Assembly (NCBI GenBank): GCA_022574775.1
Contig: JACZRI010000002.1
Coordinates: 74,303 to 138,302, forward strand
Origin: Patescibacteria group bacterium
GTDB lineage: Bacteria; Patescibacteriota; Minisyncoccia; Minisyncoccales; RBG-13-36-15
Direction of reading: 5' to 3'
Length of the DNA: 64,000 nt
Made by a program: the position numbers and the translations under genes
Notes under the pieces: model-generated
What the model saw: the letters and a program-made list of their open reading frames with translations, nothing else
Database searches by the model: none
Told to the model about the DNA's origin: nothing
In this document: positions 1 through 64,000 of the stretch, one piece after another
Layout of the letters: each line of letters opens with the position of its first letter
How positions within the stretch are numbered: position 1 is the stretch's first letter

Positions 1-425
1 TCTATTCCAAAAAGTGAAATCTTTTTTTGTGCTAAAAATTCTGCGGCATCTCCGTCAAGATAAATATAGTTATCATAAAATTTCTTGAAACCTAAGAGAG
101 AGTTTTTCGTTTTTACCAAAATCCGCTCTCCTTTTTTAATATTCTCTTTTTCTAGGTCTTCAACCTTTATTGACTCTTTGACTCTAGTCATATCAAATAC
201 CCGGCACTCCCCTATGACCTTCTTCAAATCTATCTTATCAACTCCAAAACCTTTTTTGAAAACGTGCTTCGGGACATCTATGTGAGTCGCTGTATGAGAA
301 CCAAATTTAATCTCAGAATAAGTAGAAGTTTTTCCGTATATAGTTTTGATATTAACCTTAGGATTACCAGGATAAACTACGGTCTTTTCATCAATAGGCA
401 AAGAAATATCAATTATTTTTTCCAT
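1..425 (-). CDS. cyclase-family protein (kynurenine formamidase-like), 3' end outside window
   Basis: Own minus-strand translation from ATG at 425: MEKIIDISLPIDEKTVVYPGNP...FGSHTATHIDVPKHVF. HxxTHxDxPxH-type motif of the putative cyclase/arylformamidase family. ORF runs off the left edge and is not in the ORF track. Confidence 0.65.
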   Translation of the reverse strand, partial: MEKIIDISLPIDEKTVVYPGNPKVNIKTIYGKTSTYSEIKFGSHTATHIDVPKHVFKKGFGVDKIDLKKVIGECRVFDMTRVKESIKVEDLEKENIKKGERILVKTKNSLLGFKKFYDNYIYLDGDAAEFLAQKKISLFGI

Positions 426-437
426 TTTTATTATAAC

Positions 438-1856
438 TTATTTTGGTCCAGAAGAATTCTGCTTATAGATTTTCAGAGGAGAAATCCCTTTTTGCCAGCC
501 TTTTAAAATTGGGTCCACAAATTTCCAAGAGGCCATAATTTCTTTCGTGCTTGGAAATAAGGTCTGATCTCCCAAAAAAGCATCAGTCAAAAGGTGTTCG
601 TAATCCGGCAACATCCTTTCTTTCCGATAGGATTCTTGATAGAAAAAGTGGAGATCCTTTTCTTCGGTTTCCATTTTATGTCCTGGTATCTTAGAAAAAA
701 AACAAAAACTTATTCCTTCCTTTGGCTGAATTTGAAAAAGCAAAGTGTTTTTATGACGTTCTTTTTCTCCGGTTTTGCAAAAGGGACAAGGAGTGGTTTG
801 TCGAAAAGTAATTTCAATTTCAGATAAGTATTTGTTTAATTTTTTTCCACTCTCTAAAATAATAGGGACTCCTTTCCATCTGGGATTATCTAAAAAAGTT
901 TTGACCTTGAAATACGTTTCACTTTGAGAGTTTGGTTTCACTCCTTCTATTTCTTTATACCCTTGATATTGTCCTCTCACGGTATTTTTTTTAATTTCGT
1001 TTTGTGTCATTTTGGGCAAACGTTTTAAAATCTCCAGTTTCCTTTTTCTAATCTCCTCTGGGTCCAAGGTTAAAGGAGCATCCATGGTGATAAAAGCCAA
1101 CATTTGTAAAAGGTGGTTTTGTCCAACATCTCTCAAGGCCCCTAAAGAATCATAAAATAATCCTCTTTTTTCAAGTCCTGACTTTTCCAAAATCTTAATT
1201 GTGATTTTCTCAATAAAATCTTTATTCCAGAGGTTCTCAAAGACAGAATTTGCAAAACGAAAAACTAATAAATTTAAAACGGTTTCTTTTGCCAGATAAT
1301 GGTCAATCCGGAAAATTTGAATTTCTTTAAAAAGTTTTCCCAAAAGCAGGTCTAATTTTTGCGCTTTCTCTAAATCCTGGCCAAAAGGTTTTTCAACTAA
1401 CACTCGAGTCCAGCCTTCCTTTGGGCTACAGGGCTTTGTCAAGCCAGATTTAGCTAAATTCTGAAAAATCGTTTCATAATAGTTGGGTGGAACAGCCAAA
1501 TAAAACAATTTGTTGGTACAAATTCGAAATTTCCCGTCAATGTATCCTAATTTTTTTCCGAGTTCTGCATAATTCTCGATATTTTCAAAAAATCCTGGTT
1601 GATAGGAAAAATTTTGAAGAAAATCCTCAACCCTCTTTCCTTTTTTTGGCGCATTTTTTCGTAACCAAGCCCGGTATTCTTTTTGGGTCAAATTTTCTTT
1701 GGCAAAACCAATGACTCGAAACATCTTCGGTAAAACTCCAGTTTCCCACATATGCAAAATACTGGGAAGTAATTTCCTTTCCATTAAATCTCCAGTTGCG
1801 CCAAAAATTATTAAAATAGTCGGAAAATTTTCTAATTTCCTTTCATGATTTTTCAT
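438..1856 (-). CDS. zwf: glucose-6-phosphate 1-dehydrogenase
   Basis: 472-aa ORF with N-terminal NADP-binding FGATGDLMERKLLPS and the RIDHYLAKE active-site motif. Confidence 0.95.
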   Translation of the reverse strand: MKNHERKLENFPTILIIFGATGDLMERKLLPSILHMWETGVLPKMFRVIGFAKENLTQKEYRAWLRKNAPKKGKRVEDFLQNFSYQPGFFENIENYAELGKKLGYIDGKFRICTNKLFYLAVPPNYYETIFQNLAKSGLTKPCSPKEGWTRVLVEKPFGQDLEKAQKLDLLLGKLFKEIQIFRIDHYLAKETVLNLLVFRFANSVFENLWNKDFIEKITIKILEKSGLEKRGLFYDSLGALRDVGQNHLLQMLAFITMDAPLTLDPEEIRKRKLEILKRLPKMTQNEIKKNTVRGQYQGYKEIEGVKPNSQSETYFKVKTFLDNPRWKGVPIILESGKKLNKYLSEIEITFRQTTPCPFCKTGEKERHKNTLLFQIQPKEGISFCFFSKIPGHKMETEEKDLHFFYQESYRKERMLPDYEHLLTDAFLGDQTLFPSTKEIMASWKFVDPILKGWQKGISPLKIYKQNSSGPK

Positions 1857-2161
1857 GTGAAATCTTTGATTAATTTCTCAACTTGCCCGGCGAGTTTTTT
1901 TCGGTCAATCAAAACGCCTTGAGAAAATAATCTGTTATTGACCAAAATTATTGGCGCATGCCATCCTCCGCGACGCAATGAATCCCATATATGTGTAAGC
2001 CAAGATTTTATTTCGATCGTTACTGGCTTGCCTGAAAATTCTTTTTGCTTCATATCTTCTAAAATCCCGGAATTAATCTCACATTCTTTGCATTTACTTT
2101 TGATTATAATACCGAATTTACTCCCTCCCCAGAAATACATTGTAATTTGAACTGGCTTCAT
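1853..2161 (-). CDS. hypothetical small protein, stop overlaps zwf start
   Basis: 102-aa ORF with a 4-nt overlap with zwf. Contains CKEC; no family recognised. Confidence 0.45.
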   Translation of the reverse strand: MKPVQITMYFWGGSKFGIIIKSKCKECEINSGILEDMKQKEFSGKPVTIEIKSWLTHIWDSLRRGGWHAPIILVNNRLFSQGVLIDRKKLAGQVEKLIKDFT

Positions 2162-2199
2162 AGAATTAATTTTATTTTCTGTCGTGTCCTCACAACTTT

Positions 2200-3291
2200 C
2201 TAACCGAAAGTAAAAGTAAAGGCGCGAAGCCCTGGTGAAAAAATCATGATCTCTAATGTATGCCAGTCGTACGTGTTACCGGTATCAACAAAATTATAGA
2301 GTTTGGAGTTCTGAACATTCACAAATGACTTTCCGTCTTTGAAAAATACATCAGCCCCTTTATTTTGATCAGTTAGATATTCCCCATCGAGTCTTACTTC
2401 CAGTTGAATCTCCAAGTTTTCTCGACTTTCAAGCACTACATTCACCTTATTGGCTTTGTAGCGAAGGATGAGTTTCCCTTCTTCACCTCCAAATTCTGCA
2501 AATTCTGGCATAATGTTCCACGTTCCTACAAAATAAAAGCGGTTTTGCGCAATGTTTTTAGGTTCTGAAAAAGTATAAGGTTCATTCGGAGGAATGTTTT
2601 TTTCTTGATTGCCAAGATTCTTGATACGCGAATAGCCTAAGTAAATTTCCGGAGTACCAATTTTTCGAAACTCCACATCAGAAGGAACCTTCCTAATTTC
2701 CGTGATTTTGTCAATCGAAAGAAGTCCGGCTTCCAAAAGAAGCTGTTGAATCGCGCTTTCGGTCTCAGCATAACGGCCCTCTCCGAAATGATGATACCGA
2801 ATATTTCCGTTTACGTCTATTAAATATTCGGCAGGCCAATATCGGTTTTGAAAAGCATTCCAGGTTTCATGATCGTTGTCCAAGGCAATAGGATATTCCA
2901 GACCATATTTGCGAACTTCTTTGACAACATTTTCTTTCTTTTTTTCAAAATTAAATTCTGGAGAATGAACGCCCAAAAGAACAAAACCACTATCTTTATA
3001 TTTTCGGTGCCATTCAGAAAGATGCGGAAAGGTGCGGATGCAGTTAATACAAGTATAGGTCCAAAAATCAACCAAAACCACTTTGCCTCTCAGCTCTTTG
3101 AGAGTCAAAGGTTCTGAATTAATCCAATCTTGAATGCCTACCAACTCGGGCGCCTCTCTTTTGATAGGCAATTTTTGGAATTGCGCAATTGGCACAATTT
3201 CTCTTAATGAAGGAAGCCTGTTTTTATTTAGATATAAAATAGCGCCGAGACCCAAAAGAAATGCGAAAAAAAGTAAAAAAATATATCTCAT
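2200..3291 (-). CDS. membrane-anchored thioredoxin-fold protein (DipZ C-terminal-domain-like)
   Basis: N-terminal TM helix, redoxin region WTYTCINCIRTFPHL (CxxC), then a long beta-rich C-terminal domain as in DipZ-type proteins. Confidence 0.75.
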   Translation of the reverse strand: MRYIFLLFFAFLLGLGAILYLNKNRLPSLREIVPIAQFQKLPIKREAPELVGIQDWINSEPLTLKELRGKVVLVDFWTYTCINCIRTFPHLSEWHRKYKDSGFVLLGVHSPEFNFEKKKENVVKEVRKYGLEYPIALDNDHETWNAFQNRYWPAEYLIDVNGNIRYHHFGEGRYAETESAIQQLLLEAGLLSIDKITEIRKVPSDVEFRKIGTPEIYLGYSRIKNLGNQEKNIPPNEPYTFSEPKNIAQNRFYFVGTWNIMPEFAEFGGEEGKLILRYKANKVNVVLESRENLEIQLEVRLDGEYLTDQNKGADVFFKDGKSFVNVQNSKLYNFVDTGNTYDWHTLEIMIFSPGLRAFTFTFG

Positions 3292-3380
3292 AAGTGGTCT
3301 CGCTCAAGGCGTTTCGCTTCGTGAAAATGTTTCGTGACCTACCCAAAATTGCGAAGCAATTTTGGAGTAAAAATTATATA

Positions 3381-4157
3381 TCAAAGATAATCTAACAATC
3401 TCTCATAATTTATAAATTTAAGAAGTTGAAACCCGTAAGAAATAAGCAAGCTGTAGTTATTCGTAAGTAAAAGTACGCCAAGAATGATAAGAAATATGCC
3501 GCCGATAGTTTCTACCCAATGTAAGTACGGAGTGATTTTCTTAATAGAGGTAGCAGCTGCGCCTACGCCTAAAGCGATGAGTAAGAATGGCACAGCTAAA
3601 CCCATGGAAAAGACGAACAAAAGGAAACCGCCTTGAAATGCGGTGGTTGAGGTAGAAGCTAAGAGAAGAATTGCTCCAAGGATAGGACCTACGCAAGGGG
3701 TCCACCCAAAAGCAAAAGCTGACCCGAGTAAGGCTGAACTAAAAGGATTTCCGCTCTTGATAGGGAAAGGCAGTCTGAATTTCCTTTCCTTGCTAAGCGC
3801 TGAAGTAAGAAAAGGGATCTTAAGCGCTCGAAGCATAAAGAGGCCAAAGAATATCACAAATATACCCCCAATACGGGTAAGCCAGATTCTCCAAGGAGCA
3901 AGTGCTTGACCGAGAAGACCCGCAAGTGTGCCAAACAAGACAAAAATAATCGTAACTCCCACCATAAAAAACAAACCGTTCAAGAAAATCTTCTTGCGCG
4001 CACTTCTTACTTTTGTAGGATCTCTAAGTTCTTCAGCAGAAGTCCCACTGATAAAACCTAAATAAGCCGGCACAAGGGGAAGAGTACAGGGAGCTAAAAA
4101 TGTAATAATTCCTGCAATAAAAGCTGGAATAATAAGGGTAATAATTTCTGGTGTCAT
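3381..4157 (-). CDS. ccdA: cytochrome c biogenesis / thiol-disulfide transfer membrane protein CcdA (DsbD family)
   Basis: Polytopic membrane ORF with FLAPCTLPLVPAYLGF and WTPCVGPILG, the two conserved Cys motifs of CcdA/DsbD. Confidence 0.9.
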   Translation of the reverse strand: MTPEIITLIIPAFIAGIITFLAPCTLPLVPAYLGFISGTSAEELRDPTKVRSARKKIFLNGLFFMVGVTIIFVLFGTLAGLLGQALAPWRIWLTRIGGIFVIFFGLFMLRALKIPFLTSALSKERKFRLPFPIKSGNPFSSALLGSAFAFGWTPCVGPILGAILLLASTSTTAFQGGFLLFVFSMGLAVPFLLIALGVGAAATSIKKITPYLHWVETIGGIFLIILGVLLLTNNYSLLISYGFQLLKFINYERLLDYL

Positions 4158-4675
4158 AATGCAAAAAGTTGTTGTACTTTAGCCTTCATCTCATCAATTG
4201 TCATGGGACCACGCTTATGCAAAATAATATTGCCTTCCCCATCCACAAAAATTGTTTCAGGCATGGAAAACCCTCCTATGGAACGATAAAAAGAATCTCT
4301 GGGGTCAAGAAGAAAAATAAATTTGTCTGTTACGCCAAGCTCATCGGTGTATTGTTTTACCTTGCTTAAAGGTTCTGCGCGGTCAATTGCGATAATTACG
4401 ATTTTATCTCCAAATTCCTGTTGGAGTTTTGCAAAATCTTCAAGCTCCTTAACACAGAATGGACACCAAACGGCCCAGGAATTGACAATAATGGGTTTGC
4501 CTTGAAAATCGGCAAGACTCACCGTATTCCCATTATAATCTTCCAAGCTAAAATCAGGCGCTTTATTTCCTTGAGCTGGTCCAGTACTTTGCTTCTGGTC
4601 CCCGCCAAAAATTATAAAGAGGATAATAATAGAGGCAAGAATAATAATTCCTGCAACTACAAAGATTTTATTCAT
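4154..4675 (-). CDS. TlpA/ResA-family thiol:disulfide oxidoreductase
   Basis: Signal anchor plus thioredoxin fold with WAVWCPFCVKE. Overlaps the ccdA start by 4 nt. Confidence 0.85.
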   Translation of the reverse strand: MNKIFVVAGIIILASIIILFIIFGGDQKQSTGPAQGNKAPDFSLEDYNGNTVSLADFQGKPIIVNSWAVWCPFCVKELEDFAKLQQEFGDKIVIIAIDRAEPLSKVKQYTDELGVTDKFIFLLDPRDSFYRSIGGFSMPETIFVDGEGNIILHKRGPMTIDEMKAKVQQLFAL

Positions 4676-4759
4676 AATCTTATATAAAGCCTTTTATTTG
4701 TACAATTCCGTATCGGGATGCACCGCCCGCTCACAAAGCGAGTGAGGCTCGCCTATCGT

Positions 4760-5827
4760 TTATTTGTAAAGTTCTGTTTGTGGATAGGCGGCCGTCCAAC
4801 TAAACCAGAATGACGAAAAAGGATTGATACGCTCTTCTTGACCATCTGGCAATCTTTTAAACACTCTCACTACATCAAGTTCTCTATCATGCCGCAAGAT
4901 AATAGTGGTGCCTTGAAAAACATCCTCCACCATACCTTTTTCTTTTACTGCATCAACATGATATGCCTTAGCTTTTTCGTTAATCACAATCCCGAAGACA
5001 AACGCATCGTTTGGCAATCGAGTATCAGTAGGCTTTGCGAGCGAAAGCGCCAAGTTTGTGGTTGAAAAATAGTCTCCGTAGGGACTGGAGCCATAAAAGC
5101 GAACGGCTCCAGTGTCTTTTGAGAGAACTTTGCCATCTGGGTGTAAGTTCTTCCAATTGCCATAACGAACCTGATCAGACGGTAATACTTTGAGTTTTGT
5201 TCCAGTCATTTCTCCAACTGCGGCTTCCCCTAAAATTTGTGGCCAAAGGCTATCTGTCTTTCTATCATACATCACTAAATTTGACTTCCAAAGCTTTCCT
5301 GAAGTTCCAAACTCAACTCTCTCGCCTTTCACCAAAGGATCAAACACATATCCGGTGAGACAAAGAGGACAATACGTCACCAAAATTCGCTCTCCCTCAA
5401 CAATATCATTTACAATCTCGTGCCACACGATAATCTGGTAGGGATAAAAACGGTGCGTATTTCCTCTAAAAAAAGCAACACCTGGCTCCTCGTCTTTGAG
5501 CCACTGATTTGCTTCTCCAATAGAAATGAATTTTGGATTATCAATAGAAGGAATGCCGTCTTTTGGAGGCCCTCCACTAATAATCTCTTCTAATGGAATG
5601 CTGTGTTTAACTCCGTCAGTTACCATGATTTCTTTTTCGATTAGCACAATTTCTTTTTCGCCCTCTTCGGTGATAATTTCTTCTTCTATGATAATTATTT
5701 CTTCTTTTGATTCTCCCTTTGGCAAGTTAAACCGCTCCCCTCCAAATCTCTGAAAAAGCAAAAATCCAAGTCCCGCAAGAATTAAAATTAAAATAATAGT
5801 ACTAAAAATCTTCATTTGAATTTTCAT
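4760..5827 (-). CDS. DUF3179-domain protein
   Basis: N-terminal TM and DGIPSIDNPKF ... TYCPLC motifs typical of DUF3179. The track start at 5839 is GTG. I prefer ATG at 5827, which forms an ATGA overlap with the upstream reading frame. Confidence 0.75.
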   Translation of the reverse strand: MKIQMKIFSTIILILILAGLGFLLFQRFGGERFNLPKGESKEEIIIIEEEIITEEGEKEIVLIEKEIMVTDGVKHSIPLEEIISGGPPKDGIPSIDNPKFISIGEANQWLKDEEPGVAFFRGNTHRFYPYQIIVWHEIVNDIVEGERILVTYCPLCLTGYVFDPLVKGERVEFGTSGKLWKSNLVMYDRKTDSLWPQILGEAAVGEMTGTKLKVLPSDQVRYGNWKNLHPDGKVLSKDTGAVRFYGSSPYGDYFSTTNLALSLAKPTDTRLPNDAFVFGIVINEKAKAYHVDAVKEKGMVEDVFQGTTIILRHDRELDVVRVFKRLPDGQEERINPFSSFWFSWTAAYPQTELYK

Positions 5828-6206
5828 TTTTTTGCCCACTGCTTTAATCTCGCATAATCTCCTTCACCACAGACCCCCGGTACTATCCCGACAAAATTCG
5901 GGAAGTACGGGGCAGTATATGAATCTCCAAACAAGTAACCCATTATCTATGCTCGTCCCATACCATCCTAAACGACAGTAAAGGATTGGTTCAGGGTAAC
6001 ATCTTCGGTTTCGGTATTAAAGAAAAATGGCACTCCCATACATCTCCCTTCAGCATATTCTCTCATTGTCCGGGCATTTTCTTCATTATTTCAGACTTCG
6101 TATTTTTCAACTTTCACCCCTTCCTTTTTCTCTAACTTCTTCACTAAAGATGCGTTTTGAAACAATGGGGACAGGTTTCCCCGTAAAATTCAAGTAAATA
6201 AGACAT
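5824..6206 (-). pseudogene. degraded small thioredoxin/glutaredoxin-like gene (CPHC) with hairpin insertion
   Basis: Own translation: MSYLLEFYGETCPHCFKTHL*. A shifted frame continues SLVKKLEKKEGVKVEKYEV*NNEENARTMREYAEGRCMGVPFFFNTETEDV, then about 130 nt with two TAG codons, then GVCGEGDYARLKQWAKK*. Total length 383 nt is not a multiple of 3. Confidence 0.6.
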
Positions 6207-6218
6207 GCTAAACTGCAA

Positions 6219-6246
6219 AGAGTGAGATTTAAATCTCACTCTTTGT
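6219..6246 (-). terminator. hairpin downstream of the Cys-rich sORF
   Basis: Inverted repeat AAAGAGTGAGAT-TTAA-ATCTCACTCTTT. The flanking T-run is weak. Confidence 0.4.
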
Positions 6247-6251
6247 AAAAT

Positions 6252-6401
6252 TTAAGCTTCGCAACACTCTTTTGCGTATTTAGTAGAACCACATGTACAA
6301 ACTTTTTCTCGAGACTGCCCACAACATGTTCCCCCTCCTTCATCTTCAGGAGATGTACTAGCACAGCTTTTACATTTATATTGATTTTTTTCTTCTGCCA
6401 T
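6252..6401 (-). CDS. 49-aa cysteine-rich small protein (putative metal-binding)
   Basis: Own translation: MAEEKNQYKCKSCASTSPEDEGGGTCCGQSREKVCTCGSTKYAKECCEA (8 Cys). Below the ORF-track size cutoff, lies directly downstream of the ArsR gene, and a hairpin follows the stop. Confidence 0.5.
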   Translation of the reverse strand: MAEEKNQYKCKSCASTSPEDEGGGTCCGQSREKVCTCGSTKYAKECCEA

Positions 6402-6475
6402 AAATGTTTAAAAATTTAAATATGTTTTGTATTTTTCGACCTTTACCAATTATATGCCAAAATTATATGCTCGGT

Positions 6476-6781
6476 TTACTTTACCAATTTTCTACTTTTT
6501 TCCGTAAGAGAGTAACATACCATTTTCCCTTTCTTCGTTCTTCTTATCAAACCAGCATTTCCCAGCATCTTTACCTGATGGGAAACAGCGCTTATACTAA
6601 TATTCAAAATTTGGGAAATATCGGTAGGACATAATGTTTTATGATTTTTTAGCAGAAAGATAATTTTCAGGCGGGTAGGATCAGAGCAAAGATAATAAAA
6701 ATTACATTTTTCTCCAATTTTCCGAGAAATTTTTGTTAACTTACCCTTGCTATCTTTAATTTCCTTTTTATTCAACAACAC
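6476..6781 (-). CDS. ArsR/SmtB-family transcriptional regulator
   Basis: 101-aa winged-HTH ORF: LCPTDISQILNISISAVSHQVKMLGNAGLIRRTKKGKMVCYSL. Confidence 0.85.
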   Translation of the reverse strand: MLLNKKEIKDSKGKLTKISRKIGEKCNFYYLCSDPTRLKIIFLLKNHKTLCPTDISQILNISISAVSHQVKMLGNAGLIRRTKKGKMVCYSLTEKSRKLVK

Positions 6782-6901
6782 TATTTTTCTTAATTGCTTT
6801 GCAATTACAGCGAGTAAAGCGAATGATTAAATACTTGCTCAACTATTCAAATGTTATCAGATGGAAAAACCTTTGTCAAGAGAAAGACTGTGGAAAACTT
6901 A

Positions 6902-6936
6902 CTCTAAATAAAAACGGGGTTTGCCAAAAATCCCGT
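6902..6936 (-). terminator. rho-independent terminator candidate downstream of the VKOR operon
   Basis: Minus strand reads ACGGGA-loop-CCCCGT followed by TTTTATTT. Confidence 0.5.
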
Positions 6937-7143
6937 ATGATTTAACTTCGGCTTTAAAATATTTCTTATTACACTACTTCCCTTCTTGAGGAATATCTCT
7001 CACTGCGTGTTTTTTTATCTCCAGATTACAGCTCTTGTGTTCTCTCACCAAGCCTCCGGTGTTTTAAAAATAAGAATGCCAATCCATAAGAAGGTAATAG
7101 CTAAGCCGACTCTTAACATGTGGAAAAATGAAGATTTCGTAAT

Positions 7144-7557
7144 TCAAAGAATTAATTCAGTGGCCAATACAATAATTCCCATAATAAAAACAGTGAGAGC
7201 TGACAGTACGCACCAAAAACACCAGGTTTTGATAACTCGCCATTGAAGATAAATTAAAATGATTGACATCACCACTCCTAACGTAATCAGAATCTTTATC
7301 GATATATCCCAAAAGATTATAGGTTCAATCCCGATCACCAAAAACGCAGTTAGAAAAGAAATGGCAATGTAAAACGCCAATCCTAAAACCTCATTATGAA
7401 TGCCGAAAAATCTATTGTATTTACTTTCCAACACCTTATAACACTCTCCCCCAAAAATACAGACGGGTTCTTCTTTTGCTATTCTTTTACGAATTAAATA
7501 AACTGTCTCTGCAATACCGATAGCAGCGAGCATAAAAAGAAGTACATGCGACGTCAT
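7144..7557 (-). CDS. vitamin K epoxide reductase (VKOR) family protein
   Basis: Four-TM ORF with a loop Cys pair (CIFGGEC) and CFWC in the last helix, as in bacterial VKOR homologues. Confidence 0.8.
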   Translation of the reverse strand: MTSHVLLFMLAAIGIAETVYLIRKRIAKEEPVCIFGGECYKVLESKYNRFFGIHNEVLGLAFYIAISFLTAFLVIGIEPIIFWDISIKILITLGVVMSIILIYLQWRVIKTWCFWCVLSALTVFIMGIIVLATELIL

Positions 7558-7778
7558 AAGGTGTTACGATTATCGCTCTTGCGCTGATGAATGAGAGTAC
7601 CAACGCCAAAGGCAATGGAAACAAGCAGTAATGCTACTGCGTCATCGTAAGCATGTTCCGGGGTATTGCCCAGAAAAATACTACCCGTTGCAAGGCCGAA
7701 CCAGAAACTAAAGAGTGCCAGCACACCAAGAATACCAGCAATAGCCGCAATAGCGTGTAAAATTGGTGACCATTTCAT
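7554..7778 (-). CDS. small two-TM membrane protein
   Basis: 74-aa hydrophobic ORF, 4-nt overlap with the VKOR start, visibly higher GC. Confidence 0.5.
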   Translation of the reverse strand: MKWSPILHAIAAIAGILGVLALFSFWFGLATGSIFLGNTPEHAYDDAVALLLVSIAFGVGTLIHQRKSDNRNTL

Positions 7779-7824
7779 GGATAGATAATATTGATTTATA
7801 GATTTTGAGTTGACCTTTTTTTGC

Positions 7825-8649
7825 TTATTCCACTTTCAAACTCCCTTCCATGCCTCCCTCTCGATGCCCGGGAACTGCGCAGTAATACTTAAAAGTACCT
7901 GATTCGGTTGGGGTAAATTCAACTGTTGCAGAGCTTCCTTGAAGTGGAACGTTCACGCCAAGTTCATCAATCGTAAAAGTATGCGTTCCGCTGTTGCTGA
8001 AAACAATCTTTACAGGCTGATCCTTTATCAGAATAAGATCTTTTGGATTAAAGAACAAATTGCCTGAAACCATACTAATTTCTTTTATTGATGAAGCTGT
8101 TTTCTCAATAAAATTACGAATTTTCTGCTCATTAAAGCTATCTAAAATTTCTCGTTTGCCGAGCCTGGTTAAAATAATTTTGCCATCATAGTTATTTGGC
8201 GCAAGATACACATTTTTTGGATATTGTTTTACTAAATCGGTTAATCTTTCTACTAAATCTGTCTCGCAATCAAATTTATCACAGTTGTACTGGATGATAA
8301 TTCCGGGCTTCCCACCGCCATCGGCATGCTCAAGCATATGTTGCTGAATATTTTCTGGTATTCGTTTATCCAAGATATGGCTTGGCGGAGATTGTTCGAT
8401 ATGGCCCTGCATTGTCATGGGCGGTAGATTGGAACGGTTTGCAATAAACCAACCGAATAGTCCAATTACTCCAACGCCAATAAAGATATAAAAAAAATAC
8501 CGGCTGATTTTTTTCGGCGCTTCACTTAATTTTTCTTTTCTTCTTTCTCCTTTCTTTGTTTCTTCTCTCTGTTTCTTTTCCAAATCGTATAATTCTTTCC
8601 CACTCAGCTTTTGTTCAACTGATTTTTTATTTTGTTTCAACTCTTCCAT
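7825..8649 (-). CDS. membrane-anchored DUF3105-like / cupredoxin fusion protein
   Basis: TM anchor, a central HMLEHADGG...IIQYNCDKFDC region (DUF3105-like), and a C-terminal plastocyanin-like copper site YYCAVPGHREGGMEG. Confidence 0.7.
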   Translation of the reverse strand: MEELKQNKKSVEQKLSGKELYDLEKKQREETKKGERRKEKLSEAPKKISRYFFYIFIGVGVIGLFGWFIANRSNLPPMTMQGHIEQSPPSHILDKRIPENIQQHMLEHADGGGKPGIIIQYNCDKFDCETDLVERLTDLVKQYPKNVYLAPNNYDGKIILTRLGKREILDSFNEQKIRNFIEKTASSIKEISMVSGNLFFNPKDLILIKDQPVKIVFSNSGTHTFTIDELGVNVPLQGSSATVEFTPTESGTFKYYCAVPGHREGGMEGSLKVE

Positions 8650-8797
8650 AAAATTTAATACTAAACCACATGGAGAAAAATCATCAAAAGGAAAAAAAGA
8701 TGGTCAAACAAACCTATCCCAGAATACGCTGAAAACCTCCTAAAAACCTTTTTCCCTTCCATGATTATTCTTATCTTTAAAAAAAGATTTCCTCTTT

Positions 8798-9481
8798 CTA
8801 TTCCAAATCGGCTAATGCCTGATCTACTGTCGCCTTGAGGACTGAATAAGGAACTGCTCCTGGAATAGATTGCCCATTTACAAAACTTCCTGGAGTTCCT
8901 CTTATTCCTGCTTTTATCCCTTCCTGATAATCAGCTTCTACCTTATCTTTATACTTTCTGGAAGAAACGCAATCATTAAACTGGTCTGCATTTACTCCAA
9001 TTTGAGCAGCTAATTCTTTATAAAAGCTGTTTCCCAATCTTGCTTGGTTTTCAAATAAACCATCAGAAAACTGCCAGAATCCATCATTCCCTTTTTGCTC
9101 CCAGATGCACTCTGAAGCTTCAGCTGCTGGCCTTGCCTGGGCATGAATTTGGTCCAGAGGAAAGTGTTTGTATACCCAGCGAACCTGGCCAGAATAATCT
9201 GCTAAAATCTGCTGCACAGTTGGATGAAACCTACTACAAAATGGGCACTCATAATCAGAAAATTCAACAATAGTTACTGGAGCTTCAAAATCTCCCCGGA
9301 TATGATTTTGTTCTGTAATGGTAGTTCCTTGAGTTGAACCAGGTTGCGTTTGACTTCCGGTGGATGCAGAGGAGCCTGGCGATTGAAAAGATTGTTGAGG
9401 ACTTTTTGTATAAACAATGGCTCCTGCGATAATCAAAAAACCTATGATTACTGAAATTGGTAAATATAATTTTTCGTTCAT
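8798..9481 (-). CDS. DsbA-family thiol:disulfide oxidoreductase
   Basis: Signal anchor plus DYECPFCSRFHP (CPFC) and a DsbA-type helical insertion. Confidence 0.85.
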   Translation of the reverse strand: MNEKLYLPISVIIGFLIIAGAIVYTKSPQQSFQSPGSSASTGSQTQPGSTQGTTITEQNHIRGDFEAPVTIVEFSDYECPFCSRFHPTVQQILADYSGQVRWVYKHFPLDQIHAQARPAAEASECIWEQKGNDGFWQFSDGLFENQARLGNSFYKELAAQIGVNADQFNDCVSSRKYKDKVEADYQEGIKAGIRGTPGSFVNGQSIPGAVPYSVLKATVDQALADLE

Positions 9482-9498
9482 TGCGTTGTTTTAATTAG

Positions 9499-9528
9499 GG
9501 TGCGGGGTTCGAACTAGAACCCCGCACC
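9499..9528. other. perfect 12-bp GC-rich hairpin
   Basis: GGTGCGGGGTTC-GAACTA-GAACCCCGCACC, between the DUF362 stop and the dsbA-like start. Confidence 0.7.
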
Positions 9529-9613
9529 TTTAATATTAATCCGACCTTTTTATTAACTTGAGTTATTATTTTTCACTTTATCAAGTATTTTTAATTTTGA
9601 CAAGTCTCATTTT

Positions 9614-10525
9614 TTATCTCCAGTTAAGAATCTCTGGATACGAAGTAGGTTTCACAAGCTCTTTGCGGAGCGATTTAGGATCTTGTCCTATAATCTTCAT
9701 ATCCTTTGGCTCGATGGGTCCCAAACCTTTTTGATCTAAAAAATAAAGATAACCAATATCTGAAGGATTAAATCCCATTAAATAAGCAGCCAAGGCATCA
9801 GCAGCAACAGGATTCAAGGATGTTATAAGCCAGCCAAGATTGACTTCATTACCTTCGGTTGGACCGTTCCCCTCCATAGCTTGCGTACCATCAATTATAG
9901 CTAATTGAGCTGGATGCTCAATATAAACATCAGCTATGCTCATATGAGCTGGCTTGTATCCGGTATGAAGCCACGGCCAACGCGCATGAATCCCAGAAAA
10001 AGATAAAGGAACCACCATAGACCCTACCACATGAGTTTTAATAGAAAGAGATACGGTATAGTAAAGGTGCATTTTGGCTGGGACTATCACGATATTCATA
10101 TCAGATTCAGCCACGGTCTTTGAAAAACCCAAAGGCCGTTTTTTCATTTCTGCGGTGTAAGCATAGCTTTCAATAGTCTGATCATCATTTAAATCTATGA
10201 ATTTAATGTTGCCGGACCTCTCAAGCGATTGATAATTAAACGCTTCAAAGGCTTTTTTTGTGTCATGGTAACTCGCATCTCCTATCAGGGTCTCATCTCC
10301 ACGCAAGAGCGAGATATGATCTAACACCCCTCTTACTGCGTCCACATGAGTGGAAGCAATTTGCCTGTGATGGGTAACAAAGTTTGGATGAAGAAAAATC
10401 TGTCTGGCTTTTTTTATTCGCTCAGTAAAATCTTCTCCTAAAGCATTCAAAGCTCTCCTCACCATTTCCCGCCGGTCGCTCCCGGTTACCAAAACAACAG
10501 TTTTGTTTAATTGATCTTGTTTCAT
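9614..10525 (-). CDS. DUF362-domain protein
   Basis: 303-aa ORF with the overall DUF362 pattern (VLVTGSDR..., IVIVPAKMH, IIDGTQAMEGNGP). Confidence 0.7.
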   Translation of the reverse strand: MKQDQLNKTVVLVTGSDRREMVRRALNALGEDFTERIKKARQIFLHPNFVTHHRQIASTHVDAVRGVLDHISLLRGDETLIGDASYHDTKKAFEAFNYQSLERSGNIKFIDLNDDQTIESYAYTAEMKKRPLGFSKTVAESDMNIVIVPAKMHLYYTVSLSIKTHVVGSMVVPLSFSGIHARWPWLHTGYKPAHMSIADVYIEHPAQLAIIDGTQAMEGNGPTEGNEVNLGWLITSLNPVAADALAAYLMGFNPSDIGYLYFLDQKGLGPIEPKDMKIIGQDPKSLRKELVKPTSYPEILNWR

Positions 10526-10652
10526 GATTTCACTTTTTTAGTTTATCAAAAAAAAGGCCCTCTCGTCAATTTAGAAAATAAAAAAGCCATAAATCACGTA
10601 GGATTCATGGCGAAGTAAACAAGTTTTACTTATTTTCGCTTGAAAATAGTTT

Positions 10653-10853
10653 TTATCCTATCCTTCGAAGTTCTTCGGTAGTCATTTTATCCCATCCCAT
10701 TTTCCCCAAAAGCTCTTTCCTTTGTATACTAAGATCTTCTATTTCAGAAGGATCCATTTCATCGGTACGTTCAAGGTTATGTTTCCCAAAAAGCCTTTCT
10801 AGAATTTTAAACCTCTGCATAAAATCTTGGTTATCTGTTCTTGTCGTTGTCAA
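10653..10853 (-). CDS. hypothetical small protein
   Basis: 66-aa ORF overlapping the NUDIX stop by 4 nt. No family recognised. Confidence 0.4.
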   Translation of the reverse strand: MTTTRTDNQDFMQRFKILERLFGKHNLERTDEMDPSEIEDLSIQRKELLGKMGWDKMTTEELRRIG

Positions 10854-11281
10854 AGTGCTTCACCTCCTTTTTGATTTTCCAAGAGGGCTTTCACGAGTTG
10901 TCTGTCTGCCTCAATAATATCAAATTTTGATAAATCTTCAATTTTTACCCATTCAAGACTATCGTGAACTCTCAAAGAGAGTATACCCTCTAAAATCATG
11001 CACCAAAAGCTGAAAAATCGGTGTTTTTTTCTATCTGACCGATGATAATCATATTCAAAAACGATAAAAGATTGTACTTCTTGAACTCTGATTCCAAGTT
11101 CCTCAAGAAGCTCACGCCTCAGACAATCTTCGGCTGTCTCCCCAGGATCTATTTTCCCGCCAGGAAACTCCCACTTTCCAGCATGAGATTGGTTTTGAGC
11201 TCTTCTAACAATTAAAATATTTTGTCCTTCTTGGATAATTGCGGCAGTCACATTAATGTAGTCTCTATCCTCCTCTGACAT
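10850..11281 (-). CDS. NUDIX hydrolase (MutT-like)
   Basis: Nudix box GKWEFPGGKIDPGETAEDCLRRELLEELGI. Confidence 0.85.
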   Translation of the reverse strand: MSEEDRDYINVTAAIIQEGQNILIVRRAQNQSHAGKWEFPGGKIDPGETAEDCLRRELLEELGIRVQEVQSFIVFEYDYHRSDRKKHRFFSFWCMILEGILSLRVHDSLEWVKIEDLSKFDIIEADRQLVKALLENQKGGEAL

Positions 11282-11367
11282 CTCGCTCCTCTCTTGACGA
11301 AATTGTTAAAGTCCTATCCCCTCTTTTTTTAATTTACAAGCTTTTAAGAAATGAGTCAATACAAAGA

Positions 11368-12045
11368 TTACCGAGCTGTAAACCAGCGATTGGCAGCAGG
11401 AGGATAAATCTTTGTGAGCGGATGCAATTTGCAGTCGTGCTCTCTTGCAGGACAAACTTTTCTTCCATATGTAACCATCAGATACGAAAAACTTAACCAC
11501 TCTCTCTTTGGTAAAAGCTTTATAAGGTCTTTTTCGATTTTGTTTGGATCTTTTGAGTCTGTTAAATCAAATTTAAGAGAAAAGCGCCTTACATGAGTAT
11601 CAACAGCAATCCCCTCCACAATTCCATAAGCTGTACCTAAAATAATGTTTGCTGTTTTTCTCCCGACTCCCGGAAGGGAGATTAATTCTTCCATACTTTT
11701 TGGGATCTTTCCTTTATATTTTTCTTTAATAATATTTGCAGCAGTTAATATATTTTTTGCTTTAGTTTTATAAAGTCCTATTTTTTTAATATCCTCTTCA
11801 AATCCTTTAAGCTTGGCTGTCGCATAGTCATTCAATCTCTTGTATTTTTGAAATAAATTAGTTGTAACCTCATTAACTTTCTTATCAGTCGTTTGAGCTG
11901 AAAGAACAACAGATACGAGTAATTCCCAGTTATTGCGATAATGCAAAGCAATCTTTGCTTTTGGGAATAATCTCTTAAGCTCTTTTATAATCGCAATTGC
12001 CCTTTTTTTTCGTTCTTTTAATTTTTTAGCTTCTTTATCGTTCAT
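11368..12045 (-). CDS. nth: endonuclease III
   Basis: HhH-GPD fold: LISLPGVGRKTANIILG ... VDTHVRR. The C-terminal Cys cluster region appears reduced. Confidence 0.9.
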   Translation of the reverse strand: MNDKEAKKLKERKKRAIAIIKELKRLFPKAKIALHYRNNWELLVSVVLSAQTTDKKVNEVTTNLFQKYKRLNDYATAKLKGFEEDIKKIGLYKTKAKNILTAANIIKEKYKGKIPKSMEELISLPGVGRKTANIILGTAYGIVEGIAVDTHVRRFSLKFDLTDSKDPNKIEKDLIKLLPKREWLSFSYLMVTYGRKVCPAREHDCKLHPLTKIYPPAANRWFTAR

Positions 12046-12118
12046 TTTATAAAATGGTTCTTACACATCAAGCGCAATGTATGCCATAGATTTTAAAAGT
12101 TTTTTTAATCATGATACG

Positions 12119-12393
12119 TAAGAGTACAAGGTTCGAACCAGAATAAATTGAGCGGAGCGAATTCAGGTAAGATTCGAGGCGCGAGGAATGACGCGATGCC
12201 AAAGTGCATCGTAAACGACGAGCAACAAAGAAGCTTACCTGAATTCACCCGCCTGAAGGGAAACTGAAAAATGGCTGATTTCTTTGTTGCTCCTCCTTGA
12301 AGTAGTTTCTAACTACTCCTTTGTCGTCGCGTCGCGAAATCACCTCATTTTTCAGTTTCTCAATCTGATTTTGGTTCGAATCCTGTACTCTTA
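12119..12393. repeat. GC-rich 275-nt rod-like palindromic element, copy A
   Basis: Termini TAAGAGTAC...GTACTCTTA with GGTTCGAACC next to each end. Nested inverted repeats include GAATTCAGGTAAG/CTTACCTGAATTC and GAAACTGAAAAATG/CATTTTTCAGTTTC. Colinear with copy B at 16502-16766. Confidence 0.85.
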
Positions 12394-12479
12394 AGCGCAA
12401 CTTGCCCCGCACTCTGAGTCAGACTCGGTGCCGCAGAGTGTATTCCATGAATTTTATATGTTTCTTTTTTCATTAACGC

Positions 12480-13172
12480 TTAAACAATCCAGGTTAAAAT
12501 TATAAGTATAGTGTAAACGCTTATTCCCAATAAAAAATATTCTGATCTTCCTTTAGCTTCTCTTGGGATAAAATCCATGATGACGATATAAAAGAAAGCC
12601 CCGATGACAAAAGCTAAAAGAATATGGTACAAAAAAGCATTTTCTAAAATCACTGAAGCTGAAAGTACTCCAAGAAAAGTAGCTAAAGTTAATAATATCC
12701 TGAAAAATTTTTGTTCGCGGATATGGACGTGGACTTCAACGAAAGAAACTCGGCTGACTGCCGCATAAAACAGTACTGGCATAAAAAGCAATAAACCATT
12801 GAAAATGCTTAATTTTAAGAAATCAACTAGAATAATTCCTATAATGAAATAGTACAAAAAGAAAATAAAAAAATGGATTTCTTTAAATCTAAAAAGACGT
12901 TCTTCTCCGGCAGTATGCTGATAAAAATATTTTTCTAAAACATGTATTAAACTGAATCCTAAAAGAATAAAGATAAATATCCATTGATTAATACTTGCCA
13001 CGCCTTTGTAAAGATCTGGTAAAAGATATAAAAAAACATAAGCTACCGAAGCACCGGCCACAAAAGACATTGTTTTGGCTTTTATCGTTTCTCTCTTAAA
13101 AAATATCTTTTCGTTCCAGAAATGAATCGCCCCTAAAAATAAACTGAAAAAAATAGCAATTAGCGCAGGCAT
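12480..13172 (-). CDS. polytopic membrane protein, weakly ZIP-transporter-like
   Basis: 230-aa hydrophobic ORF. The C-terminal GAFFYIVIMDFIPRE resembles the ZIP-family terminal helix. Weak call. Confidence 0.45.
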   Translation of the reverse strand: MPALIAIFFSLFLGAIHFWNEKIFFKRETIKAKTMSFVAGASVAYVFLYLLPDLYKGVASINQWIFIFILLGFSLIHVLEKYFYQHTAGEERLFRFKEIHFFIFFLYYFIIGIILVDFLKLSIFNGLLLFMPVLFYAAVSRVSFVEVHVHIREQKFFRILLTLATFLGVLSASVILENAFLYHILLAFVIGAFFYIVIMDFIPREAKGRSEYFLLGISVYTILIILTWIV

Positions 13173-13993
13173 AATTGTTTAGTTTCTTCTTGAAGTTTTC
13201 GGGTAATATTTGACTGAAGGCCAGTTAATCGAACTAAATCGTGGAGGGAATATTTTAATAAATCTTTTGCTAACACAATTCTTTTTTTGGCAAGCATTTC
13301 TTTGGCATATTTAGTAAGCGAGGGTAAAATAGTGATGGGATAAAGCCCCTTTTTCTCAATTAAGCACTCTAAACTTTTATCTTTAGGATAACGCCAGCTA
13401 ATAATTTTTAACCCGGCACAACGAGCATAGCGAATTGCTTCACTTGTGCATTTAGTATTAGTTACCAACCAAGCCTGATGGAAAAAGTATTGATGGCCAG
13501 GCTTCTTTTCCCAAGCTTTTTTAACATCCAAAAATCTGGCATAAACATAAAGAGCTACTTTTACATCTGAACGGATGCCTCTGTTATTGTGATATTTGCA
13601 CTCAATCATAAAGTGTTTCTTTCCTTTTCGGACTACAACATCAATTTCGTGGCTAATACAATATCCTTTCACTATGCTTCCTACTTTTGTAGTATAGCCA
13701 TATTCTTTTAAAATCTCGGCAATATATTTTTCAAAAAGAAAACCTGCCGGTCCTAATTCCATTATAGCTCTTTTTAGATTATAACGAGCAGCCAAGATAG
13801 GATTTTCTTCTTGAAGACATTTCGTAGTTTGATCCAGAATTTCCCCTGAGTTCATTCCATGACGAATACTCTTTGCTACGGTTTTACAAACTTTTCCTGC
13901 CAATTTTGGCTGAACCCCAGCTCTTTTCAATGATTGATAAAGCTTTACCTTATTAAATTTTTCTTTTTCACCAGAAGCTTTTATTATATCCAT
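13160..13993 (-). CDS. ATP-cone domain / restriction-endonuclease-like (Mrr_cat-type) protein
   Basis: MDIIKASGEKEKFNKVKLYQSLKRAG (ATP-cone-like) followed by HEIDVVVRKGKKHFMIECKYH, a PD-(D/E)xK-like core. The track ORF extends to 14026. Confidence 0.65.
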   Translation of the reverse strand: MDIIKASGEKEKFNKVKLYQSLKRAGVQPKLAGKVCKTVAKSIRHGMNSGEILDQTTKCLQEENPILAARYNLKRAIMELGPAGFLFEKYIAEILKEYGYTTKVGSIVKGYCISHEIDVVVRKGKKHFMIECKYHNNRGIRSDVKVALYVYARFLDVKKAWEKKPGHQYFFHQAWLVTNTKCTSEAIRYARCAGLKIISWRYPKDKSLECLIEKKGLYPITILPSLTKYAKEMLAKKRIVLAKDLLKYSLHDLVRLTGLQSNITRKLQEETKQLCLR

Positions 13994-14072
13994 ATTACTG
14001 CTACTTTTTGGAAAACGCCGCGGCAAAATAAGCCCTTACTTTTTTCTGTATTGAATTTAATCCATCCACGAC

Positions 14073-14342
14073 TTATTTCTTTTTTGATAATTTATAAATT
14101 TCTAAAATTTCTTTGGCAGATTTTAACTTTTTGCCAGCCTTAATTTGCTCAATAACATAAGTTGATAGATGGTTCTCCAAAATTAAATCTTCAATGCTTG
14201 ACAGCGCTTGTTTTGCTGCTAACGACTGGTGAATAATATCTATACAGTATTTTTCTTTCTCAATCATTTTTTGAAGCCCTCTAATCTGACCTTCCAAAAT
14301 CTTTAATCTGTGTATTGTCCTATTTTTTATATTTTTTTCCAT
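14073..14342 (-). CDS. CsoR/RcnR-family metal-sensing transcriptional repressor
   Basis: 89-aa DUF156 pattern: LKILEGQIRGLQKMIEKEKYCIDIIHQSLAAKQAL. Confidence 0.85.
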   Translation of the reverse strand: MEKNIKNRTIHRLKILEGQIRGLQKMIEKEKYCIDIIHQSLAAKQALSSIEDLILENHLSTYVIEQIKAGKKLKSAKEILEIYKLSKKK

Positions 14343-14372
14343 ATGGAACGATAGAAAAGAACTGTGCTTTCA

Positions 14373-14393
14373 TAATACCCCTTAGGGGTATTA
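14373..14393. promoter_or_regulatory. CsoR-type operator palindrome
   Basis: TAATACCCC-TTA-GGGGTATTA, 30 nt upstream of the csoR-like start. G/C-tract inverted repeats of this kind are the known CsoR operator style. Confidence 0.7.
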
Positions 14394-14495
14394 CTATCAA
14401 CCTACCTGTACTGGCTGTGGTTATTCACAATAATGAACACTTCTTAGTTTTTATAGCAGTTTTTGCCGCTTATATTAGGATTCTGATACATCCAC

Positions 14496-14524
14496 TTGCA
14501 AGATGATGAGATATATACTATACT
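14496..14524 (+). promoter_or_regulatory. sigma-70-type promoter of the RRM gene
   Basis: TTGCAA, 17 nt, TATACT. Implies a 5' UTR of about 160 nt. Confidence 0.55.
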
Positions 14525-14589
14525 ACTCTTGCTGTTGTTGCATCTATGAAAAACCCATGCCGTAATTTTATCTGGTGTGGAGAGTAATA

Positions 14590-14666
14590 GTGCGCGGTCG
14601 AAACAAGAAAAAAGTTAACAATTATGTAAGTGCGTTCAGGTTATAGATTTTTATCATCCGCGCACC
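14590..14666 (+). promoter_or_regulatory. long-range hairpin in the RRM-gene 5' UTR
   Basis: GTGCGCGG at 14590-14598 pairs with CCGCGCAC at 14658-14665, just upstream of the ATG at 14693. Confidence 0.5.
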
Positions 14667-14692
14667 ATATCATATATCAATCAAATAGTATT

Positions 14693-15004
14693 ATGGCAAA
14701 GAAACTTTATATTGGGAGTCTTCCATACGAGACAACTGATGATCAGCTTAAAGAAATGTTCGGTAAAGCAGGAACCGTAGAGTCTGCAAAAATTATTACC
14801 GATAAGTTTTCCGGACGAAGTAAAGGTTTTGGTTTCGTGGAAATGTCATCTGACGAAGAAGCTCAAAAAGCTATTGAAACATTCAACGGATTCAAAATGG
14901 GCGAAAGAACGATCATAGTAAATGAAGCACGTCCAATGGAAGAACGTCCAAGACGTGATAGTTTTGGAGGAGGAAGAGATTCCAATCGAAGAGAAAGGTT
15001 TTAA
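14693..15004 (+). CDS. RRM-type RNA-binding protein
   Basis: RNP2 LYIGSL and RNP1 KGFGFVEM, with a Gly/Arg-rich tail. Start chosen at MAKKLYIG. Confidence 0.9.
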   Translation: MAKKLYIGSLPYETTDDQLKEMFGKAGTVESAKIITDKFSGRSKGFGFVEMSSDEEAQKAIETFNGFKMGERTIIVNEARPMEERPRRDSFGGGRDSNRRERF

Positions 15005-15037
15005 ACCAAATGGGGGTATAACATATACCAAACAAAA

Positions 15038-15067
15038 AGCCTCGTTAAAAGCGGGGCTTTTGTTTTT
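15038..15067 (+). terminator. rho-independent terminator of the RRM gene
   Basis: AGCCTCG-loop-CGGGGCT followed by TTTGTTTTT. Confidence 0.65.
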
Positions 15068-15162
15068 ATCCAGTTTATTGTCAAAAAAATCTGTATTCTA
15101 TCATACCCCGCATCCTCTTCCACCTCACCTTTCAGCTTCAGAGAAAGTATGGGGCTTGGCTC

Positions 15163-15191
15163 TTGACAAATTTGAAGTATGGGTGTACAAT
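15163..15191 (+). promoter_or_regulatory. near-consensus sigma-70 promoter of an orphan mini-transcript
   Basis: TTGACA, exactly 17 nt, TACAAT. Confidence 0.6.
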
Positions 15192-15300
15192 GGGGATAGT
15201 ACAAAAGAAAGGAGGAAAACGGCTATGCAAGTACTGTTCTCACAGTTTAAATAGTAGCTCAACGGCGCCGTGACCTGGCAAGTCGGTAAACTGCCAAACA

Positions 15301-15338
15301 AGGGGCTCCCATCTATTGACGGAGCCCCTTTAACTTTT
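15301..15338 (+). terminator. terminator of the orphan mini-transcript
   Basis: AGGGGCTCC-loop-GGAGCCCCT followed by TTAACTTTT. Confidence 0.65.
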
Positions 15339-15424
15339 CTTAAATCTTAATTTCTGTCTCAAAATTGAGGTAATTATCTTGATAAAGCTATAACTTCCTC
15401 AAACTCTATGGGGTGACAGGCTAA

Positions 15425-15466
15425 CCTCCATCTCTCAAGCTGATTCTGTTTCAAATCCTGTACTCT
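15425..15466. repeat. degenerate right-end fragment of the rod-like element
   Basis: CCTCCATCTCTCAAGCTGATTCTGTTTCAAATCCTGTACTCT aligns to the right end of copies A and B. A second fragment, CACCTCACCTTTCAGCTTC, lies at 15121-15139. Confidence 0.6.
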
Positions 15467-15484
15467 ATACCCACTGATGACTTT

Positions 15485-16474
15485 TTATTTTTTCTTTTGT
15501 AGCCACAAATAAATATCTTCTAGCGCTTTGACCGCATCCCCCATTGAGATATTGTTTTGTTTATAGAGAACGTCTGTTATATCACCAGCTGCCCACATAC
15601 CCTCAATAGCCGCTCTCTGCGTTTTGTGATCAACTAAAATCTGTCCCCATTTATCTAATCCGCCTTTCCATTCTTTAGGTGTTTGTTCTGCCACCCACCA
15701 AGTAGGTTTTTGAACAGACTCCAGAAGATCTTTTAAAAAATTAGAATCTGGAATAGAGCCAATTTCTACGAATACCCCTCCAACTGCAAGATCGGTAATT
15801 TTTCCACTCGCTCGATCTTTATACTTTAATCCTTCAACAAATACTTTCCCATAAATTTCAATTGTTTCTGCGCCGGTAATCGCTTTAAATTTTGGATCTC
15901 TTGAGACTTGCTCAAGCGTTAAAGCGTCTGCTTTAAACTCTGAACCGAATTCAAGAAGAGTAACTGAAGGAGAATAAGCAAGTAATTGTTGAGCAGCTTC
16001 AAAACCAGAGTTCCCGCCTCCGATCACTACCGTATCTTTTCCTTTGAACATTGGAGCGTCACAGGACGCGCAATAGGATATTCCTTTATTATCAAGACGG
16101 TCAGCGCCTATAGCCTTCAGCTTTCGCCGAGAACTCCCGGCTGCAACAAGAACTGCTTTAGCTTGATAGGTATTTTCTTTGTCGGTAGCAACCTTAAAAC
16201 CGTCGTTGCTTTTTTTCAAAGATTTTGCCAGTTCCCATTCTTTTATATCAAGTATATCTTCAGCATACGCCTCAAGATGTTTCTTAAAACGTTCTTGCAG
16301 TTCAAGACCCGGAAGAGAAACAATGCCTATAAAGTTTTGGATGTCTTGGGAAACAAGGGACTGGCCGCCAAACTCTTTCGCTATAAGCACTGTTTTAATT
16401 CTTTTTCTGGCGGCATATACCCCAGCTGCGGTGCCTGCCGGCCCCCCGCCGATTATAATAAGGTCATACGTCAT
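15485..16474 (-). CDS. thioredoxin-reductase-like FAD/NAD(P)-dependent disulfide oxidoreductase
   Basis: GGGPAG dinucleotide motif and redox-active CASC. Carries an unusual insertion (QKPTWWVAEQTPKEWKGGLDKWGQ) before the C-terminal FAD motif. Confidence 0.8.
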   Translation of the reverse strand: MTYDLIIIGGGPAGTAAGVYAARKRIKTVLIAKEFGGQSLVSQDIQNFIGIVSLPGLELQERFKKHLEAYAEDILDIKEWELAKSLKKSNDGFKVATDKENTYQAKAVLVAAGSSRRKLKAIGADRLDNKGISYCASCDAPMFKGKDTVVIGGGNSGFEAAQQLLAYSPSVTLLEFGSEFKADALTLEQVSRDPKFKAITGAETIEIYGKVFVEGLKYKDRASGKITDLAVGGVFVEIGSIPDSNFLKDLLESVQKPTWWVAEQTPKEWKGGLDKWGQILVDHKTQRAAIEGMWAAGDITDVLYKQNNISMGDAVKALEDIYLWLQKKK

Positions 16475-16501
16475 AAAGTTATTTAAATGTTTAAGAGTAC
16501 A

Positions 16502-16766
16502 GGGTTCGAACCAGAGTCAATTGAGCGGAGCGAATTCAGGCAAGATTCGAGGCGTCGAGGAGTGATGCGATGCCGAAGCGCATCGTGAGCGACGAGCAAC
16601 AAAGAAGCTTGCCTGAATTCACCCGCCCGAAGGGAAGCTAAAAAATGGCTGATTTCTTTGTTGCTCCTCCTCGAAGTAGTTTCCAACTACTCCTTTGTCG
16701 TCGCGTCGTGAAATCACCTCATCTTTCAGCTTCTCAAGCTGATTTTGGTTCGAATCCTGCACTCCT
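16502..16766. repeat. GC-rich rod-like palindromic element, copy B
   Basis: Colinear with copy A. Carries paired substitutions that keep the stems (CAGGCAAG/CTTGCCTG versus CAGGTAAG/CTTACCTG; GAAGCT/AGCTTC versus GAAACT/AGTTTC). Confidence 0.85.
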
Positions 16767-17110
16767 GACACTAATTATTAGTATAAAGGCGGAAACGAGA
16801 ATCGCAAATGTAATAATGCCGACATTAATTTTAAAAAAATCCTTATAAAAAGTTCGTTGAACGGCGGTCAGAGAAATTCTTAGAATAAACATGCCTTTGT
16901 AATTTGGTTTTAGTTCTTTCATGTTTATTATTAGATTTATAATATCATTAATTAAAATAATACTCTATAATCTGGGCATGGAATTCGAAACACCAGAATA
17001 ATTCACATATATTTATTATTCGTTCTTTTTAATTTTTTTTGCTTGCCCAGTTGCAAGCCGACCTGCCCTGCAGAGAAAGTCGCGCAAAAGATGAGTAGTT
17101 ATTCCTTATT

Positions 17111-18295
17111 TTAATCTCTGAAAATAGAGGGATTGATGCGGATTATTTTGTCGTCGTTAGGATTGAGATTTCCACGCCCGTCGGTGTTAGATGTGGTGAT
17201 GTAGAGATAGCCGTCAGGCCCCAGTACTACTGCTCGGATTCGGCCGAATTCCTGTCGAAAATGAGCTTTGATGAAAACTTTGTCTTCGTCAAGAATTTTC
17301 GCCTCGTAAAGAGATTCTCCGCGAAGACCGCCGAAGAATATAGAGCTATCCCAAAACGACGCGCCAGCCGGAGCCCAAGTTTCATTGGGACCCGATTGGA
17401 CAATTGGCGATATCATTTCTTTTTTTCTTTCGTTTCCCTGAATTACCGGCCAGCCATAGTTTTTGCCTTTTTCAATCAGGTTCAGTTCATCAAAACCAGA
17501 AAAGATACCGGATCGACCATGCTCGGTTGCCCAAAGTCGGCCTTCATCATCCCATGCAATTCCTTGCGAATTGCGATGGCCATAAGAATATACCTCATTA
17601 CCGAATGGATTGTCTGATGGAATTGAGCCATCGTCTTTGAGGCGAAGAATTTTACCGGCAAGGGAATTAATATCTTGAGCTACGTCTGAACTTCCAGCGT
17701 CTCCAGTAGTAATGTAAAGATAACCGTCGGGACCAAAAACGATGCGTCCGCCATCATGATGTGCCGCGCCAGGAATGTTGCTGATGATTATTGTTTTTTC
17801 TGAAAGACGGTTTCCTTCAAATCGGTAGCGTTCAACTCTGTTTTTGAGTCCGCTGCCGATGTTAGTGGTAAAATAAAGATAAAGCCAGCGGTTTTCTGAA
17901 AATTGAGGATGAAGCGCCATTCCCAAAAGACCGCCTTCTCCAACATGTTCAACGCCTTCAATGGTATAAGTTTGACCATCTTTGCCAATTCTCTTGAGAA
18001 TTCCGGGACGCTCGGTAACAAGCAAGTCTCCTTCTGGAAGAAAAACGATCTCCCAAGGGATTTGAAGATTGTCCGCAACAATTTCAATAGCGCTTTCTGG
18101 ACTTTCATTGACTTTTCTGAATTCTGTATCATTATCTACATCCACTTTCACGCCATCCTCGAGCAAAGTTTGTGTTGGTCTGTAGAACGATCTGAAAATC
18201 TGGTTGCGGTAAAGAATCGCGACTACAATCACTAAAAGGATTATTGTACCAAGAACAAAAGCTGTTTTGCCGAATTTCGTCATTAAATTTATCAT
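17111..18295 (-). CDS. PQQ-dependent sugar (glucose/sorbosone) dehydrogenase family protein
   Basis: TM anchor and beta-propeller motifs GLLGMALHPQF and HDGGRIVFGPDGYLYIT. Visibly higher GC than its neighbours. Confidence 0.85.
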   Translation of the reverse strand: MINLMTKFGKTAFVLGTIILLVIVVAILYRNQIFRSFYRPTQTLLEDGVKVDVDNDTEFRKVNESPESAIEIVADNLQIPWEIVFLPEGDLLVTERPGILKRIGKDGQTYTIEGVEHVGEGGLLGMALHPQFSENRWLYLYFTTNIGSGLKNRVERYRFEGNRLSEKTIIISNIPGAAHHDGGRIVFGPDGYLYITTGDAGSSDVAQDINSLAGKILRLKDDGSIPSDNPFGNEVYSYGHRNSQGIAWDDEGRLWATEHGRSGIFSGFDELNLIEKGKNYGWPVIQGNERKKEMISPIVQSGPNETWAPAGASFWDSSIFFGGLRGESLYEAKILDEDKVFIKAHFRQEFGRIRAVVLGPDGYLYITTSNTDGRGNLNPNDDKIIRINPSIFRD

Positions 18296-18421
18296 ATCAT
18301 ACCAGACAAATTACAACTAAACAAACTTGCCTTGAGTTCACTTGCGGTGGGTTTATCGCCCGTTCAATTCCATTCAGGACGATCTGTGTAAGGTTAAAGG
18401 ATCAAACTATAAGTATTTTAC

Positions 18422-18690
18422 CCTACCAAAAAACGCTCTCCTTCATAGAGTTGCGGCGGGTAAACCTTCTTGACGATTTGTAAGCTAGCTCCCCAGTTCA
18501 AAGCTTATTATAATTTTAGAAAACCTTGAATATATGTCTATGATGAAAGAAAAGCTGTTGGAAATTAAAAGGTTTCACAGAAGTCTAAAGTTATCTCCCA
18601 CAGTAGTAACTCGTTGAATACTATAATGTATTATAGAATTTGGCCTCTCCTGCGGGTATTGGACGACGTTAGAACCTCTCTTCAAGGTGT
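18422..18690. repeat. methyltransferase-array repeat module c4 (split by an insertion of about 150 nt)
   Basis: Terminator part plus GACGATTTGTAAGCTAGCTCCCC at 18422-18494. The remainder, CTCCTGCGGGTATTGGACGACGTTAGAACC, lies at 18648-18677. Confidence 0.6.
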
Positions 18691-18742
18691 TTTATGTCTT
18701 ATTTCGTCCTAAAACAAGCATCACCACCATATCTTAACAAAT

Positions 18743-19414
18743 TTATCCTTTTTTAATTGCTTCACAAAGATAAGAAATAGAGCTTAATTTAATAATTTTT
18801 ATATTTAACCCTGCTTTATTAAAAATCTTTTGTAATTTTCGTTTAGAAAATTGTTCCGTAATTATACCTTCCTCGGTAACAACTGTGCCGTCTTTACTGG
18901 TTTTCTCTAATTTCATTCCAGCTTTTTTATACTCTTTTAATCTTATTGGCAGTGCTTTTTCTGAATATACGCTAATGATTATTCTTCCACCCTTCTTAGT
19001 TACTCGTTGCATCTCTTTTAATATCTTAAGCTTATCCTCTCCAAAATCTCCAAATGTGTTCCCCATACAAATGGCATAGTCAAAAGTATTATTTTTAAAA
19101 TGCAGCCTTTGAGCTTCTTCAAGAAATACTTTTACATTCTTAAATTTTGATAAACTTTTCTTAATCTCTTTAAATAATCTCTTATTATTATCAATTCCTA
19201 TAATTTTTTTAGCAATATTTGCAATTGCTTTTATGTTTCTTCCTATCCCGCAACCTACATCTAAAACAATTGAGTCTTTTTTTATATTCTTTTGTAGATA
19301 TAAATTCTCTTTCTTAATCCAGCTTCTTATTGCTGGAGAGTGGCTTTTTACAACCTTCTTCCAGTATTTCAATATAGCTTCTTTTGATTCTAATTTTTGA
19401 TGGTTTTTATGCAT
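18743..19414 (-). CDS. class I SAM-dependent methyltransferase
   Basis: Motif I VLDVGCGIGRN and the post-I acidic residue pattern. Confidence 0.85.
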   Translation of the reverse strand: MHKNHQKLESKEAILKYWKKVVKSHSPAIRSWIKKENLYLQKNIKKDSIVLDVGCGIGRNIKAIANIAKKIIGIDNNKRLFKEIKKSLSKFKNVKVFLEEAQRLHFKNNTFDYAICMGNTFGDFGEDKLKILKEMQRVTKKGGRIIISVYSEKALPIRLKEYKKAGMKLEKTSKDGTVVTEEGIITEQFSKRKLQKIFNKAGLNIKIIKLSSISYLCEAIKKG

Positions 19415-19425
19415 TGTTTTATCTT

Positions 19426-19530
19426 ATCAAAAAACCGCCTGCTTGGCGATTTTCTGAAGCTAGCTCCCCCTACTGGACGCGTTCAGAACCATTGATTGGA
19501 AGAAAGTTAAAAGAGATTTGGAACCAATTA
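19426..19530. repeat. methyltransferase-array repeat module c1
   Basis: A-run/hairpin (CCGCC..GGCG) followed by the core AGCTAGCTCCCCCTACTGGACGCGTTCAGAACCATTGATTGG. Confidence 0.75.
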
Positions 19531-19586
19531 TGAGTATTTATCTGACTCCGTCTACAAGACGAAGTTAGAATTTATTTGGTAGGAAA

Positions 19587-20414
19587 TTACTTTTGACAAA
19601 CATACATAAAAAAGTCAGCTTCTGGATTATATCCTGGTTGATAATCACTATACTGCTCTATTTTTGAGAACCCAGCTTTTGTCAATAATTTCTGCATCTC
19701 ATCTCTCCTGAATGGATAAAGAATAAGATAACCTTTTTTACCTGTTGCCTCCTCGGTATACTGGAATTTCACATATTCATCAGTTATCTCAATTGGTCGT
19801 CCGTGAACTTTCTCACCACAGTAAACATATTTACCACTGTAATAAAAATTACCTTTAAGGATTTCTTTACGGTTATCCAGTATATACTGATAGTTTCGTT
19901 CATCAATAATAAGAATGCCGCCAGGACGGAGAATGGAACGAAATTGTTTTAGAACTGTTATCTGGTCAGACTGAATGAATAAATAAGTGAGTGAGTTCCC
20001 CAGACTCAAAACTGCATCAAAAGATTCTTTCTCAATCTCCTTATCAAGTTCTCTCCAATCAAGTTTTGTTACTTTGAGTTCAACTCCTTCTCTTTGAGTA
20101 TTTTGCAGACCTTTTTTAAGAAAAACTTTATCAATTTCATTGGCGGTTACATCAAAACCTTCTTTCTGAAGGAAAATAGCATCACAACCATCCCCAAATG
20201 AACTCTCAAAAACTTTATGACAATTATACTTCTTAAGTTGATTGACTAACCATCCATTCTCTCCTTTTCTCCTCTTACCCCAATCAATATAATCTCCCCA
20301 TATCTCGGTAAGAACTTTAGAGTTGTAATTCTCTGAAATAATACCTTTTATCTTGCGAAAAGGAAGAGTAACTCTACGCTTTCGAATGAAATCAGGAATT
20401 TTAAATCTTTTCAT
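19587..20414 (-). CDS. SAM-dependent methyltransferase, glycine/sarcosine N-methyltransferase-like
   Basis: The region LRPGGILIIDERNYQYILD resembles the GNMT/GSMT family. Substrate assignment is uncertain. Confidence 0.65.
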   Translation of the reverse strand: MKRFKIPDFIRKRRVTLPFRKIKGIISENYNSKVLTEIWGDYIDWGKRRKGENGWLVNQLKKYNCHKVFESSFGDGCDAIFLQKEGFDVTANEIDKVFLKKGLQNTQREGVELKVTKLDWRELDKEIEKESFDAVLSLGNSLTYLFIQSDQITVLKQFRSILRPGGILIIDERNYQYILDNRKEILKGNFYYSGKYVYCGEKVHGRPIEITDEYVKFQYTEEATGKKGYLILYPFRRDEMQKLLTKAGFSKIEQYSDYQPGYNPEADFFMYVCQK

Positions 20415-20530
20415 AAAATTTAATATATGAATTATAGTAAATATTTTACTTTAAAATTATCATTTTTCACTAAGAAAGTAAAGCAAAAAAAACTGTCCAG
20501 TGATTGGTTTTTTCTAATTTAACTTGGTAA

Positions 20531-20643
20531 AGCAAAAAACAGGACTTTTGGCCCTGCTTTTGCTGTCGAGCTCCCCCTATTGGACACGTTCAGAACCATT
20601 GATTGGGGTAAGATGAGAGAAGAATTGGAGGAATTAAGATTTG
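20531..20643. repeat. methyltransferase-array repeat module c2
   Basis: Core GAGCTCCCCCTATTGGACACGTTCAGAACCATTGATTGG preceded by an A-run/hairpin. Confidence 0.75.
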
Positions 20644-20654
20644 TTTTAGGATTT

Positions 20655-21335
20655 TTAAAAGGAGATATGAATTATAGCAAAATGTGGGGTTAAAAACTCA
20701 TTAACCACCTTTCCACCAAAATAGCTTTTTATTTCCTCTATCTCATCCGAAGTCCACCATTTTGATTGATAGCCAGTTTTGCTTCTAAATATACCTCTTT
20801 CAAAGTCTATATTCTCTAAATCTGGCTCTCCTGTCATTTCTTGAATTGCTGTATAGAATCTCATCCCATAATCTTTTAAAACTTCTTGACGTAATATTGA
20901 AATTATAACTTCACCCTGATATTTTTCAGCCACTGACTTTGTTTCGGAAAGCACCTTTTTGTAATCACCTTCTATTGTGCCAAGAGTATTTTGAATTATA
21001 AGTAAAACTGGATTTTTAACATCTCCTTTTTCTAATAATTTTGACAATCCTTGAATATCCCCTCCTATTGCTGTAGCGTTTTTATACATTTTTGTTCTTC
21101 TTTCAAGCTCTGCTATCATATCTGGGTTAATATCTATTGAGATAACATTTCTCGCAATCTTTACTAAATCTGGAAGGACTCTACCATATCCCGCTCCCAA
21201 ATCAATAAAGGTTTTATTCTTTGAATCTTTAACCTTACCTATTACATCCATTTCAGCTCTCTGCCAGGATTGAAAAACAGGGTCATCTATCTTTTCAACT
21301 AATTCTATATATTTTTCTGAGGTGTATTTTCTCAT
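20655..21335 (-). CDS. class I SAM-dependent methyltransferase
   Basis: Motif I FIDLGAGYGRV. No obvious similarity to the two neighbouring methyltransferases. Confidence 0.7.
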   Translation of the reverse strand: MRKYTSEKYIELVEKIDDPVFQSWQRAEMDVIGKVKDSKNKTFIDLGAGYGRVLPDLVKIARNVISIDINPDMIAELERRTKMYKNATAIGGDIQGLSKLLEKGDVKNPVLLIIQNTLGTIEGDYKKVLSETKSVAEKYQGEVIISILRQEVLKDYGMRFYTAIQEMTGEPDLENIDFERGIFRSKTGYQSKWWTSDEIEEIKSYFGGKVVNEFLTPHFAIIHISF

Positions 21336-21359
21336 ATGAGCCTTTAAAATAATTATATC

Positions 21360-21480
21360 AAAAAAAAGCCTGAGGCAACAACTCTCGGGCTGGAAATCGT
21401 AGCTCCCCCTATTGGACGCGTTCAGAACCTTAGATTGGAGGAAAATAAGAGAAGAATTGGAGATTTTCAGGATTAGGATA
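21360..21480. repeat. methyltransferase-array repeat module c3
   Basis: A-run plus hairpin AGCCTGAGG..CTCTCGGGCT, then the core TAGCTCCCCCTATTGGACGCGTTCAGAACCTTAGATTGG. Confidence 0.75.
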
Positions 21481-21496
21481 CCTATGACTGTTTAAA

Positions 21497-21529
21497 CAAA
21501 AAACCTCTGACTTCGTTGGAAGTAGAGGC
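21497..21529 (-). terminator. terminator of the 50-aa membrane sORF
   Basis: Minus strand reads CCTCT-ACTTC-CAAC-GAAGT-C-AGAGG followed by TTTTTTG. Confidence 0.6.
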
Positions 21530-21682
21530 TTATGGGTTATCTTCCCATCGTAACCACAGGAAAAGCATATATATCCCTATTAAACCAAAGAGGATTGCCC
21601 ACCCCGTATTCCCGTGAATAAAGTCAAAGATGGCAATACCAACTAAAAGAACTGCAAAAAATGGAAAAGTTCGCTTAACCAT
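21530..21682 (-). CDS. 50-aa two-TM membrane protein
   Basis: Own translation: MVKRTFPFFAVLLVGIAIFDFIHGNTGWAILFGLIGIYMLFLWLRWEDNP. AGGAGGGA-type SD-like sequence upstream and its own terminator. Below the ORF-track cutoff. Confidence 0.45.
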   Translation of the reverse strand: MVKRTFPFFAVLLVGIAIFDFIHGNTGWAILFGLIGIYMLFLWLRWEDNP

Positions 21683-21764
21683 GCTCTCCCTCCTTCCTTA
21701 TGTGAAATGAACTATACTTCTATCCAACCTTGCTACATCCTTAGTTTTTAGTCAAACAAAAAAC

Positions 21765-21826
21765 CGCCTTCTCCTCCATAGACGGACAAGTTGGCGGAGA
21801 CGATTGGTTGGTAATGTCCCACTTCG
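21765..21826. repeat. truncated repeat module abutting the histidine kinase stop
   Basis: AAAAAACCGCCTTCTCCTCCATAGAC...GACGATTGG aligns to the terminator half of module c4. Confidence 0.5.
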
Positions 21827-23176
21827 CTACTCTCTCTTCTCTGTGATAGAAAGAGTAATATAAAAAGTTGTTCCTTTGTTTTCTTCAGATTTAAATTTAA
21901 TTTCCCCTCCTGACTGGTTGATAATTACCCGAGCAATAAAGAGCCCAAGACCAGTTCCCAATTGCGACTTTTGTCTAGTATTTGAAGCACGATAAAAACG
22001 CTCGAAAATCATACCCCTCTCCTCTTTAGGTATCCCAATACCTTCATCTTTAATTACCACAACCAGCTGATTATCCTCCTTTTTAAAATCGATAGAAAGC
22101 GTACCACCCTGTTTATTATATTTTATTCCATTGCCTATGACATTTTGGAGTGCCTGTCTCATTTTCGACTCGTCGGTCAGGACAAAGATTTTTTCCTTGG
22201 GTTTGGTAAATTGAATAGTTACTTCATTAGCCTGGGCTAATGGCTCGAGGATATCAACTATATCTATAAGTAAATCGCAGATGTTTGTAGGCTTTTTCTC
22301 AAAAACAAATTTCCCCTGATCGATCTTGGAAAGATCTAAGAGATCTCGAACAAGTACATTCATACTTTCGGAAGTATCTCTGATGATCCTTGCTGTTTTT
22401 TTATTTTCTCCAGATATATTGCTTTCAAGTAAAAGCTCAGCGTGTCCTCTTATAACGGTAAGTGGAGCTTTAAGTTGGTGAGAGGCAATAGAGATCAACT
22501 GTTCACGGAACTGATCAGTAAGTCGTTCTTTTTTTACAATGCGGAATCCCAAAAAAATAATAAGCAGAATGCTTGTTATGCCTGAGAGTATAATAAATAG
22601 AATTGTTATCTGAACAGTGAATTGGGTTCGTGTGCGCTCGATCGCAAGTTGCTCTTTGGCAAAATCAATGCTCTTTTGAATTACGGGGAATATTTTCTCT
22701 TCTTCCAACGTCTTGAGTTGCTTCTTATGGGGCAATATTTCTTCAATAGAAAGACCCGTCCGCTTTCCCTCTACAATTGTTTCCACCAAAGAGATAACTG
22801 TGCGCTGATCTAGATCAAGCGCTGATGTACTTCTACCAAATTGATTTATGTGCTGATTGTATACAGCGATATTATCCTCAAAATGAGACCCGTACTCCAT
22901 AATACGAGAAATCTGCTTCTCAGCTATTTCAGTTGTAGGAAAATCAAGCACTAAAAAAGTTGTCATTTCAAGAAGTGTCAGAAAAAGCGCGCTACGGATA
23001 TCTTCAAGTATTACAATCTCTTGCGTAATATCACTCTCAACTCTTTCGAAGGAGTTCGATGTATTGAGCACACCCCAAATTCCAACTGAGCCGACGACAA
23101 AGATGAACAAAGCTGCGACAAAAAACCCAACAAGCAATCTTTTTTTATGTATTGTTTTTATAAGACTTGGTAGCAT
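21827..23176 (-). CDS. sensor histidine kinase
   Basis: Two TM segments, H-box SIASHQLKAPLT, and N/G boxes (GNGIKYN, GTGLGL). Confidence 0.9.
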   Translation of the reverse strand: MLPSLIKTIHKKRLLVGFFVAALFIFVVGSVGIWGVLNTSNSFERVESDITQEIVILEDIRSALFLTLLEMTTFLVLDFPTTEIAEKQISRIMEYGSHFEDNIAVYNQHINQFGRSTSALDLDQRTVISLVETIVEGKRTGLSIEEILPHKKQLKTLEEEKIFPVIQKSIDFAKEQLAIERTRTQFTVQITILFIILSGITSILLIIFLGFRIVKKERLTDQFREQLISIASHQLKAPLTVIRGHAELLLESNISGENKKTARIIRDTSESMNVLVRDLLDLSKIDQGKFVFEKKPTNICDLLIDIVDILEPLAQANEVTIQFTKPKEKIFVLTDESKMRQALQNVIGNGIKYNKQGGTLSIDFKKEDNQLVVVIKDEGIGIPKEERGMIFERFYRASNTRQKSQLGTGLGLFIARVIINQSGGEIKFKSEENKGTTFYITLSITEKRE

Positions 23177-23425
23177 TGGTATAGTGTTTTATTAAGTTCG
23201 AATTCTAAACTGCGGGTCGTTGAGTCTGTTATTTATCCTGAGTTTACCTGTAGTGAGTCTATCGAATCTATCGAAGGAGAATATGGATTCGAAAGAATCA
23301 GGATAATTATAGAGTGCCAAATCTTACTCCCCAAACATAGTTAAACATCAGAGTTATGTCTGCCTACGTTGTTACTTGTCAATACTGTCGGTAATTGAAA
23401 AGAAAAAGTTGATCCTTTCCCTTCC

Positions 23426-23701
23426 TCATATTTTACCCATATTTTTCCCATTCACACGGAGCCACAAATCAATAAACCGCAGTAGTGATCCAGATTTTCT
23501 GCCAACCTGACCCACAGCAAGAACAAAATAGACGCCATCTTCTAATATGGTAATGTCCCCTGGCTTTTTGAGATTGTGTCCGATACCATTAACGGCATCT
23601 TGAGTATCAAACTTTACCAGAGTTGGCTCTGTTGTAGTAGGCGTCTGATCTGTCGAATCAGAGAGTTGTACGTATATCGCACCCTTACCTGGATCTTCCA
23701 T
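23426..23701 (-). CDS. hypothetical 91-aa protein, possibly a truncated C1q/BclA-CTD-like beta domain
   Basis: Pattern GDITILEDGVYFVLAVGQ...IDLWLRVNGK resembles the first half of such domains and ends abruptly. Weak call. Confidence 0.35.
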   Translation of the reverse strand: MEDPGKGAIYVQLSDSTDQTPTTTEPTLVKFDTQDAVNGIGHNLKKPGDITILEDGVYFVLAVGQVGRKSGSLLRFIDLWLRVNGKNMGKI

Positions 23702-23818
23702 GGTAATGATTATGACATATTAATTAATACTCTCTAGTTTGTTATACCCTTTCCAGCGAAAATACTACAACCCCAAAAACCGCCATCTTGGAGATTGTTT
23801 GGCTACTATAGTAAGCAG

Positions 23819-23890
23819 CTCCGGGGGCAGGATTCGAACCTGCAACAAACGGCTTAACAGGCCGTCGTTCTACCATTGAACTACCCCGGA
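23819..23890 (-). tRNA. tRNA-Asn (GTT)
   Basis: Hand-folded cloverleaf: acceptor TCCGGGG/CCCCGGA, anticodon loop CTGTTAA, T-arm GCAGG-TTCGAAT-CCTGC. No encoded CCA. Confidence 0.9.
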
Positions 23891-24000
23891 ATGATTATTA
23901 AATAGCGCTTATTTTTTTATTATAATAATTTTTTTCGAAAATTTCAATCTTCCCCACTCGCCAATCACTAATCGCTAAACGCTATTCATTAAGCGCTAAT

Positions 24001-25203
24001 CTAGTATTCTTTCAACTTTTTCAATCCTTTGTGCTCCCTGATTTTTTCCAGAGACTTGGCCTCAATCTGCCTAATTCTTTCTCTGGTTACACCAAATTCA
24101 TTACCAACCTCTTCTAAAGTATGAGTTATTCCATCTTCCAAGCCAAACCTCATTTCTAAAATCTTTTGTTCTCTCGGAGCCAAGTCAACCAGAATCTCTT
24201 TCATTCTTTCTTTTAGTAAAGCTCTTGCTGCAACCAAAGAAGGCGACACTTCTTTTTTATCCTCAATAAATTCAGCTAGAACGCTGTCTTCATCGCTATC
24301 CCCGACTGGAGTTTCCAAAGATACGGTTTCCTGGGAAATTTTCATTATATGATGTACCTTACCAAGCTCAATGCCCATTTCAGCGGCAATCTCCTCTGGT
24401 AATGGATCCCTTCCCAAATCCTGCAGCAACCTTCTCCTTGCTTGACTGTATTTTGAAATAGTTTCCACCATATGGACTGGGATTCTGATAGTCCTTGCCT
24501 GATCAGCTAAAGCCCTCGTGACTGCTTGTCTAATCCACCATGTTGCATAAGTTGAAAATTTATATCCCCTCCGCCAGTCAAATTTTTCAACTGCCCGGAA
24601 AAGACCAAGGTTTCCTTCTTGAATTAAGTCGAGCAAAGTTAAATTTGGAGATCTTCCAACATACCTTTTTGCAATAGAAACCACTAATCTTAAGTTAGCC
24701 TGGGCTAAGGCTTTCTTCGCCTCCTCATCCCCTTTCTCGATTTTCTTTGATAATTCTTTCTCTTCAGCCGCAGTTAAAAAAGAAACTTTTCCAATTTCTC
24801 TTAAATACATCTGAATTGGATCAATTTTTTCATCTATGGTTCTGCGCGTAACAGCAGGAACTTCTTCCACATCAAGAAATTCTCTTACCTCCTTAAGCTT
24901 AATTCCCTTTCTCTCCAAAATATCATAAAGATTTTCCAAACCATCTATGTCTCTTTCTATTTCTGGAAATACTGATAAAATTTCAGAAAAAGTTAAAAAT
25001 CCCCTTTCTTCGCCTTTTTTAATTAATGGTTGAATCATTTCAGGGGTGACTATTTTTTTCTTAAAATGGGGCCGTTTTACGCTTTTCTTTTTCTTTATTT
25101 TTCTTTTCCGCTTCTTCTTGAGTTTTTTTTTCTGAACAATCTTCCTTGCTGTTTTTTTCTTCACTCGTTTTATCTTTTTTTTCGCTTTTTTGTTTTTTTT
25201 CAT
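24001..25203 (-). CDS. rpoD: RNA polymerase sigma factor RpoD (sigma-70)
   Basis: Regions 1.2-4 are recognisable ([50 protein letters not shown]). Lysine-rich N-terminus. Confidence 0.95.
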
Positions 25204-25214
25204 TTTGGGATAAC

Positions 25215-27005
25215 TTAATCACTATTAAACTGCTGAGAGAGCTGGTTAAACTCTTTAATAAGAATATTTGTTTTTCCGAAATCTTTTGCTTCTTCTGCTT
25301 TCTTTATTTCTTTGGTAAGAGATTCCAATTTATCTTTCGCTACCAAAGAACAAGTTTCTTTAACGCATAGTTCAATTTCTATTTCTGCGTCTTTTTCTTC
25401 TATCTTTTCGATTTCAGCCTTTAAAAAAAGATAATTCATAAATTCAGCGCCATCTGAAGAAAGTTCTTGTTTATTCGAAAAATGAGCGAAAACTTCTTGA
25501 ATTTTTTGAGAAAAATTAGGAAGAATCTCGCTGTTAATTACTTTTATCATTTGAGGATATTTTATTATCAAGAATGCGAGTCTTTCTTCCAAAAGCTCTT
25601 TGCGGGATTTCGGTTGAAGAACTATTTTTTCTTCTTCAACCTCACTTTCTCTTTTATCTAATTTCGTTTTTTTAAGTTCCTCGGCGATAATTTCTTCTTT
25701 AATTTCAAGCTTTTTTGAGAGTTCTTGTATCCAATAAGACTGTTCAATTTTATTTGGAATTATTTTTATTATAGGCAAGAGTAGTTTGGAGATTTCTTTC
25801 TTACCTTCTGGGTTCTGTTTGTTAAATCTTGAGAAGGCGGTTTCAAAATAAAACTCTAAAATTGATTTTGCTGTTGAAACTAATTTCCCCCAACTTTCTG
25901 AATTTTCAGATATGATATCTGCAGGGTCTGAACCTTTTTTCATTGTAATCACCTTAACATTAAAACCGCCTGCTTGGGCTAAGTCTATTCCCCTTCTCGT
26001 AGCAGTATCACCCGCTATATCCATATCAAAAGCAGTCAACATATTTTCTGAATACCTTTTCAGAATCTTTAACTGAGAAGTGGTTAAGGCGGTTCCTGAA
26101 GTAGCTATCACATTTTCAAAGCCAACCTGATGAGAAAGGATGACATCCAAGTAACCCTCAACCAAAATACAAAAATCTTTTTTTCTAATTTCCACTCTTG
26201 CCTTATCCAGACCGTACAGAACACTGCTTTTATCGTAAAGCAATGTGGATGGACTGTTTACATACTTTGCTTCATCCTGAGTATCTTCCAAAATTCTTCC
26301 TCCAAAACCAATTACCTGTGAACTTAAATCAAATATCGGAAAAATGATTCTTCCTCGGAAACGATCATAACTTGTAGAAACTGATTCATGCGAACCAGCT
26401 TCGCCCGCGGAGCGAGGCGAGTAACTACGCGGATCAACGCGGAAATTATTTCCTCCTTTTTTAATAGCTAACCCGGCTTTTATAATTTCTTCCTTCTGAT
26501 ATCCCCTATTCGCCAAAAAGTCAGAAAGTCCTTGCCAAGAATCAGGGGCATAACCCAACCGCCATTTTTTTATTGAATCTTCTGTTGTTCCTCTTTCAAG
26601 AAGATATTTTTTTACCGCACCTGCTGTTTTTCCTCCCTCCAACTGTCTCTCGAAAAACTGGCAAGCAAGCTCTATTACTTCATAAAGCCTCTGGCGTTCA
26701 GTCTCGAGTTTCGGATCTTGCCTCTTCAGCTCAACCCCCGCTTTTTGAGCTAAAATCCTCAGCGCATCACCAAACTCCACACCCTCAATTTGCATAACAA
26801 AGTTGAACAAATTACCACCGGCATTACATCCAAAACAATGCCATATCTGGCGGGCTGGCGAAACAAAAAAAGAAGGAGCTTTCTCTGAATGAAATGGGCA
26901 GATAGATCTAAAATTAACTCCCGCTTTTTGCAGCTTGATATAATTTTGGATTACTTCAACGATATCCAGACGATTTTTTATTTCCTCAATTGGGGAAGAG
27001 ATCAT
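25215..27005 (-). CDS. dnaG: DNA primase
   Basis: Zinc-ribbon [13 protein letters not shown]...[10 protein letters not shown] and a Toprim region ([18 protein letters not shown]). Confidence 0.95.
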
Positions 27006-27023
27006 AAACTTTATGTTGTAAAA

Positions 27024-27034
27024 TGTGATATAAT
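27024..27034 (+). promoter_or_regulatory. extended -10 promoter candidate for the glycosyltransferase block
   Basis: TGTGATATAAT (TGnTATAAT) about 68 nt upstream of the ATG at 27102. Confidence 0.4.
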
Positions 27035-27101
27035 AAGATTAACAAAATTTTGAGCAGAAATCAAATTAGCTTAATAGCACGCTCACAAACCGGACATTAA
27101 T

Positions 27102-28151
27102 ATGAAAATCTTACAAATAGCGCCTCCTTGGATACCAGTTCCCCCCATTACATATGGCGGAACAGAATTAGTTATTTCCTGGCTGACCGAAGAATTAGTG
27201 CAAAGAGGGCACGACGTTACCCTTTTGGCCTCGGGAGACTCCAAAACCTCGGCTAAACTCATTCCTATCTGGCCTAAATCACTCTGGCGAGCGAATCTTT
27301 CAACTCCCCATGCAGTTTTTGCTTTGATTTATGAAAAATTAGCTCAAATACAAGAAGAATTTGATATCATTCACGACCACTGTGAATTCTATACCGCCCC
27401 GTTTTTTCCCTTACTAAAAAAACCTCTGGTTTCCACCATTCATCATCCAATGTACGAGGAACTCATAATTTTATTCAAGAAATTCCCCCGAATACATTAT
27501 GTGGCAGTTTCTAAAAACCAGAGGAAATCTGCTCCTGGAGTAAATTTTGTCAAAACTATTTATCACGGCTTGCCAATTACGCAATACCCCTTCAACCACA
27601 AACCTCAAGATTATCTTTTATGGCTATCAAAAATATCGCCTGGAAAAGGACCTGCTGAAGCCATAGAAGTTGCAAAAAAGGCAAAGGAAAAACTGATTAT
27701 TTCTGGAAATATTTTGAAAGAGTATGGAGATTATTTTGAATACAGACTGAAACCCTTAATTGATGGAAAGCAAATTCAGTTTGTTGGAACGTCAGATTTT
27801 GAGAAAAAAATTGAGCTTTTTAAAAATGCCAAAGCCTTTTTATATCCTGTCAGAAGACCAGAGCCATTCGGTTTAGTTGTGATTGAAGCAATGGCCACAG
27901 GCACCCCGGTTATTGCCTACAAAACGGGCGCGATGTCAGAGCTTATCAAAGATGGAAAAACCGGCTTTTTGGTTAATAATCAGGAAGAAATGATAGATGC
28001 TTTAAAGAAGATAAATAAAATTGACAGAATTGACTGTCGGAGGCATGTCGCAAGAAAATTCTCTCTAAAAAAAATGGTGAATAAATACGAGGCTCTTTAC
28101 AATACTATTTTAAAAGATTCTAAAAAAAATAATCATGAGAAAAAAACTTAA
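27102..28151 (+). CDS. GT4-family glycosyltransferase
   Basis: N-terminal GGTELV and a C-terminal EPFGLVVIEAMATGTPVIA...G.TG motif, characteristic of retaining GT-B GT4 enzymes. Confidence 0.9.
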   Translation: MKILQIAPPWIPVPPITYGGTELVISWLTEELVQRGHDVTLLASGDSKTSAKLIPIWPKSLWRANLSTPHAVFALIYEKLAQIQEEFDIIHDHCEFYTAPFFPLLKKPLVSTIHHPMYEELIILFKKFPRIHYVAVSKNQRKSAPGVNFVKTIYHGLPITQYPFNHKPQDYLLWLSKISPGKGPAEAIEVAKKAKEKLIISGNILKEYGDYFEYRLKPLIDGKQIQFVGTSDFEKKIELFKNAKAFLYPVRRPEPFGLVVIEAMATGTPVIAYKTGAMSELIKDGKTGFLVNNQEEMIDALKKINKIDRIDCRRHVARKFSLKKMVNKYEALYNTILKDSKKNNHEKKT

Positions 28152-28166
28152 AATTGCACAAATCTT

Positions 28167-28305
28167 CGCTTCGCCAAGTCTAACTTGGTTTCGCTCCCCA
28201 GACACCTCTCGGTTTCTGGCTCTCCTTCGCTCCCGCTCAGTCGCTGTTTTCCTACACGGGAAAACACCCAGTTTTCCCGACCCCTTTCTGCAATTTGGGC
28301 AATTA
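28167..28305. repeat. GC-rich hairpin element, copy in the GT1/GT2 junction
   Basis: Contains GGGAAAAC-ACCCA-GTTTTCCC (28258-28278) and is colinear in reverse orientation with 50895-51000. Flanked by duplicated GT2 5' ends (28135-28163 and 28368-28396). Confidence 0.75.
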
Positions 28306-28367
28306 ACTAAGTTTTTATATCACTTAATAATTTTTAATTTAGGGATTATTAAATATTCAAAAAAAAT

Positions 28368-29438
28368 ATGAGAAAAAAACTTCGAATTGCCCAAATTGCC
28401 CCTTTATGGTTTGCCATTCCTCCGAAAAAATATGGAGGAATTGAAAGAATTGTCTCATTTTTAACAGAAGAATTGGTAAGAAGAGGTCATGATGTAACTC
28501 TATTTGCCTCTGGCGATTCAAAAACGAAGGCGAAACTAATTTCGGTTTATCCGGAATCTTTAATAAAAGCTGAATACAACTGGCAAGATCCAGTGTGGAA
28601 TTTAGAAAATTTATCAGAAGTTTTTAAAAAAGCAAACGATTTTGATATTTTGCATTCTCATCTAGATTTCTGGACTTTGCCATTCCAAGATTTAACTAAA
28701 ACACCCGTCCTGCATACTTTACATAATCAACTTTATAAAGCATCTATAACTAGAGAAGGTGAAAGGAAACCGGCCAGAATTCAAATCTTTGAGAAGCACA
28801 AGAAAGAAACATCGGCTGTTTTTATTTCTAAGTCACAAAGGTTAAAATCGGCTGTAAAATTTCCTCAAAGCTGGATAATTTATAATGGAATAGATATCTC
28901 TAAATTTAAATTTAATCCAAAACCGCAGAATCATTTTATCTGGATTGCGCGAATTGATCCCTTTAAAGGAATTGAGAATGCAATAAGAGCTGCGGAAATT
29001 ACCGGAGCAAAATTATTATTAGCCGGCAGACTTGATCCAAATAAAGAGGAATATTTTAAAAAGAAAATTAAGCCTCGCCTTTCAAGGAAAATTAGATACG
29101 TAGGAGAATTAAGCCAAAATGAACTTTCTGAGTTCTATGGGTCAGCTCGAGCCCTTCTTTATCCCATTGAATGGGAAGAGCCATTCGGATTAGTAATGGT
29201 GGAGGCTATGGCTTGCGGTACTCCGGTAATTGTTTTTGACCGAGGATCTGCCAAAGAAGTAGTTAAAAACGGCGAATCCGGTTTTGTAGTTAAAAATATA
29301 GAGGAAATTGTAAAAGCAATGAAAAAAGTTGATCAAATTGATAGATTAAAATGTAGAAAAAGAGTAGAAAATCATTTCGCTTACCAAAAAATGGTTTCAA
29401 AGTACGAAAAACTTTACTATAAACTTATAAAAAAATGA
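28368..29438 (+). CDS. GT4-family glycosyltransferase
   Basis: EEPFGLVMVEAMACGTPVIV...GESGFVV motif. Confidence 0.9.
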   Translation: MRKKLRIAQIAPLWFAIPPKKYGGIERIVSFLTEELVRRGHDVTLFASGDSKTKAKLISVYPESLIKAEYNWQDPVWNLENLSEVFKKANDFDILHSHLDFWTLPFQDLTKTPVLHTLHNQLYKASITREGERKPARIQIFEKHKKETSAVFISKSQRLKSAVKFPQSWIIYNGIDISKFKFNPKPQNHFIWIARIDPFKGIENAIRAAEITGAKLLLAGRLDPNKEEYFKKKIKPRLSRKIRYVGELSQNELSEFYGSARALLYPIEWEEPFGLVMVEAMACGTPVIVFDRGSAKEVVKNGESGFVVKNIEEIVKAMKKVDQIDRLKCRKRVENHFAYQKMVSKYEKLYYKLIKK

Positions 29439-30532
29439 AGAAGCTTCGAATCGCCACAATGATAACTGGTCGCTATACTTGTCCTCCACCCAAAGGGGTA
29501 ATTTACGCTCCTATGGTAATTGCGAAAGCCATAGTTGAAGGATTAGTAAAAAGAGGACACAAAGTATTTTTCTTTGGTCCGGAAGGTTCAAATTTAAAGG
29601 CGACTAAAATAATTTCTGGGGGCATGAATCCTCTTTATGGCAAAAAAGAGCATGAAATTCTTCAAGGTCCGATGATTCGAGAAAAAGAAAGGGAGAAGAT
29701 TAAAAATTTATGGGACCAATATTTAATTTCCTTAATTTATCGAGAGGCTCTAAAAGGAAAGTATGACTTAATTCATATCCATCCAGTAGATAGAGTTTTA
29801 CCTTTTAGCCTCGCCTTTGAAAATATTCCCGTGGTTTATACCCTCCATGACCCTATTTATCCTTGGAGAAGAGATATTTTTCGAATGTTTCAAAGTAAAA
29901 ATCAATATTTTGTTTCTATTTCTAATGCTCAAAGAAAACCAGCTCCTGATTTAAACTGGATAGCAACAATTTATAATGGTATCGATTTAAAGTATTTTCC
30001 TTTTAAGCAGAAACCGAAAAACAAAACTTTATTTTTAGGAAGAATTTTGCCGACTAAAGGAACAGATATTGCAATTCAAGCGGCTAAGCTGGCTAAAGTA
30101 AAACTAATCATTGCAGGTAGCCCAAATAGAGGAGATTTCTGGGAAAATAAAATTAAACCTTTTTTAGGAAAAAACATTCAATATATTGGCAACGTCCCTT
30201 ATCAAAAAACTTATGAATATTATGGAGAATCCAAGGTAAGTTTATTTCCAATTCAGTGGGAAGAACCTTTTGGTTTAACTTTTGTTGAGTCAATGGCTTG
30301 TGGAACTCCAGTCATTGCTTTTGATAGAGGTTCAGCCAAGGAAATAATTAAAAACGGCGAAACTGGGTTTGTAGTAAAAAATTTGAGAGAAATGGTAAAT
30401 GCGATAAAAAAAATTGGTCAAATAGACCGAAGAGAATGTAGAACGTGGGTAGAAAAAAAATTTCCGATTGAAAAAATGGTTGATGAATACGAAAGAATTT
30501 TCTTTGAAATTTTAAAGAAGAAAATTAAGTAA
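29435..30532 (+). CDS. GT4-family glycosyltransferase
   Basis: EEPFGLTFVESMACGTPVIA...GETGFVV motif. ATGA overlap with the upstream gene. Confidence 0.9.
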   Translation: MKKLRIATMITGRYTCPPPKGVIYAPMVIAKAIVEGLVKRGHKVFFFGPEGSNLKATKIISGGMNPLYGKKEHEILQGPMIREKEREKIKNLWDQYLISLIYREALKGKYDLIHIHPVDRVLPFSLAFENIPVVYTLHDPIYPWRRDIFRMFQSKNQYFVSISNAQRKPAPDLNWIATIYNGIDLKYFPFKQKPKNKTLFLGRILPTKGTDIAIQAAKLAKVKLIIAGSPNRGDFWENKIKPFLGKNIQYIGNVPYQKTYEYYGESKVSLFPIQWEEPFGLTFVESMACGTPVIAFDRGSAKEIIKNGETGFVVKNLREMVNAIKKIGQIDRRECRTWVEKKFPIEKMVDEYERIFFEILKKKIK

Positions 30533-31654
30533 AGCTCCTGAAGACCAGGCTTGAGGATAGCAAGCTATTGGAATCTTGGCTATCTCTCCATCAACAACCG
30601 TATAAAGCTCTGGCAAATATCCTAATTCTTGATAAGCCCTTAAAATGGCTTTTTTTATTTTTTGATATTCTTTCTTATAACCTGTCTTTTTTAAGCCTTG
30701 GGCGATTATCCAGTTGTCATGAGGCCAAATAGAGCCTAATTGATAACTGAAAGTGTTGAAATCAGGCTCTTTTACGGAATGCGTCCTGATTCCAAATGAA
30801 GTCCAGAGATCCTTTTGAAAAAGCCTTTTGACTACCTGTTTCTCTTTATTTTTGTCTAAAATTCCGGTAAATAGCAAATGGCCTGGATTTGAAGTAATCA
30901 TCGTTTGCTGCTTTTTCCTGCCATCAAGAGCAAACGCAAAATATCCTTTTTTCTCCACCCAAAATTTTTGATTAAAAGATTTTTTTAATCTTTTTGCTCT
31001 TTCTGAAAAACGTTTTGACAAGGTATTTTTCTGCAAAATCTTGGCAAAGCTGGCTCCATATCGCAAGGCTAGATATTGATATCCCTGAACCTCAACAAGA
31101 GCTATGGGAGAACTAATCTTCAAATCTTTTTCCGGCATATCCTTCCAGCCTTGATGATAAAGACCGTTTGGATTTTTCCTTTGATACTCCAGAAATAAAT
31201 CGTTGTCGGGATCTCCGTATTGTTCCATCCAATAAAGAGCTGCCAACATATTCTTCCAATGTCTCTTAAGGAATTTTCTGTCTTTTGTTTTTTGGAAATA
31301 GAAGTAAAAAACGATTAAGAAAAGAGGAGTAGAATCTACTGAACCATAATAAGGGAAAGGAAATCCTTTCCTTTTTGGATGCCGTCTTAATCTCCAGTCA
31401 GTTTCATGGATTATCTTGCCCGGCTCTTCCTCACTTTGTTTATCTATCTTTTTCCCTTGGAGTAAAGCCAAAGTTTCTAAAGTCTTGCGGCAAACACTAG
31501 GCTGTACCCTTAAAAGCTGCCAAGAAGCTATTAAAGAATCTCGGCCAAAAAACCGGCTGTATCGCGGAAAGCCGGCTTGAATCAGTCCTTTTTCATCTTT
31601 CAACTCTTCTATCTCTTCCAAGAGTTGTTTTTTTATTCTTGCAATTGTTTTCAC
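30512..31654 (-). CDS. glycogen-debranching-enzyme-like (amylo-alpha-1,6-glucosidase, GDE_C) protein
   Basis: FFGRDSLIASWQLL and the (alpha/alpha)6-barrel pattern. The track start at 31732 is TTG and overlaps mscS by 77 nt. I prefer GTG at 31654, just after the mscS stop; the start is uncertain. Confidence 0.75.
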   Translation of the reverse strand: MKTIARIKKQLLEEIEELKDEKGLIQAGFPRYSRFFGRDSLIASWQLLRVQPSVCRKTLETLALLQGKKIDKQSEEEPGKIIHETDWRLRRHPKRKGFPFPYYGSVDSTPLFLIVFYFYFQKTKDRKFLKRHWKNMLAALYWMEQYGDPDNDLFLEYQRKNPNGLYHQGWKDMPEKDLKISSPIALVEVQGYQYLALRYGASFAKILQKNTLSKRFSERAKRLKKSFNQKFWVEKKGYFAFALDGRKKQQTMITSNPGHLLFTGILDKNKEKQVVKRLFQKDLWTSFGIRTHSVKEPDFNTFSYQLGSIWPHDNWIIAQGLKKTGYKKEYQKIKKAILRAYQELGYLPELYTVVDGEIAKIPIACYPQAWSSGALLNFLL

Positions 31655-31655
31655 A

Positions 31656-32519
31656 TTATTTTTCAAATTTTCCCCGTGGCCACACTGACATCTGGGGAAA
31701 TGGAATTTCAATTCCCTCTTTATCAAAAGCAATCTTTATTCTTTTTCTAAGCTCCCCGGTTACATCCCATTGCCTTAAAGGTTTCGTATCACCTAAAATT
31801 TTAATAATTACGGCAGAATCGGCAAAATCATCTACTCTCAAAAATTGAGGAGTTTTTAAGATATCTTGTTTCCATTGTGGATCTTCGGCTAATTCATTGC
31901 ATACCTTATTTACCACATTAATCACTTTTTCCAAATCCGATCCATAGGAAACTCCTATATTTAAATTAACTCTGGAGAACCCTTTAGATAAATTAGAGGC
32001 CTTTGTTATCTCGCCATTTGGAATATGGTGCACTATCCCGTCCAAATCCCTTAAAATTGTTCTTCTTAAGTTTATATCCTCCACGAGCCCGCAGGTATCC
32101 GCCACACAAGCCACATCACCTACACGGTATTGATCTTCTAGAATAATAAATAAACCTGAAATTAAATCCCGAATAAGGTATTGACCTCCAAAACCGAACG
32201 CTAAGCCCGCTACACCGGCTAAAGCCAATAAGGGACCGATATTTATTCCAAGTTCAGAAACAACCATTAATCCTGCTATCAATAAAACTATTATGCTTAC
32301 CGCCCCTTCAAGAACCCCTTCTAAAGTTTTTGACCTTTTTTCCAGAGCCTTCCCGTCGCGAATGCGGTAGGTTTGAGTGACAAAACTTTTAACCCCTTTT
32401 GAAATAAAAATTTTAATAATCCGGTCAATTAACCAGGCTCCGATTAAAATTAAAATTATTTTTATTCCGTGGGATAAAATCCAAGGAGTTATATTTTGAA
32501 GAATATTTTGGAGATTCAT
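31656..32519 (-). CDS. small-conductance mechanosensitive channel (MscS family)
   Basis: TM helices followed by FIILEDQYRVGDV...GIVHHIPNGEI. Start set at MNLQNIL because the upstream part of the track ORF is the tRNA-Ser gene. Confidence 0.9.
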   Translation of the reverse strand: MNLQNILQNITPWILSHGIKIILILIGAWLIDRIIKIFISKGVKSFVTQTYRIRDGKALEKRSKTLEGVLEGAVSIIVLLIAGLMVVSELGINIGPLLALAGVAGLAFGFGGQYLIRDLISGLFIILEDQYRVGDVACVADTCGLVEDINLRRTILRDLDGIVHHIPNGEITKASNLSKGFSRVNLNIGVSYGSDLEKVINVVNKVCNELAEDPQWKQDILKTPQFLRVDDFADSAVIIKILGDTKPLRQWDVTGELRKRIKIAFDKEGIEIPFPQMSVWPRGKFEK

Positions 32520-32527
32520 AAACTTTG

Positions 32528-32614
32528 CGGAGAGGGTGGGATTCGAACCCACGGTCCCTGTAAAAGGACAGTTGCTCTCCAAGCAACCGCACTAGACCAC
32601 TATGCGACCTCTCC
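32528..32614 (-). tRNA. tRNA-Ser (GGA)
   Basis: Acceptor GGAGAGG/CCTCTCC, anticodon loop TTGGAGA, long variable arm TGTCCTTTTACAGGGACC, T-arm GTGGG-TTCGAAT-CCCAC. Confidence 0.9.
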
Positions 32615-32653
32615 TTTGTCCTCCGTAGCAGAATCAGACTCGGTGAAGGAGGA

Positions 32654-33220
32654 TTATCTTGGTAACTTGGCAATTATATGAAAAATCGCAGGATGCTGGA
32701 CAATAAATTTATAATTCAATAATTTCAAAACTGTTAAAAAATCTAAAACCTCTTCTCTGAATGCTTCAGGTCCCGTAAAAACTTCCCAAAGCTCTTCAGC
32801 TACTTTTTTAATAAAATTATTAAACACTTCATAATCTTTTCTTTTCCTCAAATATTCAATAATTTTCCTAAACTCTCCTCTGTCAAGCCAAACACCCAAA
32901 CATATATTACAAAAATCTACGCTAATTTTTGAGTCTCCGTAATTCACTTCATAGAAAGGCAACCTGCAAGATGGACAGAGCTTTTGACCCTTTGAAATCT
33001 TAAACTTTTTTCTTTCTTTCCAAAGATCAATGTCCAACCAATTCAAACTTTCGTCTTTTTTATCTTTTGCCAACCTTAATTCCTCTTCTTCAAACCAAAG
33101 ACCAAGACACTTCGGACAATAGTCAATCTCCACTCCATAAAAAATAGCTTTCTCTAAATTTTCTTTGCAAAAAGGACAGGACAAATTTTGAAGTATGAAG
33201 TATGAAGTATGAAGAAACAA
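32654..33220 (-). CDS. tandem zinc-ribbon (zf-TFIIB-like) protein
   Basis: Two CPxC...CxxCxGxW modules (CPFC..CPKCLGLWF; CPSC..CNICLGVWL). The first 11 codons are encoded by a heptamer repeat, so the start is uncertain. Confidence 0.6.
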   Translation of the reverse strand: MFLHTSYFILQNLSCPFCKENLEKAIFYGVEIDYCPKCLGLWFEEEELRLAKDKKDESLNWLDIDLWKERKKFKISKGQKLCPSCRLPFYEVNYGDSKISVDFCNICLGVWLDRGEFRKIIEYLRKRKDYEVFNNFIKKVAEELWEVFTGPEAFREEVLDFLTVLKLLNYKFIVQHPAIFHIIAKLPR

Positions 33221-33262
33221 AGAATAAAAATCTTCAGGTCTTCAGTCTTCAGACTTCAAACT
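33190..33262. repeat. heptamer-array palindromic element
   Basis: (GAAGTAT)x3-GAAGAAAC-loop-TCTTCAGG-TCTTCAG-TCTTCAG-ACTTCAA. Spans the htpX stop to the next ORF start. Confidence 0.8.
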
Positions 33263-34155
33263 TTTAAATCTCTTAGGGCTTTTGTTCTTTCTCCTACCGG
33301 AGGATGAGTTGTAAATAGTTTGTGGAGCCAGGATTTTTTTTCTTCTCCCCGAAAAGGGTTTACAAAATACAAATGGGCAGTTGCATCGTTAGCTGATTTT
33401 AATGGTTTTGAATCTTGGGAAATCTTTTCCAAAGCCCTGGCTAACCCTTCAGGATATCTTGTCAAAAGTGCGCCTGAAGCGTCAGCCAAGAACTCTCTTT
33501 TCCTGGAAATTGCCAATTTAATTAAAATAGCGAAAAGTGGAGCCAAAATAGCCAAAGCCAGAGCAATTAAAATCATAATTCCTCCCCCGCCTTGGCGATT
33601 CCGGCCTCCAAACCCTCCCCAAAAACTAATCCTGAAGAAAAAGTCAGTCATAATAACCACCACTCCCACTAATACCACGATAATAGTTGAAAGCAGTACG
33701 TCTTTGTTCCCAATATGGGATAATTCATGGGCTATTACTCCTTCCAGTTCCACCCTATCCAGCCTTTCCAAGAGTCCTCGTGTTACTGCAACAACTGCAT
33801 GCTTTGGATTTCTTCCAGTTGCGAAAGCGTTTGGTTGGGCTTCATTAATTATATAAATTTTGGGCAAAGGAAGGCCGGCAGTTATCGCGAGATTCTCAAC
33901 AATTCTATAAAACTCCGGGTTATCTTGCTTTTCAATGGGCTTCGCTTTTGCCATTGCCAAGACAATTTTATCAGAATACCAATAACTAAAAAAACTCATT
34001 AAAACGCTTAATACTACGGCAATCCATAAAATCACGGATGTCTGCAAGAGATAGGATATCAACCAACCGAGCGCAATAATGAAAAGGAAAAAAAAAGTTA
34101 CATAAAGCCAAGTTTTCCGAATATTTGATTCAGCATGCGTGTATAACGTTGCCAT
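33256..34155 (-). CDS. htpX: protease HtpX (M48 family)
   Basis: HELSHIGNKD zinc motif and four TM segments. Confidence 0.9.
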   Translation of the reverse strand: MATLYTHAESNIRKTWLYVTFFFLFIIALGWLISYLLQTSVILWIAVVLSVLMSFFSYWYSDKIVLAMAKAKPIEKQDNPEFYRIVENLAITAGLPLPKIYIINEAQPNAFATGRNPKHAVVAVTRGLLERLDRVELEGVIAHELSHIGNKDVLLSTIIVVLVGVVVIMTDFFFRISFWGGFGGRNRQGGGGIMILIALALAILAPLFAILIKLAISRKREFLADASGALLTRYPEGLARALEKISQDSKPLKSANDATAHLYFVNPFRGEEKKSWLHKLFTTHPPVGERTKALRDLKV

Positions 34156-34164
34156 TGCTAATAA

Positions 34165-34791
34165 TTAAAATTTTACTTGTACTGATTCTCTTACTGCTGC
34201 CTCTTCAATCTCAAAAAAGTCTTCTTTTTTGAAGTTAAAAAGACTGGCAATAAGTTTATCCGGCAAACTTTGAATTTTGATATTATACTCGCGGACGTTC
34301 GTATTATAAAAACGTCTGGCAGCTTGAATTTTGTCTTCGGTATCTCGAAGTTCTTTCTGCAGTTCTAAAAAGTTTTCTGAAGCCCGAAGTTGAGGATAGT
34401 TTTCAGAAACCGCAAAAAGAGTTTTAAGGGCCCCTGTTAACATATTTTCTGCTTGCGCGTGGTCAACTGGGGTTTTCGCCGACATTGCTCTTGTCCTGGC
34501 TTCTGTAACTTTCTCAAAAACCTCTTTCTCGTGGGCAGCATAACCTTTTACTGTTTCCACTAAATTGGGGATTAAATTGTATCTTCTTTTTAACTGTACA
34601 TCAATATCTGCGAATGCTTCTCTTACTCTCGTCCTTAATTTGATCAAAGTATTATAAAGGACACCAAATAATAAAATTAATAAAATACCTGTTACCGGCA
34701 GATTAATCGCAAAGCTAATTTTATCAAAAAGCGCGCTTACCCACAAAACAATAATCGTTAAAGTAATTAGAATGGTAAAAATTGCTTCCAT
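34165..34791 (-). CDS. lemA: LemA family protein
   Basis: N-terminal TM and LemA pattern [20 protein letters not shown]...YNT. Confidence 0.9.
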
Positions 34792-34944
34792 AATATTATT
34801 GAATAATTATCATTAATCTTTATCGACCTTGTATTTTCTATTATATTATTATTTCCCGTTTTTTTCAACCTCACACCAAACGGGAATCGAATCTGTCAAT
34901 TCAGAGGCCTTTTGCGCCTTATCCCCGTTATGATATGGGAATAA

Positions 34945-34977
34945 ACCAAAAGCGACAGCTTTGCTGCCGCTTTTGGT
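34945..34977 (-). terminator. long hairpin downstream of the major pilin gene
   Basis: ACCAAAAGCGACAGC-TTT-GCTGCCGCTTTTGGT. The single mismatch becomes a G-U pair on the minus strand. Confidence 0.5.
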
Positions 34978-35040
34978 AAAGTTATATCTGAAAAGCTCTT
35001 TTTATTTTAGAGAACGCCTAAGTTTTATTACGAGAATACG

Positions 35041-35571
35041 TTAGCGGGTAACTGAAATCGTTGGAGCAGCTCCATTTTCTGACTCAGCACCAGGAGCAGA
35101 AACTGTCACTCGACCGGTGGTGGAATCTTTGACAATAGTGTAGCCGGTATCGTAATCTGCGCAACTAGTATAACTACCAGTTGTAGGATCAACAGGCATA
35201 GCTCCTATATAAAGAGCAACAAGACAGTCGCAAATATCATAAATAGCATCAGTATTTGGATTTTCTGGAGCGGAGTCAAAAGCCATATTTATTGCAGCAG
35301 CATCTGGAATAGGTGCCTCACAGGCAGCATTGTCAAAAGTTCCTCTTCCATCAACAATATTCTGAGAGACAGCATTTAAGATAGTATTCACAGCTACAAA
35401 ACGGGAAGCATTATTGGCTTTGGCGAACTGCCTTCCCGGATTAATTGCAACAATGGCTATTGCCATTAAGATCGCAATAATTCCAATGACAATTAATAAC
35501 TCAATCAGCGTAAATCCCCTTCGAAGTCTGAAGTCTGAAGTCTGAAGTCTGAAGAATTTTTTAATTTTCAT
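35041..35571 (-). CDS. type IV pilin (major pilin candidate)
   Basis: MKIKKFFRLQTSDFRLRRG|FTLIELLIVIGIIAIL: class III signal with G-1, F+1, E+5. The track ORF extends to 35667, which I regard as non-coding. Confidence 0.85.
   Translation of the reverse strand: MKIKKFFRLQTSDFRLRRGFTLIELLIVIGIIAILMAIAIVAINPGRQFAKANNASRFVAVNTILNAVSQNIVDGRGTFDNAACEAPIPDAAAINMAFDSAPENPNTDAIYDICDCLVALYIGAMPVDPTTGSYTSCADYDTGYTIVKDSTTGRVTVSAPGAESENGAAPTISVTR
35523..35557. repeat. tandem heptanucleotide repeat (GAAGTCT)x4 plus one variant inside the pilin leader-peptide codons
   Basis: Counted directly: four perfect units at 35523-35550 and GAAGAAT at 35551-35557. Confidence 0.9.
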
Positions 35572-36001
35572 TTTTGAGTCGTTAGAATTTCGAATTCGAA
35601 CTCGACCTTTCCCCCAACATTTTTGGACCAGCTCTTGTAAAAAATGTACCGAAGGCATTTTGTTCAAAAGTGGTGAGAGGCGTCTTTTTCTTATTATATT
35701 ATAGCAGTTTTAAAAATAGAGTCCTGTGGAAAACTAAACCTCTCTCACATTGCAGCTTGAAGTACTTTGCGAAAATAGTTCCACAATTGAAACATCTCGC
35801 GTACCTTTTGAGAAACTGGTATTTCGCGCGTTGGTCGACACCTTCTGAGCCAGGTGGGCCCGCCTCAGTCCCGCCAGAAGTTGGCACATCTTGGCGGGTT
35901 TGGGCAGGTTCCTCTGTTGACTCCTCTCCAATGCCCAATACATCCTCTATAATCTCTACAATCTCTTCAATTATCTCCTCTACAGGAGAAATTTCCGGTA
36001 A

Positions 36002-36277
36002 GTCAATTTCTTCTGGTCAGGGGAATTAGTAGTAATACCTCGGAAAGAATATGAGGAAATTTTGCGCAAGATAGAAAAAAATAATCGTATCCAGCTTGAT
36101 AAGGATCTCGAAAAGGCTATACGAAAAGTGAAACAGAAAAAACTTGTAGGGCCGTTTAAGAATGTAGCCAGTTTAATGAAATCTCTGGATAGTAAAAAGT
36201 AACATGTATGGAGATTTTTTATACTCCACATTTGAAAAAGAAGTATAAACTGCTTTCTAAAGAAGCTTAAAGAAAAT
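36002..36277 (+). pseudogene. remnant of a type II toxin-antitoxin pair (antitoxin-like fragment plus truncated RelE/ParE-like start)
   Basis: Own translation: start-less frame ...ELVVIPRKEYEEILRKIEKNNRIQLDKDLEKAIRKVKQKKLVGPFKNVASLMKSLDSKK*, then TAACATG and MYGDFLYSTFEKEV* with a frameshifted continuation KKYKLLSKEA. Confidence 0.35.
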
Positions 36278-44678: not shown

Positions 44679-45437
44679 TCATACTTTCTCCTTTGCAATA
44701 GGTAAGGTGAAATAAAATGTCATACCAAAATCTCTGTTTTCGGAAAACCAAATTTTACCGCCCGACAATTCAACAGCCGCTTTATTCAGATATAGACCAA
44801 GGCCAAACCCTGAAGGATCTATTTCCAATGCCTCTTCTGACCGATAGAACTTTGTAAAAATCTTCTTAAAATCTTCTCTTGGAACACTAATTCCGTTGTC
44901 TTTGCAACTAAACAAAATATGCCTGCCCTTCTTTTCTAAAAATACCTTTACGCTTCCCCTTCCTGCTTTTTTATATTTAATCGCGTTAGTAATCAGATTT
45001 TCAACCACATGACGGATTTTTCCTGGATCGGCCAAAACTCTTGGCAAAGGCTTTTTCGATCTCTCAAATGAAATCTCGCAATTTGTTGCCTCAATCCACA
45101 ACGCTAAGTCTTTAATTATAGGTTGGATAATATCCTCTAAAGAAAAAATTTTTAATGTAATTTCGTAGTTCCCTTCTTCAATTCGAGAAACATCCAAAAG
45201 ATAGTTAACTTGCCCTGACATTCTTTTTACGTTCTGCAACGCGTCTTGAATGTATTCTCTCTGTTTTTGGTTTATTTTCCCCAGATCTTCTGAAATCAAT
45301 GCCTCAAGGTAGCCCTTGATAACTGATATTGGATGCCTCAATTGATGGGCGACAATTGAAATCACCTCCGAAATCTTTGGTTTATTTTTATAAAGATCAG
45401 TTAGGTCTTCAATTTTTTTAGGATTATTTTTTTTCAT
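44679..45437 (-). CDS. cytoplasmic histidine kinase
   Basis: H-box VAHQLRHPISVIKGY, N box NLITNAIKY, G boxes GFGLGL. Confidence 0.85.
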   Translation of the reverse strand: MKKNNPKKIEDLTDLYKNKPKISEVISIVAHQLRHPISVIKGYLEALISEDLGKINQKQREYIQDALQNVKRMSGQVNYLLDVSRIEEGNYEITLKIFSLEDIIQPIIKDLALWIEATNCEISFERSKKPLPRVLADPGKIRHVVENLITNAIKYKKAGRGSVKVFLEKKGRHILFSCKDNGISVPREDFKKIFTKFYRSEEALEIDPSGFGLGLYLNKAAVELSGGKIWFSENRDFGMTFYFTLPIAKEKV

Positions 45438-45460
45438 CAGTTTTATTATAACTGAAATAC

Positions 45461-45519
45461 GGAAAACAACAAAACCCCCCCCACCACTTTTGACTGAAAA
45501 ATAAAAGTGGTGGGGGGGG
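45461..45519 (-). terminator. strong rho-independent terminator after groEL
   Basis: 17-bp stem CCCCCCCCACCACTTTT/AAAAGTGGTGGGGGGGG, followed on the minus strand by TTTTGTTGTTTT. Confidence 0.8.
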
Positions 45520-45570
45520 AACTTAGTTAGAATGGTAGAGCGCAGGGTTCCGAATCAGAATCCTACGCTA

Positions 45571-47274
<1,704 letters not shown>

Positions 47275-47356
47275 CTAGGAATTAGCTTTTTAGCTTCTTG
47301 GGAAAGAAAAATTAATCTTAAAACCTGAAAAGCTAATAAACTAATAAATTATTCAA

Positions 47357-47647
47357 TTATTCAAGAATCGCAAGGATATCCTCCTCTCGCGCTATTAAAT
47401 ATTCCTTGTCGTCAATCTTCACTTCACTTGGTCCGTATTTTGTAAATAAAACAATATCTCCGCTTTTCACCTCTAATGGATTCACTTTGCCGGCAGATGT
47501 TTTTTTGCCAGGCCCCACTGCAATCACTTTGCCCTGCTCGGGCTTATCTTTTTCAGTAATTTCTGGCAATAAAATCCCAGTCTTAGTCTTTTCCTCCTGC
47601 TTCATTGGCTCAATTAAAATATGGTCTGATAAAGGTTTTATATTCAC
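47357..47647 (-). CDS. groES: co-chaperonin GroES
   Basis: 96 aa: IKPLSDHILIEP...GKVIAVGPG...GDIVLF. Confidence 0.95.
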   Translation of the reverse strand: MNIKPLSDHILIEPMKQEEKTKTGILLPEITEKDKPEQGKVIAVGPGKKTSAGKVNPLEVKSGDIVLFTKYGPSEVKIDDKEYLIAREEDILAILE

Positions 47648-47738
47648 ACTTCGACTCGTCCTTCGCTTCGCTCAGTCTTCGCTCAGTGCAAGTAGTCGAA
47701 GTGTCCTGAGTTTGTCGAAGGATAATATTATATCTACT

Positions 47739-47765
47739 TTAGCAATCACAATCTTTGAGTGCTAA
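47739..47765. promoter_or_regulatory. CIRCE element (HrcA operator)
   Basis: TTAGCAATC-N9-GAGTGCTAA versus consensus TTAGCACTC-N9-GAGTGCTAA, upstream of groES. Confidence 0.8.
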
Positions 47766-47824
47766 TTCTATTTTGGATACTATAACTTACAGAAAGTTGT
47801 GTCAAGCCCTAAACTACACTGGGT

Positions 47825-50800
47825 TCAAAATGCAACCCTCTTACCCATAAACACTGGCTTCAAATATTTTCCAGTATAGCTTTTTTTATTTTTTATTACA
47901 TCTTGTGGCAAGCCTTCAACCACAATTTTGCCGCCTCCCTCCCCTCCTTCAGGACCCAAATCAATTATCCAGTCAGCATTTTTTATTACATCTAAATTAT
48001 GTTCTATGATCAAAACGGTGTTCCCCATATCCACTAATCCACGCAAAATCCAAACTAACTTTTTGATGTCGTCTGGATGAAGCCCAGTAGTTGGCTCATC
48101 TAAAATGTATAATGTTTTCCCTGTTGCCTTTCTGGAAAGCTCGGTGGATAATTTTACTCTTTGCGCCTCTCCTCCAGAAAGAGAAGGAGCTGGTTGACCA
48201 AGATGAATATAGCTTAAGCCAACTTCATTTAAAGTTTTTAATTTCTGGGAAATGCTTGGTATTACCTTGAAAAACTCTAAGGCTTCTTCTACTGTCATTT
48301 CTAAAACCTCTGAAATATTTTTTCCTTTATACCCAATAGACAGGGTTTCTTTATTAAATCTTTTTCCTTTACATTCTTGGCATTCCACATAAACATCTGG
48401 TAAAAAATACATTTCAATCTTTTTCACTCCCTGTCCTTCACAAACTTCACATCTCCCGCCCTTAATATTGAAAGAGAATCTGCCAGGCAAGTAGCCTCTG
48501 ATTCTTGCCTCTTTTGTTTTGGAAAAAAGATCCCTGATATGGAAAAAAGCTCCGGTGTAAGTTACCGGATTAGATCTTGGAGTTCTTCCAATTGGAGATT
48601 GGTTAACTAGAACCATTTTATTTAAATTTTCCCAACCTAAAATATTTTTATGTTTTCCGGGTTCTTCTTTGGTATTGTAAAATTTTTTTAAAAGCGCGCG
48701 AGCCAAAATATCATTCATTAAAGAACTTTTTCCAGACCCTGAAACTCCTGTGATGCAAATAAACTTACCCAGGGGAATCCTCACATTGATATTTTTCAGA
48801 TTGTGCTCTTGAGCCCCTTTGATAAGTAGGAAGTTTGAAGTCTTGGAGTCTGAAGATCGTTTCGTTTCTTCATACGGTTCGGCTGAGCTCACCGAAGTCT
48901 TCGCACTTCGTACTTCAACCTTTTTCCGACCTGACATATATTCTCCAGTTAATGTCTTAGCTTTTAATAATTCTTTAGGTGTCCCCTGAAAAATAACTCT
49001 TCCGCCATGCTTCCCGGCTCCTGGACCAATATCAATTATCCAATCTGCAGCTAAAATAGTTTGAGGATCATGTTCAACCACACAGATTGTATTTCCCAAA
49101 TCTCTCAATTTTTTTAGGATCTTTATCAATCTTTGCTGATCTCTTGAGTGCAGTCCGACTGAGGGTTCATCTAAAATATATAATACTCCCGACAATTTTG
49201 ACCCAATTTGGGTCGCTAACCTTATTCTTTGTTCCTCTCCACCTGCTAAAGTTCCTGTTTTTCGATTACAGGTTAAATAATTTAAACCAACATCAATTAA
49301 AAATTGCAAACGATTAACAATTTCTTTCACAATCGGCAGAGCGATTTTTAAGTCTGAAGCATGAAGTCTGCTGGATCCAAAGGAAACTCCCTTGAGGGCT
49401 GCGCCTGAAGATCTCTTTTTCGTTTCTTTATACTTTGTACTTCGTGCTTCGTATAATCCTTCAAAAAATCTTTTTGCCTTATCAATACTCACCACTACCA
49501 CTTCATCAATAGACTTCCCTGCCACAGTAACCGCCAAGGCCGCATGATTTAATCTTTTTCCCATGCATGTCTCGCATTTTTTTTTAAACATATATTGTTC
49601 AATTTCTTCCCTGGTGTAATCTGAATCTGTCTCTCGATATCTCCTTTCTAAAGAGGGAATAACTCCTTCAAAACTTGAATTTGGTATTTCTTGTTTTGCT
49701 GTGCCTCCCAGCACCGAGCTCTGCTCTGGTGCTGGGGTACTTCGTATTTCCGACTTGGCAGATTCGCCGTATAAAATTAAATCAATTATTTTCTTGGGAA
49801 GTTCTTTGACTGGAGTGTTGAGAGAAAAATTACACTTTTCTGCCAATCCGGCAAGCTGCAGCCAGAAATAACTCTGGCGGCCCAATCTATGAGATGCTCT
49901 CATCCAGGGACGTATAGCCCCCTCTTCAATGGTTAAATTTAGGTTAGGAATGACTAATTTTGGATCCACCTCTAATTTTTCTCCCAATCCCTGGCAAGAT
50001 AGACAAGCTCCGTAAGGGGAATTAAAAGAAAAAAGTCTTGGTTCAATCTCGGGAAGCGAGATTCCGCATTTTTCACAGGCGAAATGCTCACTGAATATCA
50101 GATCACTAAAAGCCTGAAGGTTTCTTCTTTGTTTCTTCGCACTTTGTACTTCGTGTTTTGTACTTACTATCGTAGTCCCTTTCCCCAATTTCATGGCGGT
50201 TTCCACTGAATCTGCCAACCTTGACCGATCCAAATCTTTTTCAATTTTCAACCTATCAACCACCACTTCAATGGTATGCTTTTTCTTGCGATCCAACATT
50301 TTTTGCAAAGCTTCTTCAATCCGATATAATATCCCGTCAATTCTTACTCTAACAAATCCTTCTCTTTGAATTTCTTCTAACACTCCAAGATGCTCACCTT
50401 TTCTACTTCCGATCACAGGTCCTAAAATCGTAATTTCTTTTCCTACGAATCCCTGACCCGTAATCTGATCTAAAATTTGATCAATTGTCTGGCAAGAAAC
50501 CGGCTTTTTGCATTTGGGACAATGAGGTTTCCCTATTCGCGCGAATAGGAGACGAAGGTAATCATAAATTTCTGTAATCGTGCCTACTGTTGAACGAGGA
50601 TTGCTGGCTGCTTTTCTCTGGTCAATGGAAATTGCAGGAGAAATTCCTTCAATCCTTTCTACGTCCGGCTTATCCATTACCCCTAAAAACTGACGGGCAT
50701 AGACAGATAAACTTTCCACATAGCGGCGCTGGCCTTCAGCATACAAAGTATCAAAAGCTAAAGAACTCTTGCCAGACCCTGAAATCCCTGTAATTACCAC

Positions 50801-50884
50801 CAGTTTATTTTTCGGGATATCCAAATCAATGTTCTTTAAGTTATGGACTTTAGCTCCTCTGATTTTTATATAGTTATTTTTCAT
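47825..50884 (-). CDS. uvrA: excinuclease ABC subunit A
   Basis: Two ABC modules ([20 protein letters not shown]; LSGGE signatures) and zinc fingers. Start at [11 protein letters not shown]; the track N-terminal extension is repeat-encoded. Confidence 0.95.
48829..48920. repeat. heptamer/palindromic repeat inside uvrA (site 4)
   Basis: Coding strand: GAAGTACGAAGTGCGAAGACTTCGGTGAGCTCAGCCGAACCGTATGAAGAAACGAAACGATCTTCAGACTCCAAGACTTCAAACTTC. Encodes [28 protein letters not shown]. Confidence 0.75.
49349..49456. repeat. heptamer/palindromic repeat inside uvrA (site 3)
   Basis: ACGAAGCACGAAGTACAAAGTATAAAGAAACGAAAAAGAGATCTTCAGG...CTTCATGCTTCAGACTT. Encodes [36 protein letters not shown]. Confidence 0.75.
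49683..49760. repeat. GC-rich hairpin segment inside uvrA (site 2)
   Basis: CCAGCACC-GAGCTCTGCTCT-GGTGCTGG flanked by an ACGAAGT-type unit. Encodes [25 protein letters not shown]. Confidence 0.55.
50112..50165. repeat. heptamer/palindromic repeat inside uvrA (site 1)
   Basis: ACGAAGTACAAAGTGCGAAGAAACAAAGAAGAAACCTTCAGGC. Encodes [16 protein letters not shown]. Confidence 0.7.
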
Positions 50885-50894
50885 AAGAAAAATT

Positions 50895-51055
50895 AGAGAG
50901 GGGTCGGGGGAACTGGGTGTTCCCCGTGCAGGAAAACAGGCTCGAGCACTCAACGGCTTAAGTGCTCGAACGTTAGAAACCGTGGGTGTCTAAAGAGCGG
51001 TGTTAGTCCCGAATTAAAGTCGGGACGTGCCGCGACTCGGGCATGATTAAGTCCT
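50895..51055. repeat. GC-rich hairpin element, copy in the uvrA/trxB divergent intergenic region
   Basis: GGGGAAC-TGGGT-GTTCCCC (50907-50925), then TCGAGCACT...AGTGCTCGA and GTCCCGA...TCGGGAC hairpins. Colinear with the copy at 28167-28305. Confidence 0.75.
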
Positions 51056-51102
51056 CTATTATAGTTTAAATTCCCAAAAAAATCAAGCGTAAAAAAAAGG
51101 AG

Positions 51103-51132
51103 TTTGACCCTTTATTTTTCTGTGATTATTAT
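51103..51132 (+). promoter_or_regulatory. sigma-70 promoter giving a near-leaderless trxB-like mRNA
   Basis: TTGACC, 18 nt, TATTAT. The -10 element ends 9 nt before the ATG at 51142, and no SD lies in between. Confidence 0.5.
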
Positions 51133-51141
51133 AAAGATAGA

Positions 51142-52059
51142 ATGAATAAAAATTTTGATACTATCATTATTGGAGCAGGGCCAGCTGGCCTTCAAGCTGC
51201 TTTATTTTTGACAAGAGCGCAAGTAAAGACCTTGCTAATTGGAAAGCCAGAAGAGTCAGATTTAGCGTATGGAAAACGCATCGGAAATATCTTTGGAATT
51301 TTAGGGGAACCGACAGGTCTAAGCTTGCTGGAAAACTCAGTTGAGCAAATAAAAATATATGGAGGAAAACTCCTCGGAGAAGAAGTTATTGATGTAGAAA
51401 AAAAAGAAGATAGTTTTCAAGTAAAAACAGGTATGGGTAAGGAATTTCTCAGCAAAACCTTAATTATTGCCAATGGGGCTGCACCCACCATGGCCGGAAT
51501 TGAAAAAGAGAAGGAGTTTCTTGGTAAAGGCGTACACACGTGCGTGGCTTGCGACGGGATCTTCTATAAAGGAAAGAAAGTTGGAATAATCGGGGAAGGA
51601 AACCATGCAGCTGAAGAAGCTTTGGAACTTACAGCCTTCACGAAGGATACCACGATTTTCTCTCAAAAAAGACCTTGGAAATTTTCAGAATACATAAAAA
51701 AGATCCTTAAAGAGAAAGGAGTAAAGCTTGAAAAGAAAAAAATCGTGAAGGTTGAGGGAAAGAAAAATGTAGAAAGAGCTAAAACTAGTGATGGAAAAAG
51801 CCTGCAAATTGATGGTATTTTTTTAGCCCTGGGGATAACTCCTTCTTTAACTTTTGCTGAAAAACTTGGTCTTCCGAAAAAAGATGGATTTATTAATATT
51901 GATCAAGACAGTTTCACTGGAGTAGACGGTGTGTATGCTGCAGGAAGTGCCACTGGCGGTAATCCCCAGATTGCAAAAAACGCAGGAGAAGGCTGTAATG
52001 CAGCAATTGCCATTATTAAAAAGCTGAAAGGCCTTGAACAATATACTGATCAGACTTAA
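51142..52059 (+). CDS. trxB: thioredoxin reductase-like flavoprotein
   Basis: GAGPAG, redox-active CVAC, and GGNPQIAKNAGEG near the C-terminus. Confidence 0.85.
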   Translation: MNKNFDTIIIGAGPAGLQAALFLTRAQVKTLLIGKPEESDLAYGKRIGNIFGILGEPTGLSLLENSVEQIKIYGGKLLGEEVIDVEKKEDSFQVKTGMGKEFLSKTLIIANGAAPTMAGIEKEKEFLGKGVHTCVACDGIFYKGKKVGIIGEGNHAAEEALELTAFTKDTTIFSQKRPWKFSEYIKKILKEKGVKLEKKKIVKVEGKKNVERAKTSDGKSLQIDGIFLALGITPSLTFAEKLGLPKKDGFINIDQDSFTGVDGVYAAGSATGGNPQIAKNAGEGCNAAIAIIKKLKGLEQYTDQT

Positions 52060-52062
52060 TTT

Positions 52063-52728
52063 TCATCGGTTTAACCAATTAATTATCTCTTCCATCAATT
52101 CAGGATGGGTGGCGAACATATTTGTCCCATGCCCTCCTGAGTCATATAATTTCAGCACTTTTAAAGATTTCCCAATTTCATTGAGAGAGCTAACTGTTTG
52201 AGCAGAATAAGCATCATCTTTTGCTGCAGAAAGAAAAACTTGCTGCTTTTCCGTGAGTTTTTCCATAAGTAAATTTGTCTTAATACCGTGGTAGTCAAGG
52301 CCTGGAGAGAGTAAAAAAGCCGCTTGAACTTCTGGGTGTTCAGCTAAATACTGCAAAGCTAAATTAGCTCCAATTGAAGCGCCGCCGATGAATATATTTT
52401 TTCCAGAAACCCCTCTTTTTTTAAGCCATTCTCTGGCCATCTCCACGTCCAAAATAGAATCTTGATGTTCTTTATCGCCAAATCTATTAAAATTGAGCTG
52501 CCTTCCATCACTTGCGGATGTAGATTCACCGTGTCCCCTCAGGTCAATAGCTAAGGCCTGAAATCCAGCCTCAACTAATTTTTCTGCAAACTCGCCCCAG
52601 CTTTCCTTAACTGCCGGCATCATGTGTAATAAAAGAACAGTTGAAATATCAGGAGATGGTCCTGCAAAAAAATTTCCAACGATTATAATGCCGTCTGTGG
52701 TATTGAATGTAATGCGCTCTTTTTTCAT
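52063..52728 (-). CDS. alpha/beta hydrolase
   Basis: Nucleophile elbow GASIG plus a GGHG motif near the C-terminus. Start set at MKKERITF. Confidence 0.75.
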   Translation of the reverse strand: MKKERITFNTTDGIIIVGNFFAGPSPDISTVLLLHMMPAVKESWGEFAEKLVEAGFQALAIDLRGHGESTSASDGRQLNFNRFGDKEHQDSILDVEMAREWLKKRGVSGKNIFIGGASIGANLALQYLAEHPEVQAAFLLSPGLDYHGIKTNLLMEKLTEKQQVFLSAAKDDAYSAQTVSSLNEIGKSLKVLKLYDSGGHGTNMFATHPELMEEIINWLNR

Positions 52729-52831
52729 ATCTGTACGAATAATCATTAAGCGAAGCAACAAATTGTCAAAGTAGTTTTTCTAAGTTTCAAAAGCTAGGAC
52801 TTTGCCGTTAAGAAAAGCATCTCGGAGGACG

Positions 52832-52894
52832 AGCGGGCATGGTGTCGCCGAAGGCGACGAATAAGCCTGAGAGTTGAGTGGTACTCGCCCCGCT
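52832..52894. other. GC-rich structured intergenic segment
   Basis: Outer stem AGCGGGC/GCCCCGCT enclosing GTCGCC-GAA-GGCGAC (52844-52858) and GAGT-GGT-ACTC. Confidence 0.5.
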
Positions 52895-52946
52895 GGGATG
52901 AGTGACCATTTCTTTTCGTGTGGTAAGTCCGAGCTTGTCCTTTCTG

Positions 52947-53807
52947 TTAAATATTTTTTTGGAAAAATTCGTTGACTCGTTTTTGATATTCTTTTTGAAC
53001 TTGACCGTGCAAAACTCCTCCTTCAAACCAAAACTCAGCATTTGGATTGTCTTTAAGAGCTTCTTTTAATAAAAGGGCATGCGAAAACGGGACAACTTCA
53101 TCCTCTTTGGAATGAATGAGTAACATTGGGATTTTTATTCCTTTGACCTTTTTTACAGGAGAGGCCTCATCAATAGATATTCCAAAGAAAATCTTTGGCC
53201 AAAGGCGAGTGAAAAATGCCAGAGGGTACTTTAAGAAAACGAGATTCTCATAGGGCTCTGTTAAAAATAAAGGAAGTGCTGCATAAGCCGAATCTGCTAC
53301 AATAGCATTGATATTAGGGGTTCTCTGAGCTGTCATCAAGGCCACAGCTCCTCCCATGGAAAATCCCCACACTCCAATTTTTTGAAAACCCCTTTCTTTT
53401 GCAAATTCTACTGCAGCTAAAAGATCGTTTACTTCTTTCGCTCCTATTGTAGTATAAGATCCTCTGCTTTCTCCAAAGTAACGAAAATCAAACAATAAAA
53501 TATTGAAATCTTCATTAAGAAATGAGATTGCAGGCAAGATATCGCCTTTATCTGCTGGATAGCCATGAAGAGCAATAATAACCTTATCTGAGTTTTGTTT
53601 GGGAATTAGCCATCCTTTCAGCTCTACTCCGTCACTTGTTTTAAGAGTTATCTTTTCGAAATCCAAACTAAAAGAAGCTGGGGTTATAGATGAATGAATT
53701 TTAGATGGACGAATGGCTGACAAAAAGCCAGAAAAACTCACAATCAAGAAGAAAAAAAACAGGGCAATTCCTGCCAGTCCTATTATGTTAAGATAAGAAG
53801 TTTGCAT
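52947..53807 (-). CDS. alpha/beta hydrolase with N-terminal membrane anchor
   Basis: GFSMGG nucleophile elbow and ...HSKEDEVVP...H pattern. Confidence 0.8.
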   Translation of the reverse strand: MQTSYLNIIGLAGIALFFFFLIVSFSGFLSAIRPSKIHSSITPASFSLDFEKITLKTSDGVELKGWLIPKQNSDKVIIALHGYPADKGDILPAISFLNEDFNILLFDFRYFGESRGSYTTIGAKEVNDLLAAVEFAKERGFQKIGVWGFSMGGAVALMTAQRTPNINAIVADSAYAALPLFLTEPYENLVFLKYPLAFFTRLWPKIFFGISIDEASPVKKVKGIKIPMLLIHSKEDEVVPFSHALLLKEALKDNPNAEFWFEGGVLHGQVQKEYQKRVNEFFQKNI

Positions 53808-53867
53808 TATATCATTATAGTTATGAGAGTTGAAAAATCAAAGATTTTATCATAAAATAACAACGAT

Positions 53868-55091
53868 ATGGCAAAATTTGGATTTTCCAATCAAGGACAG
53901 GCTTTAATCGGAATACTTATTGTTTTAGTTACAGTTGTTGTAATTATCGGGGGGCTATATTATTCCTTTCAAGCACAAACCCCGAAAATACTTAAAGTTA
54001 TCGAAGAATCAGTCAAGAGAGAAGTAACTACGCCTTCAGCAGAAGAAAAACCGCCCGAAACTGAAGGGAAGATTATTCCAGAAGGAATTAGCGAAAAGCC
54101 AGAGGAAAAAACCCACTCTATACAAGTTCCGGTTCTTGTTTTAAAATACTTCCCGACTCCTGATGAAATAATCACAATCGGAGGAACTATTGCAGAGAAA
54201 CGAGCGGGAATAAATCTTATCACAAACCAGCTCGTTTCTACACTTGAAGAGGGAAGTATCTATCATGGCTATAAAGATCCAACCGCAACCCCCTCGTTTG
54301 ATTATTCTATTGTCGAGACAAAAGAGTTTCTGGAGGCTGTTCCTCTCTCTTCTCAGTTTCCCGAACGTGGTGATAAGTTTCTGATGTTCTCTGACCCTAC
54401 GATCGGAGTAGCTGATATCTGTACCAACTATATCGACAATCCAAATGTTGAGGTTCGGGAAGTATGGATTTGGATGTATCATATCGAAAATACCATGCTT
54501 GGCGATCTTTTTATCCCGAAAACTGGTCCCACAGAATCAAATATGGCTATGGGAACAATATCTCAGCCATACTGGAATAAAGATACCTACGGAGATGTGA
54601 GCAACAGTGCAAGAGTGAAAGATCTTCCCGTGTGTGCCAAAACGTATACGGTTTATGAATATAACTACACGAGGGGGTTGGCAGAAGCACTGGAGAATCA
54701 TGGCCATCAACTCGAATCAGTATTTGCCTATGCTGATTCAAGTCTGTTCTGGAGTAAATTCGTCGGTCCTACGAAGAATCAGCCAGGCCTCAGGCGCTGT
54801 GGGAATGCACACAACCCTCCCAATGCTGAGTTTGAATACGACCGTGGCAATACTACGAATTTTATTGAAACGGATTGTGAGGATTGGAAACCAGACGCAA
54901 GTGGACAAACACAAATAATCAATTGTAATACCTGGAGATGCACTACACCTGGCTATTTTGTATGGTGGATGCAGAATATGCCAGGAAAAAATAATAATCT
55001 AACCTATCAGGGAAAATTATTAAGAAACTGGTGGAATTTTATTGGGGACTTTGATCAGGCAGTGCAAAAAGGAAGAAGTTTAACATATTGA
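53868..55091 (+). CDS. secreted/anchored hypothetical protein with Cys-containing C-terminal domain
   Basis: N-terminal TM, Glu/Pro-rich linker, conserved-looking C-terminal region (RRCGNAHNPPNAEFEYD...CEDWKP...NCNTWRC). Family not recognised. Confidence 0.6.
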   Translation: MAKFGFSNQGQALIGILIVLVTVVVIIGGLYYSFQAQTPKILKVIEESVKREVTTPSAEEKPPETEGKIIPEGISEKPEEKTHSIQVPVLVLKYFPTPDEIITIGGTIAEKRAGINLITNQLVSTLEEGSIYHGYKDPTATPSFDYSIVETKEFLEAVPLSSQFPERGDKFLMFSDPTIGVADICTNYIDNPNVEVREVWIWMYHIENTMLGDLFIPKTGPTESNMAMGTISQPYWNKDTYGDVSNSARVKDLPVCAKTYTVYEYNYTRGLAEALENHGHQLESVFAYADSSLFWSKFVGPTKNQPGLRRCGNAHNPPNAEFEYDRGNTTNFIETDCEDWKPDASGQTQIINCNTWRCTTPGYFVWWMQNMPGKNNNLTYQGKLLRNWWNFIGDFDQAVQKGRSLTY

Positions 55092-55097
55092 TAGGGT

Positions 55098-56369
55098 ATG
55101 AAGAGTTTTATATTTTTAAAAAAAGAAGAGGTGAAAAAGCTTCCTAAAAGTCCAGGGGTGTATGCGTTTAAGAAAAGCAGAGAATTCTTATATATTGGAA
55201 AGGCATCAAATATAAAAGAAAGGGTAAAAAATCATTTTCAGCAGCCGGTTTATAGAAATAATCTTTTTCTAAACCAGGTATCCAGAATAGGCTTTATAGA
55301 AACTGAATCAGAAATTGAGGCTTTGCTCCTGGAAGCTCATTTAATCAAGAAATATCAGCCAAAATATAATGTTGTATGGCGGGATGACAAAAACTTTTTT
55401 TACATTGGTATTACGAAAGATGCATTGACCCGAGTCTTTATTACCCACCAACCCACAAAAAACCTAAAAGCTACAAGCTACAAGCTACAAGCTAATTATA
55501 TTGGTCCTTTCGTGGAAGGAAAACCACTCAAGCAAACTTTAAGATTTCTCAGGAGAATTTTTCCTTACTACACTGCAAAAAAACACAAAAAAAATCCCTG
55601 CACCTACTGTCATTTAGGGCTTTGCCCGGGACCTAATCCTAACACAAAAGAATACAAAAAAAATATTAAAAATTTAGTCAGTGTTTTGAAAGGAAAAAGA
55701 AAATCGGTTTTAAAAAATCTGAAAAGAGAAATGAAGCTTGCCAGCTCGCTTCAAGATTTTGAAAAGGCAGCTAGAATAAGAGATCAAATAAAAGCTTTGA
55801 AAAAAGTCCTTGCTTATGCTAAAATTTTTGGAGCAGCAAAATTGGTGTCAGAAAAAGATTGGCAGGAAATCCAAAAATATCTTAAAAATTTTCTCAAAAC
55901 GAAGAAACAAATCTCCAAAATCGAAGCCTATGATATTTCAAACATTCAAGGGAAACAAGCTACCGGATCAATGGTCACTTTTATTAATGGAATACCAGAC
56001 AAAAATTTCTATAGGAAATTCAGGATAAAAATGACACCTAAACCAAATGATATTGCAATGATAAAAGAAATTTTGTCGCGGAGATTTGGACATCCCGAAT
56101 GGCCGTTTCCAGATTTGATTTTAATTGACGGAGGAAAAGCCCAGCTAAATGTTGCTCGATCAACAATCAGCAACCAGCAATTAACGATTCCTGCTATAGC
56201 TCTTGCTAAAAAAAGAAATGAACTATATATTGAAAATAAAAAAAACCCTATTTTACTCAAAACTCTTCCTAGACCAGTTTTCAAACTTATTTTGCAGCTT
56301 AGAGACGAAGCCCACCGTTTTGCTCTCACTTACCATCTAAAACTTCGGAAGAAATTTCTTCTTGGGTGA
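55098..56369 (+). CDS. uvrC: excinuclease ABC subunit C (short form)
   Basis: GIY-YIG (PGVYAFK...LYIGKASNIKERVKNHF), UVR motif (FEKAARIRDQIKAL) and an endonuclease V-like C-terminal region. No C-terminal HhH recognised. Confidence 0.85.
   Translation: MKSFIFLKKEEVKKLPKSPGVYAFKKSREFLYIGKASNIKERVKNHFQQPVYRNNLFLNQVSRIGFIETESEIEALLLEAHLIKKYQPKYNVVWRDDKNFFYIGITKDALTRVFITHQPTKNLKATSYKLQANYIGPFVEGKPLKQTLRFLRRIFPYYTAKKHKKNPCTYCHLGLCPGPNPNTKEYKKNIKNLVSVLKGKRKSVLKNLKREMKLASSLQDFEKAARIRDQIKALKKVLAYAKIFGAAKLVSEKDWQEIQKYLKNFLKTKKQISKIEAYDISNIQGKQATGSMVTFINGIPDKNFYRKFRIKMTPKPNDIAMIKEILSRRFGHPEWPFPDLILIDGGKAQLNVARSTISNQQLTIPAIALAKKRNELYIENKKNPILLKTLPRPVFKLILQLRDEAHRFALTYHLKLRKKFLLG
55469..55496. repeat. 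tandem heptanucleotide (AGCTACA)x3 plus variant inside uvrC
   Basis: Counted directly. Encodes KATSYKLQAN. Confidence 0.9.
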
Positions 56370-56423
56370 AAGCAAAGGACACAAAACGGTCTGGTTCTTT
56401 TGACTTCTCTTTCAAATTGAGCT

Positions 56424-56792
56424 ATGCTAAATGGTGTGCGAAGTCTTTTTTTGCAAATAACCTCTGGAGTTTTAGGCTTATGGCTGGCCATTAGATTTGT
56501 TTCTGGCGTAAAACTTGAAGGAGAAATTCAAATTTTATTTTTCGCTGGGTTTATTCTGGGATTGCTGAACTTTTTCTTAAAACCGGTTTTAAAACTTATT
56601 ACCTTACCTCTTTGGCTGTTAACTTTTGGCATTTTTAGCTTCATAATCAATATGGGAATAATCTGGTTAGTGGACATTATTTTTCCAGAACTTATAATTG
56701 AAGGGGTTGTACCTCTTTTTTGGACAACACTCTGGATCTTAGGAATCAGTATTTTAGTATCAATCTTTTCTCCAAAATTCCAGAAAATGTAA
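56424..56792 (+). CDS. four-TM membrane protein, phage-holin-family-IV-like (PF04020-type)
   Basis: Pattern LGLWLAIRFVSGV...LGLLNFFLKPVLKLITLPL...IINMGIIWL. Confidence 0.55.
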   Translation: MLNGVRSLFLQITSGVLGLWLAIRFVSGVKLEGEIQILFFAGFILGLLNFFLKPVLKLITLPLWLLTFGIFSFIINMGIIWLVDIIFPELIIEGVVPLFWTTLWILGISILVSIFSPKFQKM

Positions 56793-56803
56793 AAAGGATG
56801 AAT

Positions 56804-57025
56804 ATGGAAAAAATCTTGTTAATCTCACAAATTATAGTATCAATTCTATTGGTTGTTTTTATTTTATTACAGCAAAGAGGAACAGCTCTAGGATCAGCCT
56901 TTGGTGGAGGTGAAGGAGGAGGATTTTATGGAACGAGACGGGGAATCCAGCAAAAAATCTTTTGGGGATCAATCGTCTTAGGAGCCCTTTTTATCATTTT
57001 AGCTTTATTAAATCTTATAATCTAA
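56804..57025 (+). CDS. secG: preprotein translocase subunit SecG
   Basis: Two TM segments with the LLQQRGTALGSAFGGG motif. Start at MEKILL (alternative ATG at 56798). Confidence 0.8.
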   Translation: MEKILLISQIIVSILLVVFILLQQRGTALGSAFGGGEGGGFYGTRRGIQQKIFWGSIVLGALFIILALLNLII

Positions 57026-57026
57026 A

Positions 57027-57130
57027 AAATATAAAGCTGAAATGATAAAAAGGCAGAAAAGGGTTGGGGAAACTGGGTGTTTCCCCATAGCGGAAATATT
57101 AAAACCGAAGGGTTTTAAGGAGTAAAACGA
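57027..57130. repeat. GC-rich hairpin element, short copy at the secG 3' end
   Basis: GGGGAAAC-TGGGT-GTTTCCCC (57066-57086). Flanked by 41-bp direct repeats at 56986-57026 and 57131-57171 (one mismatch) that duplicate the secG 3' end. Confidence 0.8.
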
Positions 57131-57265
57131 CCTTTTGATCATTTTAGCTTTATTAAATCTTATAATCTAAATATGCGCCTTGTAAACTCGCGCAATCCTG
57201 AGCTTGTCGCCCTTCAATGCGATTCAGGGCGACCCTGAACTTTGTTGAAGGATTGAAGGATTCAA

Positions 57266-59281
57266 ATGGTTTCTCAATTAAGAAAATTTAAATTAGTTCC
57301 TCAAGAATTAGGAAAACTTCCAATATTCTCTCAATGGAAACAAGTTTCTAAGGTTCTCAAAAGAGAAGAAAAAATTGCTCTTTCTATCTTATTTTTTTTG
57401 GTTTTTGCGTCTGGGACTTTTTTTGTTTTAAGCTTTTATTTCCATAATACAGAAATTCAACCTGCTATTGGAGGAGTTTACACCGAGGGAGTCCTCGGTA
57501 AGCCACAATTTATCAATCCAATCTATGCCCAATCTTCTGATGTAGACAGAGATTTGACTGAACTCCTATTTTCCGGATTATTAAAATACAATGAAAAAGG
57601 AGAGATAATTCCTGATTTGGCGCGAGAATATAAAATTGAGGATGAAGGCACAATTTATGAAATTTATTTAAGAGATGATATATTATGGTCAGACGGGAAG
57701 CCTTTTTCTGCAGAAGACGTGATTTTTACCATAAAGATAATCCAGGACCCAGACTACAAAAGCCCCCTTCGGGCTTCCTTATTAGGGGTCACAGTAGAGA
57801 AAATTTCCAATGCGAGAGTTCGTTTCAAATTAAAGAAACCTTATCCTCCATTTTTAGAAACCTTGACTTTAAAGATTTTACCCAAGCACATCTGGCAGGA
57901 TATCCCTCCTCGAAATTTTCCTTTAGCCGTCTTTAACCTTCAACCAGTTGGAACAGGTCTTTTTAAATTCAAGAGCTTAACTCAGGATCAATTAGGTTCC
58001 GTTCAATCTATCGTATTAGTAAAAAACCCGAATTATTTTGGGAAAAAGCCATTTCTTAGGGAAATTACCTTTCGTTTTTTTGACAAAGAGGAAGATTTGA
58101 TTACAGCTCTGGAAAAAAATAGAGTGATGGGAATATCATCAATCTCCCCTCAATCATTAAAAGATGTAAACCAGGAAGAATTTAAAATCTATCGGCTTTC
58201 TTTTCCAAGATATTTTAGTCTCTCGTTCAATCTAAAAAATTCCGATATACTCGCCAAAAAAGAAACGAGGAAAGCTTTGAACTATGGAACCGATAAAGAG
58301 GAAATTATTAAAGAAGTTCTTCTTGGTGAAGGGAAAGCAGTTCACTCCCCATTTCTCCAAGAAACCTCTTCAATCCCGCCCTCTTCAGAAATTTATCCAT
58401 TTAATCTGGCAAAGGCAAAAGAAATTCTAGAAGAAGCCGGATGGGAAGAACAAAGTTCCGGCAAAAGAGCAAAAATAATCAAACAAGAAATTGAAACCTT
58501 GTTTAGAACTGATCTCGAATTGGAGTCGCAAAACACAGAGGTCAGAAATCTTCAGGAATGCTTAGCGAAAGACAGTAAAATCTATCCTGAAGGAGAAATC
58601 ACGGGCTATTTCGGTCTAAAAACGAAAAGTGCGGTAACTAAATTTCAGGAAAAGTATGCTAAAGATATTTTAGACCCATGGGGGTTCACCAAAGGGACCG
58701 GAATAGTAAGCAAAACGACAAGGGCTAAACTTAATGAAGTCTGCGTTGAAACCCCAACTGAAAAGTTGCCGTTAAAACTTTCGTTAATCACGGTTGACCA
58801 GAAAGAGCTTTCCCAGGTAGCGGAATTATTACAGAAACAATGGATTCAATTAGGGGTGGATCTTGAAATTACAAAAATCAATCTTTCAACTCTCCAGCAA
58901 GATTATTTAAGGCAGAGAAATTATGAAATCTTACTCTTTGGCAAAGTAACAGGATTGATAATAGACCCTTATCCTTTTTGGCACTCGTCTCAAACTGAAT
59001 ACCCTGGGTTGAATCTGTCAGGCTATAAAAATAAAGAAGCGGACAGTATCTTAGAGGAAGCTCGCAAAACCCTGAACGCAGAAGAACGAACAGAAAAATA
59101 TGAAAGACTCCAGGAAATTTTAATTGCTGATGCTCCAGCTGTATTCTTATACACTCCAAACTATCTCTATCTTGTATCAAAAAAAATTCAAGGAATAGAA
59201 GAAAAAATCATTGCCGATCCTTCTAAGCGGTTTATTGACATCGGAAAATGGTATATTAAAACCAGAAGGGTCTGGAAGTAA
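57266..59281 (+). CDS. ABC transporter substrate-binding protein (family 5, peptide/nickel type) with inserted peptidoglycan-binding domain
   Basis: SBP_bac_5 pattern (ARQYKIEDEGTIYEIYLRDDILWSDGKPFSAEDV-type region), with a PG_binding_1-like segment (VRNLQECLAKD...GYFGLKTKSAVTKFQEKY) at about 58520-58740. Confidence 0.8.
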   Translation: MVSQLRKFKLVPQELGKLPIFSQWKQVSKVLKREEKIALSILFFLVFASGTFFVLSFYFHNTEIQPAIGGVYTEGVLGKPQFINPIYAQSSDVDRDLTELLFSGLLKYNEKGEIIPDLAREYKIEDEGTIYEIYLRDDILWSDGKPFSAEDVIFTIKIIQDPDYKSPLRASLLGVTVEKISNARVRFKLKKPYPPFLETLTLKILPKHIWQDIPPRNFPLAVFNLQPVGTGLFKFKSLTQDQLGSVQSIVLVKNPNYFGKKPFLREITFRFFDKEEDLITALEKNRVMGISSISPQSLKDVNQEEFKIYRLSFPRYFSLSFNLKNSDILAKKETRKALNYGTDKEEIIKEVLLGEGKAVHSPFLQETSSIPPSSEIYPFNLAKAKEILEEAGWEEQSSGKRAKIIKQEIETLFRTDLELESQNTEVRNLQECLAKDSKIYPEGEITGYFGLKTKSAVTKFQEKYAKDILDPWGFTKGTGIVSKTTRAKLNEVCVETPTEKLPLKLSLITVDQKELSQVAELLQKQWIQLGVDLEITKINLSTLQQDYLRQRNYEILLFGKVTGLIIDPYPFWHSSQTEYPGLNLSGYKNKEADSILEEARKTLNAEERTEKYERLQEILIADAPAVFLYTPNYLYLVSKKIQGIEEKIIADPSKRFIDIGKWYIKTRRVWK

Positions 59282-59318
59282 AAAATAAATCTCACGAAGA
59301 AAGTTTTCATACTGCTAA

Positions 59319-59900
59319 ATGAGAATAAAAAGTAAAAAACCAGAAATCCGCTTTTTACACGATATGGGAAAGGTGATTTACGATAAAAGGTGGCTTAAAA
59401 AAGCAGCAAATTTTGAAGTCTATTATATGCACAGAGGGATTAAAAAAAAGGGTGAGCTGAGATATGATATTACAGTCATTCCTGCTCAAATGCTGGGCCA
59501 AGAGTTTACCAAAACAAAAGGTCACATACATTATCAAAACTTTCAAGAGCTTTATAAGGTTTTAAAAGGAAAAGCAATTTTTTTACTACAAAAAGCTGAA
59601 AATAAAAAAGTGGAAGATATCTTGGCTCTCAAAGCGAAAACCGGAGATGTCGTTATTGTTCCACCTCATTACGGACATATCACAATCAACCCTTCTAAAA
59701 ATACTTTAGCAGTAGCAAACTGGGTTTCTAAAAAGTGTAAAAATATATATACAGCAGTTCAAAAAAATAGAGGGTTTTGTTATCTTTATACAAAAAGAGG
59801 GTGGATCAAAAATAAAAATTACAAAATAATTCCAAAACTCCGCTTTGAAAAACCTTTAAAGAAAATGCCGAAGAGTTTGAATTTTTTAGAAAAACACTGA
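59319..59900 (+). CDS. cupin-type glucose-6-phosphate isomerase (archaeal cPGI-like)
   Basis: RYDITVIPAQMLGQEFTKTKGHIH ... GDVVIVPPHYGHITIN matches the cupin PGI metal-site pattern. Confidence 0.7.
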   Translation: MRIKSKKPEIRFLHDMGKVIYDKRWLKKAANFEVYYMHRGIKKKGELRYDITVIPAQMLGQEFTKTKGHIHYQNFQELYKVLKGKAIFLLQKAENKKVEDILALKAKTGDVVIVPPHYGHITINPSKNTLAVANWVSKKCKNIYTAVQKNRGFCYLYTKRGWIKNKNYKIIPKLRFEKPLKKMPKSLNFLEKH

Positions 59901-60075
59901 AAAATACAGCTAAATTTGGTAGAAATTCGGGAGAATAAGTCATGATTTGCCGAAGTGAAAAAATCTGGTTAGACCCCACATAAATCCCTCCGGGATTATG
60001 CGGGGCAAGCACGTAAACGGGCATGGCGGAATTGAAGACCCGAAGGACTGAAGCATGTAAAACTTACAGACTTTT

Positions 60076-60159
60076 GCCCAGGTGGTGAAACTGGGAAACA
60101 CGTTAGCTTCAGGAGCTAATGCTCGCAAGAGCTTGGGAGTTCGAACCTCCCCCTGGGCA
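60076..60159 (+). tRNA. tRNA-Leu (CAG)
   Basis: Acceptor GCCCAGG/CCTGGGC, anticodon loop TTCAGGA, long variable arm, T-arm GGGAG-TTCGAAC-CTCCC. Confidence 0.9.
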
Positions 60160-60166
60160 CAAAAAT

Positions 60167-61864
60167 ATGCAACAATTTTTAAAGGAACAATTTAGAAAAA
60201 CCAAAAACCTTTACCTAATTCCACTTGGCGGCCTAGGTGAAGTTGGCAGAAATATGATGCTCCTTGAGTACGAAAAGTCTATTTTAATTATTGATATGGG
60301 ATTCAGAATGCCTGAAGAAGATATGCCGGGGGTAGATTACATTATCCCAAACATCTCTTATTTAAGAAAAAACAAAAAAAATATCGTAGGAATAGTCTTT
60401 ACCCACGGCCATTACGATCATATAGGGGCTATTCCATACCTGGCTTCAGAACTTGGTTTTCCAAAAATGTTTGGCGCTACTCTGACCCGTGGAATTATTT
60501 TGAGGCGGCAGGAAGATTTTCCCAGACAGCCAAAGTTATATGTTGAGAAAGTGAAAGATGGAACGCAAATAAAGCTTTTCCCTTTTAAAGTTGAATTTGT
60601 ACGGCTTAACCACAACATCCCGGACAACTTAGGCCTTTTTATTGAAACTCCAGTAGGTAATATTTTCCATACCTCTGATTTTAAGTTTGACAAAAATCCG
60701 ATTAATGACCCTCCAACAAATTTTGAAAAATTAAAACAAATAGGAAAAAGGGGAATTCTACTCTTGCTTTCTGATTCTACCGGAGCTGAAGAAACCGGCC
60801 ACTCTTTTTCTGAAAAAACAATTAATGAAAATCTTGATGATATATTTAAAACATCAAAAGGAAGAATTATTTCTGCCACTTTCGCATCCCTACTTAATAG
60901 AATTCAACAAATAATCGCACTCTCTGAAAAATACGGGAGAAAAATAGCAGTTGAAGGTTATTCAATGAAAGCAAATGTTGAAATCGCTAAAGCCCTAAAT
61001 TATCTTAAGATCAAAAAAGGAACAATAATTCCCACAAAAGAAACTGTAAAGTATCCTGATTCTAAAATAACCATTCTTTGCACGGGTGCCCAGGGAGAAG
61101 GATCAGCTGTTTTAATGAGAATTGCTACTGGCGAACATAAAACTTTGCGCATTAAAAAAGGAGATTCGGTAATCTTTTCTTCCTCAGTTATTCCTGGAAA
61201 CGAAAGAACAGTCCAGATTTTGAAAGATGATCTTTTACGTCAAGGAGCGAACGTTTTTCATTATAAAATGATGGATATTCATGCTGGCGGGCATGCCCAG
61301 CAAGAAGAGTTGAAGCAAATGATTCAGTTAATGCGCCCAAAATTCTTTTTGCCGATCCACGGCCAATATTCAATGTTGGTCCAGCATGCTGAACTTGCCA
61401 AAAATCAGGGTATACCTGAAAAAAACGCAGTAGTGGTTGAAAACGGAAATATAGTTAATATAAATCAAAAGGAAATATTTATTGAGAAAAAAACTGTTCC
61501 ATCAAACTATATAATGGTTGATGGTTTAGGAATTGGAGACGTAGGAGAGGTGGTTTTAAGAGATCGTCAGGCATTGGCCACAGATGGAATGTTTGTTATT
61601 GTGGTTGTGGTAGATAGACAATTGGGAAAGGTAAGGGGCTCTCCGGATATTATCTCAAGAGGATTTGTCTATCTTAGAGAATCAAAGGGTCTTTTGAAAG
61701 AAACTAGGAAAAAAGTGATCGGGATTGTCAACAGTGCAGCAGGTTCAGGAGGAGCTGTCAATTGGGTTTATGTTAAAGAAGAAATAAAAAACAAAATCGG
61801 CCAATTCTTATACGTAAAAACACAAAGACGCCCCATGATTCTCCCGGTTGTTATAGAAGTGTAA
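60167..61864 (+). CDS. rnj: ribonuclease J
   Basis: Metallo-beta-lactamase HGHYDHIG plus beta-CASP and a C-terminal domain. Start after tRNA-Leu at MQQFLKEQ. Confidence 0.92.
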   Translation: MQQFLKEQFRKTKNLYLIPLGGLGEVGRNMMLLEYEKSILIIDMGFRMPEEDMPGVDYIIPNISYLRKNKKNIVGIVFTHGHYDHIGAIPYLASELGFPKMFGATLTRGIILRRQEDFPRQPKLYVEKVKDGTQIKLFPFKVEFVRLNHNIPDNLGLFIETPVGNIFHTSDFKFDKNPINDPPTNFEKLKQIGKRGILLLLSDSTGAEETGHSFSEKTINENLDDIFKTSKGRIISATFASLLNRIQQIIALSEKYGRKIAVEGYSMKANVEIAKALNYLKIKKGTIIPTKETVKYPDSKITILCTGAQGEGSAVLMRIATGEHKTLRIKKGDSVIFSSSVIPGNERTVQILKDDLLRQGANVFHYKMMDIHAGGHAQQEELKQMIQLMRPKFFLPIHGQYSMLVQHAELAKNQGIPEKNAVVVENGNIVNINQKEIFIEKKTVPSNYIMVDGLGIGDVGEVVLRDRQALATDGMFVIVVVVDRQLGKVRGSPDIISRGFVYLRESKGLLKETRKKVIGIVNSAAGSGGAVNWVYVKEEIKNKIGQFLYVKTQRRPMILPVVIEV

Positions 61865-61959
61865 ATTCATCCAAATATATGAGTATTTAAATATTTAAAC
61901 TGAACTGTGGTATTAAATTTTGTTAAAATGCTTGAATGTTAATATGTTAAAATGTTTCA

Positions 61960-62937
61960 ATGAGGGTTTTCAGCGGTATTAGGCCAACAGGTGAACTTCA
62001 TATAGGAAATTATTTAGGATCAATAAAACAGTGGGTTGAGTTCCAAGAAAAAGCAGAATGTATTTTCTGTATTGTTGATTTACACGCGATAACCACTCCA
62101 TATAACCCAAGGGAATTACAAAAAAATATCTTAGAAATGGCTATAGCTTATTTAGTTGCTGGCCTGGATCCTGAAAAATGTATATTTTTCGTTCAATCTA
62201 CAGTAAAAGAACATCTTGAGCTAACATGGTTTTTAAACACTATATGCCCGATTTCAGAACTAAACAGGATGACCCAGTTTAAAGAAAAATCAAAACAATT
62301 TAAAGAGAGCATTAATGCCGGCCTTTTAGATTATCCGGTTCTGATGGCATCCGATATTCTTCTGTATCAAACAGACCTCGTTCCTGTTGGCAAAGACCAA
62401 AAACAACATGTAGAGTTAGCCAGAACACTCGCCAGAAAATTTAATAGAAAATTCGGTAAAACTTTTAAAGAACCTCAAGTTCTCTTGCCAAAAATCGGGG
62501 AGAAAATTATGTCTTTACAAAATCCTAGGAAAAAGATGTCAAAAACCGATGATCCAAAAGGTTGTATTGGTCTTTTTGAAACTCCCGAAGCTATAGAAGA
62601 AAAAATAATGGCAGCTGTAACTGACCCAGGGAAAATTATAAAATATGATTCCATGAAAAAACCGGGTATTTCCAACCTTTTGACTATACACAGCCTATTC
62701 AGTGGAAAACCAATAAAAGGATTGGAAAAAAATTTCCGCAATAAGGGGTATAAAGAATTCAAAAAATCTCTGATAAAACTCCTGATAAATTCTCTTGAAC
62801 CTTTTAGAAAAAAGAGGAAAGAGTTGTTGAGTAGAGAAGTGTATGTGAGAGAAATACTCAAGCAAGGCACAAAAAAAGCTCAAATGGTAGCTGCCTCAAC
62901 TATGGAAAACGTCAGAAAAAAAATAGGCCTCGTCTAA
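61960..62937 (+). CDS. trpS: tryptophan--tRNA ligase
   Basis: Class I motifs TGELHIGNY (HIGH) and KMSKT. Confidence 0.95.
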   Translation: MRVFSGIRPTGELHIGNYLGSIKQWVEFQEKAECIFCIVDLHAITTPYNPRELQKNILEMAIAYLVAGLDPEKCIFFVQSTVKEHLELTWFLNTICPISELNRMTQFKEKSKQFKESINAGLLDYPVLMASDILLYQTDLVPVGKDQKQHVELARTLARKFNRKFGKTFKEPQVLLPKIGEKIMSLQNPRKKMSKTDDPKGCIGLFETPEAIEEKIMAAVTDPGKIIKYDSMKKPGISNLLTIHSLFSGKPIKGLEKNFRNKGYKEFKKSLIKLLINSLEPFRKKRKELLSREVYVREILKQGTKKAQMVAASTMENVRKKIGLV

Positions 62938-62973
62938 CAAGGCCACCTCTCACAAAAACAATAACTCTTGCAG

Positions 62974-64000
62974 TTATTTCGTAAGACCTAATTCTTGATA
63001 GGTCTTTTTTGTTATGGGAATTCCAATTTTTTTGAAAATATCTAGGGCTTTTTTCTCTATCTCAATCAAGTGTTTCTCGGTATCGCCTTCGAAACGACAT
63101 TTTATCAGTGGAGTAGTATTCGCCGCTCGAGCCAACGCCCAACCATTTGGGAAATTAATCCTGGCACCATCAATGTCAACAAAATCATAATTATTCTCTT
63201 TAAGATATCTTTGTAAATTCTCAATAATCTTAAATTTTTCCTCGTCTGACGAATCAATAAACACTTCCTTGCTAGTATGATAACGAGGCAAACTATCAAC
63301 ATATATAGCAAGGTTCTCATGCCGAGAAGCAACTTCAACTAATTTTAATGAGGAAAAAATCGCATCATCGTAAAGATAATAATCAAGAGGAAATAAAAAA
63401 TGGAGTGTAACTTCGCCTCCAAAAACCGCATTGGTCTCAATAATTTTGTCTATAACTGCATTATGATGAGAAATGGAAAAATAAGTTTTTATGCCTTGTT
63501 TTTTCATTTCATCCAAAAAAGCCTTAGAAACTCTCATATCGTGAACAACCGAACCCTTCTTCTTTTGCAGGGCCTGAAGGGTCAACATCAAAAGACAAAA
63601 ATCTCCTGAGACCAACCGGCCACGGTTATCAATAAGAGCAACTCGATCGCCATCGCTATCGTAAGCAAATCCTAAATCAGCTTTTTCCTTCAAGACTTCC
63701 TTTTTAATATCCTTGATGTTTTCTTCTTGATAAGGATCAGGTAAATGATGAGGAAACGTTCCGTCAAATTCACCATAAATTGTTTTTACTCGGCATCCAA
63801 GTTTTTTAAAAACTCTCTCGGGCAAAAACCCAGCAGCTCCATTTCCAGAATCAATAACAATTTTGAGAGGTCTCTGTAAAGTAATCTTATCTGTTACATA
63901 ATTAATATAGTCTTCTATTGGATTAAATGGCATAATCTTACCTTGTTTCTCTTGGTTCTCTAATGTTTTATTTGCTAAAACTCGCTTTTTTATTTTTTCT
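62974..64000 (-). CDS. phosphomannomutase/phosphoglucomutase family protein, 5' end outside window
   Basis: Domains II-IV pattern (DSGNGAAG, FDGTFPHHLPDP, GFAYDSDGDR, GGEVTLH). The reading frame stays open upstream of the track Met to the right edge. Confidence 0.85.
   Translation of the reverse strand, partial: EKIKKRVLANKTLENQEKQGKIMPFNPIEDYINYVTDKITLQRPLKIVIDSGNGAAGFLPERVFKKLGCRVKTIYGEFDGTFPHHLPDPYQEENIKDIKKEVLKEKADLGFAYDSDGDRVALIDNRGRLVSGDFCLLMLTLQALQKKKGSVVHDMRVSKAFLDEMKKQGIKTYFSISHHNAVIDKIIETNAVFGGEVTLHFLFPLDYYLYDDAIFSSLKLVEVASRHENLAIYVDSLPRYHTSKEVFIDSSDEEKFKIIENLQRYLKENNYDFVDIDGARINFPNGWALARAANTTPLIKCRFEGDTEKHLIEIEKKALDIFKKIGIPITKKTYQELGLTK

Follow-up and report, generated by a model that had tools for sequence, protein, structure and literature searches.

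We identified a family of intergenic repeats in Patescibacteria, about 275 bp long, that can fold into a four-way junction, and compensatory changes across the family support the conclusion that this fold is under selection. With moderate confidence, we think the family is a non-coding mobile repeat, a structured element with features of both MITEs and REPINs, whose folded DNA would be recognized by a trans-acting protein.

The window, by which we mean the whole 64,000-nt stretch of Patescibacteria DNA that was analyzed, holds two full-length copies, A and B, and a 34-nt remnant, fragment C (Table 1). The + strand of copy A is the orientation of the family, as defined by the HMM. An earlier reading of the window, made from the sequence only, had proposed two full collinear copies on the + strand, and these are present, 91–91.5% identical with 23 differing positions. 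As that sequence-only reading also stated, both have a higher G+C content than the DNA around them (0.438 versus flanks of 0.314 for A and 0.498 versus 0.399 for B, in a window of 0.368). It had placed the start of copy B at 16502, 27 nt from the trxB-like gene. The copy begins 10 nt earlier, at 16492 (TAAGAGTAC), and thus lies 17 nt from the start of that gene; the spacing of 73 nt given for copy A and nth is correct. Both genes are on the minus strand, with copy A upstream of nth and copy B upstream of the trxB-like gene. The 3´ terminus of copy B has diverged (GCACTCCTG).

Table 1. Coordinates of the repeat copies, their parts, and other features of the window
Feature	Coordinates	Strand	Remarks
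Copy A, full length	12119–12393	+	HMM 272 bits forward, 61 bits reverse
Copy A, TA flank, left	12119–12120		no strand
Copy A, P1 5´ strand	12121–12151	+	terminal stem / terminal inverted repeat
Copy A, arm 1	12152–12252	+	hairpin module with C-G / tandem G·A core, well formed on +
Copy A, central junction / mini-hairpin P3	12253–12259		CTGAAGG; no strand
Copy A, arm 2	12260–12359	-	same module inverted; tandem G·A core well formed on -
Copy A, P1 3´ strand	12360–12391	+
Copy A, TA flank, right	12392–12393		no strand
Copy B, full length	16492–16767	+	HMM 289 bits
Copy B, left flank	16492–16493		TA
Copy B, P1 5´ strand	16494–16524
Copy B, arm 1	16525–16626
Copy B, P3	16627–16633
Copy B, arm 2	16634–16733
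Copy B, P1 3´ strand	16734–16765
Copy B, right flank	16766–16767		TG
Fragment C	15433–15466	+	34-nt remnant, P1 3´ strand only
Strain-specific island	~12113–14500		copy A and three genes; about 90 nt in L126
Segment from RRM-protein gene to fragment C	15120–15452		~330 nt; 22 nt in L126
Hairpin between two minus-strand genes	9499–9528		near-perfect
Second small repeat family	28259–28277	-
Second small repeat family	50907–50925	+
Second small repeat family	57067–57085	+
Second small repeat family	24597–24615		weak match
Tandem sets of three paralogous genes	18743–21335; 27102–30532		methyltransferases; glycosyltransferase-like proteins
GIY-YIG protein	42209–42490	-	93 aa

The differences between A and B include three double changes that keep a base pair and about eight one-sided changes. 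Two of the double substitutions had been read from the sequence and are genuine: CAGGTAAG/CTTACCTG versus CAGGCAAG/CTTGCCTG corresponds to alignment pair 58-141, and GAAACT/AGTTTC versus GAAGCT/AGCTTC to alignment pair 170-277. The third, beyond those examples, is pair 84-110. The leftover stem mismatches of A and B, several of which had been read as A·C on the + strand, are indeed of this kind in most cases. Taken alone, A and B give only thin support for the fold; what truly supports it is the wider family.

Fragment C was found as direct-repeat family D7, 18 nt downstream of the trxB-like gene, and has a more degenerate counterpart in L126, a close, syntenic relative with 90–94% DNA identity to the window. 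The segment that reaches from the RRM-protein gene to fragment C is missing in L126. Direct-repeat families D1 and D3 are explained by the two tandem sets of paralogues. The window also carries a second small repeat family, consisting of a hairpin core GGRAAACTGGGTGTTYYCC with about 45 nt of common flank (AAAAGGCAGAAAAGGGTTGGGG...), which looks REP-like or terminator-like; four matches were found against 0.12 expected by chance. A near-perfect hairpin elsewhere in the window, GGTGCGGGGTTC-GAACTA-GAACCCCGCACC, has the GGTTCGAAC motif of P1 and is otherwise unrelated.

A metagenome scan with one exact 21-mer from arm 2 matched at least 120 loci, and an HMM built from 14 seed sources gave strong matches in at least 98 sources among the matches listed, counting 95 metagenome loci, three genome loci, and the window. 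The HMM is polar, with scores of 250–295 bits forward versus 20–80 bits in reverse, the reverse match spanning the full length. The three genome loci, found by scanning GTDB genomes with the terminal motif, belong to a Candidatus Azambacteria MAG, a Patescibacteria MAG, and a MAG labeled Gammaproteobacteria (a 15.5-kb contig), and the nearest named homologues of the nth gene of the window come from Minisyncoccia, Paceibacteria, Wolfebacteria, and the Parcubacteria group, which makes the host a CPR bacterium. The repeat occurs in many metagenome samples, one of which is named for a Hainich well. An origin in phages or plasmids was rejected, as BLAST against phages and plasmids and three scans of viral-contig collections found nothing similar.

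The element is small and has no conserved ORF, as expected of a MITE, and its apical loops differ in length by steps not divisible by 3. Only one ATG recurs in the family, that of MADFFVAPP..., a small ORF that we rejected: the search pattern itself includes this ATG, L086 has lost it, and the position of the stop varies.

For covariation, we used 58 non-redundant full-length members with a median pairwise identity of 70%, aligned by MAFFT with no fitting to a structure. The members were fished with one 21-mer in arm 2, so that the diversity of the family is under-sampled and conservation around this 21-mer is inflated and should be discounted. The cells of the alignment are phylogenetically dependent on one another.

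Both strands of A and B, described earlier as nested inverted repeats, indeed fold far better than their shuffled counterparts, as RNA (-111 to -125 kcal/mol; z of -7.2 to -10.5; 0 of 200 shuffles) and as DNA (-62 and -65 kcal/mol; z of -8.2 and -9.4). The same branched shape is predicted on both strands, as DNA and as RNA. Rather than the rod that had been proposed, it is a four-way junction, in which the closing stem P1 (31–32 bp) surrounds two independent hairpin arms of about 100 nt and a central mini-hairpin, with almost no unpaired bases at the junction. The rod fold, and with it the pairing of GAGCAACAAAGAA in arm 1 with TTCTTTGTTGCTC in arm 2, was rejected because the alignment holds no covariation that links arm to arm; the likeness of these two segments is due to the inverted homology of the arms.

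Across the 58 members, RNAalifold assigned 89 pairs, 68 of which have compensatory double changes, compared to 44 ± 2.5 in shuffled alignments and 26–37 when partners were slid. The further copies thus bear out the covariation first suggested by two. Paired cells make up 94.8% of the observed alignment, versus 81.0 ± 0.3% after shuffling and 36–45% after sliding, and the covariation score is 0.409, versus 0.160 and 0.046–0.082. None of 500 shuffles reached the observed values for pairing or covariation.

P1, which provides the terminal inverted repeats expected of a MITE, is represented in the alignment by 27 pairs that are 94.6–99.6% paired. It covaries as strongly as the arms; the terminal inverted repeat thus has no fixed sequence, and the presence of the GGTTCGAA box is incidental. 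This box pairs with its own complement in P1 and is variable across the family; the GGTTCGAACC box pointed out next to the termini is likewise not a conserved feature of the family as a whole. We rejected a tRNA-like reading of the GGTTCGAA(T)CC boxes, given that ARAGORN finds no tRNA at the element, Rfam is equally empty there, and the flanks form no T-stem. The mini-hairpin between the arms is 7–11 nt long, usually with 2–4 bp and often with a C-GNA-G triloop. Conservation is highest at the junction (TCAATTGAGCGG, CCCGCC, GGGAAGC, and CTTCTCAA) and in the cores of arm 1 (AGGCGYGAGGAG and GAGCGACGAGCAACRAAGAA) and arm 2 (GTTGCTCCTCCT and TTCGTCGTCGCRCC), and these interior cores are better conserved than the termini.

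The two arms are inverted copies of one imperfect hairpin module of about 100 nt: the consensus of arm 1 on the + strand and the reverse complement of the arm 2 consensus are collinear and identical at 48 of 84 positions, mostly in the core. Each copy of the element is a pseudo-two-fold palindrome, and either DNA strand can therefore form the same four-way junction. While the stems of the module covary freely, its core is nearly invariant and forms a zipper, in which single C-G pairs alternate with tandem G·A/A·G mismatches. At pairs 74-123, 75-118, 77-116, and 78-115 of arm 1, 46–51 of the 58 members have G·A or A·G, with covarying or conserved C-G/G-C pairs between the mismatches (73-124, 76-117, and 79-113). 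Arm 2 has, on the + strand, three tandem T·C/C·T steps between single C-G pairs (36–55 of 58 members), and these pyrimidine steps become tandem G·A when read on the minus strand. At the first step, 13–15 members have Watson-Crick pairs instead, which indicates that the mismatched bases of arm 2 face each other in a helix. Some members exchange CTCCTCC and CGTCGTC between the sides of arm 2, and their + strand is still pyrimidine-rich. In DNA as in RNA, tandem sheared G·A pairs are stable beside C-G pairs, a stability that mismatches between two pyrimidines lack.

Wobble pairs divide in the same way. Leaving out the four columns in which G·U is conserved when read on the + strand (81-112, 84-110, 85-109, and 196-250), arm 1 has 54 G·U versus 25 A·C (p = 0.0015), arm 2 has 13 versus 39 (p = 0.0004), and P1 has 41 versus 29, which is not significant; the overall counts, 108 G·U versus 93 A·C, are near parity. 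The bias showed no correlation with the direction in which neighboring genes are transcribed. Together, the opposite G·A cores and wobble biases suggest that each arm is optimized on the strand that runs 5´ to 3´ inward from its own end. Copies A and B had hinted at the minus strand as the one that folds, but this does not hold for the family, in which arm 1 favors the + strand and arm 2 the minus strand.

These properties bear on whether the selected form is DNA or RNA. Copies are all intergenic, in any orientation, and often within 0–30 nt of ORF ends. Among the 35 with both neighbors called, 21 lie between co-directional genes (15 antisense and 6 sense), seven between divergent genes, and seven between convergent genes, which is roughly what random intergenic insertion would give. 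Since most are between co-directional genes and so close to ORFs, many copies must be co-transcribed with their neighbors. The main rival to our reading is that the element is selected as an RNA, produced by mRNA read-through or by its own transcription, with the fold acting in cis or in trans, for example, by affecting how stable mRNAs are or how they are processed, or by serving as a protein sponge. Proposals of this kind have been made for bcr1, ERIC, and Correia elements, and the two-fold design would let such an RNA work in either orientation of insertion. The strong covariation would suit this model, as would the conserved + strand G·U pairs of arm 1 and of pair 196-250, and bcr1 has been reported to be transcribed, with its compensatory changes read at the level of RNA (PMC3184786). 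However, any single transcript of the element would bear tandem pyrimidine mismatches in one arm, and the split between G·U and A·C follows the arm and not neighboring transcription. The element also contains no internal sigma-70 promoter or intrinsic terminator, its loops are not enriched for GNRA or UUCG, and seven of the 35 copies lie between divergent genes. At the gathering score, Rfam 15 finds only three tRNAs in the whole window, all elsewhere, and at E ≤ 10 only chance miRNA or UTR matches of 15–17 bits; no family matches the element, and we rejected known RNA families, ribozymes, and riboswitches on these grounds. The RNA half of the sequence-only reading thus gains no specific support from Rfam, promoters and terminators, loop motifs, or wobble counts, and we consider selection on an RNA rather unlikely.

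The lack of promoters and terminators, the copies between divergent genes, the loops, the split of the wobble pairs by arm, and the pyrimidine mismatches lead us to favor recognition of folded DNA at each end, by analogy with the logic proposed for REPINs and RAYTs. In this mechanism, a trans-acting protein encoded elsewhere in the genome would recognize each end of the element as folded single-stranded or cruciform DNA, and would copy or move the element into intergenic TA sites. Selection for continued mobilization, perhaps together with host tolerance, could then preserve the fold and the core. We infer DNA, and not RNA, as the selected form, along with the existence of a protein partner and the transposition chemistry.

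As no partner protein was found, the recognition step is a deduction. In the window and the fetched loci, we found neither a transposase nor a RAYT, nor any autonomous element that shares the termini, and neighboring genes are not enriched for transposases. RAYT (Y1 HUH) is absent from the 25 most frequent Pfam families of 150 neighboring ORFs and of 66 window ORFs. Two candidate partners were set aside. The 230-aa protein beside copy A, which is hydrophobic and of the membrane, has no equivalent in the neighborhood of the other copies. A GIY-YIG nuclease is represented by a single stand-alone protein 30 kb away (Table 1); homologues are found in the element-bearing loci L089, L104, L009, and L086, and it is probably a common CPR gene that is not tied to the element.

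The case for selection on a fold had been framed as a folded RNA or ssDNA rather than a MITE. The first part stands, but the choice is a false one because the element also acts as a mobile intergenic repeat. Its gene context differs at each of the at least 98 sources. The neighbors are ordinary housekeeping genes, such as those for IF-1, NDK, RuvC, TsaE, SOD, and L20, and an association with a neighboring gene family was rejected. Copies amplify within contigs: A and B are closest to each other (91.5%, with no other member above 81%), and the pair of copies in L046 is 96% identical. Insertions are polymorphic, with empty sites found at three loci in related genomes. L126 lacks copy B (...AAATGTT-TA-TGCGTG... 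versus ...AAATGTT-TA[AGAGTAC...GCACTCC]TG-ACAC... in the window), L100 is empty at the locus occupied in L079, L058, L025, and L094, and L046 is empty at the locus occupied in L091. TA is at the junction of all three empty sites and is enriched on both sides of the element (left in 26 and right in 22 of the 58 members). No filled allele keeps a clean TA...TA, the flanks being AA/CA, AA/AT, and TA/TG, and a target-site duplication of TA on insertion is therefore likely but not proven. A composite transposon with A and B as its ends was rejected, since L126 lacks B yet keeps the genes between the copies; also against it, the island missing from L126 has a copy at one side only.

Several derivatives were found. 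L093 has a member without exactly arm 1, L068 (1914–1960) a remnant consisting of P1 only, with both arms gone, and L065 (3853–4017) the same P1 around a different interior of about 95 nt. Half elements abut opposite-strand tRNA genes in L044 (~8130–8330) and L075 (25–290), one meeting the 3´ end of the tRNA and the other the 5´ end. In L045 (1640–1895), and also in L025, L094, L049, L034, and L066, a long hairpin of about 250 nt takes the place of the arm 2 apex, which may reflect either an expansion of the arm or the nesting of a second palindromic element. L079 and L058 have the same locus without this hairpin, with flanks that are 99–100% identical. The 3´ strand of arm 2 in L025, L027, and L100 carries a 25-nt hairpin insertion, CAGTAGAATGACCTACCGGGTCATT, flanked by a TCATT direct repeat, which looks like growth of a palindrome by template switching.

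An ordinary MITE, moved by an IS630/Tc1- or IS5-type DDE transposase that reads the duplex termini only, would leave TA flanks and TA at empty sites, and could give rise to the L065 element and the arm-less derivatives. The interior would then be functionless, and its hairpins and compensation a by-product of the homogenization of palindromes by template switching or gene conversion, with which their growth by small hairpin insertions would agree. Homogenization, however, would erase mismatches, yet these are kept in 42–55 of 58 members despite the 70% median identity. A transposase that ignores the interior also fits poorly with cores that outconserve the termini, with the covariation of the terminal sequence itself, and with the significant and opposite wobble biases of the arms, and neither the window nor the fetched loci yielded a cognate IS. 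We regard this explanation as improbable.

Copy A lies at one edge of a strain-specific island that is absent from L126, and whose three genes encode the 230-aa membrane protein, an Mrr_cat/ATP-cone nuclease-like protein, and a CsoR-like repressor. The position of copy A at the edge of these 2.4 kb would be in keeping with a host-domesticated DNA site, a cruciform or four-way junction serving chromosome biology, for instance by being bound or cleaved by a junction-specific protein, by signaling priming on each strand, or by acting as a recombination hotspot at the border of variable islands. The conserved core and a junction nearly without unpaired bases would fit such a role, and identical modules on opposite strands resemble paired single-strand initiation sites. 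The ssiA and ssiB sites of RSF1010 are paired in this way on opposite strands. A domesticated site is nevertheless difficult to square with non-syntenic positions, with copies that come and go between close relatives, with the many degenerate remnants, and with the lack of an associated gene, and we think it very improbable.

CPR/Patescibacteria genomes are small, streamlined, and thought to be poor in repeats. In such genomes, a multi-copy repeat that is so deeply conserved and so highly structured is surprising ballast, and it could be a functional module. It is possible, though we put this forward only tentatively, that the (C-G)(G·A)(A·G) zipper hairpin is an undescribed recognition module for a structure-specific ssDNA or cruciform enzyme, or a bidirectional RNA domain conserved across the radiation. 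If so, an enzyme would propagate a long-lived, vertically persisting replicator throughout Patescibacteria, in a partnership like that of REPINs and RAYTs with a different fold, and possibly with a new family of transposases or nucleases. The conserved tandem G·A hairpin offers a handle for finding a partner protein by pull-down or phylogenetic profiling, and the size and diversity of the family suffice for building a covariance model, and hence for an Rfam- or Dfam-style entry. At least 14 elements are truncated by contig ends, and a sister assembly of the window locus stops at copy A. By breaking assemblies and bordering a strain-specific island, the repeat bears on the quality of MAGs and on genome plasticity in CPR.

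Among known systems, bcr1 is reportedly covered by Økstad in 2004 and by Klevan in 2007. Like the element described here, bcr1 has a closing stem, two stem-loops, compensatory changes, and an intergenic location. It is an intergenic non-coding repeat of the B. cereus group with a non-conserved genomic distribution, whose closing stem and two independent stem-loops form a "cruciform-like" structure kept by compensatory changes (PMC3184786). By this description, our element is an analogue and not a member. It is about 275 bp long, has TA flanks, and occurs in Patescibacteria, whereas bcr1 is about 155 bp, has 5-bp direct repeats, and is found only in the B. cereus group; unlike those of bcr1, the arms here are inverted copies of a module with its tandem G·A core on opposite strands.

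REPINs, in which an inverted palindromic doublet is one replicative unit, are intergenic and persist for long periods, compensatory changes keep their folding, and a two-hairpin "clover" fold has been proposed as the form recognized as ssDNA during mobilization by RAYTs (PMC3116915). Our element similarly joins two inverted palindromic units into one foldable unit. REP units differ from our modules in being 20–40 nt long, in bearing GTAG/CGTC tags, and in having no outer terminal inverted repeat; here, units of about 100 nt lie within P1, and the family alignment has no conserved GTAG or CGTC at the foot of a stem.

ERIC and Correia (NEMIS) elements are small, ORF-less, imperfect intergenic palindromes with terminal inverted repeats and 5´-TA-3´ on both flanks, and their insertion sites differ between related strains (PMC3184786). 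The TA flanks and the palindromic, ORF-less design are common to these elements and ours. They form a single long hairpin of 100–160 bp in one family or genus, in contrast to a four-way junction in diverged Patescibacteria whose interior outconserves its termini.

Covariation of stems, with hairpins near the ends, is also a point of likeness to PATEs. In PATEs derived from IS200/IS605, folded ssDNA hairpins close to the ends are the recognition signal, and stem covariation is expected. The ends of IS200/IS605 lack a terminal inverted repeat, and the top strand is the one on which both of their hairpins function, unlike the long terminal inverted repeat and the arms biased to opposite strands that we find.

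The element belongs to none of bcr1, ERIC/Correia, or REPIN, from which it differs in size, host, flanks, tags, and sequence, and our search of the literature on CPR repeats, MITEs, structured RNAs, and the core sequences found no such CPR repeat described. In kind, it is a bacterial structured intergenic repeat, and it represents a new family. What stand out against the known systems are the four-way junction, an interior that outconserves the termini across a diverged radiation, and a G·A zipper on opposite strands.

Follow-up and report, generated by a model that had tools for sequence, protein, structure and literature searches.

The 64-kb stretch of Patescibacteria DNA analysed here (the window) carries a minus-strand gene array directly downstream of dnaG-rpoD-tRNA-Asn (Table 1). 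Checked against the sequence and the gene calls, the gene order given in the preliminary description was right. Its three methyltransferase genes, reported there as not alignable by eye, are at most distant relatives by protein comparison: MT3 and MT1 are 28% identical (E 3e-12), and MT2 gives a scarcely detectable match to either. The GC-content of the methyltransferase cassettes is 29-35%, compared with 37-46% in the flanks.

Table 1. Features of the array and its borders, listed from the tRNA-Asn gene to the distal end; a slash marks the putative site boundary.
Feature	Position	Strand	Description
tRNA-Asn (GTT)	23818-23890	-	Proposed attB; Rfam and ARAGORN; 3' end ...GGTTCGAATCCTGCCCCCGGAG/C
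tRNA-Asn trailer	23765-23817	-	Terminator-like hairpin; same arm type as after each module
91-aa ORF	23426-23701	-	tRNA-proximal cargo; with the kinase gene spans 21827-23701
Histidine kinase (orphan)	21827-23176	-	Pfam HisKA and HATPase_c; tRNA-proximal cargo
Truncated module	~21755-21826	-	Tail remnant ..CCAACCAATCG, hairpin and T-run; core deleted
50-aa membrane sORF	21530-21682	-	Cargo unit 21497-21682; weak RseC_MucC Pfam match
Hairpin and T-run of the sORF	21497-21528	-	From sequence
Module c3	21401-21495	+	Recombinase tail remnant LPLLDAFRTLDWRKIREELEIFRIRIPMTV and stop, from 21403
c3 core (putative P' half-site)	21401-21429	- (core)	In-frame TAG directly 5' of tail
c3 arm	21355-21400	-	Linker ACGATTTCCA, hairpin and T-run; tRNA-trailer/terminator type
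MT3	20655-21335	-	Class I SAM methyltransferase, 226 aa; Pfam Methyltransf_31, Methyltransf_25
Module c2	20569-20660	+	Tail remnant LPLLDTFRTIDWGKMREELEELRF..., from 20571; core 20569-20597
c2 arm	20528-20568	-	Hairpin and T-run
MT2	19587-20414	-	Class I SAM methyltransferase, 275 aa; Pfam Methyltransf_25, Methyltransf_11, Methyltransf_12
Module c1	19462-19568	+	Tail remnant LPLLDAFRTIDWKKVKRDLEPIMSIYLTPSTRRS and stop, from 19464; core 19462-19490; in-frame TAG directly 5' of tail
c1 arm	19425-19461	-	CTAGCTTCAGAAAATCGCCAAGCAGGCGGTTTTTTG
MT1	18743-19414	-	Class I SAM methyltransferase, 223 aa; Pfam Methyltransf_31, Methyltransf_25, Methyltransf_11
c4a	18642-18720	-	Decayed core (18642-18676) with indels, GGTTCT-AACGTCGTCCAATA[CCCGCA]GGAGAGGCC; no hairpin after it
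c4b	18428-18494	-	Arm and last 7 nt of core, GGGGAGC/TAGCTTACAAATCG...TTTTTT; probably the distal array end
GSDH/PQQ-type dehydrogenase	17111-18295	-	Gene beyond the c4 region

The array is punctuated by a repeated module. Its 29-nt core, GGTTCTGAACGYGTCCARTAGGGGGAGCT, occurs exactly three times in the window, always on the minus strand (c1 to c3), and none was expected in shuffled sequence (100 shuffles). On the minus strand, c1, c2 and c3 remain similar for about 35 nt 5' of the core; over the resulting 62 nt, the copies show 79-89% identity. As first described, each methyltransferase gene is followed by this common core and then by a hairpin and T-run; the hairpin differs from copy to copy, with folding energies of -17.2, -16.5 and -10.6 kcal/mol and z-scores of -5.3, -3.5 and -2.2 for c1, c2 and c3, respectively. 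These hairpins were absent from a simple terminator scan, although they are stable on folding. The truncated module next to the kinase gene retains a remnant of the distal tail (plus-strand reading ..DW..) and a hairpin of -17.7 kcal/mol (z -2.9). At the other end, the supposed single module c4 consists of two decayed pieces: c4a was missed by the core profile and recognised in the sequence, while c4b has an arm similar to that of c1 but folds no better than its shuffles.

The plus-strand peptide pointed out in the preliminary description is real and proved to be the key to the module. The plus strand of the conserved piece carries the final ~30 codons of a gene for a large serine recombinase (LSR), with the pattern W/LPLLDxFRT[ILVF][DN]W..I...L... 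and a stop. In one related contig (L057) the identical core forms the in-frame end of a 328-aa ORF (...YRKPFDLLVKGLSRSNW/LPLLDTFRTF...) with Pfam Recombinase (1.4e-19) and Zn_ribbon_recom (2.8e-11) domains, matches to annotated serine integrases of phages and plasmids, and the same C-terminus as module c3. Tails of the window type also close the LSR C-terminal domains of six further proteins (P0125, P0127, P0128, P0130, P0082 and P0030), the first of which is colinear with the L057 protein on alignment (E 1e-16). Core variants are mostly synonymous or conservative in the LSR frame (CTA>CTG/TTA, TTG>CTG, TTC>TTT, GAC>GAT/GAA, CCC>CCT); the synonymous share of single-nucleotide codon differences is 0.39-0.42 in this frame versus 0.15-0.31 in the other two, and the tail stop codons cluster at fixed tail lengths. 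The suggestion that the module might be a lost gene's decayed 3' end, encoded on the opposite strand, was thus borne out, the gene being an LSR. Counting against an LSR-based explanation of the modules, no recombinase gene or fragment was detected within the 64-kb window, and every recombinase ORF seen joined to a tail is 5'-truncated: the L057 ORF has no catalytic domain, and those found in the database are only 78-241 aa. Consequently, none of the enzymes linked to the site is demonstrably functional.

The same peptide could in principle come from small genes in their own right, with products of about 30 aa; it is conserved, its stop positions are fixed, and gene callers predict many such small ORFs. 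We find this scarcely credible, since a stop immediately precedes LPLL in c1 and c3, the first codon of the peptide is CTC, with neither a start codon nor a Shine-Dalgarno sequence, and the N-terminal extensions of the called ORFs are mutually unrelated.

The preliminary description had also listed a shared 3'-UTR or sRNA module and a leader/attenuator for each downstream gene. In this view the module would be a structured minus-strand RNA: a 3'-UTR element, an sRNA transcribed from its own promoter to its own terminator, or a leader/attenuator of riboswitch type acting on the gene downstream. In favour of such an RNA are the very strong conservation of the sequence, with a terminator that varies after it, the -10-like boxes upstream of some copies and the pairing of a pyrimidine tract with AAUAGGGGGAG in MFE folds. 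However, an Rfam search of the module returned no family even at E ≤ 10, and the substitutions track the codon structure of the opposite strand. The pyrimidine run noted earlier as able to pair with GGGGGAG does exist, but it is the antisense of W and K/R/E/G codons (TGG AGG AAA ...) and so provides no evidence for an RNA helix; its proposed partner is an invariant G-run, so that covariation cannot show. Furthermore, the conserved piece runs on into recombinase ORFs at other loci, the flanking genes are heterogeneous with no common function, and tRNA-like fragments take the place of the terminator after some copies. An RNA element is therefore highly improbable and already largely refuted.

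Beyond the tail, the evidence leads to the tRNA-Asn gene. The tRNA trailer and the c1 arm are 81% identical (23775-23801 versus 19430-19456); the c1 arm is also about 85% identical, by manual count, to the tRNA-Asn trailer of a related locus (L002), and the c3 arm resembles that of another (L008; AAATTTCCCGAGA...). The arrangement dnaG-rpoD-tRNA-Asn followed by cores recurs in five loci (L002, L008, L061, L074 and L117), and in a sixth (L046) cores follow tRNA-Asn alone; two of these six contigs come from named Patescibacteria MAGs and four from metagenomes. Related genomes carry different cargo and the same core at this locus: the cargo is unrelated between the window and the six loci, and the genes at the tRNA-proximal position of the 91-aa ORF and the kinase are completely different.

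The reading frame of this LSR family crosses the enzyme's own attachment site. After the conserved W, the gene continues into its native tail in the attP-type configuration, whereas an integrated gene abutting a tRNA gene ends as an antisense-tRNA read-through. The alternative endings observed (W-R.RRDSNPRP, SGREDLNLRPPEPHSGALP or GRLDSNQRRP) are antisense tRNA, and in L134 an LSR fragment with such an ending runs into tRNA-His. Tail and tRNA-Asn antisense both begin with GCTCC. Aligned with the tRNA-Asn 3' end, the core gives GGTTC(T)GAA(CGCG)TCC....GGAGC, a score equalled by 2 of 5000 shuffles. The nearly invariant 27-28-nt core, whose apparent invariance is inflated because most loci were retrieved by an exact-core search, is probably the P' half-site, resembling the tRNA-Asn 3' end (T-arm and acceptor) with five extra bases. 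Crossover would occur within or adjoining the common GGAGC (GCTCC on the plus strand), a position placed solely by the point at which similarity begins.

The core was found at 7 genome loci and in more than 120 metagenome stretches, and was absent from all viral contigs searched. Among loci with at least two cores, all cores lie on one strand in 44 of 45, with a median spacing of about 2 kb. Some contigs carry one copy every 1-3 kb, and the copies always lie between genes and beside terminators. Such abundance would suit a generic intergenic repeat (a REP or terminator-associated element, or a DNA-uptake sequence) that resembles a recombinase tail only incidentally and was spread by homologous recombination, or by selection for a site used by a host factor. 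We regard this origin as very unlikely. In many independent sequences the module lies in frame and colinear with the C-terminal domain of an LSR; it is locus-specific (downstream of tRNA-Asn in seven genomes); and its polarity with respect to the tRNA and to LSR remnants is strict, which is not expected of uptake sequences or REPs. The core is widespread, but strictly polar and located at cassette boundaries, unlike the repeat unlinked to gene boundaries that the preliminary description had named as refuting its reading.

The modules are best explained as att-junction scars of serial LSR integration. Each module is probably a recombination-site junction left by an LSR element, in line with the earlier suggestion of successive site-specific integrations, now with LSR-derived tails and tRNA-Asn as the locus. 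The array (91-aa ORF and histidine kinase, sORF, MT3, MT2, MT1) would have been built by repeated site-specific insertion at tRNA-Asn, with newer units pushing older ones away from the tRNA gene and each unit comprising a cargo gene and the tail 3' of it. The hairpin and T-run following each minus-strand core would be a tRNA-trailer-type arm that probably doubles as an intrinsic terminator insulating neighbouring cassettes. As the 64 kb contain no recombinase gene, the array may now be a fossil or depend on a recombinase encoded elsewhere. One point against serial integration is that several tail-O-arm junctions together with an intact tRNA-Asn-O-trailer are not given by the canonical attP x attB rule alone. 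Another is that the arms in the window show no recognisable derivation from LSR 3' coding sequence of any kind.

A recombinase encoded elsewhere is also central to a different reading, an active integron-like platform in which a serine recombinase acting in trans captures, excises and reshuffles single-gene cassettes with a minimal att site (tail and arm) at tRNA-Asn. Cassette tails would then remain coding because a tail landing beside the recombinase gene completes its ORF. Arrays show strict polarity, and their cassettes measure 0.14-9 kb, some of them lacking any ORF. One and the same cargo with its distal tail recurs in different arrays among unrelated neighbours (L044 and L092, 90% identity; L078 and L126), an observation based on these two contig pairs. 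LSR 3' ends lie at the array ends, convergent to the cargo, in L078 and L126; the tail core directly follows the LSR 3' end in L126, and no core was detected beside it in L078. The recurring cargo and the LSR 3' ends support serial integration as well. Orphan tails still show the coding signature, with 105 orphan tail ORFs among cluster representatives. Units of types B and C keep ~35 codons of a decayed LSR 3' end as arm, so that they possess a full attP-like site although the gene itself is missing. However, no intact recombinase was seen beside any array, or in the window, and serine integrases are not known to act on pairs of like sites, or on attL-type sites, unless a directionality factor is present. 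The window array also looks fossil: c4 and the truncated module are decayed, and c1 to c3 have directly upstream stops and diverged distal tails. Such a platform thus seems possible but rather unlikely. Of the "integron-like cassette system of a new kind" proposed earlier, the analogy holds (polar arrays, shuffled cargo, a recombinase 3' end at the array end), but the defining IntI tyrosine recombinase and attC palindrome are absent.

As serial integration scars, the modules belong to a known kind of structure, tRNA-linked island accretion, of which they form an unusual variant. The closest systems are genomic islands at tRNA genes with tandem accretion, as in the Islander/TIGER concept (PMC4383910), and the tycheposon islands of Prochlorococcus (bioRxiv 10.1101/2020.12.28.424599). 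The likeness extends to integration into a tRNA-gene 3' end within a streamlined genome, older elements pushed deeper into the island by new ones, accessory-gene cargo, and fragmented integrases and repeated att fragments scattered through the island. In contrast, the repeated marker here is a displaced serine recombinase C-terminal tail with a P' half-site, not a tRNA fragment, and has only GGAGC in common with the tRNA; the units are also often single genes. Tycheposon-type elements encode tyrosine recombinases in 910 of 937 cases (bioRxiv 10.1101/2020.12.28.424599). The recombinase here is of the large serine type.

In the SCCmec and pseudo-SCC arrays of staphylococci, Ccr large serine recombinases place cassettes one behind another at a single chromosomal target, the rlmH 3' end. 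The reading frame is preserved by a replacement 3' end, and recombinase-less units persist between direct repeats that contain the ORF end (~15-20 nt of rlmH). Tandem serine-recombinase cassettes, recombinase-less units and a replacement ORF 3' end are shared with the present arrays, but here the target is tRNA-Asn and the ORF spanning the site is the recombinase's own. SSV1-type archaeal integrases likewise have attP inside their own gene, and integration alters the gene end and leaves the displaced fragment at the other junction. Those enzymes, however, are tyrosine recombinases split near the N-terminus, whereas the serine recombinase here exchanges no more than its final ~30 codons for an antisense-tRNA tail.

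In integrons, short cassettes of unrelated functions, most of them with a single gene, form polar arrays with a recurrent recombination site between neighbours; the same cassette occurs in different arrays, and ORF-less cassettes exist. All of these array features have counterparts here, but an IntI tyrosine recombinase and an attC-type imperfect palindrome with RYYYAAC/GTTRRRY do not; the present cassettes bring their own terminators and promoter-like boxes, and a tRNA gene heads the array. In streptococci, CIMEs are att-flanked recombinase-less units in tandem with autonomous ICEs at one site, as in the present arrays, but they belong to tyrosine-recombinase systems with few units per locus and no single-gene cassettes, whereas units here are often single-gene and the recombinase is of the serine type.

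Three methyltransferase (MTase) genes, MT1–MT3, lie in a minus-strand array beyond rpoD and tRNA-Asn. The repeat-plus-terminator modules reported between them in the preliminary description are real. The 29-nt core, GGTTCTGAACGYGTCCARTAGGGGGAGCT, was found in three copies in the window, where none is expected by chance, and similarity among the copies reaches ~35 nt further 5'. According to folding, each core is then followed by its own, different stable hairpin and T-run. The MTases, which had looked unrelated, are only distant kin. The GC content of the MTase part of the array is 29–35%, lower than that of the flanks.

Gene order and modules of the array, listed in minus-strand order
Feature	Position	Strand	Remark
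dnaG	25215-27005	minus	
rpoD	24001-25203	minus	
tRNA-Asn (GTT)	23818-23890	minus	
91-aa ORF		minus	after tRNA-Asn, before histidine kinase
Orphan histidine kinase	21827-23176	minus	
Truncated module, then 50-aa sORF, then module c3			after histidine kinase, in minus-strand order
MTase (MT3)	20655-21335	minus	module c2 comes next
MTase (MT2)	19587-20414	minus	module c1 comes next
MTase (MT1)	18743-19414	minus	c4 region comes next
c4, decayed core with indels	18642-18676		
c4, arm retaining only GGGGAGC	18428-18494		~150 nt from decayed core
GSDH-type dehydrogenase		minus	after c4 region

Diverged cores were collected by profile search, and the opposite-strand frame was translated in about 170 copies. 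The variants found (CTA to CTG or TTA, TTG to CTG, TTC to TTT, GAC to GAT or GAA, CCC to CCT) were non-random, being synonymous or conservative in the frame L-P-L-L-D-[AT]-F-R-T. The copies yielded a coherent peptide, LPLLDxFRT[ILVF][DN]W..[IV]...L..L..., with stops recurring at set positions. The synonymous share of single-nucleotide codon differences was 0.39–0.42 in this frame versus 0.15–0.31 in the other two. The pyrimidine tract singled out in the preliminary description is present, but it is the antisense of W/K/R/E-rich codons of this peptide.

In the related contig L057, the core sequence ends a 328-aa ORF in frame, ...LLSNCTLDAGNLYPTYRKPFDLLVKGLSRSNW/LPLLDTFRTF... (here and below, a slash marks the junction). 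Pfam assigns Recombinase and Zn_ribbon_recom domains to this ORF, which is homologous to annotated phage and plasmid serine integrases. Its alignment with database protein P0125 is colinear and runs through the tail (E 1e-16). Window-type tails close the C-terminal domains of large serine recombinases (LSRs) of two or three subfamilies (P0125, P0127, P0128, P0130, P0082, P0030 and P0121). A Pfam search with the LSR C-terminal fragments gave no match, and no Pfam model covers that region.

The C-termini of the recombinase family are conserved as far as a W and then take one of two endings. The first is the native tail; the second (W-R.RRDSNPRP, SGREDLNLRPPEPHSGALP or GRLDSNQRRPKSRDLQSLA) is the translated antisense tRNA gene. 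At L134, a recombinase fragment with the antisense-tRNA ending runs directly into tRNA-His, and at L135 a native-tail fragment lies between two cargo genes of opposite strand. Read most simply, the crossover would lie immediately 3' of the W codon, with the tail as P' arm of attP and with antisense tRNA sequence taking the tail's place upon integration into a tRNA 3' end.

A protein of the same C-terminal family is encoded on Neochlamydia sp. S13 plasmid pS13 (L136, 135319-136400), where it is annotated as a 293-aa 'recombinase family protein'. Its frame goes on to ...KKRPKKW/GRLDSNQRRPKSRDLQSLAIATRRHP, an antisense-tRNA read-through tail, and the W-junction architecture therefore reaches Chlamydiota plasmids.

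Tail-bearing ORFs in related loci were all 5'-truncated, with a Resolvase domain in none. The L057 ORF lacks the catalytic domain, and its database relatives are only 78–241 aa long. No recombinase gene was found within the 64-kb window, and no intact recombinase was seen in the window, L057 or the database relatives, word-indexed searches having given few candidates. That no intact recombinase is joined to the tail is in part to be expected, since a functional gene, once integrated, would be fused to antisense tRNA instead. The three window tails were used in an exhaustive profile search, which returned 105 mostly tiny ORFs with this tail as their C-terminus, so orphan tails are common.

The tail and the antisense tRNA-Asn 3' end share GCTCC in seven genomes, and junction similarity starts exactly there. 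Every junction opens with GCTCC on the tail strand: ..tgg/CTCCCCCTATTGGAC.. at the recombinase end, ..gctag/CTCCCCC.. in the window modules, and ..agca/GCTCCGGGGGCAGGATTCGAACC.. where the trailer precedes antisense tRNA-Asn. The core, GGTTC(T)GAA(CGCG)TCC-12 nt-GGAGC, aligns with tRNA-Asn GGTTCGAATCC...GGAGC and has five extra bases; the alignment score was equalled by 2 of 5000 shuffles. In site recognition by serine integrases, the distal zinc-ribbon motif is placed ~5 bp further out in attP than in attB half-sites. At the sequence level, the five extra bases of the core are suggestive of this displacement rule.

The minus-strand arms (hairpin and T-run) after the cores are similar to tRNA-Asn trailers. 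Identity of the c1 arm is 81% with the trailer hairpin of the window's tRNA-Asn and, counted by hand, about 85% with the trailer of locus L002; the c3 arm shares the CCCGAG type with the L008 trailer. By the sequence upstream of the core, the copies can be divided into at least three classes, among them types A, B and C. In metagenome units of types B and C, a frameshifted LSR remnant of about 35 codons, KILLF..NL..KKPFSLIAKGLEIVK/LPLL, serves as the arm, and the 'terminator' hairpin is made by KPF and KGL codons.

A displaced tRNA 3' fragment was not present as a direct repeat at the distal junctions of the window, which hold the recombinase tail and have only GGAGC in common with the tRNA. 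The canonical attP × attB rule does not directly give several tail-O-arm junctions together with an intact tRNA-O-trailer site. This combination could possibly arise through interchangeable arms, through an attL × attR-type insertion, or through decay after serial integration.

Several loci carried additional tRNA-like or tail-like fragments. At L046, the 3' end of tRNA-Asn is partially repeated in direct orientation (GCAGGTTCGAGTCCTGCCTGCGGAG) about 75 nt downstream of the intact gene; this is the classical displaced-fragment signature of another integration. At L034, L039, L103, L115 and L118, a sense tRNA T-arm/acceptor fragment (GGTTCGAATCCTACCCGG/CTCCCCC) precedes the core on the tail strand and replaces the hairpin arm, in the orientation opposite to that expected from antisense-tRNA read-through tails. 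ARAGORN detected no complete tRNA genes beside these junction variants. Type-B metagenome loci (e.g., L009, L012, L031 and L032) have a second, diverged motif, GTTGCGAAACTCGTCTACTAG, ~200 nt upstream of the main core. Its reverse complement reads LVDEFRN (compare LPRQDDFRNF in the tail of P0004), and by its sequence it looks like an older tail remnant from another LSR subfamily.

The order rpoD, tRNA-Asn, cores was found in the window and at L002, L008, L061, L074 and L117; at L046, tRNA-Asn is likewise followed by cores. From tRNA-Asn to the first core, the genes were unrelated in all cases (the window and six related loci). This tRNA-proximal cargo is the histidine kinase in the window and, elsewhere, a ChaN-like protein, a glycosyltransferase, a serine hydrolase, an oxidoreductase or small unknown proteins; at L008, one 1.2-kb single-gene unit separates tRNA-Asn from a core. 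In adjoining the tRNA-Asn 3' end and in varying in content among relatives, the window array matches a tRNA-linked island.

The exact core was present in seven loci from GTDB genomes and in more than 120 metagenome stretches. Most of the GTDB loci are labelled Patescibacteria or Saccharibacteria, one just 'bacterium' and one Humimicrobiaceae. Two patterns of the core gave 0 matches among viral contigs in IMG/VR, and a viral origin was rejected. The invariance of the core is overstated, since most loci were gathered by core search; L128 and L135, found via proteins, are still close to it. Exact-protein look-ups with window proteins matched only the same organism. In a Logan short-read assembly of that organism (SRR12886643), the contigs break at the modules: of L131 and L133, one stops after the histidine kinase and the other contains only MT3 and MT2. 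The repeats therefore fragment assemblies.

Cores were all on one strand in 44 of the 45 loci with at least two copies, at a spacing of 137–9469 nt (median about 2 kb). At L078 and L126, the recombinase 3' end stands at the array end, convergent to the cargo genes; a tail core directly follows it at L126, and none was detected beside it at L078. The same cargo with the distal part of its 3' tail occurs in two arrays with unrelated neighbours, L044 (7063-7855) and L092 (3787-4688), with 90% identity and homology that stops after the common core and hairpin. L078 and L126 are a second pair sharing cargo and distal tail. A unit therefore consists of the cargo and of the tail on its 3' side, in agreement with the earlier description of each MTase as followed by the core. 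Cargo so far includes methyltransferases, toxin-antitoxin and restriction-modification systems, glycosyltransferases and surface proteins.

An integron-like system had been among the explanations proposed at first. A polar array of mobile cassettes with unrelated functions, as in integrons, was indeed found. The integrase and site of integrons were not: Pfam-scanned window ORFs included no IntI-type tyrosine recombinase, and by inspection the core holds no RYYYAAC/GTTRRRY pair of attC (GTTCTGA and TCAGAAC do not fit). The recombinase remnants associated with the core are of the serine type, and the conserved part of the module is not palindromic with the arm.

The modules are not an RNA regulator. 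The proposed shared 3'-UTR, sRNA or leader module was abandoned in view of the lack of an Rfam match, the lack of a common downstream gene and the coding nature of the opposite strand. At the gathering threshold, Rfam returned only three tRNAs in the whole window, and at E ≤ 10 nothing relevant in 18200-22000. A structured RNA or riboswitch tied to one pathway was rejected on the heterogeneity of flanking and downstream genes. In MFE folds and with RNAalifold, the pyrimidine tract pairs with the G-run; this helix was dropped, as the tract consists of antisense codons and the invariant G-run is uninformative on covariation. Boxes resembling −10/−35 elements precede the core in copies of types A, B and C. 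A small RNA with its own promoter was dismissed, the boxes being inside the tail coding remnant and the promoter-like count being 19 versus 17.7 expected from shuffles.

Triple ATTGGA repeats with 22–23-nt spacing were rejected as response-regulator or arm-type sites, since they occur in some type-A copies only and correspond to L(TTG)D, DW and ELE codons. A minus-strand leader peptide, MVLNASSRGS, was discarded because c3 has no start codon; most copies had no long ORF over the core. A DNA-uptake sequence or REP element was ruled out by locus specificity and colinearity with the LSR.

In our view, the modules are probably scars left at attachment sites by a serine-recombinase system of cassettes or islands at tRNA-Asn. 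A much bolder proposal, rather unlikely in our estimation, is a serine-recombinase counterpart of the integron in Patescibacteria and other sediment lineages. It would consist of tRNA-anchored, mostly single-gene cassettes with a minimal att site, and capture and reshuffling of these cassettes would take place in trans. The P' half-site of this att site would have a second role as the recombinase's exchangeable C-terminal coding tail, each insertion would rewrite the enzyme C-terminus, and selection would keep cassette tails translatable.

Among known systems, integrons are the closest analogue in architecture, and SCCmec/pseudo-SCC arrays are the closest serine-recombinase analogue. Serial integration at tRNA genes that leaves fragments is already well described as a general phenomenon. 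In tRNA-linked islands and tycheposons, older units are pushed inward by serial integration at the tRNA gene, and fragmented integrases and att fragments are left (PMC4383910; 10.1101/2020.12.28.424599). In contrast to known systems, the repeat here appears to be the recombinase's own exchangeable C-terminal tail together with the P' half-site, and this tail mimics the tRNA end. Many units here are single-gene and without recombinase, and many lineages share one conserved 27-nt sequence. Searches of the literature with the core sequence returned unrelated primers only, and no description of serine-recombinase cassette systems in CPR was found.

An apparent new RNA motif, strongly conserved in many metagenomes, becomes a recombination site on this reading, and a false riboswitch or sRNA annotation would be avoided. 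The reduced genomes of Patescibacteria are generally considered poor in mobile elements. The tRNA-Asn downstream of rpoD emerges as a gene-acquisition hotspot in this group, the cassette arrays would be a new accessory-gene reservoir, and the 27-nt core offers a simple tag for locating islands of this kind, with their cargo, in metagenomes. If an intact recombinase is found, the tRNA T-arm target, the 5-bp-expanded mimic and the site-crossing frame would make a compact natural example of attP/attB discrimination by serine integrases.

Other repeats were also observed in the window. A ~270-nt repeat occurs in two copies (12119-12391 and 16492-16765; 92–94% identity) and has ~21-nt terminal inverted repeats resembling a tRNA T-arm (AAGAGTACAnGGTTCGAACCA ... 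TGGTTCGAATCCTGTACTCTT). Candidate identities are a MITE or a further tRNA-fragment att pair. The right end of the repeat recurs as a third, partial copy at 15433-15466, and the thioredoxin-reductase-like gene at 15485-16474 is therefore bracketed by 34-nt direct repeats. On the plus strand, 27102-30532 contains three tandem GT4 glycosyltransferase paralogues with similar 273-nt 3' segments. A 57-nt repeat (38303-38359, 40132-40188 and 40631-40687) lies at the 3' ends, with the stop codons, of three small neighbouring ORFs on the minus strand (38305-38871, 40134-40604 and 40633-41130) near the T2SSE ATPase gene (42514-44205); these ORFs are probably paralogues and possibly pilin-like.

Follow-up and report, generated by a model that had tools for sequence, protein, structure and literature searches.

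The locus under study is a uvrA gene on the minus strand of the window, the whole 64-kb stretch of Patescibacteria DNA that was analysed. The longest open reading frame (ORF; 47825-50953, minus strand) gives 1042 aa from a TTG at 50953, and the coding sequence of 1019 aa (47825..50884) starts at the ATG at 50884 (MKNNYIK). This 1019-aa form is identical to a database protein annotated as UvrA of 'Patescibacteria group bacterium' (P0001), in agreement with the sequence-only reading of the locus, which had put the true product at about that length. The host gene is a full UvrA in which all invariant motifs are kept: the match to the NCBIfam UvrA equivalog is full-length and scores 1404 bits (cut-off 1147), both ABC modules and the Zn-module cysteines are present, and no residue that is invariant in the clade alignment is missing. 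PDB UvrA chains match the product with E=0, and its AF2 model matches 3uwx/2r6f with E=1e-100. The protein had also been called about 80 aa longer than usual, which is right, as the shortest close homologue has 938 aa.

Peptide mapping on the minus strand places four unusual patches in the protein, at aa 244-259 (patch 1, 50108-50155), aa 376-400 (patch 2, 49685-49759), aa 478-513 (patch 3, 49346-49453) and aa 658-685 (patch 4, 48830-48913). Relative to Geobacillus UvrA (2r6f), patches 1-4 correspond to insertions of about 14, 8, 28 and 16 aa, respectively, and relative to the minimal state of their own clade to about 19, 28, 28 and 15-17 aa. The whole ORF is open and yields a full-length UvrA, so the patches do stay in frame without stops as first described, and this conserved frame suggests that the inserted peptides are produced. 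Mapping on a UvrA structure had been proposed as a check. In an otherwise confident model the patches are four of the longest coil-only segments with pLDDT<50 (residues 244-258, 379-402, 488-502 and 662-681 for patches 1-4), and they coincide with gaps against solved UvrA structures; they are predicted to sit in disordered, permissive loops.

Three of the four patches belong to a dispersed repeat, here called family A. In an intact copy, 7-nt units of the GAAGTAC type make up the left arm and units of the CTTCAGA type the right arm, on either side of an A-rich centre of the form GAAGAAAC(G/A)AAG..AAATCTTCAG. Copies measure 55-105 nt. Because right-arm and left-arm units pair at 5/7 positions, an intact copy folds as a long interrupted hairpin. 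Membership is assessed with an HMM built from 18 metagenomic copies, none of them from the window, and searched with nhmmer. The model has five matches in the window, namely patches 1, 3 and 4, an intergenic copy and a half copy in a pilin leader, which is about 1 per 13 kb; the rest of the 64-kb window contains nothing at E<1e-3.

The intergenic copy (33187..33263, plus strand; nhmmer E=4.8e-19) has the layout (GAAGTAT)3-GAAGAAACAAAGAATAAAAATCTTCAG-(GTCTTCA...)n and retains a strong hairpin (DNA-fold z=-5.2). Neither orientation offers an open frame, and the M48 peptidase gene ends in the right arm of this copy, with its TGA stop at 33256-33258. It is the only intact intergenic family-A copy in the 64-kb window. 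A consensus scan for terminators and promoters found nothing at the element, and Rfam gave no matches except three tRNAs; both classes of assignment are rejected. The half copy (35520..35562, minus strand; nhmmer E=4e-7, model positions 41-84; TRF score 64) consists of the right arm only, (CTTCAGA)x4.6. Its host is a type IV pilin-like protein, in which it falls in the leader, ahead of the G|FTLIE motif, and its translation reads MKIKKFFRLQTSDFRLRR|GFTLIELL (Pfam N_methyl motif).

Within uvrA, the patches differ in how much of the repeat they keep. Patch 1 (50106..50160, minus strand; E=1.1e-7, model positions 7-62) has the left arm GAAGTAC-AAAGTGC and the core GAAGAAACAAAGAAGAAACCTTCAGGC, read in the phase G|AAG|AAA, and lacks the right arm; BLAST aligns it with patch 3 at 84% identity over 44 nt. 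Patch 3 (49349..49454, minus strand; E=4.4e-9, model positions 4-81) is a full-length copy with the left arm GAAGCAC GAAGTAC AAAGTAT, the core AAAGAAACGAAAAAGAGATCTTCAGGC and the right arm AGACTTC ATGCTTC AGACTTA. It is broken up by 33 nt of foreign sequence (49370-49402) and carries GAAGNNN tandems on both strands. Patch 4 (48823..48923, minus strand) is matched in two segments, the core and right arm at 48823-48875 (E=5.4e-6) and the left arm at 48898-48923 (E=0.025), which are parted by a nested 19-nt hairpin, TTCGGTGAGCTCAGCCGAA (48878-48896). Searching the available sequence for the inner segments of patches 3 and 4 gave no other copy of either. In the coding copies little of the palindrome is left, with DNA-fold z-scores of +0.6 for patch 1, -0.3 for patch 3 and -1.3 for patch 4 against the intergenic value given above.

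Patch 2 is of a different kind. It contains a nested mini-palindrome preceded by two heptamer-like units (GAAATAC GAAGTAC), and it matches neither the family-A HMM (E=0.32) nor, by BLAST, the other patches. The mini-palindrome is a GC-rich hairpin of 30 nt, CCCAGCACC-AGAGCAGAGCTC-GGTGCTGGG (49707..49736, minus strand; DNA-fold z=-5.4). In another genome (locus L086, 13991-14019), almost the same sequence, CCCAGCACCAGAGCAAATCTCGGTGCTGG, occurs in frame within a 252-aa ORF that is read as rsmI-like from its SDAGTPGISDPG motif. The patch 2 hairpin represents a second small palindromic repeat family, separate from family A. The sequence-only reading had described four insertions of one repeat, and this stands for patches 1, 3 and 4 and fails for patch 2. 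Its claim that three patches resemble the intergenic repeat at the nucleotide level is confirmed by the independent HMM, with the reservation that the palindrome itself is largely lost in these coding copies.

Other measures in the window agree with these matches. The core string GAAGAAACRAA occurs five times where 0.33 occurrences are expected, the pattern of core plus TCTTCAG occurs twice against none in 100 shuffles, and GAAGNNN tandems number 12 against 1.3 expected. Arm, core and arm follow one another in collinear order among copies. A BLAST search of the intergenic element against the window finds exact matches of 12-14 nt to the uvrA patches, with E of about 0.01-0.2, which are too weak alone. 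The idea that the repeat is by design open in three sense frames and closed in the antisense is rejected, since it fits the idealised GAAGTAC consensus only and not the real copies. Window patches and metagenomic copies taken together have a mean of about 1.7 open sense frames per copy versus 0.7 antisense.

An alignment with orthologues, another check that had been proposed, leaves the insertion reading standing. Nearly all length variation among 120 related UvrA proteins falls at the same four sites, which are variable in every relative and filled differently from lineage to lineage, with translated 7-nt arrays or mini-palindromes. Filler rich in K/S/N/Q is present at sites 1 and 4 of almost all relatives, and the minimal states are VIVND, ILYGDxxFEGVI (site 2) and EKISLKENERKIA. 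In the nearest relatives (75-79% identity), sites 1, 3 and 4 carry sequence unrelated to the patches, and site 2 is in its minimal form of 9 aa. The tree shows a patchy distribution of family A, which these nearest relatives lack, and the contents of the four sites are not ancestral.

Turnover at these sites is visible at the strain level. UvrA pairs that are 99% identical outside the hot spots have unrelated contents at site 1 between DNA flanks of 98-99% identity, and presence/absence differences occur at the sites of pairs that are 95-97% identical. Two 99%-identical strains differ by a 54-nt in-frame, hairpin-bearing indel in uvrC, and the same pair shows a hairpin-for-hairpin replacement a few hundred bases beyond it. 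A family-A arm with nested GC-rich hairpins is likewise found in one of two 99%-identical strains. Cassette changes between strains this close also alter a few flanking codons. The uvrA genes of P0041 and P0092 were considered as a clean pair with and without a heptamer array and are rejected as such an example, being a recombinant mosaic that is 81% identical in its 5' part and 99.5% in its 3' part. Judged from these alignments, the strain differences resemble replacement of short patches, or recombination, at fixed hot spots more than clean insertion, and much of the apparent mobility may be recombination; each difference could correspond to a gain or a loss.

Family A also occurs outside this genome. 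A pattern scan of metagenomes yields 20 real copies, 18 of them distinct. Of the 20 loci, about 11-12 carry the repeat in the sense orientation and in frame with a gene, and 8 are intergenic. The hosts of the coding copies are UvrA site 3, UvrA site 4, a UvrC hot spot, GlyRS, GluRS, TsaE and FtsK. The same core reads YEETKK, KKRKR or GRNEEK in different copies, that is, in three phases, which points to conservation of family A at the DNA level and not at the peptide level. All of the roughly 20 coding copies are sense-oriented, a bias for which stop codons alone may be an insufficient explanation. No copy of the core occurs in 80 uvrA loci from GTDB genomes, which thereby served as comparison loci only, and 1.33 Mb of other uvrA loci are free of family A. 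In three relatives that were picked because their UvrA peptides were already family-A-like (L081-L083), HMM matches occur in uvrA and uvrC only; L081 has pristine arrays of 3.6 and 4.9 perfect units and a fold z of -2.1. The unbiased metagenome scan gives three uvrA copies and one uvrC copy among about 15 independent loci, and this concentration exceeds what simple loop tolerance predicts. The boundaries of 20 copies show no evident direct repeat, and searches for a target-site duplication, defined element ends and, in 20 scanned ORFs of the window, a transposase found none. Literature searches for an earlier description of such repeats in CPR/Patescibacteria returned nothing relevant.

The arms of family A are part of a broader trait of the clade, the heptamer array. 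Tandem Repeats Finder (TRF) gives 7 as the dominant period. At a TRF score >=40 there are 28 period-7 arrays in 298 kb of Patescibacteria relatives versus 9 in 1.03 Mb of non-Patescibacteria loci (94 versus 8.7 per Mb), and 4 in the window versus 0 in shuffles; 27/32 arrays lie within ORFs. The arrays qualify as heptameric SSRs of the STRR type, having tandem 7-nt units in at least about 3 copies and being over-represented. The unit is specific to each genome and common to uvrA and other loci of that genome. In the window, a (CTACAAG)x4.4 array (55464..55494, plus strand; TRF) lies in frame in uvrC (Pfam UvrC) between the GIY-YIG and UVR domains, and other heptamer arrays occupy the same ITHQ...GPFVDG site in relatives (L001, L003, L005 and L088). 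When the 7-nt unit is translated, the peptide repeats every 7 aa.

These observations are probably best explained by regarding the three UvrA patches as decayed family-A copies, that is, as copies of a selfish or neutral dispersed repeat that is tolerated in permissive loops in the manner of the Rickettsia palindromic elements (RPE). The elements would be selfish or neutral DNA rather than selected protein modules. Copies would spread within and between related genomes, with transposition and recombination or gene conversion between existing arrays as candidate routes. Since the genome is about 90% coding, many would land in genes, where they could persist only with a length that is a multiple of 3, a stop-free frame and a position in a disordered surface loop, a linker or a cleaved leader. 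After arrival, the arms would vary by 7-nt slippage, other mini-hairpins would nest in them and the palindrome would decay; patches 1, 3 and 4 would represent this decayed state, in which the hairpin is lost. UvrA offers four permissive sites and UvrC two. Across the clade they act as persistent hot spots, their contents turning over far more quickly than the remainder of the gene evolves.

The alternative that survives best dispenses with a mobile element. Heptamers would arise in place by slippage at loop-coding DNA, and homologous recombination or gene conversion, between arrays and between strains and perhaps following DNA uptake, would be all that spreads similar copies and makes them uniform. 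Over-represented heptameric repeats in bacteria have been ascribed to polymerase slippage (PMC4692102). Arm copy number does vary in 7-nt steps, and the pristine arrays of L081, the altered flanking codons, the mosaic gene, the genome-specific unit and the missing target-site duplication and transposase all suit such a process. It is nevertheless unlikely, though not negligibly so, because a non-periodic core of about 25 nt is common to unrelated genes (uvrA, uvrC, GlyRS, GluRS, TsaE, FtsK and pilin) and intergenic DNA in several genomes. As these host sites have no flanking homology, the sequence was copied to new places at some point. The GC-rich mini-hairpins inside AT-rich arrays, moreover, cannot come from slippage.

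The concentration in uvrA and uvrC gives room to two further readings. In one, which appears quite doubtful, heptamer-armed hairpins and nested mini-palindromes form a new class of hot-spot cassette repeats in Patescibacteria that are preferentially installed and exchanged at set positions of excision-repair genes (four in uvrA, two in uvrC), either by a dedicated hairpin-targeting mechanism or as recombination, uptake or frameshift-switch signals; if this were true, the link to repair genes would be functional rather than a by-product of loop tolerance. The other takes the repeats to function in genome maintenance, either as 7-nt frameshift switches of uvrA and uvrC or as uptake or recombination signals like the neisserial DUS, and is very unlikely. 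The window, the relatives and the unbiased metagenome scan all show the enrichment, a 7-nt unit does shift the frame, and recombination at uvrA/uvrC is abundant; DUS/USS are reported preferentially in genome-maintenance genes, and they occupy residues of low conservation (PMC2817400, citing Davidsen 2004). Against a function of either kind, no frameshifted allele occurs among the uvrA and uvrC genes examined (over 120 proteins, >20 loci), copies are much sparser than uptake signals, closely related lineages have different units, and copies decay and lose the hairpin while the gene is kept.

It is highly improbable that the four segments are ordinary ancestral variable linkers whose likeness to the palindrome comes from low-complexity composition. 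Such linkers would accord with sites that vary in all 120 relatives and with the near-universal filler at sites 1 and 4, but an HMM blind to the window matches with E from 1e-7 to 4e-9, the arm-core-arm order is collinear, the nearest relatives lack the sequences, and proteins that are 99% identical elsewhere have unrelated contents at site 1; the HMM match and the site-1 differences largely refute this reading. That inserts are removed from the mRNA, bypassed by the ribosome ('byp' in yeast mitochondria; T4 gene 60) or artefacts of assembly is barely credible, for although some copies can form hairpins (patch 2), patches 1, 3 and 4 no longer fold, skipped inserts would not keep the multiple-of-3, stop-free state seen in >120 independent assemblies at six hot spots, and the sites recur in assemblies from many projects.

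The phenomenon is much wider than uvrA. To our knowledge, in-frame selfish palindromes have so far been treated as a peculiarity of Rickettsia. The same outcome in an unrelated radiation of reduced-genome bacteria, with another architecture and ongoing strain-level turnover, suggests a second, independent case. In very gene-dense genomes, small repeats may be driven into protein loops that tolerate them, and part of the so far unexplained length variation and 'low-complexity inserts' of conserved Patescibacteria proteins would then be accounted for. The inserts would be poor phylogenetic characters and could seed recombination breakpoints, and they would naturally mark which sites in UvrA and UvrC are permissive.

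Among known systems, Elhai et al. 2008 (Genome Res 18:1484) reportedly described cyanobacterial tandem heptamers (STRR) that often occur as inverted pairs forming hairpins, and 20-30-nt palindromes that nest in the arrays and in one another. The nesting in patch 2, the inner hairpin of patch 4 and the difference between L095 and L097 resemble this system, whereas taxa and unit sequences differ and 27 of the 32 arrays here lie in ORFs. Borg coding repeats are said to be direct, with unit lengths divisible by 3; here, in contrast, the unit is 7 nt, the peptide period 7 aa and the arms form inverted pairs. What is common to both is rapidly evolving nucleotide repeats in ORFs that add disordered segments (PMC9879509). 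With DUS/USS the repeats have in common that they are tolerated in genes at poorly conserved positions, show a genome-maintenance bias and are linked to recombination, but DUS/USS are 9-12 nt long, occur about once per kb and have a defined uptake function (PMC2817400). Family A measures 55-105 nt, occurs about once per 13 kb and has a unit that differs from one close lineage to the next. REP/REPIN sequences are also short, hairpin-forming, dispersed, non-autonomous repeats with within-genome evolution, but REPINs lie outside genes and are accompanied by a RAYT gene (PMC3116915, PMC3733652). The copies here are predicted to be translated and are mostly inside genes, with no RAYT gene among the 20 window ORFs scanned, a partial set. 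Family A shares with MITEs the inverted arms (z=-5.2 for the intergenic copy, -2.1 for L081), the small size (55-105 nt) and the lack of coding capacity of its own.

The closest parallel is with RPE (Ogata et al. 2000, 2002), which are about 100-150 bp long with a conserved peptide per family (as summarised in PMC10969869). The two have in common a dispersed palindromic repeat with intergenic copies and in-frame copies in unrelated conserved genes, inserts compatible with the fold and a host with a reduced genome (PMC10969869). The essentials of the Rickettsia parallel drawn in the sequence-only reading are borne out: dispersed palindromic copies are many (5 in the window and 18 distinct metagenomic ones, about half coding), and the coding ones lie in frame in conserved genes, in predicted disordered loops compatible with the fold. 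Family A differs from RPE in its length of 55-105 nt, its arms of tandem 7-nt units, a core read in three phases and so without a conserved peptide, its recurrent hot spots with occupants that differ by lineage, and its phylum, Patescibacteria; homology in sequence would not be expected. By this description, family A appears to work like RPE and to stand apart from RPE-1 to RPE-10 rather than being a member of them.

The uvrA open reading frame of the window (47825-50953, minus strand) comprises 1042 aa from a TTG codon, and its product is 1019 aa long when begun at the ATG at 50884. This protein scores 1404 bits against the NCBIfam UvrA equivalog (cut-off 1147), hits every solved UvrA chain at E=0 and has the same sequence as a database entry annotated as UvrA from 'Patescibacteria group bacterium'; all residues that do not vary in an alignment of 92 close homologues are retained. 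Its four low-complexity extra segments, bounded here by the peptides of the sequence-only reading and numbered on the 1019-aa product, are patch 1 (50108-50155, residues 244-259), patch 2 (49685-49759, residues 376-400), patch 3 (49346-49453, residues 478-513) and patch 4 (48830-48913, residues 658-685), all on the minus strand; they correspond to gaps of about 14, 8, 28 and 16 residues in the comparison with Geobacillus UvrA. An AlphaFold2 model (92 homologues, mean pLDDT 74.5, pTM 0.70) resembles UvrA crystal structures (3uwx_A, E=6e-100); the long stretches that it models at pLDDT<50 without secondary structure, residues 244-258, 379-402, 488-502 and 662-681, coincide with these patches. 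On the domain layout reported for the Geobacillus structure by Pakotiprapha in 2008, site 1, the position of patch 1 in any relative, would be where the UvrB-binding domain ends on its C-terminal side, immediately ahead of the second Cys pair in Zn module 1, and sites 2, 3 and 4 would fall in the UvrA insertion domain, a loop in signature domain I and the linker joining the two ABC halves. The genes groES-groEL lie 3' of uvrA in the window (47357-50884) and at the relatives' loci L081, L106 and L107, and uvrC lies near uvrA in L081-L083 and L108, so local synteny is conserved around these repeat-rich repair genes. Directly 3' of groEL, a perfect 17-bp hairpin (CCCCCCCCACCACTTTT / AAAAGTGGTGGGGGGGG, 45475-45519) is probably a terminator.

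Patches 1, 3 and 4 share the layout of a dispersed repeat, family A, with a left arm of GAAGTAC-type heptamers, an A-rich core and a CTTCAGA-type right arm. On the coding strand, patch 1 reads GAAGTAC AAAGTGC GAAGAAACAAAGAAGAAACCTTCAGGC; patch 3 reads GAAGCAC GAAGTAC AAAGTAT AAAGAAACGAAAAAGAGATCTTCAGGC, 33 nt, then AGACTTC ATGCTTC AGACTTA; patch 4 reads GAAGTAC GAAGTGC GAAGAC, a 19-nt hairpin, then ..GTAT GAAGAAACGAAACGATCTTCAG ACTCCAAGACTTCAAACTTC; and the intergenic element at 33187-33263 reads (GAAGTAT)3 GAAGAAACAAAGAATAAAAATCTTCAG followed by TCTTCAG/ACTTCA units. The window, at 36.8% G+C, contains five GAAGAAACRAA motifs (0.33 expected), two core-to-TCTTCAG patterns (0 in 100 shuffles) and 12 GAAGNNN tandems (1.3 expected), the last clustered in patches 3 and 4 and in the intergenic copy, on both strands. 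Further copies were collected by scanning public metagenomes for GAAGTNNGAAGAAACNAAN{2,20}TCTTCAG, which returned 22 loci, 20 of them genuine; the other two, at 57% G+C, were discarded as chance matches. As an independent test, an HMM of 18 distinct metagenomic copies was searched against the window with nhmmer. It recovered the intergenic copy (33187-33263, plus strand, E=4.8e-19) and, on the minus strand, patch 3 (49349-49454, E=4.4e-9), patch 1 (50106-50160, E=1.1e-7), a pilin leader (35520-35562, E=4e-7), the core and right arm of patch 4 (48823-48875, E=5.4e-6) and its left arm (48898-48923, E=0.025); patch 2 (49737-49760) reached E=0.32, and the 64-kb window held no further family-A locus at E<1e-3. 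The E-values thus place patches 1, 3 and 4 in the family of the intergenic palindrome and patch 2 outside it. The sequence-only reading had described four insertions of one repeat: this is borne out for three patches (E<=5.4e-6), whereas patch 2 is a mini-palindrome of another type.

The copies differ in state. Single-stranded DNA folding of the intergenic copy is far better than that of shuffles (z=-5.2), and that of patches 1, 3 and 4 is not (z=+0.6, -0.3 and -1.3); patch 1 no longer has a right arm, and foreign segments split patch 3 (49370-49402) and patch 4 (48878-48896). Patch 2 holds a perfect 9-bp-stem hairpin, CCCAGCACC..GGTGCTGGG (49707-49736, z=-5.4). A copy equal at 27 of 29 positions adjoins a second mini-hairpin on another low-GC metagenomic contig (L086 13991-14060), in frame in a 252-aa ORF whose SDAGTPGISDPG motif suggests an rsmI-like gene. 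Patch 2 thus represents another type of small palindromic repeat, set within a short heptamer-like tract.

Family A also meets other genes of the window. In a type IV pilin-like gene, (CTTCAGA)x4.6 of the right arm (35520-35562, minus strand) is translated within the leader, MKIKKFFRLQTSDFRLRR before GFTLIELL. Type IV pilin leaders are cleaved, and if this one is processed as elsewhere the repeat-encoded part would be absent from the mature protein. In the region 33179-33263, the right arm of the intergenic repeat includes the TGA stop (33256-33258, minus strand) with which an M48 peptidase gene terminates, and its core contains the sole long-ORF start, TTG 33220, of the zinc-ribbon gene downstream, for which another TTG is available just beyond the left arm. 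Both gene ends may have been altered by the repeat.

The same four sites vary throughout the relatives. Among the best 120 homologues by BLASTP (68-75% identical, Parcubacteria/Nealsonbacteria-like), UvrA ranges from 938 to 1039 aa, almost wholly through length variation at these sites. Minimal states are VIVND at site 1, ILYGDxxFEGVI at site 2 and EKISLKENERKIA at site 3; most relatives have other contents. Many of these have a 7-aa period (NTKYKIRNTK, NSKFEIRNSK, NPKSEILNPK), the signature of a 7-nt tandem repeat under translation, and others look like translated mini-palindromes. Family-A peptides occur at site 1 of P0038, site 3 of P0027, P0030, P0035, P0102 and P0116, and site 4 of P0015, P0022, P0024 and P0030, proteins that are scattered across the neighbour-joining tree; the closest relatives of the window UvrA lack family A and have a minimal site 2. 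The DNA of the P0038 gene retains a pristine site-1 copy, (GAAGTAC)3.6-GAAGAAACGAAAAAGAAATCTTCA-(CTTCAGA)4.9 (L081 10792-10865).

About 11-12 of the 20 genuine metagenomic loci are in frame and sense-oriented, and eight are intergenic. The in-frame hosts, as read from the translated ORFs, are GlyRS (L084, L086, L103), the UvrC hot spot (L088, L100), UvrA site 4 (L091, L105), UvrA site 3 (L092), TsaE (L094), FtsK (L099) and GluRS (L102). Copies average 1.7 open frames in sense and 0.7 in antisense, and the core is translated in all three phases (YEETKK, KKRKR, GRNEEK), so it is the DNA that is conserved, not the peptide. HMM matches in L081-L083, loci picked beforehand because their UvrA peptides already resembled family A, are confined to uvrA and uvrC; family A was not found in 1.33 Mb of other uvrA loci.

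Among tandem repeats of the clade, period-7 arrays (TRF score >=40) predominate, with 28 in 298 kb of relatives versus nine in 1.03 Mb of non-Patescibacteria uvrA loci, and four in the window versus none in shuffles. Most (27/32) lie within ORFs of at least 120 aa, and a tally by host ORF assigns 22 of these 27 to uvrA or uvrC. Each genome has its own unit, shared by uvrA and other loci, as with GTCAAAA at three uvrA sites and a fourth locus of L001 or AAAAGCT in uvrA and uvrC of L005. The window uvrC (55098-56369, confirmed by Pfam) carries an in-frame (CTACAAG)x4.4 array (55464-55494, plus strand) between its GIY-YIG and UVR domains. Relatives have other heptamer arrays at this same site, ITHQ...GPFVDG, and at a second site of uvrC, and one, L088, has a family-A copy at the uvrC hot spot. 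Separately, a degenerate (TCGCTAA)x6 array (23958-24001) lies in the spacer that separates tRNA-Asn (23818-23890) from the start of the following gene (24001-25203, minus strand).

Comparisons of close strains and pairs indicate that the contents of these hot spots, four in uvrA and two in uvrC, turn over far more rapidly than the genes themselves diverge. Site-1 contents are unrelated in UvrA pairs 99% identical outside the hot spots, such as NCRLQIANLKKRKEED in P0046 and GVLDLSARRRALLEGEKVQSNKGRRPIKQSNISD in P0119, where a heptamer array is swapped for a multi-hairpin segment, with a few flanking codons also altered, between DNA flanks 98-99% identical; sites 2 and 3 differ by presence or absence in pairs 95-97% identical. 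The uvrA genes of P0041 (L108) and P0092 (L109) form a mosaic, 81% identical over the first ~640 nt and 99.5% over the last ~1900 nt, and their breakpoint region around hot spots 1-2 suggests that recombination junctions may cluster at repeats. Between L088 and L100 (99% identical), uvrC shows an in-frame indel of 54 nt that bears a hairpin (L100 ~688-750; L088 3100-3108), and at one site a few hundred bases beyond it the two strains carry different hairpins. L097 and L101 differ by a 130-nt element with ~22-bp terminal inverted repeats, GTAATGAGCACCCCGCCCCCTA... (L101 674-807; L097 11131-11150). Both differences are direct examples of recent gain or loss of a small element; in another 99% pair, L095 and L097, the difference is GC-rich hairpins nested in a family-A right arm. 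Replacement could proceed by insertion, short-patch recombination or both. At site 2 of P0017, P0078 and P0092 (94-96% identical), a 16-aa unit, DEAKASSSPSPARAGSVF, is present singly or as 2 or 4 tandem copies, which amounts to tandem duplication of 48 nt at this hot spot.

Other repeats lie elsewhere in the window. A ~275-nt element in two copies ~93% identical (~12119-12393 and ~16492-16767, plus strand) is closed by a 19-bp stem that resembles a tRNA T-arm and acceptor end on its 3' side (AGAGTACAAGGTTCGAACC ... GGTTCGAATCCTGTACTCT) and shows a compensatory change in an internal stem (GGTAAG/CTTACC versus GGCAAG/CTTGCC). Rfam yields nothing for it, even with the threshold relaxed to E<=1, and it may be a structured RNA or a mobile element of a kind not yet described. 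The 23-nt unit CCTTTTTATCATTTTAGCTTTAT occurs three times in alternating orientation (56986-57153) in the intergenic region before a solute-binding protein gene.

Searches of the literature returned no account of heptamer or palindromic repeats lying in frame within genes of CPR/Patescibacteria. The closest functional analogue of family A is the Rickettsia palindromic elements, or RPEs (PMC10969869); family A does not itself belong to the RPEs: its architecture is different, no peptide is conserved and the phylum is another one. The Rickettsia-like parallel drawn earlier is supported, and it extends to a process still under way across the clade, at fixed hot spots in uvrA, uvrC and further housekeeping genes. 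The mini-palindromes nested within heptamer arrays recall cyanobacterial small dispersed repeats, which according to Elhai in 2008 are reportedly small palindromes nested in heptamer arrays. Heptameric repeats are over-represented in bacteria, and those of Xanthomonas and Nostoc are chiefly intergenic and sometimes inverted (PMC4692102). The bias to uvrA and uvrC recalls the bias of DNA uptake sequences (DUS/USS) to repair genes (PMC2817400).

Follow-up and report, generated by a model that had tools for sequence, protein, structure and literature searches.

A small structured element with site-specific arms at the 3' end of secG and at other conserved gene termini of Patescibacteria

The secG locus

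The window (the whole stretch of 64,000 nucleotides of contig JACZRI010000002.1 analysed here, from a Patescibacteria group bacterium) carries a gene for a protein of 73-75 amino acids with a Pfam SecG match, which is complete through its stop codon at 57023-57025 and lies 5' of a short insert. The end of this gene, CCTTTTTATCATTTTAGCTTTATTAAATCTTATAATCTAAA, a stretch of 41 nt at 56986-57026, is repeated at 57131-57171 with a single mismatch, T in copy 1 and G in copy 2 at repeat position 7. The sequence occurs twice in the window and nowhere else in it, and shuffles lead one to expect no occurrence at all. Exactly 104 nt (57027-57130) lie between the two copies, and there is no ORF within them. 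A preliminary description of this DNA had reported the 41-bp direct repeat with its one mismatch around a 104-bp insert, as well as the hairpin GGGGAAAC-TGGGT-GTTTCCCC inside it, and both proved to be correct; what it had overlooked was X', an inverted arm that belongs to the element. The locus reads, in order, X1 (the end of secG), a spacer S, X', a core and X2:

56986..57026, plus strand: X1, the repeat copy contiguous with secG, comprising its last 13 codons, the stop codon (57023-57025) and 1 nt
57027..57030, plus strand: S, the 4-nt spacer AAAT leading from X1 to X'
57031..57053, plus strand: X', ATAAAGCTGAAATGATAAAAAGG, the inverted arm, reverse complement of positions 1 to 23 of the repeat
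57054..57130, plus strand: core, 77 nt, a conserved structured element of the minimal type (covariance model R1, 84 bits, E=5e-21), made up of CAGAAAAGGGTTG, hairpin 1, ATAGCGGAAATA, hairpin 2 and GGAGTAAAACGA
57066..57086, plus strand: hairpin 1, GGGGAAAC-TGGGT-GTTTCCCC
57099..57118, plus strand: hairpin 2, TTAAAACC-GAAG-GGTTTTAA
57131..57171, plus strand: X2, the other copy of the secG end, which is non-functional and has TTG (Leu) for an invariant Phe codon

The one difference between the copies is informative. Repeat positions 5-7 of X1 form the codon TTT (Phe), and the same residue is Phe in 55 of 55 relatives; with the invariant Phe in X1 and Leu in X2, X1 is inferred to be the working end of secG and X2 a dead copy. 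The reverse complement of X' matches the start of the repeat at 22 of 23 positions in copy 1 and at 21 of 23 in copy 2, and its pairing with X1 includes one G.T. Two alternative single-strand folds are predicted for the locus, X1:X', or X':X2 with the core enclosed, both of them much more stable than those of shuffled sequences (z-scores -5.5 and -7.5). An intrinsic terminator was not apparent, as the element strand has no U-tract and the reverse strand gave only a weak terminator-like match.

Metagenomes can mis-assemble short repeats, and an artefact of assembly was what the preliminary description had named as the finding that would refute it. Two Logan contigs do break exactly at the 34-nt stretch common to both secG copies, but such breaks are to be expected of a true repeat in a k-mer graph. 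An ENA assembly of the organism, with the locus on a 22-kb contig, is identical base for base over 56960-57270 (the ENA and Logan assemblies perhaps derive from the same sample and are not biological replicates). Furthermore, the one mismatched base links either copy to a flank of its own, and the two flanks differ, so that the repeat can have been neither collapsed nor expanded, and the same layout is present in more than 25 other genomes, including the complete chromosome CP174359. An assembly artefact is thereby ruled out for practical purposes, with only the faintest chance left to it.

A family of structured cores

The window has three copies of the hairpin module, and a covariance model built from 22 minimal cores found exactly these three there, with nothing more above noise:

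57052-57124, plus strand: the copy at secG, model match 84 bits
28292-28228, minus strand: the 28k copy, model match 61 bits
50892-50948, plus strand: the 50k copy, model match 43 bits

Beyond the window, more than 60 copies in total were found in Patescibacteria genomes. When one genome per species was scanned with a degenerate pattern of 25 nt, 52 loci emerged, nearly all of them in Patescibacteria, and in lineages as varied as Parcubacteria/Paceibacteria, Saccharibacteria and Nealson-, Portnoy-, Zambryski-, Yanofsky-, Kaiser-, Doudna- and Wildermuthbacteria; a match in Thermoflexus was dismissed as chance. The covariance model gave 65 matches in 100 sources, and also picked up copies without the TGGGT loop, so the loop sequence is a trait of a subfamily. 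Multiple copies per genome are common (there are three in CP174359), and tandem or nested copies were seen at three loci (L030, L012 and L026).

Conserved throughout the family are a 5' strand CAGAARGGGGTC, hairpin 1, a joining strand CGTGGAGGAA, hairpin 2 (consensus AGAAACC-GNRA-GGTTTCT) and a 3' strand RGGAGCG...CGAC. The core is about 80-200 nt in size, with two covarying hairpins and purine-rich joining strands, and it can accommodate further GC-rich hairpins at two or three positions, the secG copy being the minimal form. In the model-based alignment 91.5% of cells were paired, versus 79% in shuffles, and both-side changes were present in 12 of 16 pairs. Within the family, 4 pairs of hairpin 1, where 99.8% of cells are paired, and all 8 pairs of hairpin 2 have such changes. 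The G.U pairs are on the strand reading GGGGTCGGGG... (GGGGTC...), and at the same places the opposite strand would have C.A or A.C mismatches. This strand bias, which is read from the alignment alone, points to a core that works as a folded single strand of the GGGGTC... polarity, either RNA or single-stranded DNA; the data do not decide between the two as the active form, and the function of the core is inferred rather than demonstrated.

Several known kinds of sequence were considered as counterparts of the core. With Rfam 15 at the gathering threshold the window had matches to three tRNAs only, and to no intron model, and permissive Rfam scans of two copies of the element returned only chance hairpin matches and no known ribozyme family; hand mapping of the core onto hammerhead and HDV-like layouts did not fit. 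A viral origin was rejected, as the strict pattern had 0 matches in viral contigs and a looser 5' pattern had 5 loci there (best score 19.8 bits) with another hairpin and without flank repeats, which were taken as chance. TIGR-Tas arrays, the CPR-associated dual-guide RNAs, are 36-nt units arrayed with Nop-domain proteins, and are unrelated. No description of the element was found among open-access papers and preprints, and one outside these is possible.

Layout and targets

A catalogue of the hairpin module and its flanks, which the preliminary description had suggested as a check, yielded a family in which the layout X1-S-X'-core-X2 recurs. In a test of the sequence just 3' of the core against the sequence 30-120 nt upstream of it, the flank repeat score was at least 14 in 27 of 53 copies, versus 1 of 209 mismatched-flank controls. 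The repeats range in length from 11 to 75 or more nt among copies, and the spacer S from 0 to 64 nt in copies other than that at secG. X' ends 0-2 nt before the motif CAGAARGG, is complementary to the repeat from its first base, and forms with it a stem of 10-23 nt or more whose loop contains the core.

The targets have no common functional theme except conservation. The 3' end of rpsI (...APQWSKR*) was the target at seven loci of different classes, and that of fusA at two loci with the same insertion point, one of which has a perfect 75-nt repeat; the 3' ends of rpsJ, of uvrC and of an SBP gene were also targets. At the 5' ends of rplN (L005) and lepA (L015) the element is antisense to the gene. 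When coding cases were inspected by eye, the repeat usually ended at, or within about 1 nt of, the stop or start codon. tRNA genes, intact and co-oriented, are the targets at approximately 12 loci, where X1 consists of the 3' end of the tRNA gene from just after the T-loop, and three tRNA genes of one genome have near-identical cores (L008, L020 and L022). X' of the tRNA-linked copies contains the T-loop complement, its match being confined to the T-loop and a few more bases, and the core ends in GTGAGAT, not CGAC; the simple scheme is thus incomplete for these copies. The ORFs within 2.5 kb of all copies were clustered, and no recurrent gene for mobility, a recombinase or a reverse transcriptase emerged among them, the recurrent neighbours being translation factors, ribosomal proteins and RpoA.

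The other two copies in the window have the same parts:

28135..28396, minus strand: the whole 28k copy, with X1 28396-28368, X' 28304-28290, core 28290-28164 and X2 28163-28135
50857..51072, plus strand: the whole 50k copy, with X1 about 50857-50867, X' 50888-50898, core 50895-51036 and X2 about 51049-51072

The 28k copy has as its X1 the start of a glycosyltransferase gene (28368..29438) in reverse complement; its X' is 15 nt long and 100% complementary to X1, and its X2 is a pseudo-start that reads MRKKLKIAQI versus MRKKLRIAQI in the glycosyltransferase gene. The 50k copy is at the start of uvrA, whose ATG is on the minus strand at 50882-50884. Its X1:X' pairing is present and its X2 is decayed and gapped. 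An orthologous copy at the uvrA start in a related genome (L025) indicates that this insertion is old.

Divergence of the two repeat copies

In copies at coding targets, the codons of X1 and X2 differed by 40 synonymous and 17 nonsynonymous changes and 6 changes from stop to stop, with 0 from stop to sense; this tally counts one locus twice, and without the duplicate the numbers are 38, 14, 5 and 0. At some loci the pattern was absolute: all 7 changes were synonymous in an rpsI case (L045) and all 4 in rplN (L005), and the same was true of all 9 changes at the 3' end of the ORF of an unidentified gene (L033) and all 4 in the SBP gene (L091), with a stop-to-stop change in addition at each of the latter two. 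Judged by their codons, X1 and X2 demonstrably differ in the way that orthologous genes do, i.e., they have had different histories. Such coding-like changes are not expected of a target-site duplication that decays neutrally. A diversity-generating retroelement was rejected as their source, since the differences between the repeats involve all bases and are mostly synonymous, and there is no reverse transcriptase among the recurrent neighbours.

The arm X' sides with one of the two copies: at 27 informative positions it agrees with X1 and at 2 with X2, and a count limited to anchored cases gives 21 and 2. A by-eye view of about a dozen copies had given the idea of a mismatch hot spot at X2 positions 5-8, as a possible mark of a crossover. 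It did not hold up: mismatches made up 10.6% there versus 10.1% at positions 9-24 (Fisher p=0.86).

Filled and empty sites

Empty sites in related genomes, another check that had been proposed at the outset, were found at two other loci, and at secG in distant relatives only. At the 3' end of the SBP gene the element is present in L091 and missing from L100, L097 and L074. The X2 of L091 and the sequence downstream of it (…ACA AAA AGA GTT TGG AAA TGA AAACAAAAAATAGAAAGC…) have the arrangement of the empty relatives, and its X1 (…ACT AAA CGA GTT TGG AAA TAA) resembles that of another lineage, L110. At the 3' end of uvrC it is L100 that is filled, with L091, L132, L110, L097, L074 and L095 empty; X2 in L100 encodes …AISYHKKLREKKAFN*, the type of its own clade, and X1 encodes …ALAYHLKLRKKRLIE*, a type like that of the uvrC in the window. 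At both sites, then, X1 is an end of foreign type with a different stop codon, and X2 and the sequence downstream are native.

These comparisons, which are of sequences only, establish for the two loci that the inserted block consists of a foreign gene end, spacer, X' and core, and that the native end was displaced downstream as X2. In some copies (L008 and L009) the spacer shows a weak similarity to what follows X2, which suggests that the block also carries the downstream flank of its donor. A sliding comparison of identity between L091 and L100 revealed no clear block of imported sequence upstream of X1 in the gene body.

About 65 relatives, with SecG 36-79% identical, have the same SBP gene as the window almost immediately after secG, and none has the element at the site; the gap between the two genes is mostly -40 to +40 nt in these relatives, versus 240 nt in the window. 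A close empty site was not obtained for secG: exact-protein look-ups gave only contigs identical to the window sequence, and the relatives in a metagenome scan had at most 60% identity for the neighbouring gene. By analogy with the other two loci, the 145-nt block 56986-57130 would be the insert at secG and 57131 onward the old locus, with X2 as the displaced native end. The secG copies are only 1 nt apart, and a recent local event or gene conversion fits as well as import; these cannot be told apart.

A proposed explanation and its rivals

What can be regarded as demonstrated is the insertion of a conserved structured core with site-specific arms, at sites that recur across lineages and in such a way that the gene stays intact. 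Our preferred explanation, to which we give a probability of roughly 0.55, is that the secG repeat was left by one copy of a small selfish element of Patescibacteria, which encodes no protein and spreads by homology-dependent integration. The block of X1, S, X' and core would come to sit just before the native terminus, which would survive as X2, and as the block brings a gene terminus with it the gene would never be interrupted, as is the case at the two other loci and inferred for secG. The gene body or X1 would be the left homology arm and the duplicated terminus the right arm. Between lineages, movement might take place by RecA-type recombination after DNA uptake, or by a Campbell-type event, and the block could enter any genome with the conserved gene, whatever its downstream sequence. 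Homology-dependent integration would account for the choice of conserved termini, for a repeat that stops sharply where the gene does, for divergence of the kind seen between orthologues, and for copies in tandem or nested.

Recombination alone leaves unexplained the strong conservation of a core of about 80 nt and the rise of new target specificities. Pairing of X' with X1 or X2 would form a long stem and place the core at the tip or beside it, and the palindrome X'-core-X2 with its loop may represent a fold-back or hairpin single-stranded intermediate at a new site, which is an inference. Together with the long and variable duplications, the palindrome suggests a fold-back, hairpin or target-primed step, and the T-loop complement common to the arms of the tRNA copies suggests that pairing by X' helps in the choice of target. 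More speculatively, an X':X1 hairpin could tuck the imported terminus away, with X2 still available for pairing with the resident terminus, a possible reason for X' tracking X1.

The role of X' could be a more direct one, namely that of a guide, with the element being inserted by the core as a ribozyme or by an unlinked enzyme (a reverse transcriptase, an HUH or tyrosine recombinase, or an RNA-guided recombinase) and staggered nicks, or target-primed synthesis with fold-back, producing duplications of long and variable length. The precise start of the pairing at the first base of the repeat, next to CAGAARGG, is what a guide would look like, as is the stem formed by X' and X2 with the core in its loop; the range of duplication lengths is that of target-primed reverse transcription, and the near-identical cores at three tRNA genes of one genome, with the T-loop complement common to their arms, as well as the strong and strand-specific conservation of the core, are also in its favour. 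However, no gene for an enzyme is present in or near any copy, the core has no match to a known ribozyme family in Rfam, and a simple target-site duplication predicts neither the orthologue-like relation of X1 and X2 nor a distal repeat boundary at the gene end; this alternative is the less likely one, yet a serious rival. The same ordered structure could instead be that of a host cis-regulatory RNA, a 3'-UTR or leader switch whose core senses a signal while X' switches partners, hiding the gene end when paired with X1 and closing the core when paired with X2; selection for this pairing would then maintain the repeats. In its favour, the two long helices that are predicted exclude each other and are well above shuffles in stability, the core is a conserved structured domain with covariation that contains Shine-Dalgarno-like motifs (GGAGG and AAGGAG), and most copies are downstream of highly expressed genes and co-oriented with them. 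Such a switch does not sit well with the antisense copies at gene starts (28k in the window, rplN in L005 and lepA in L015), with repeats that reach far past the paired part, up to 75 nt and perfect, with codons and stop codons being kept in X2, or with targets that share only their conservation. Occurrence in both orientations relative to genes, and filled and empty alleles among relatives with a foreign gene end in the filled ones, make a purely regulatory RNA unlikely.

A further alternative is a MITE-like non-autonomous transposon with a target-site duplication, or the scar of a larger island that was deleted, since the element is small, multi-copy, intergenic or terminal and flanked by direct repeats, and the same site is empty in relatives. 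Nevertheless, there are no conserved terminal inverted repeats, as X' and X2 copy the local target and differ from site to site; the duplication is neither fixed in length nor short, and often ends at a gene terminus; the second copy diverges as a coding orthologue and not as a decaying duplicate; and there is no transposase or integrase nearby. The lack of shared terminal repeats and of a short fixed duplication argues against a MITE, and the presence of the same core between the repeats in every case argues that the core is the element and not a scar, so this alternative is very unlikely. The most novel view of the element takes up the idea of X' as a guide and sees in it a new class of protein-free mobile element: a core of about 80 nt of RNA or single-stranded DNA whose re-writable X' would find gene termini by base pairing, with insertion via a fold-back or hairpin, by its own catalysis or by an unlinked host enzyme, a spare gene end that makes insertion harmless, and the status of the dominant small mobile element of Patescibacteria. 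This version is put forward tentatively, as a possibility that we would not bet on.

Comparison with known systems

Islands and prophages reportedly target tRNA and tmRNA genes and the 3' ends of protein genes, and carry a replacement end in attP. The element resembles them in that the repeat extends from the insertion point to the gene end, the element-borne copy is functional and the native end displaced, the copies differ as orthologues, and tRNA 3' ends next to the T-loop are favoured. A replacement end with a displaced native end is present at the SBP gene and uvrC, and at secG by analogy. In contrast to such islands, the insert is only 100-300 nt, has no integrase or cargo (no integrase is encoded in the 104-nt insert or recurrent within 2.5 kb of the copies), is found at many unrelated targets, and has X' and a structured core. 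The preliminary description had considered that a gene end was duplicated in att-type fashion and the gene kept intact, and that idea is supported by the catalogue of flanks and by the empty sites elsewhere. No site-specific recombinase was found, and 'att' is therefore a description of anatomy and not a mechanism that has been demonstrated.

The attP(+) of CTX phage and the attC sites of integrons are folded single-stranded recombination sites, used by XerCD or IntI with a fixed target (dif or attI). The parallel is that the inverted arm can fold one strand into a duplex copy of the target, and that direct repeats flank the integrated sequence with an inverted copy at one end; unlike these sites, the stem of the element differs at each site, its targets (tRNAs, rpsI, fusA and secG) are unrelated, and no recombinase has been identified. 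MITEs, REP/BIME, ERIC and Correia elements and the palindromic elements of Rickettsia have terminal repeats that are specific to each element, and duplicate the target over a short length or not at all. Like the present element they are non-coding hairpin sequences of about 100-200 nt, present in many copies in compact genomes that tolerate them at genes or within them, but we know of none among them that carries a copy of a neighbouring gene's terminus or a site-specific arm.

Group I and II introns also have a segment complementary to the target at the insertion point, occupy the same conserved sites across lineages and bring donor flanks. In comparison with them the element is too small, lacks a catalytic core recognisable to Rfam, does not need splicing and has a duplicated gene end. 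That the gene is uninterrupted (both secG and the upstream tRNAs are intact), with no catalytic core, rules against an intron. Target-primed retrotransposition of the non-LTR or SINE type produces long and variable target duplications like those seen here, but no reverse transcriptase, 3' tail or endonuclease was found for the element, and the coding-like divergence would not be explained. There is a likeness, too, to the opening of hairpin ends that leaves P-nucleotide-like palindromes, as the X'...X2 junction could stem from a fold-back or from an off-centre nick of a hairpin. Overall, we place the element among small non-autonomous integrative or repeat elements; that it is a categorically new thing is possible, and we would lean against claiming it.

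Implications for Patescibacteria genomes

Patescibacteria make up a large part of bacterial diversity and have tiny, gene-dense genomes, and to our knowledge few mobile elements are known in them. The element illustrates how a selfish sequence can persist in gene-dense genomes without damage to genes, by supplying a replacement gene end. Because its two repeat copies are orthologues of different hosts, it leaves traces of gene flow that can be read. If X' does direct insertion, the element would represent a compact system, protein-free or with a single enzyme, for the placement of DNA at a chosen sequence. Its presence has practical consequences as well: its repeats break k-mer assemblies, and it misleads gene callers with pseudo-starts and pseudo-ends, examples in the window being a 78-aa ORF at 28135..28371 and an over-extended uvrA ORF.

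Turnover of the element and its surroundings

Among relatives, the neighbourhood of uvrC, a holin-like gene, secG and the SBP gene is conserved, and the position of the element within it varies, falling at the end of uvrC, of secG or of the SBP gene. This variation from one relative to another points to frequent turnover of the element.

Element copies in the uvrC-SBP neighbourhood (L-numbers denote loci from other genomes)
L053, about 2133-2211
L067, 2204-2276
L100, 1980-2052
L091, 3863-3932
L025, 14-71

In the window, a 94-nt segment (57172-57265) separates the second copy of the secG end from the start of the SBP gene. It is missing in most relatives, in which the gap between secG and the SBP gene is about -40 to +40 nt, and it has no second occurrence within the window. 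The segment holds overlapping GC-rich hairpins, GTCGCCC...GGGCGAC and the terminator-like TTCAGGG...CCCTGAA, and may be the leftover of another small insert. In two relatives a different GC-rich repeat, with many CGAGCGAAGCGAAGG hairpins, occupies the spacer between secG and the SBP gene (L071, about 2793-2950; L078, about 2719-2950). Hairpins of its GAGCGAAGCGA type also occur as optional insertions within long element copies, so that two small mobile modules may be present here, with the repeat nested inside the element.

Tandem, apparently reduced and tRNA-linked copies

Tandem or nested insertions sharing one site were seen at L030 (2649-2900), where two successive cores lie 3' of rpsI and a separate copy of the gene's end stands after each, and at L012 (350-510), where a tRNA 3' end is present in three direct copies, one of them degenerate. 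At L026 (about 5400-5700) there is a perfect repeat of 67-75 nt, spanning part of the duplicated gene end, the spacer, the inverted arm and 13 nt from the start of the core (..AGAGAAGGGGGTC), with unrelated sequence after the second repeat copy; the arrangement resembles two elements in tandem, the second of them stripped of almost its entire core.

Three near-identical cores in a single genome (DATIBQ; L008, L020 and L022) lie downstream of the genes for tRNA Phe, Gly and Thr. The match of their arms to the local tRNA is limited to the T-loop and a few more bases, and the 3' terminus of the tRNA-linked copies is GTGAGAT rather than CGAC. One contig assigned to a Methanobacteriota archaeon (JADFQH010000057.1) carries a full-scoring copy (L013; 91 bits); either the contig belongs to Patescibacteria and was mis-binned, or the element occurs, rarely, outside that group.

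Signal-like motifs in the core and misleading ORFs

Two Shine-Dalgarno-like motifs, GGAGGAA and AAGGAG, are conserved family-wide in the joining strands of the core (e.g., window 57090-57124), and in the secG copy no start codon follows them. On the minus strand of that copy (57065-57087), hairpin 1 together with the ACCCTTTTCT that comes after it gives a weak score as an intrinsic terminator, its T-rich tail lengthened by the complement of the inverted arm.

Element copies also give rise to misleading ORFs in the window, where the true ATG of uvrA is at 50884.

Misleading ORFs
28135-28371, plus strand, 78-aa ORF beginning at the duplicated glycosyltransferase start
47825-50953, minus strand, over-extended uvrA ORF running through the core from a TTG start 23 codons upstream of the true start
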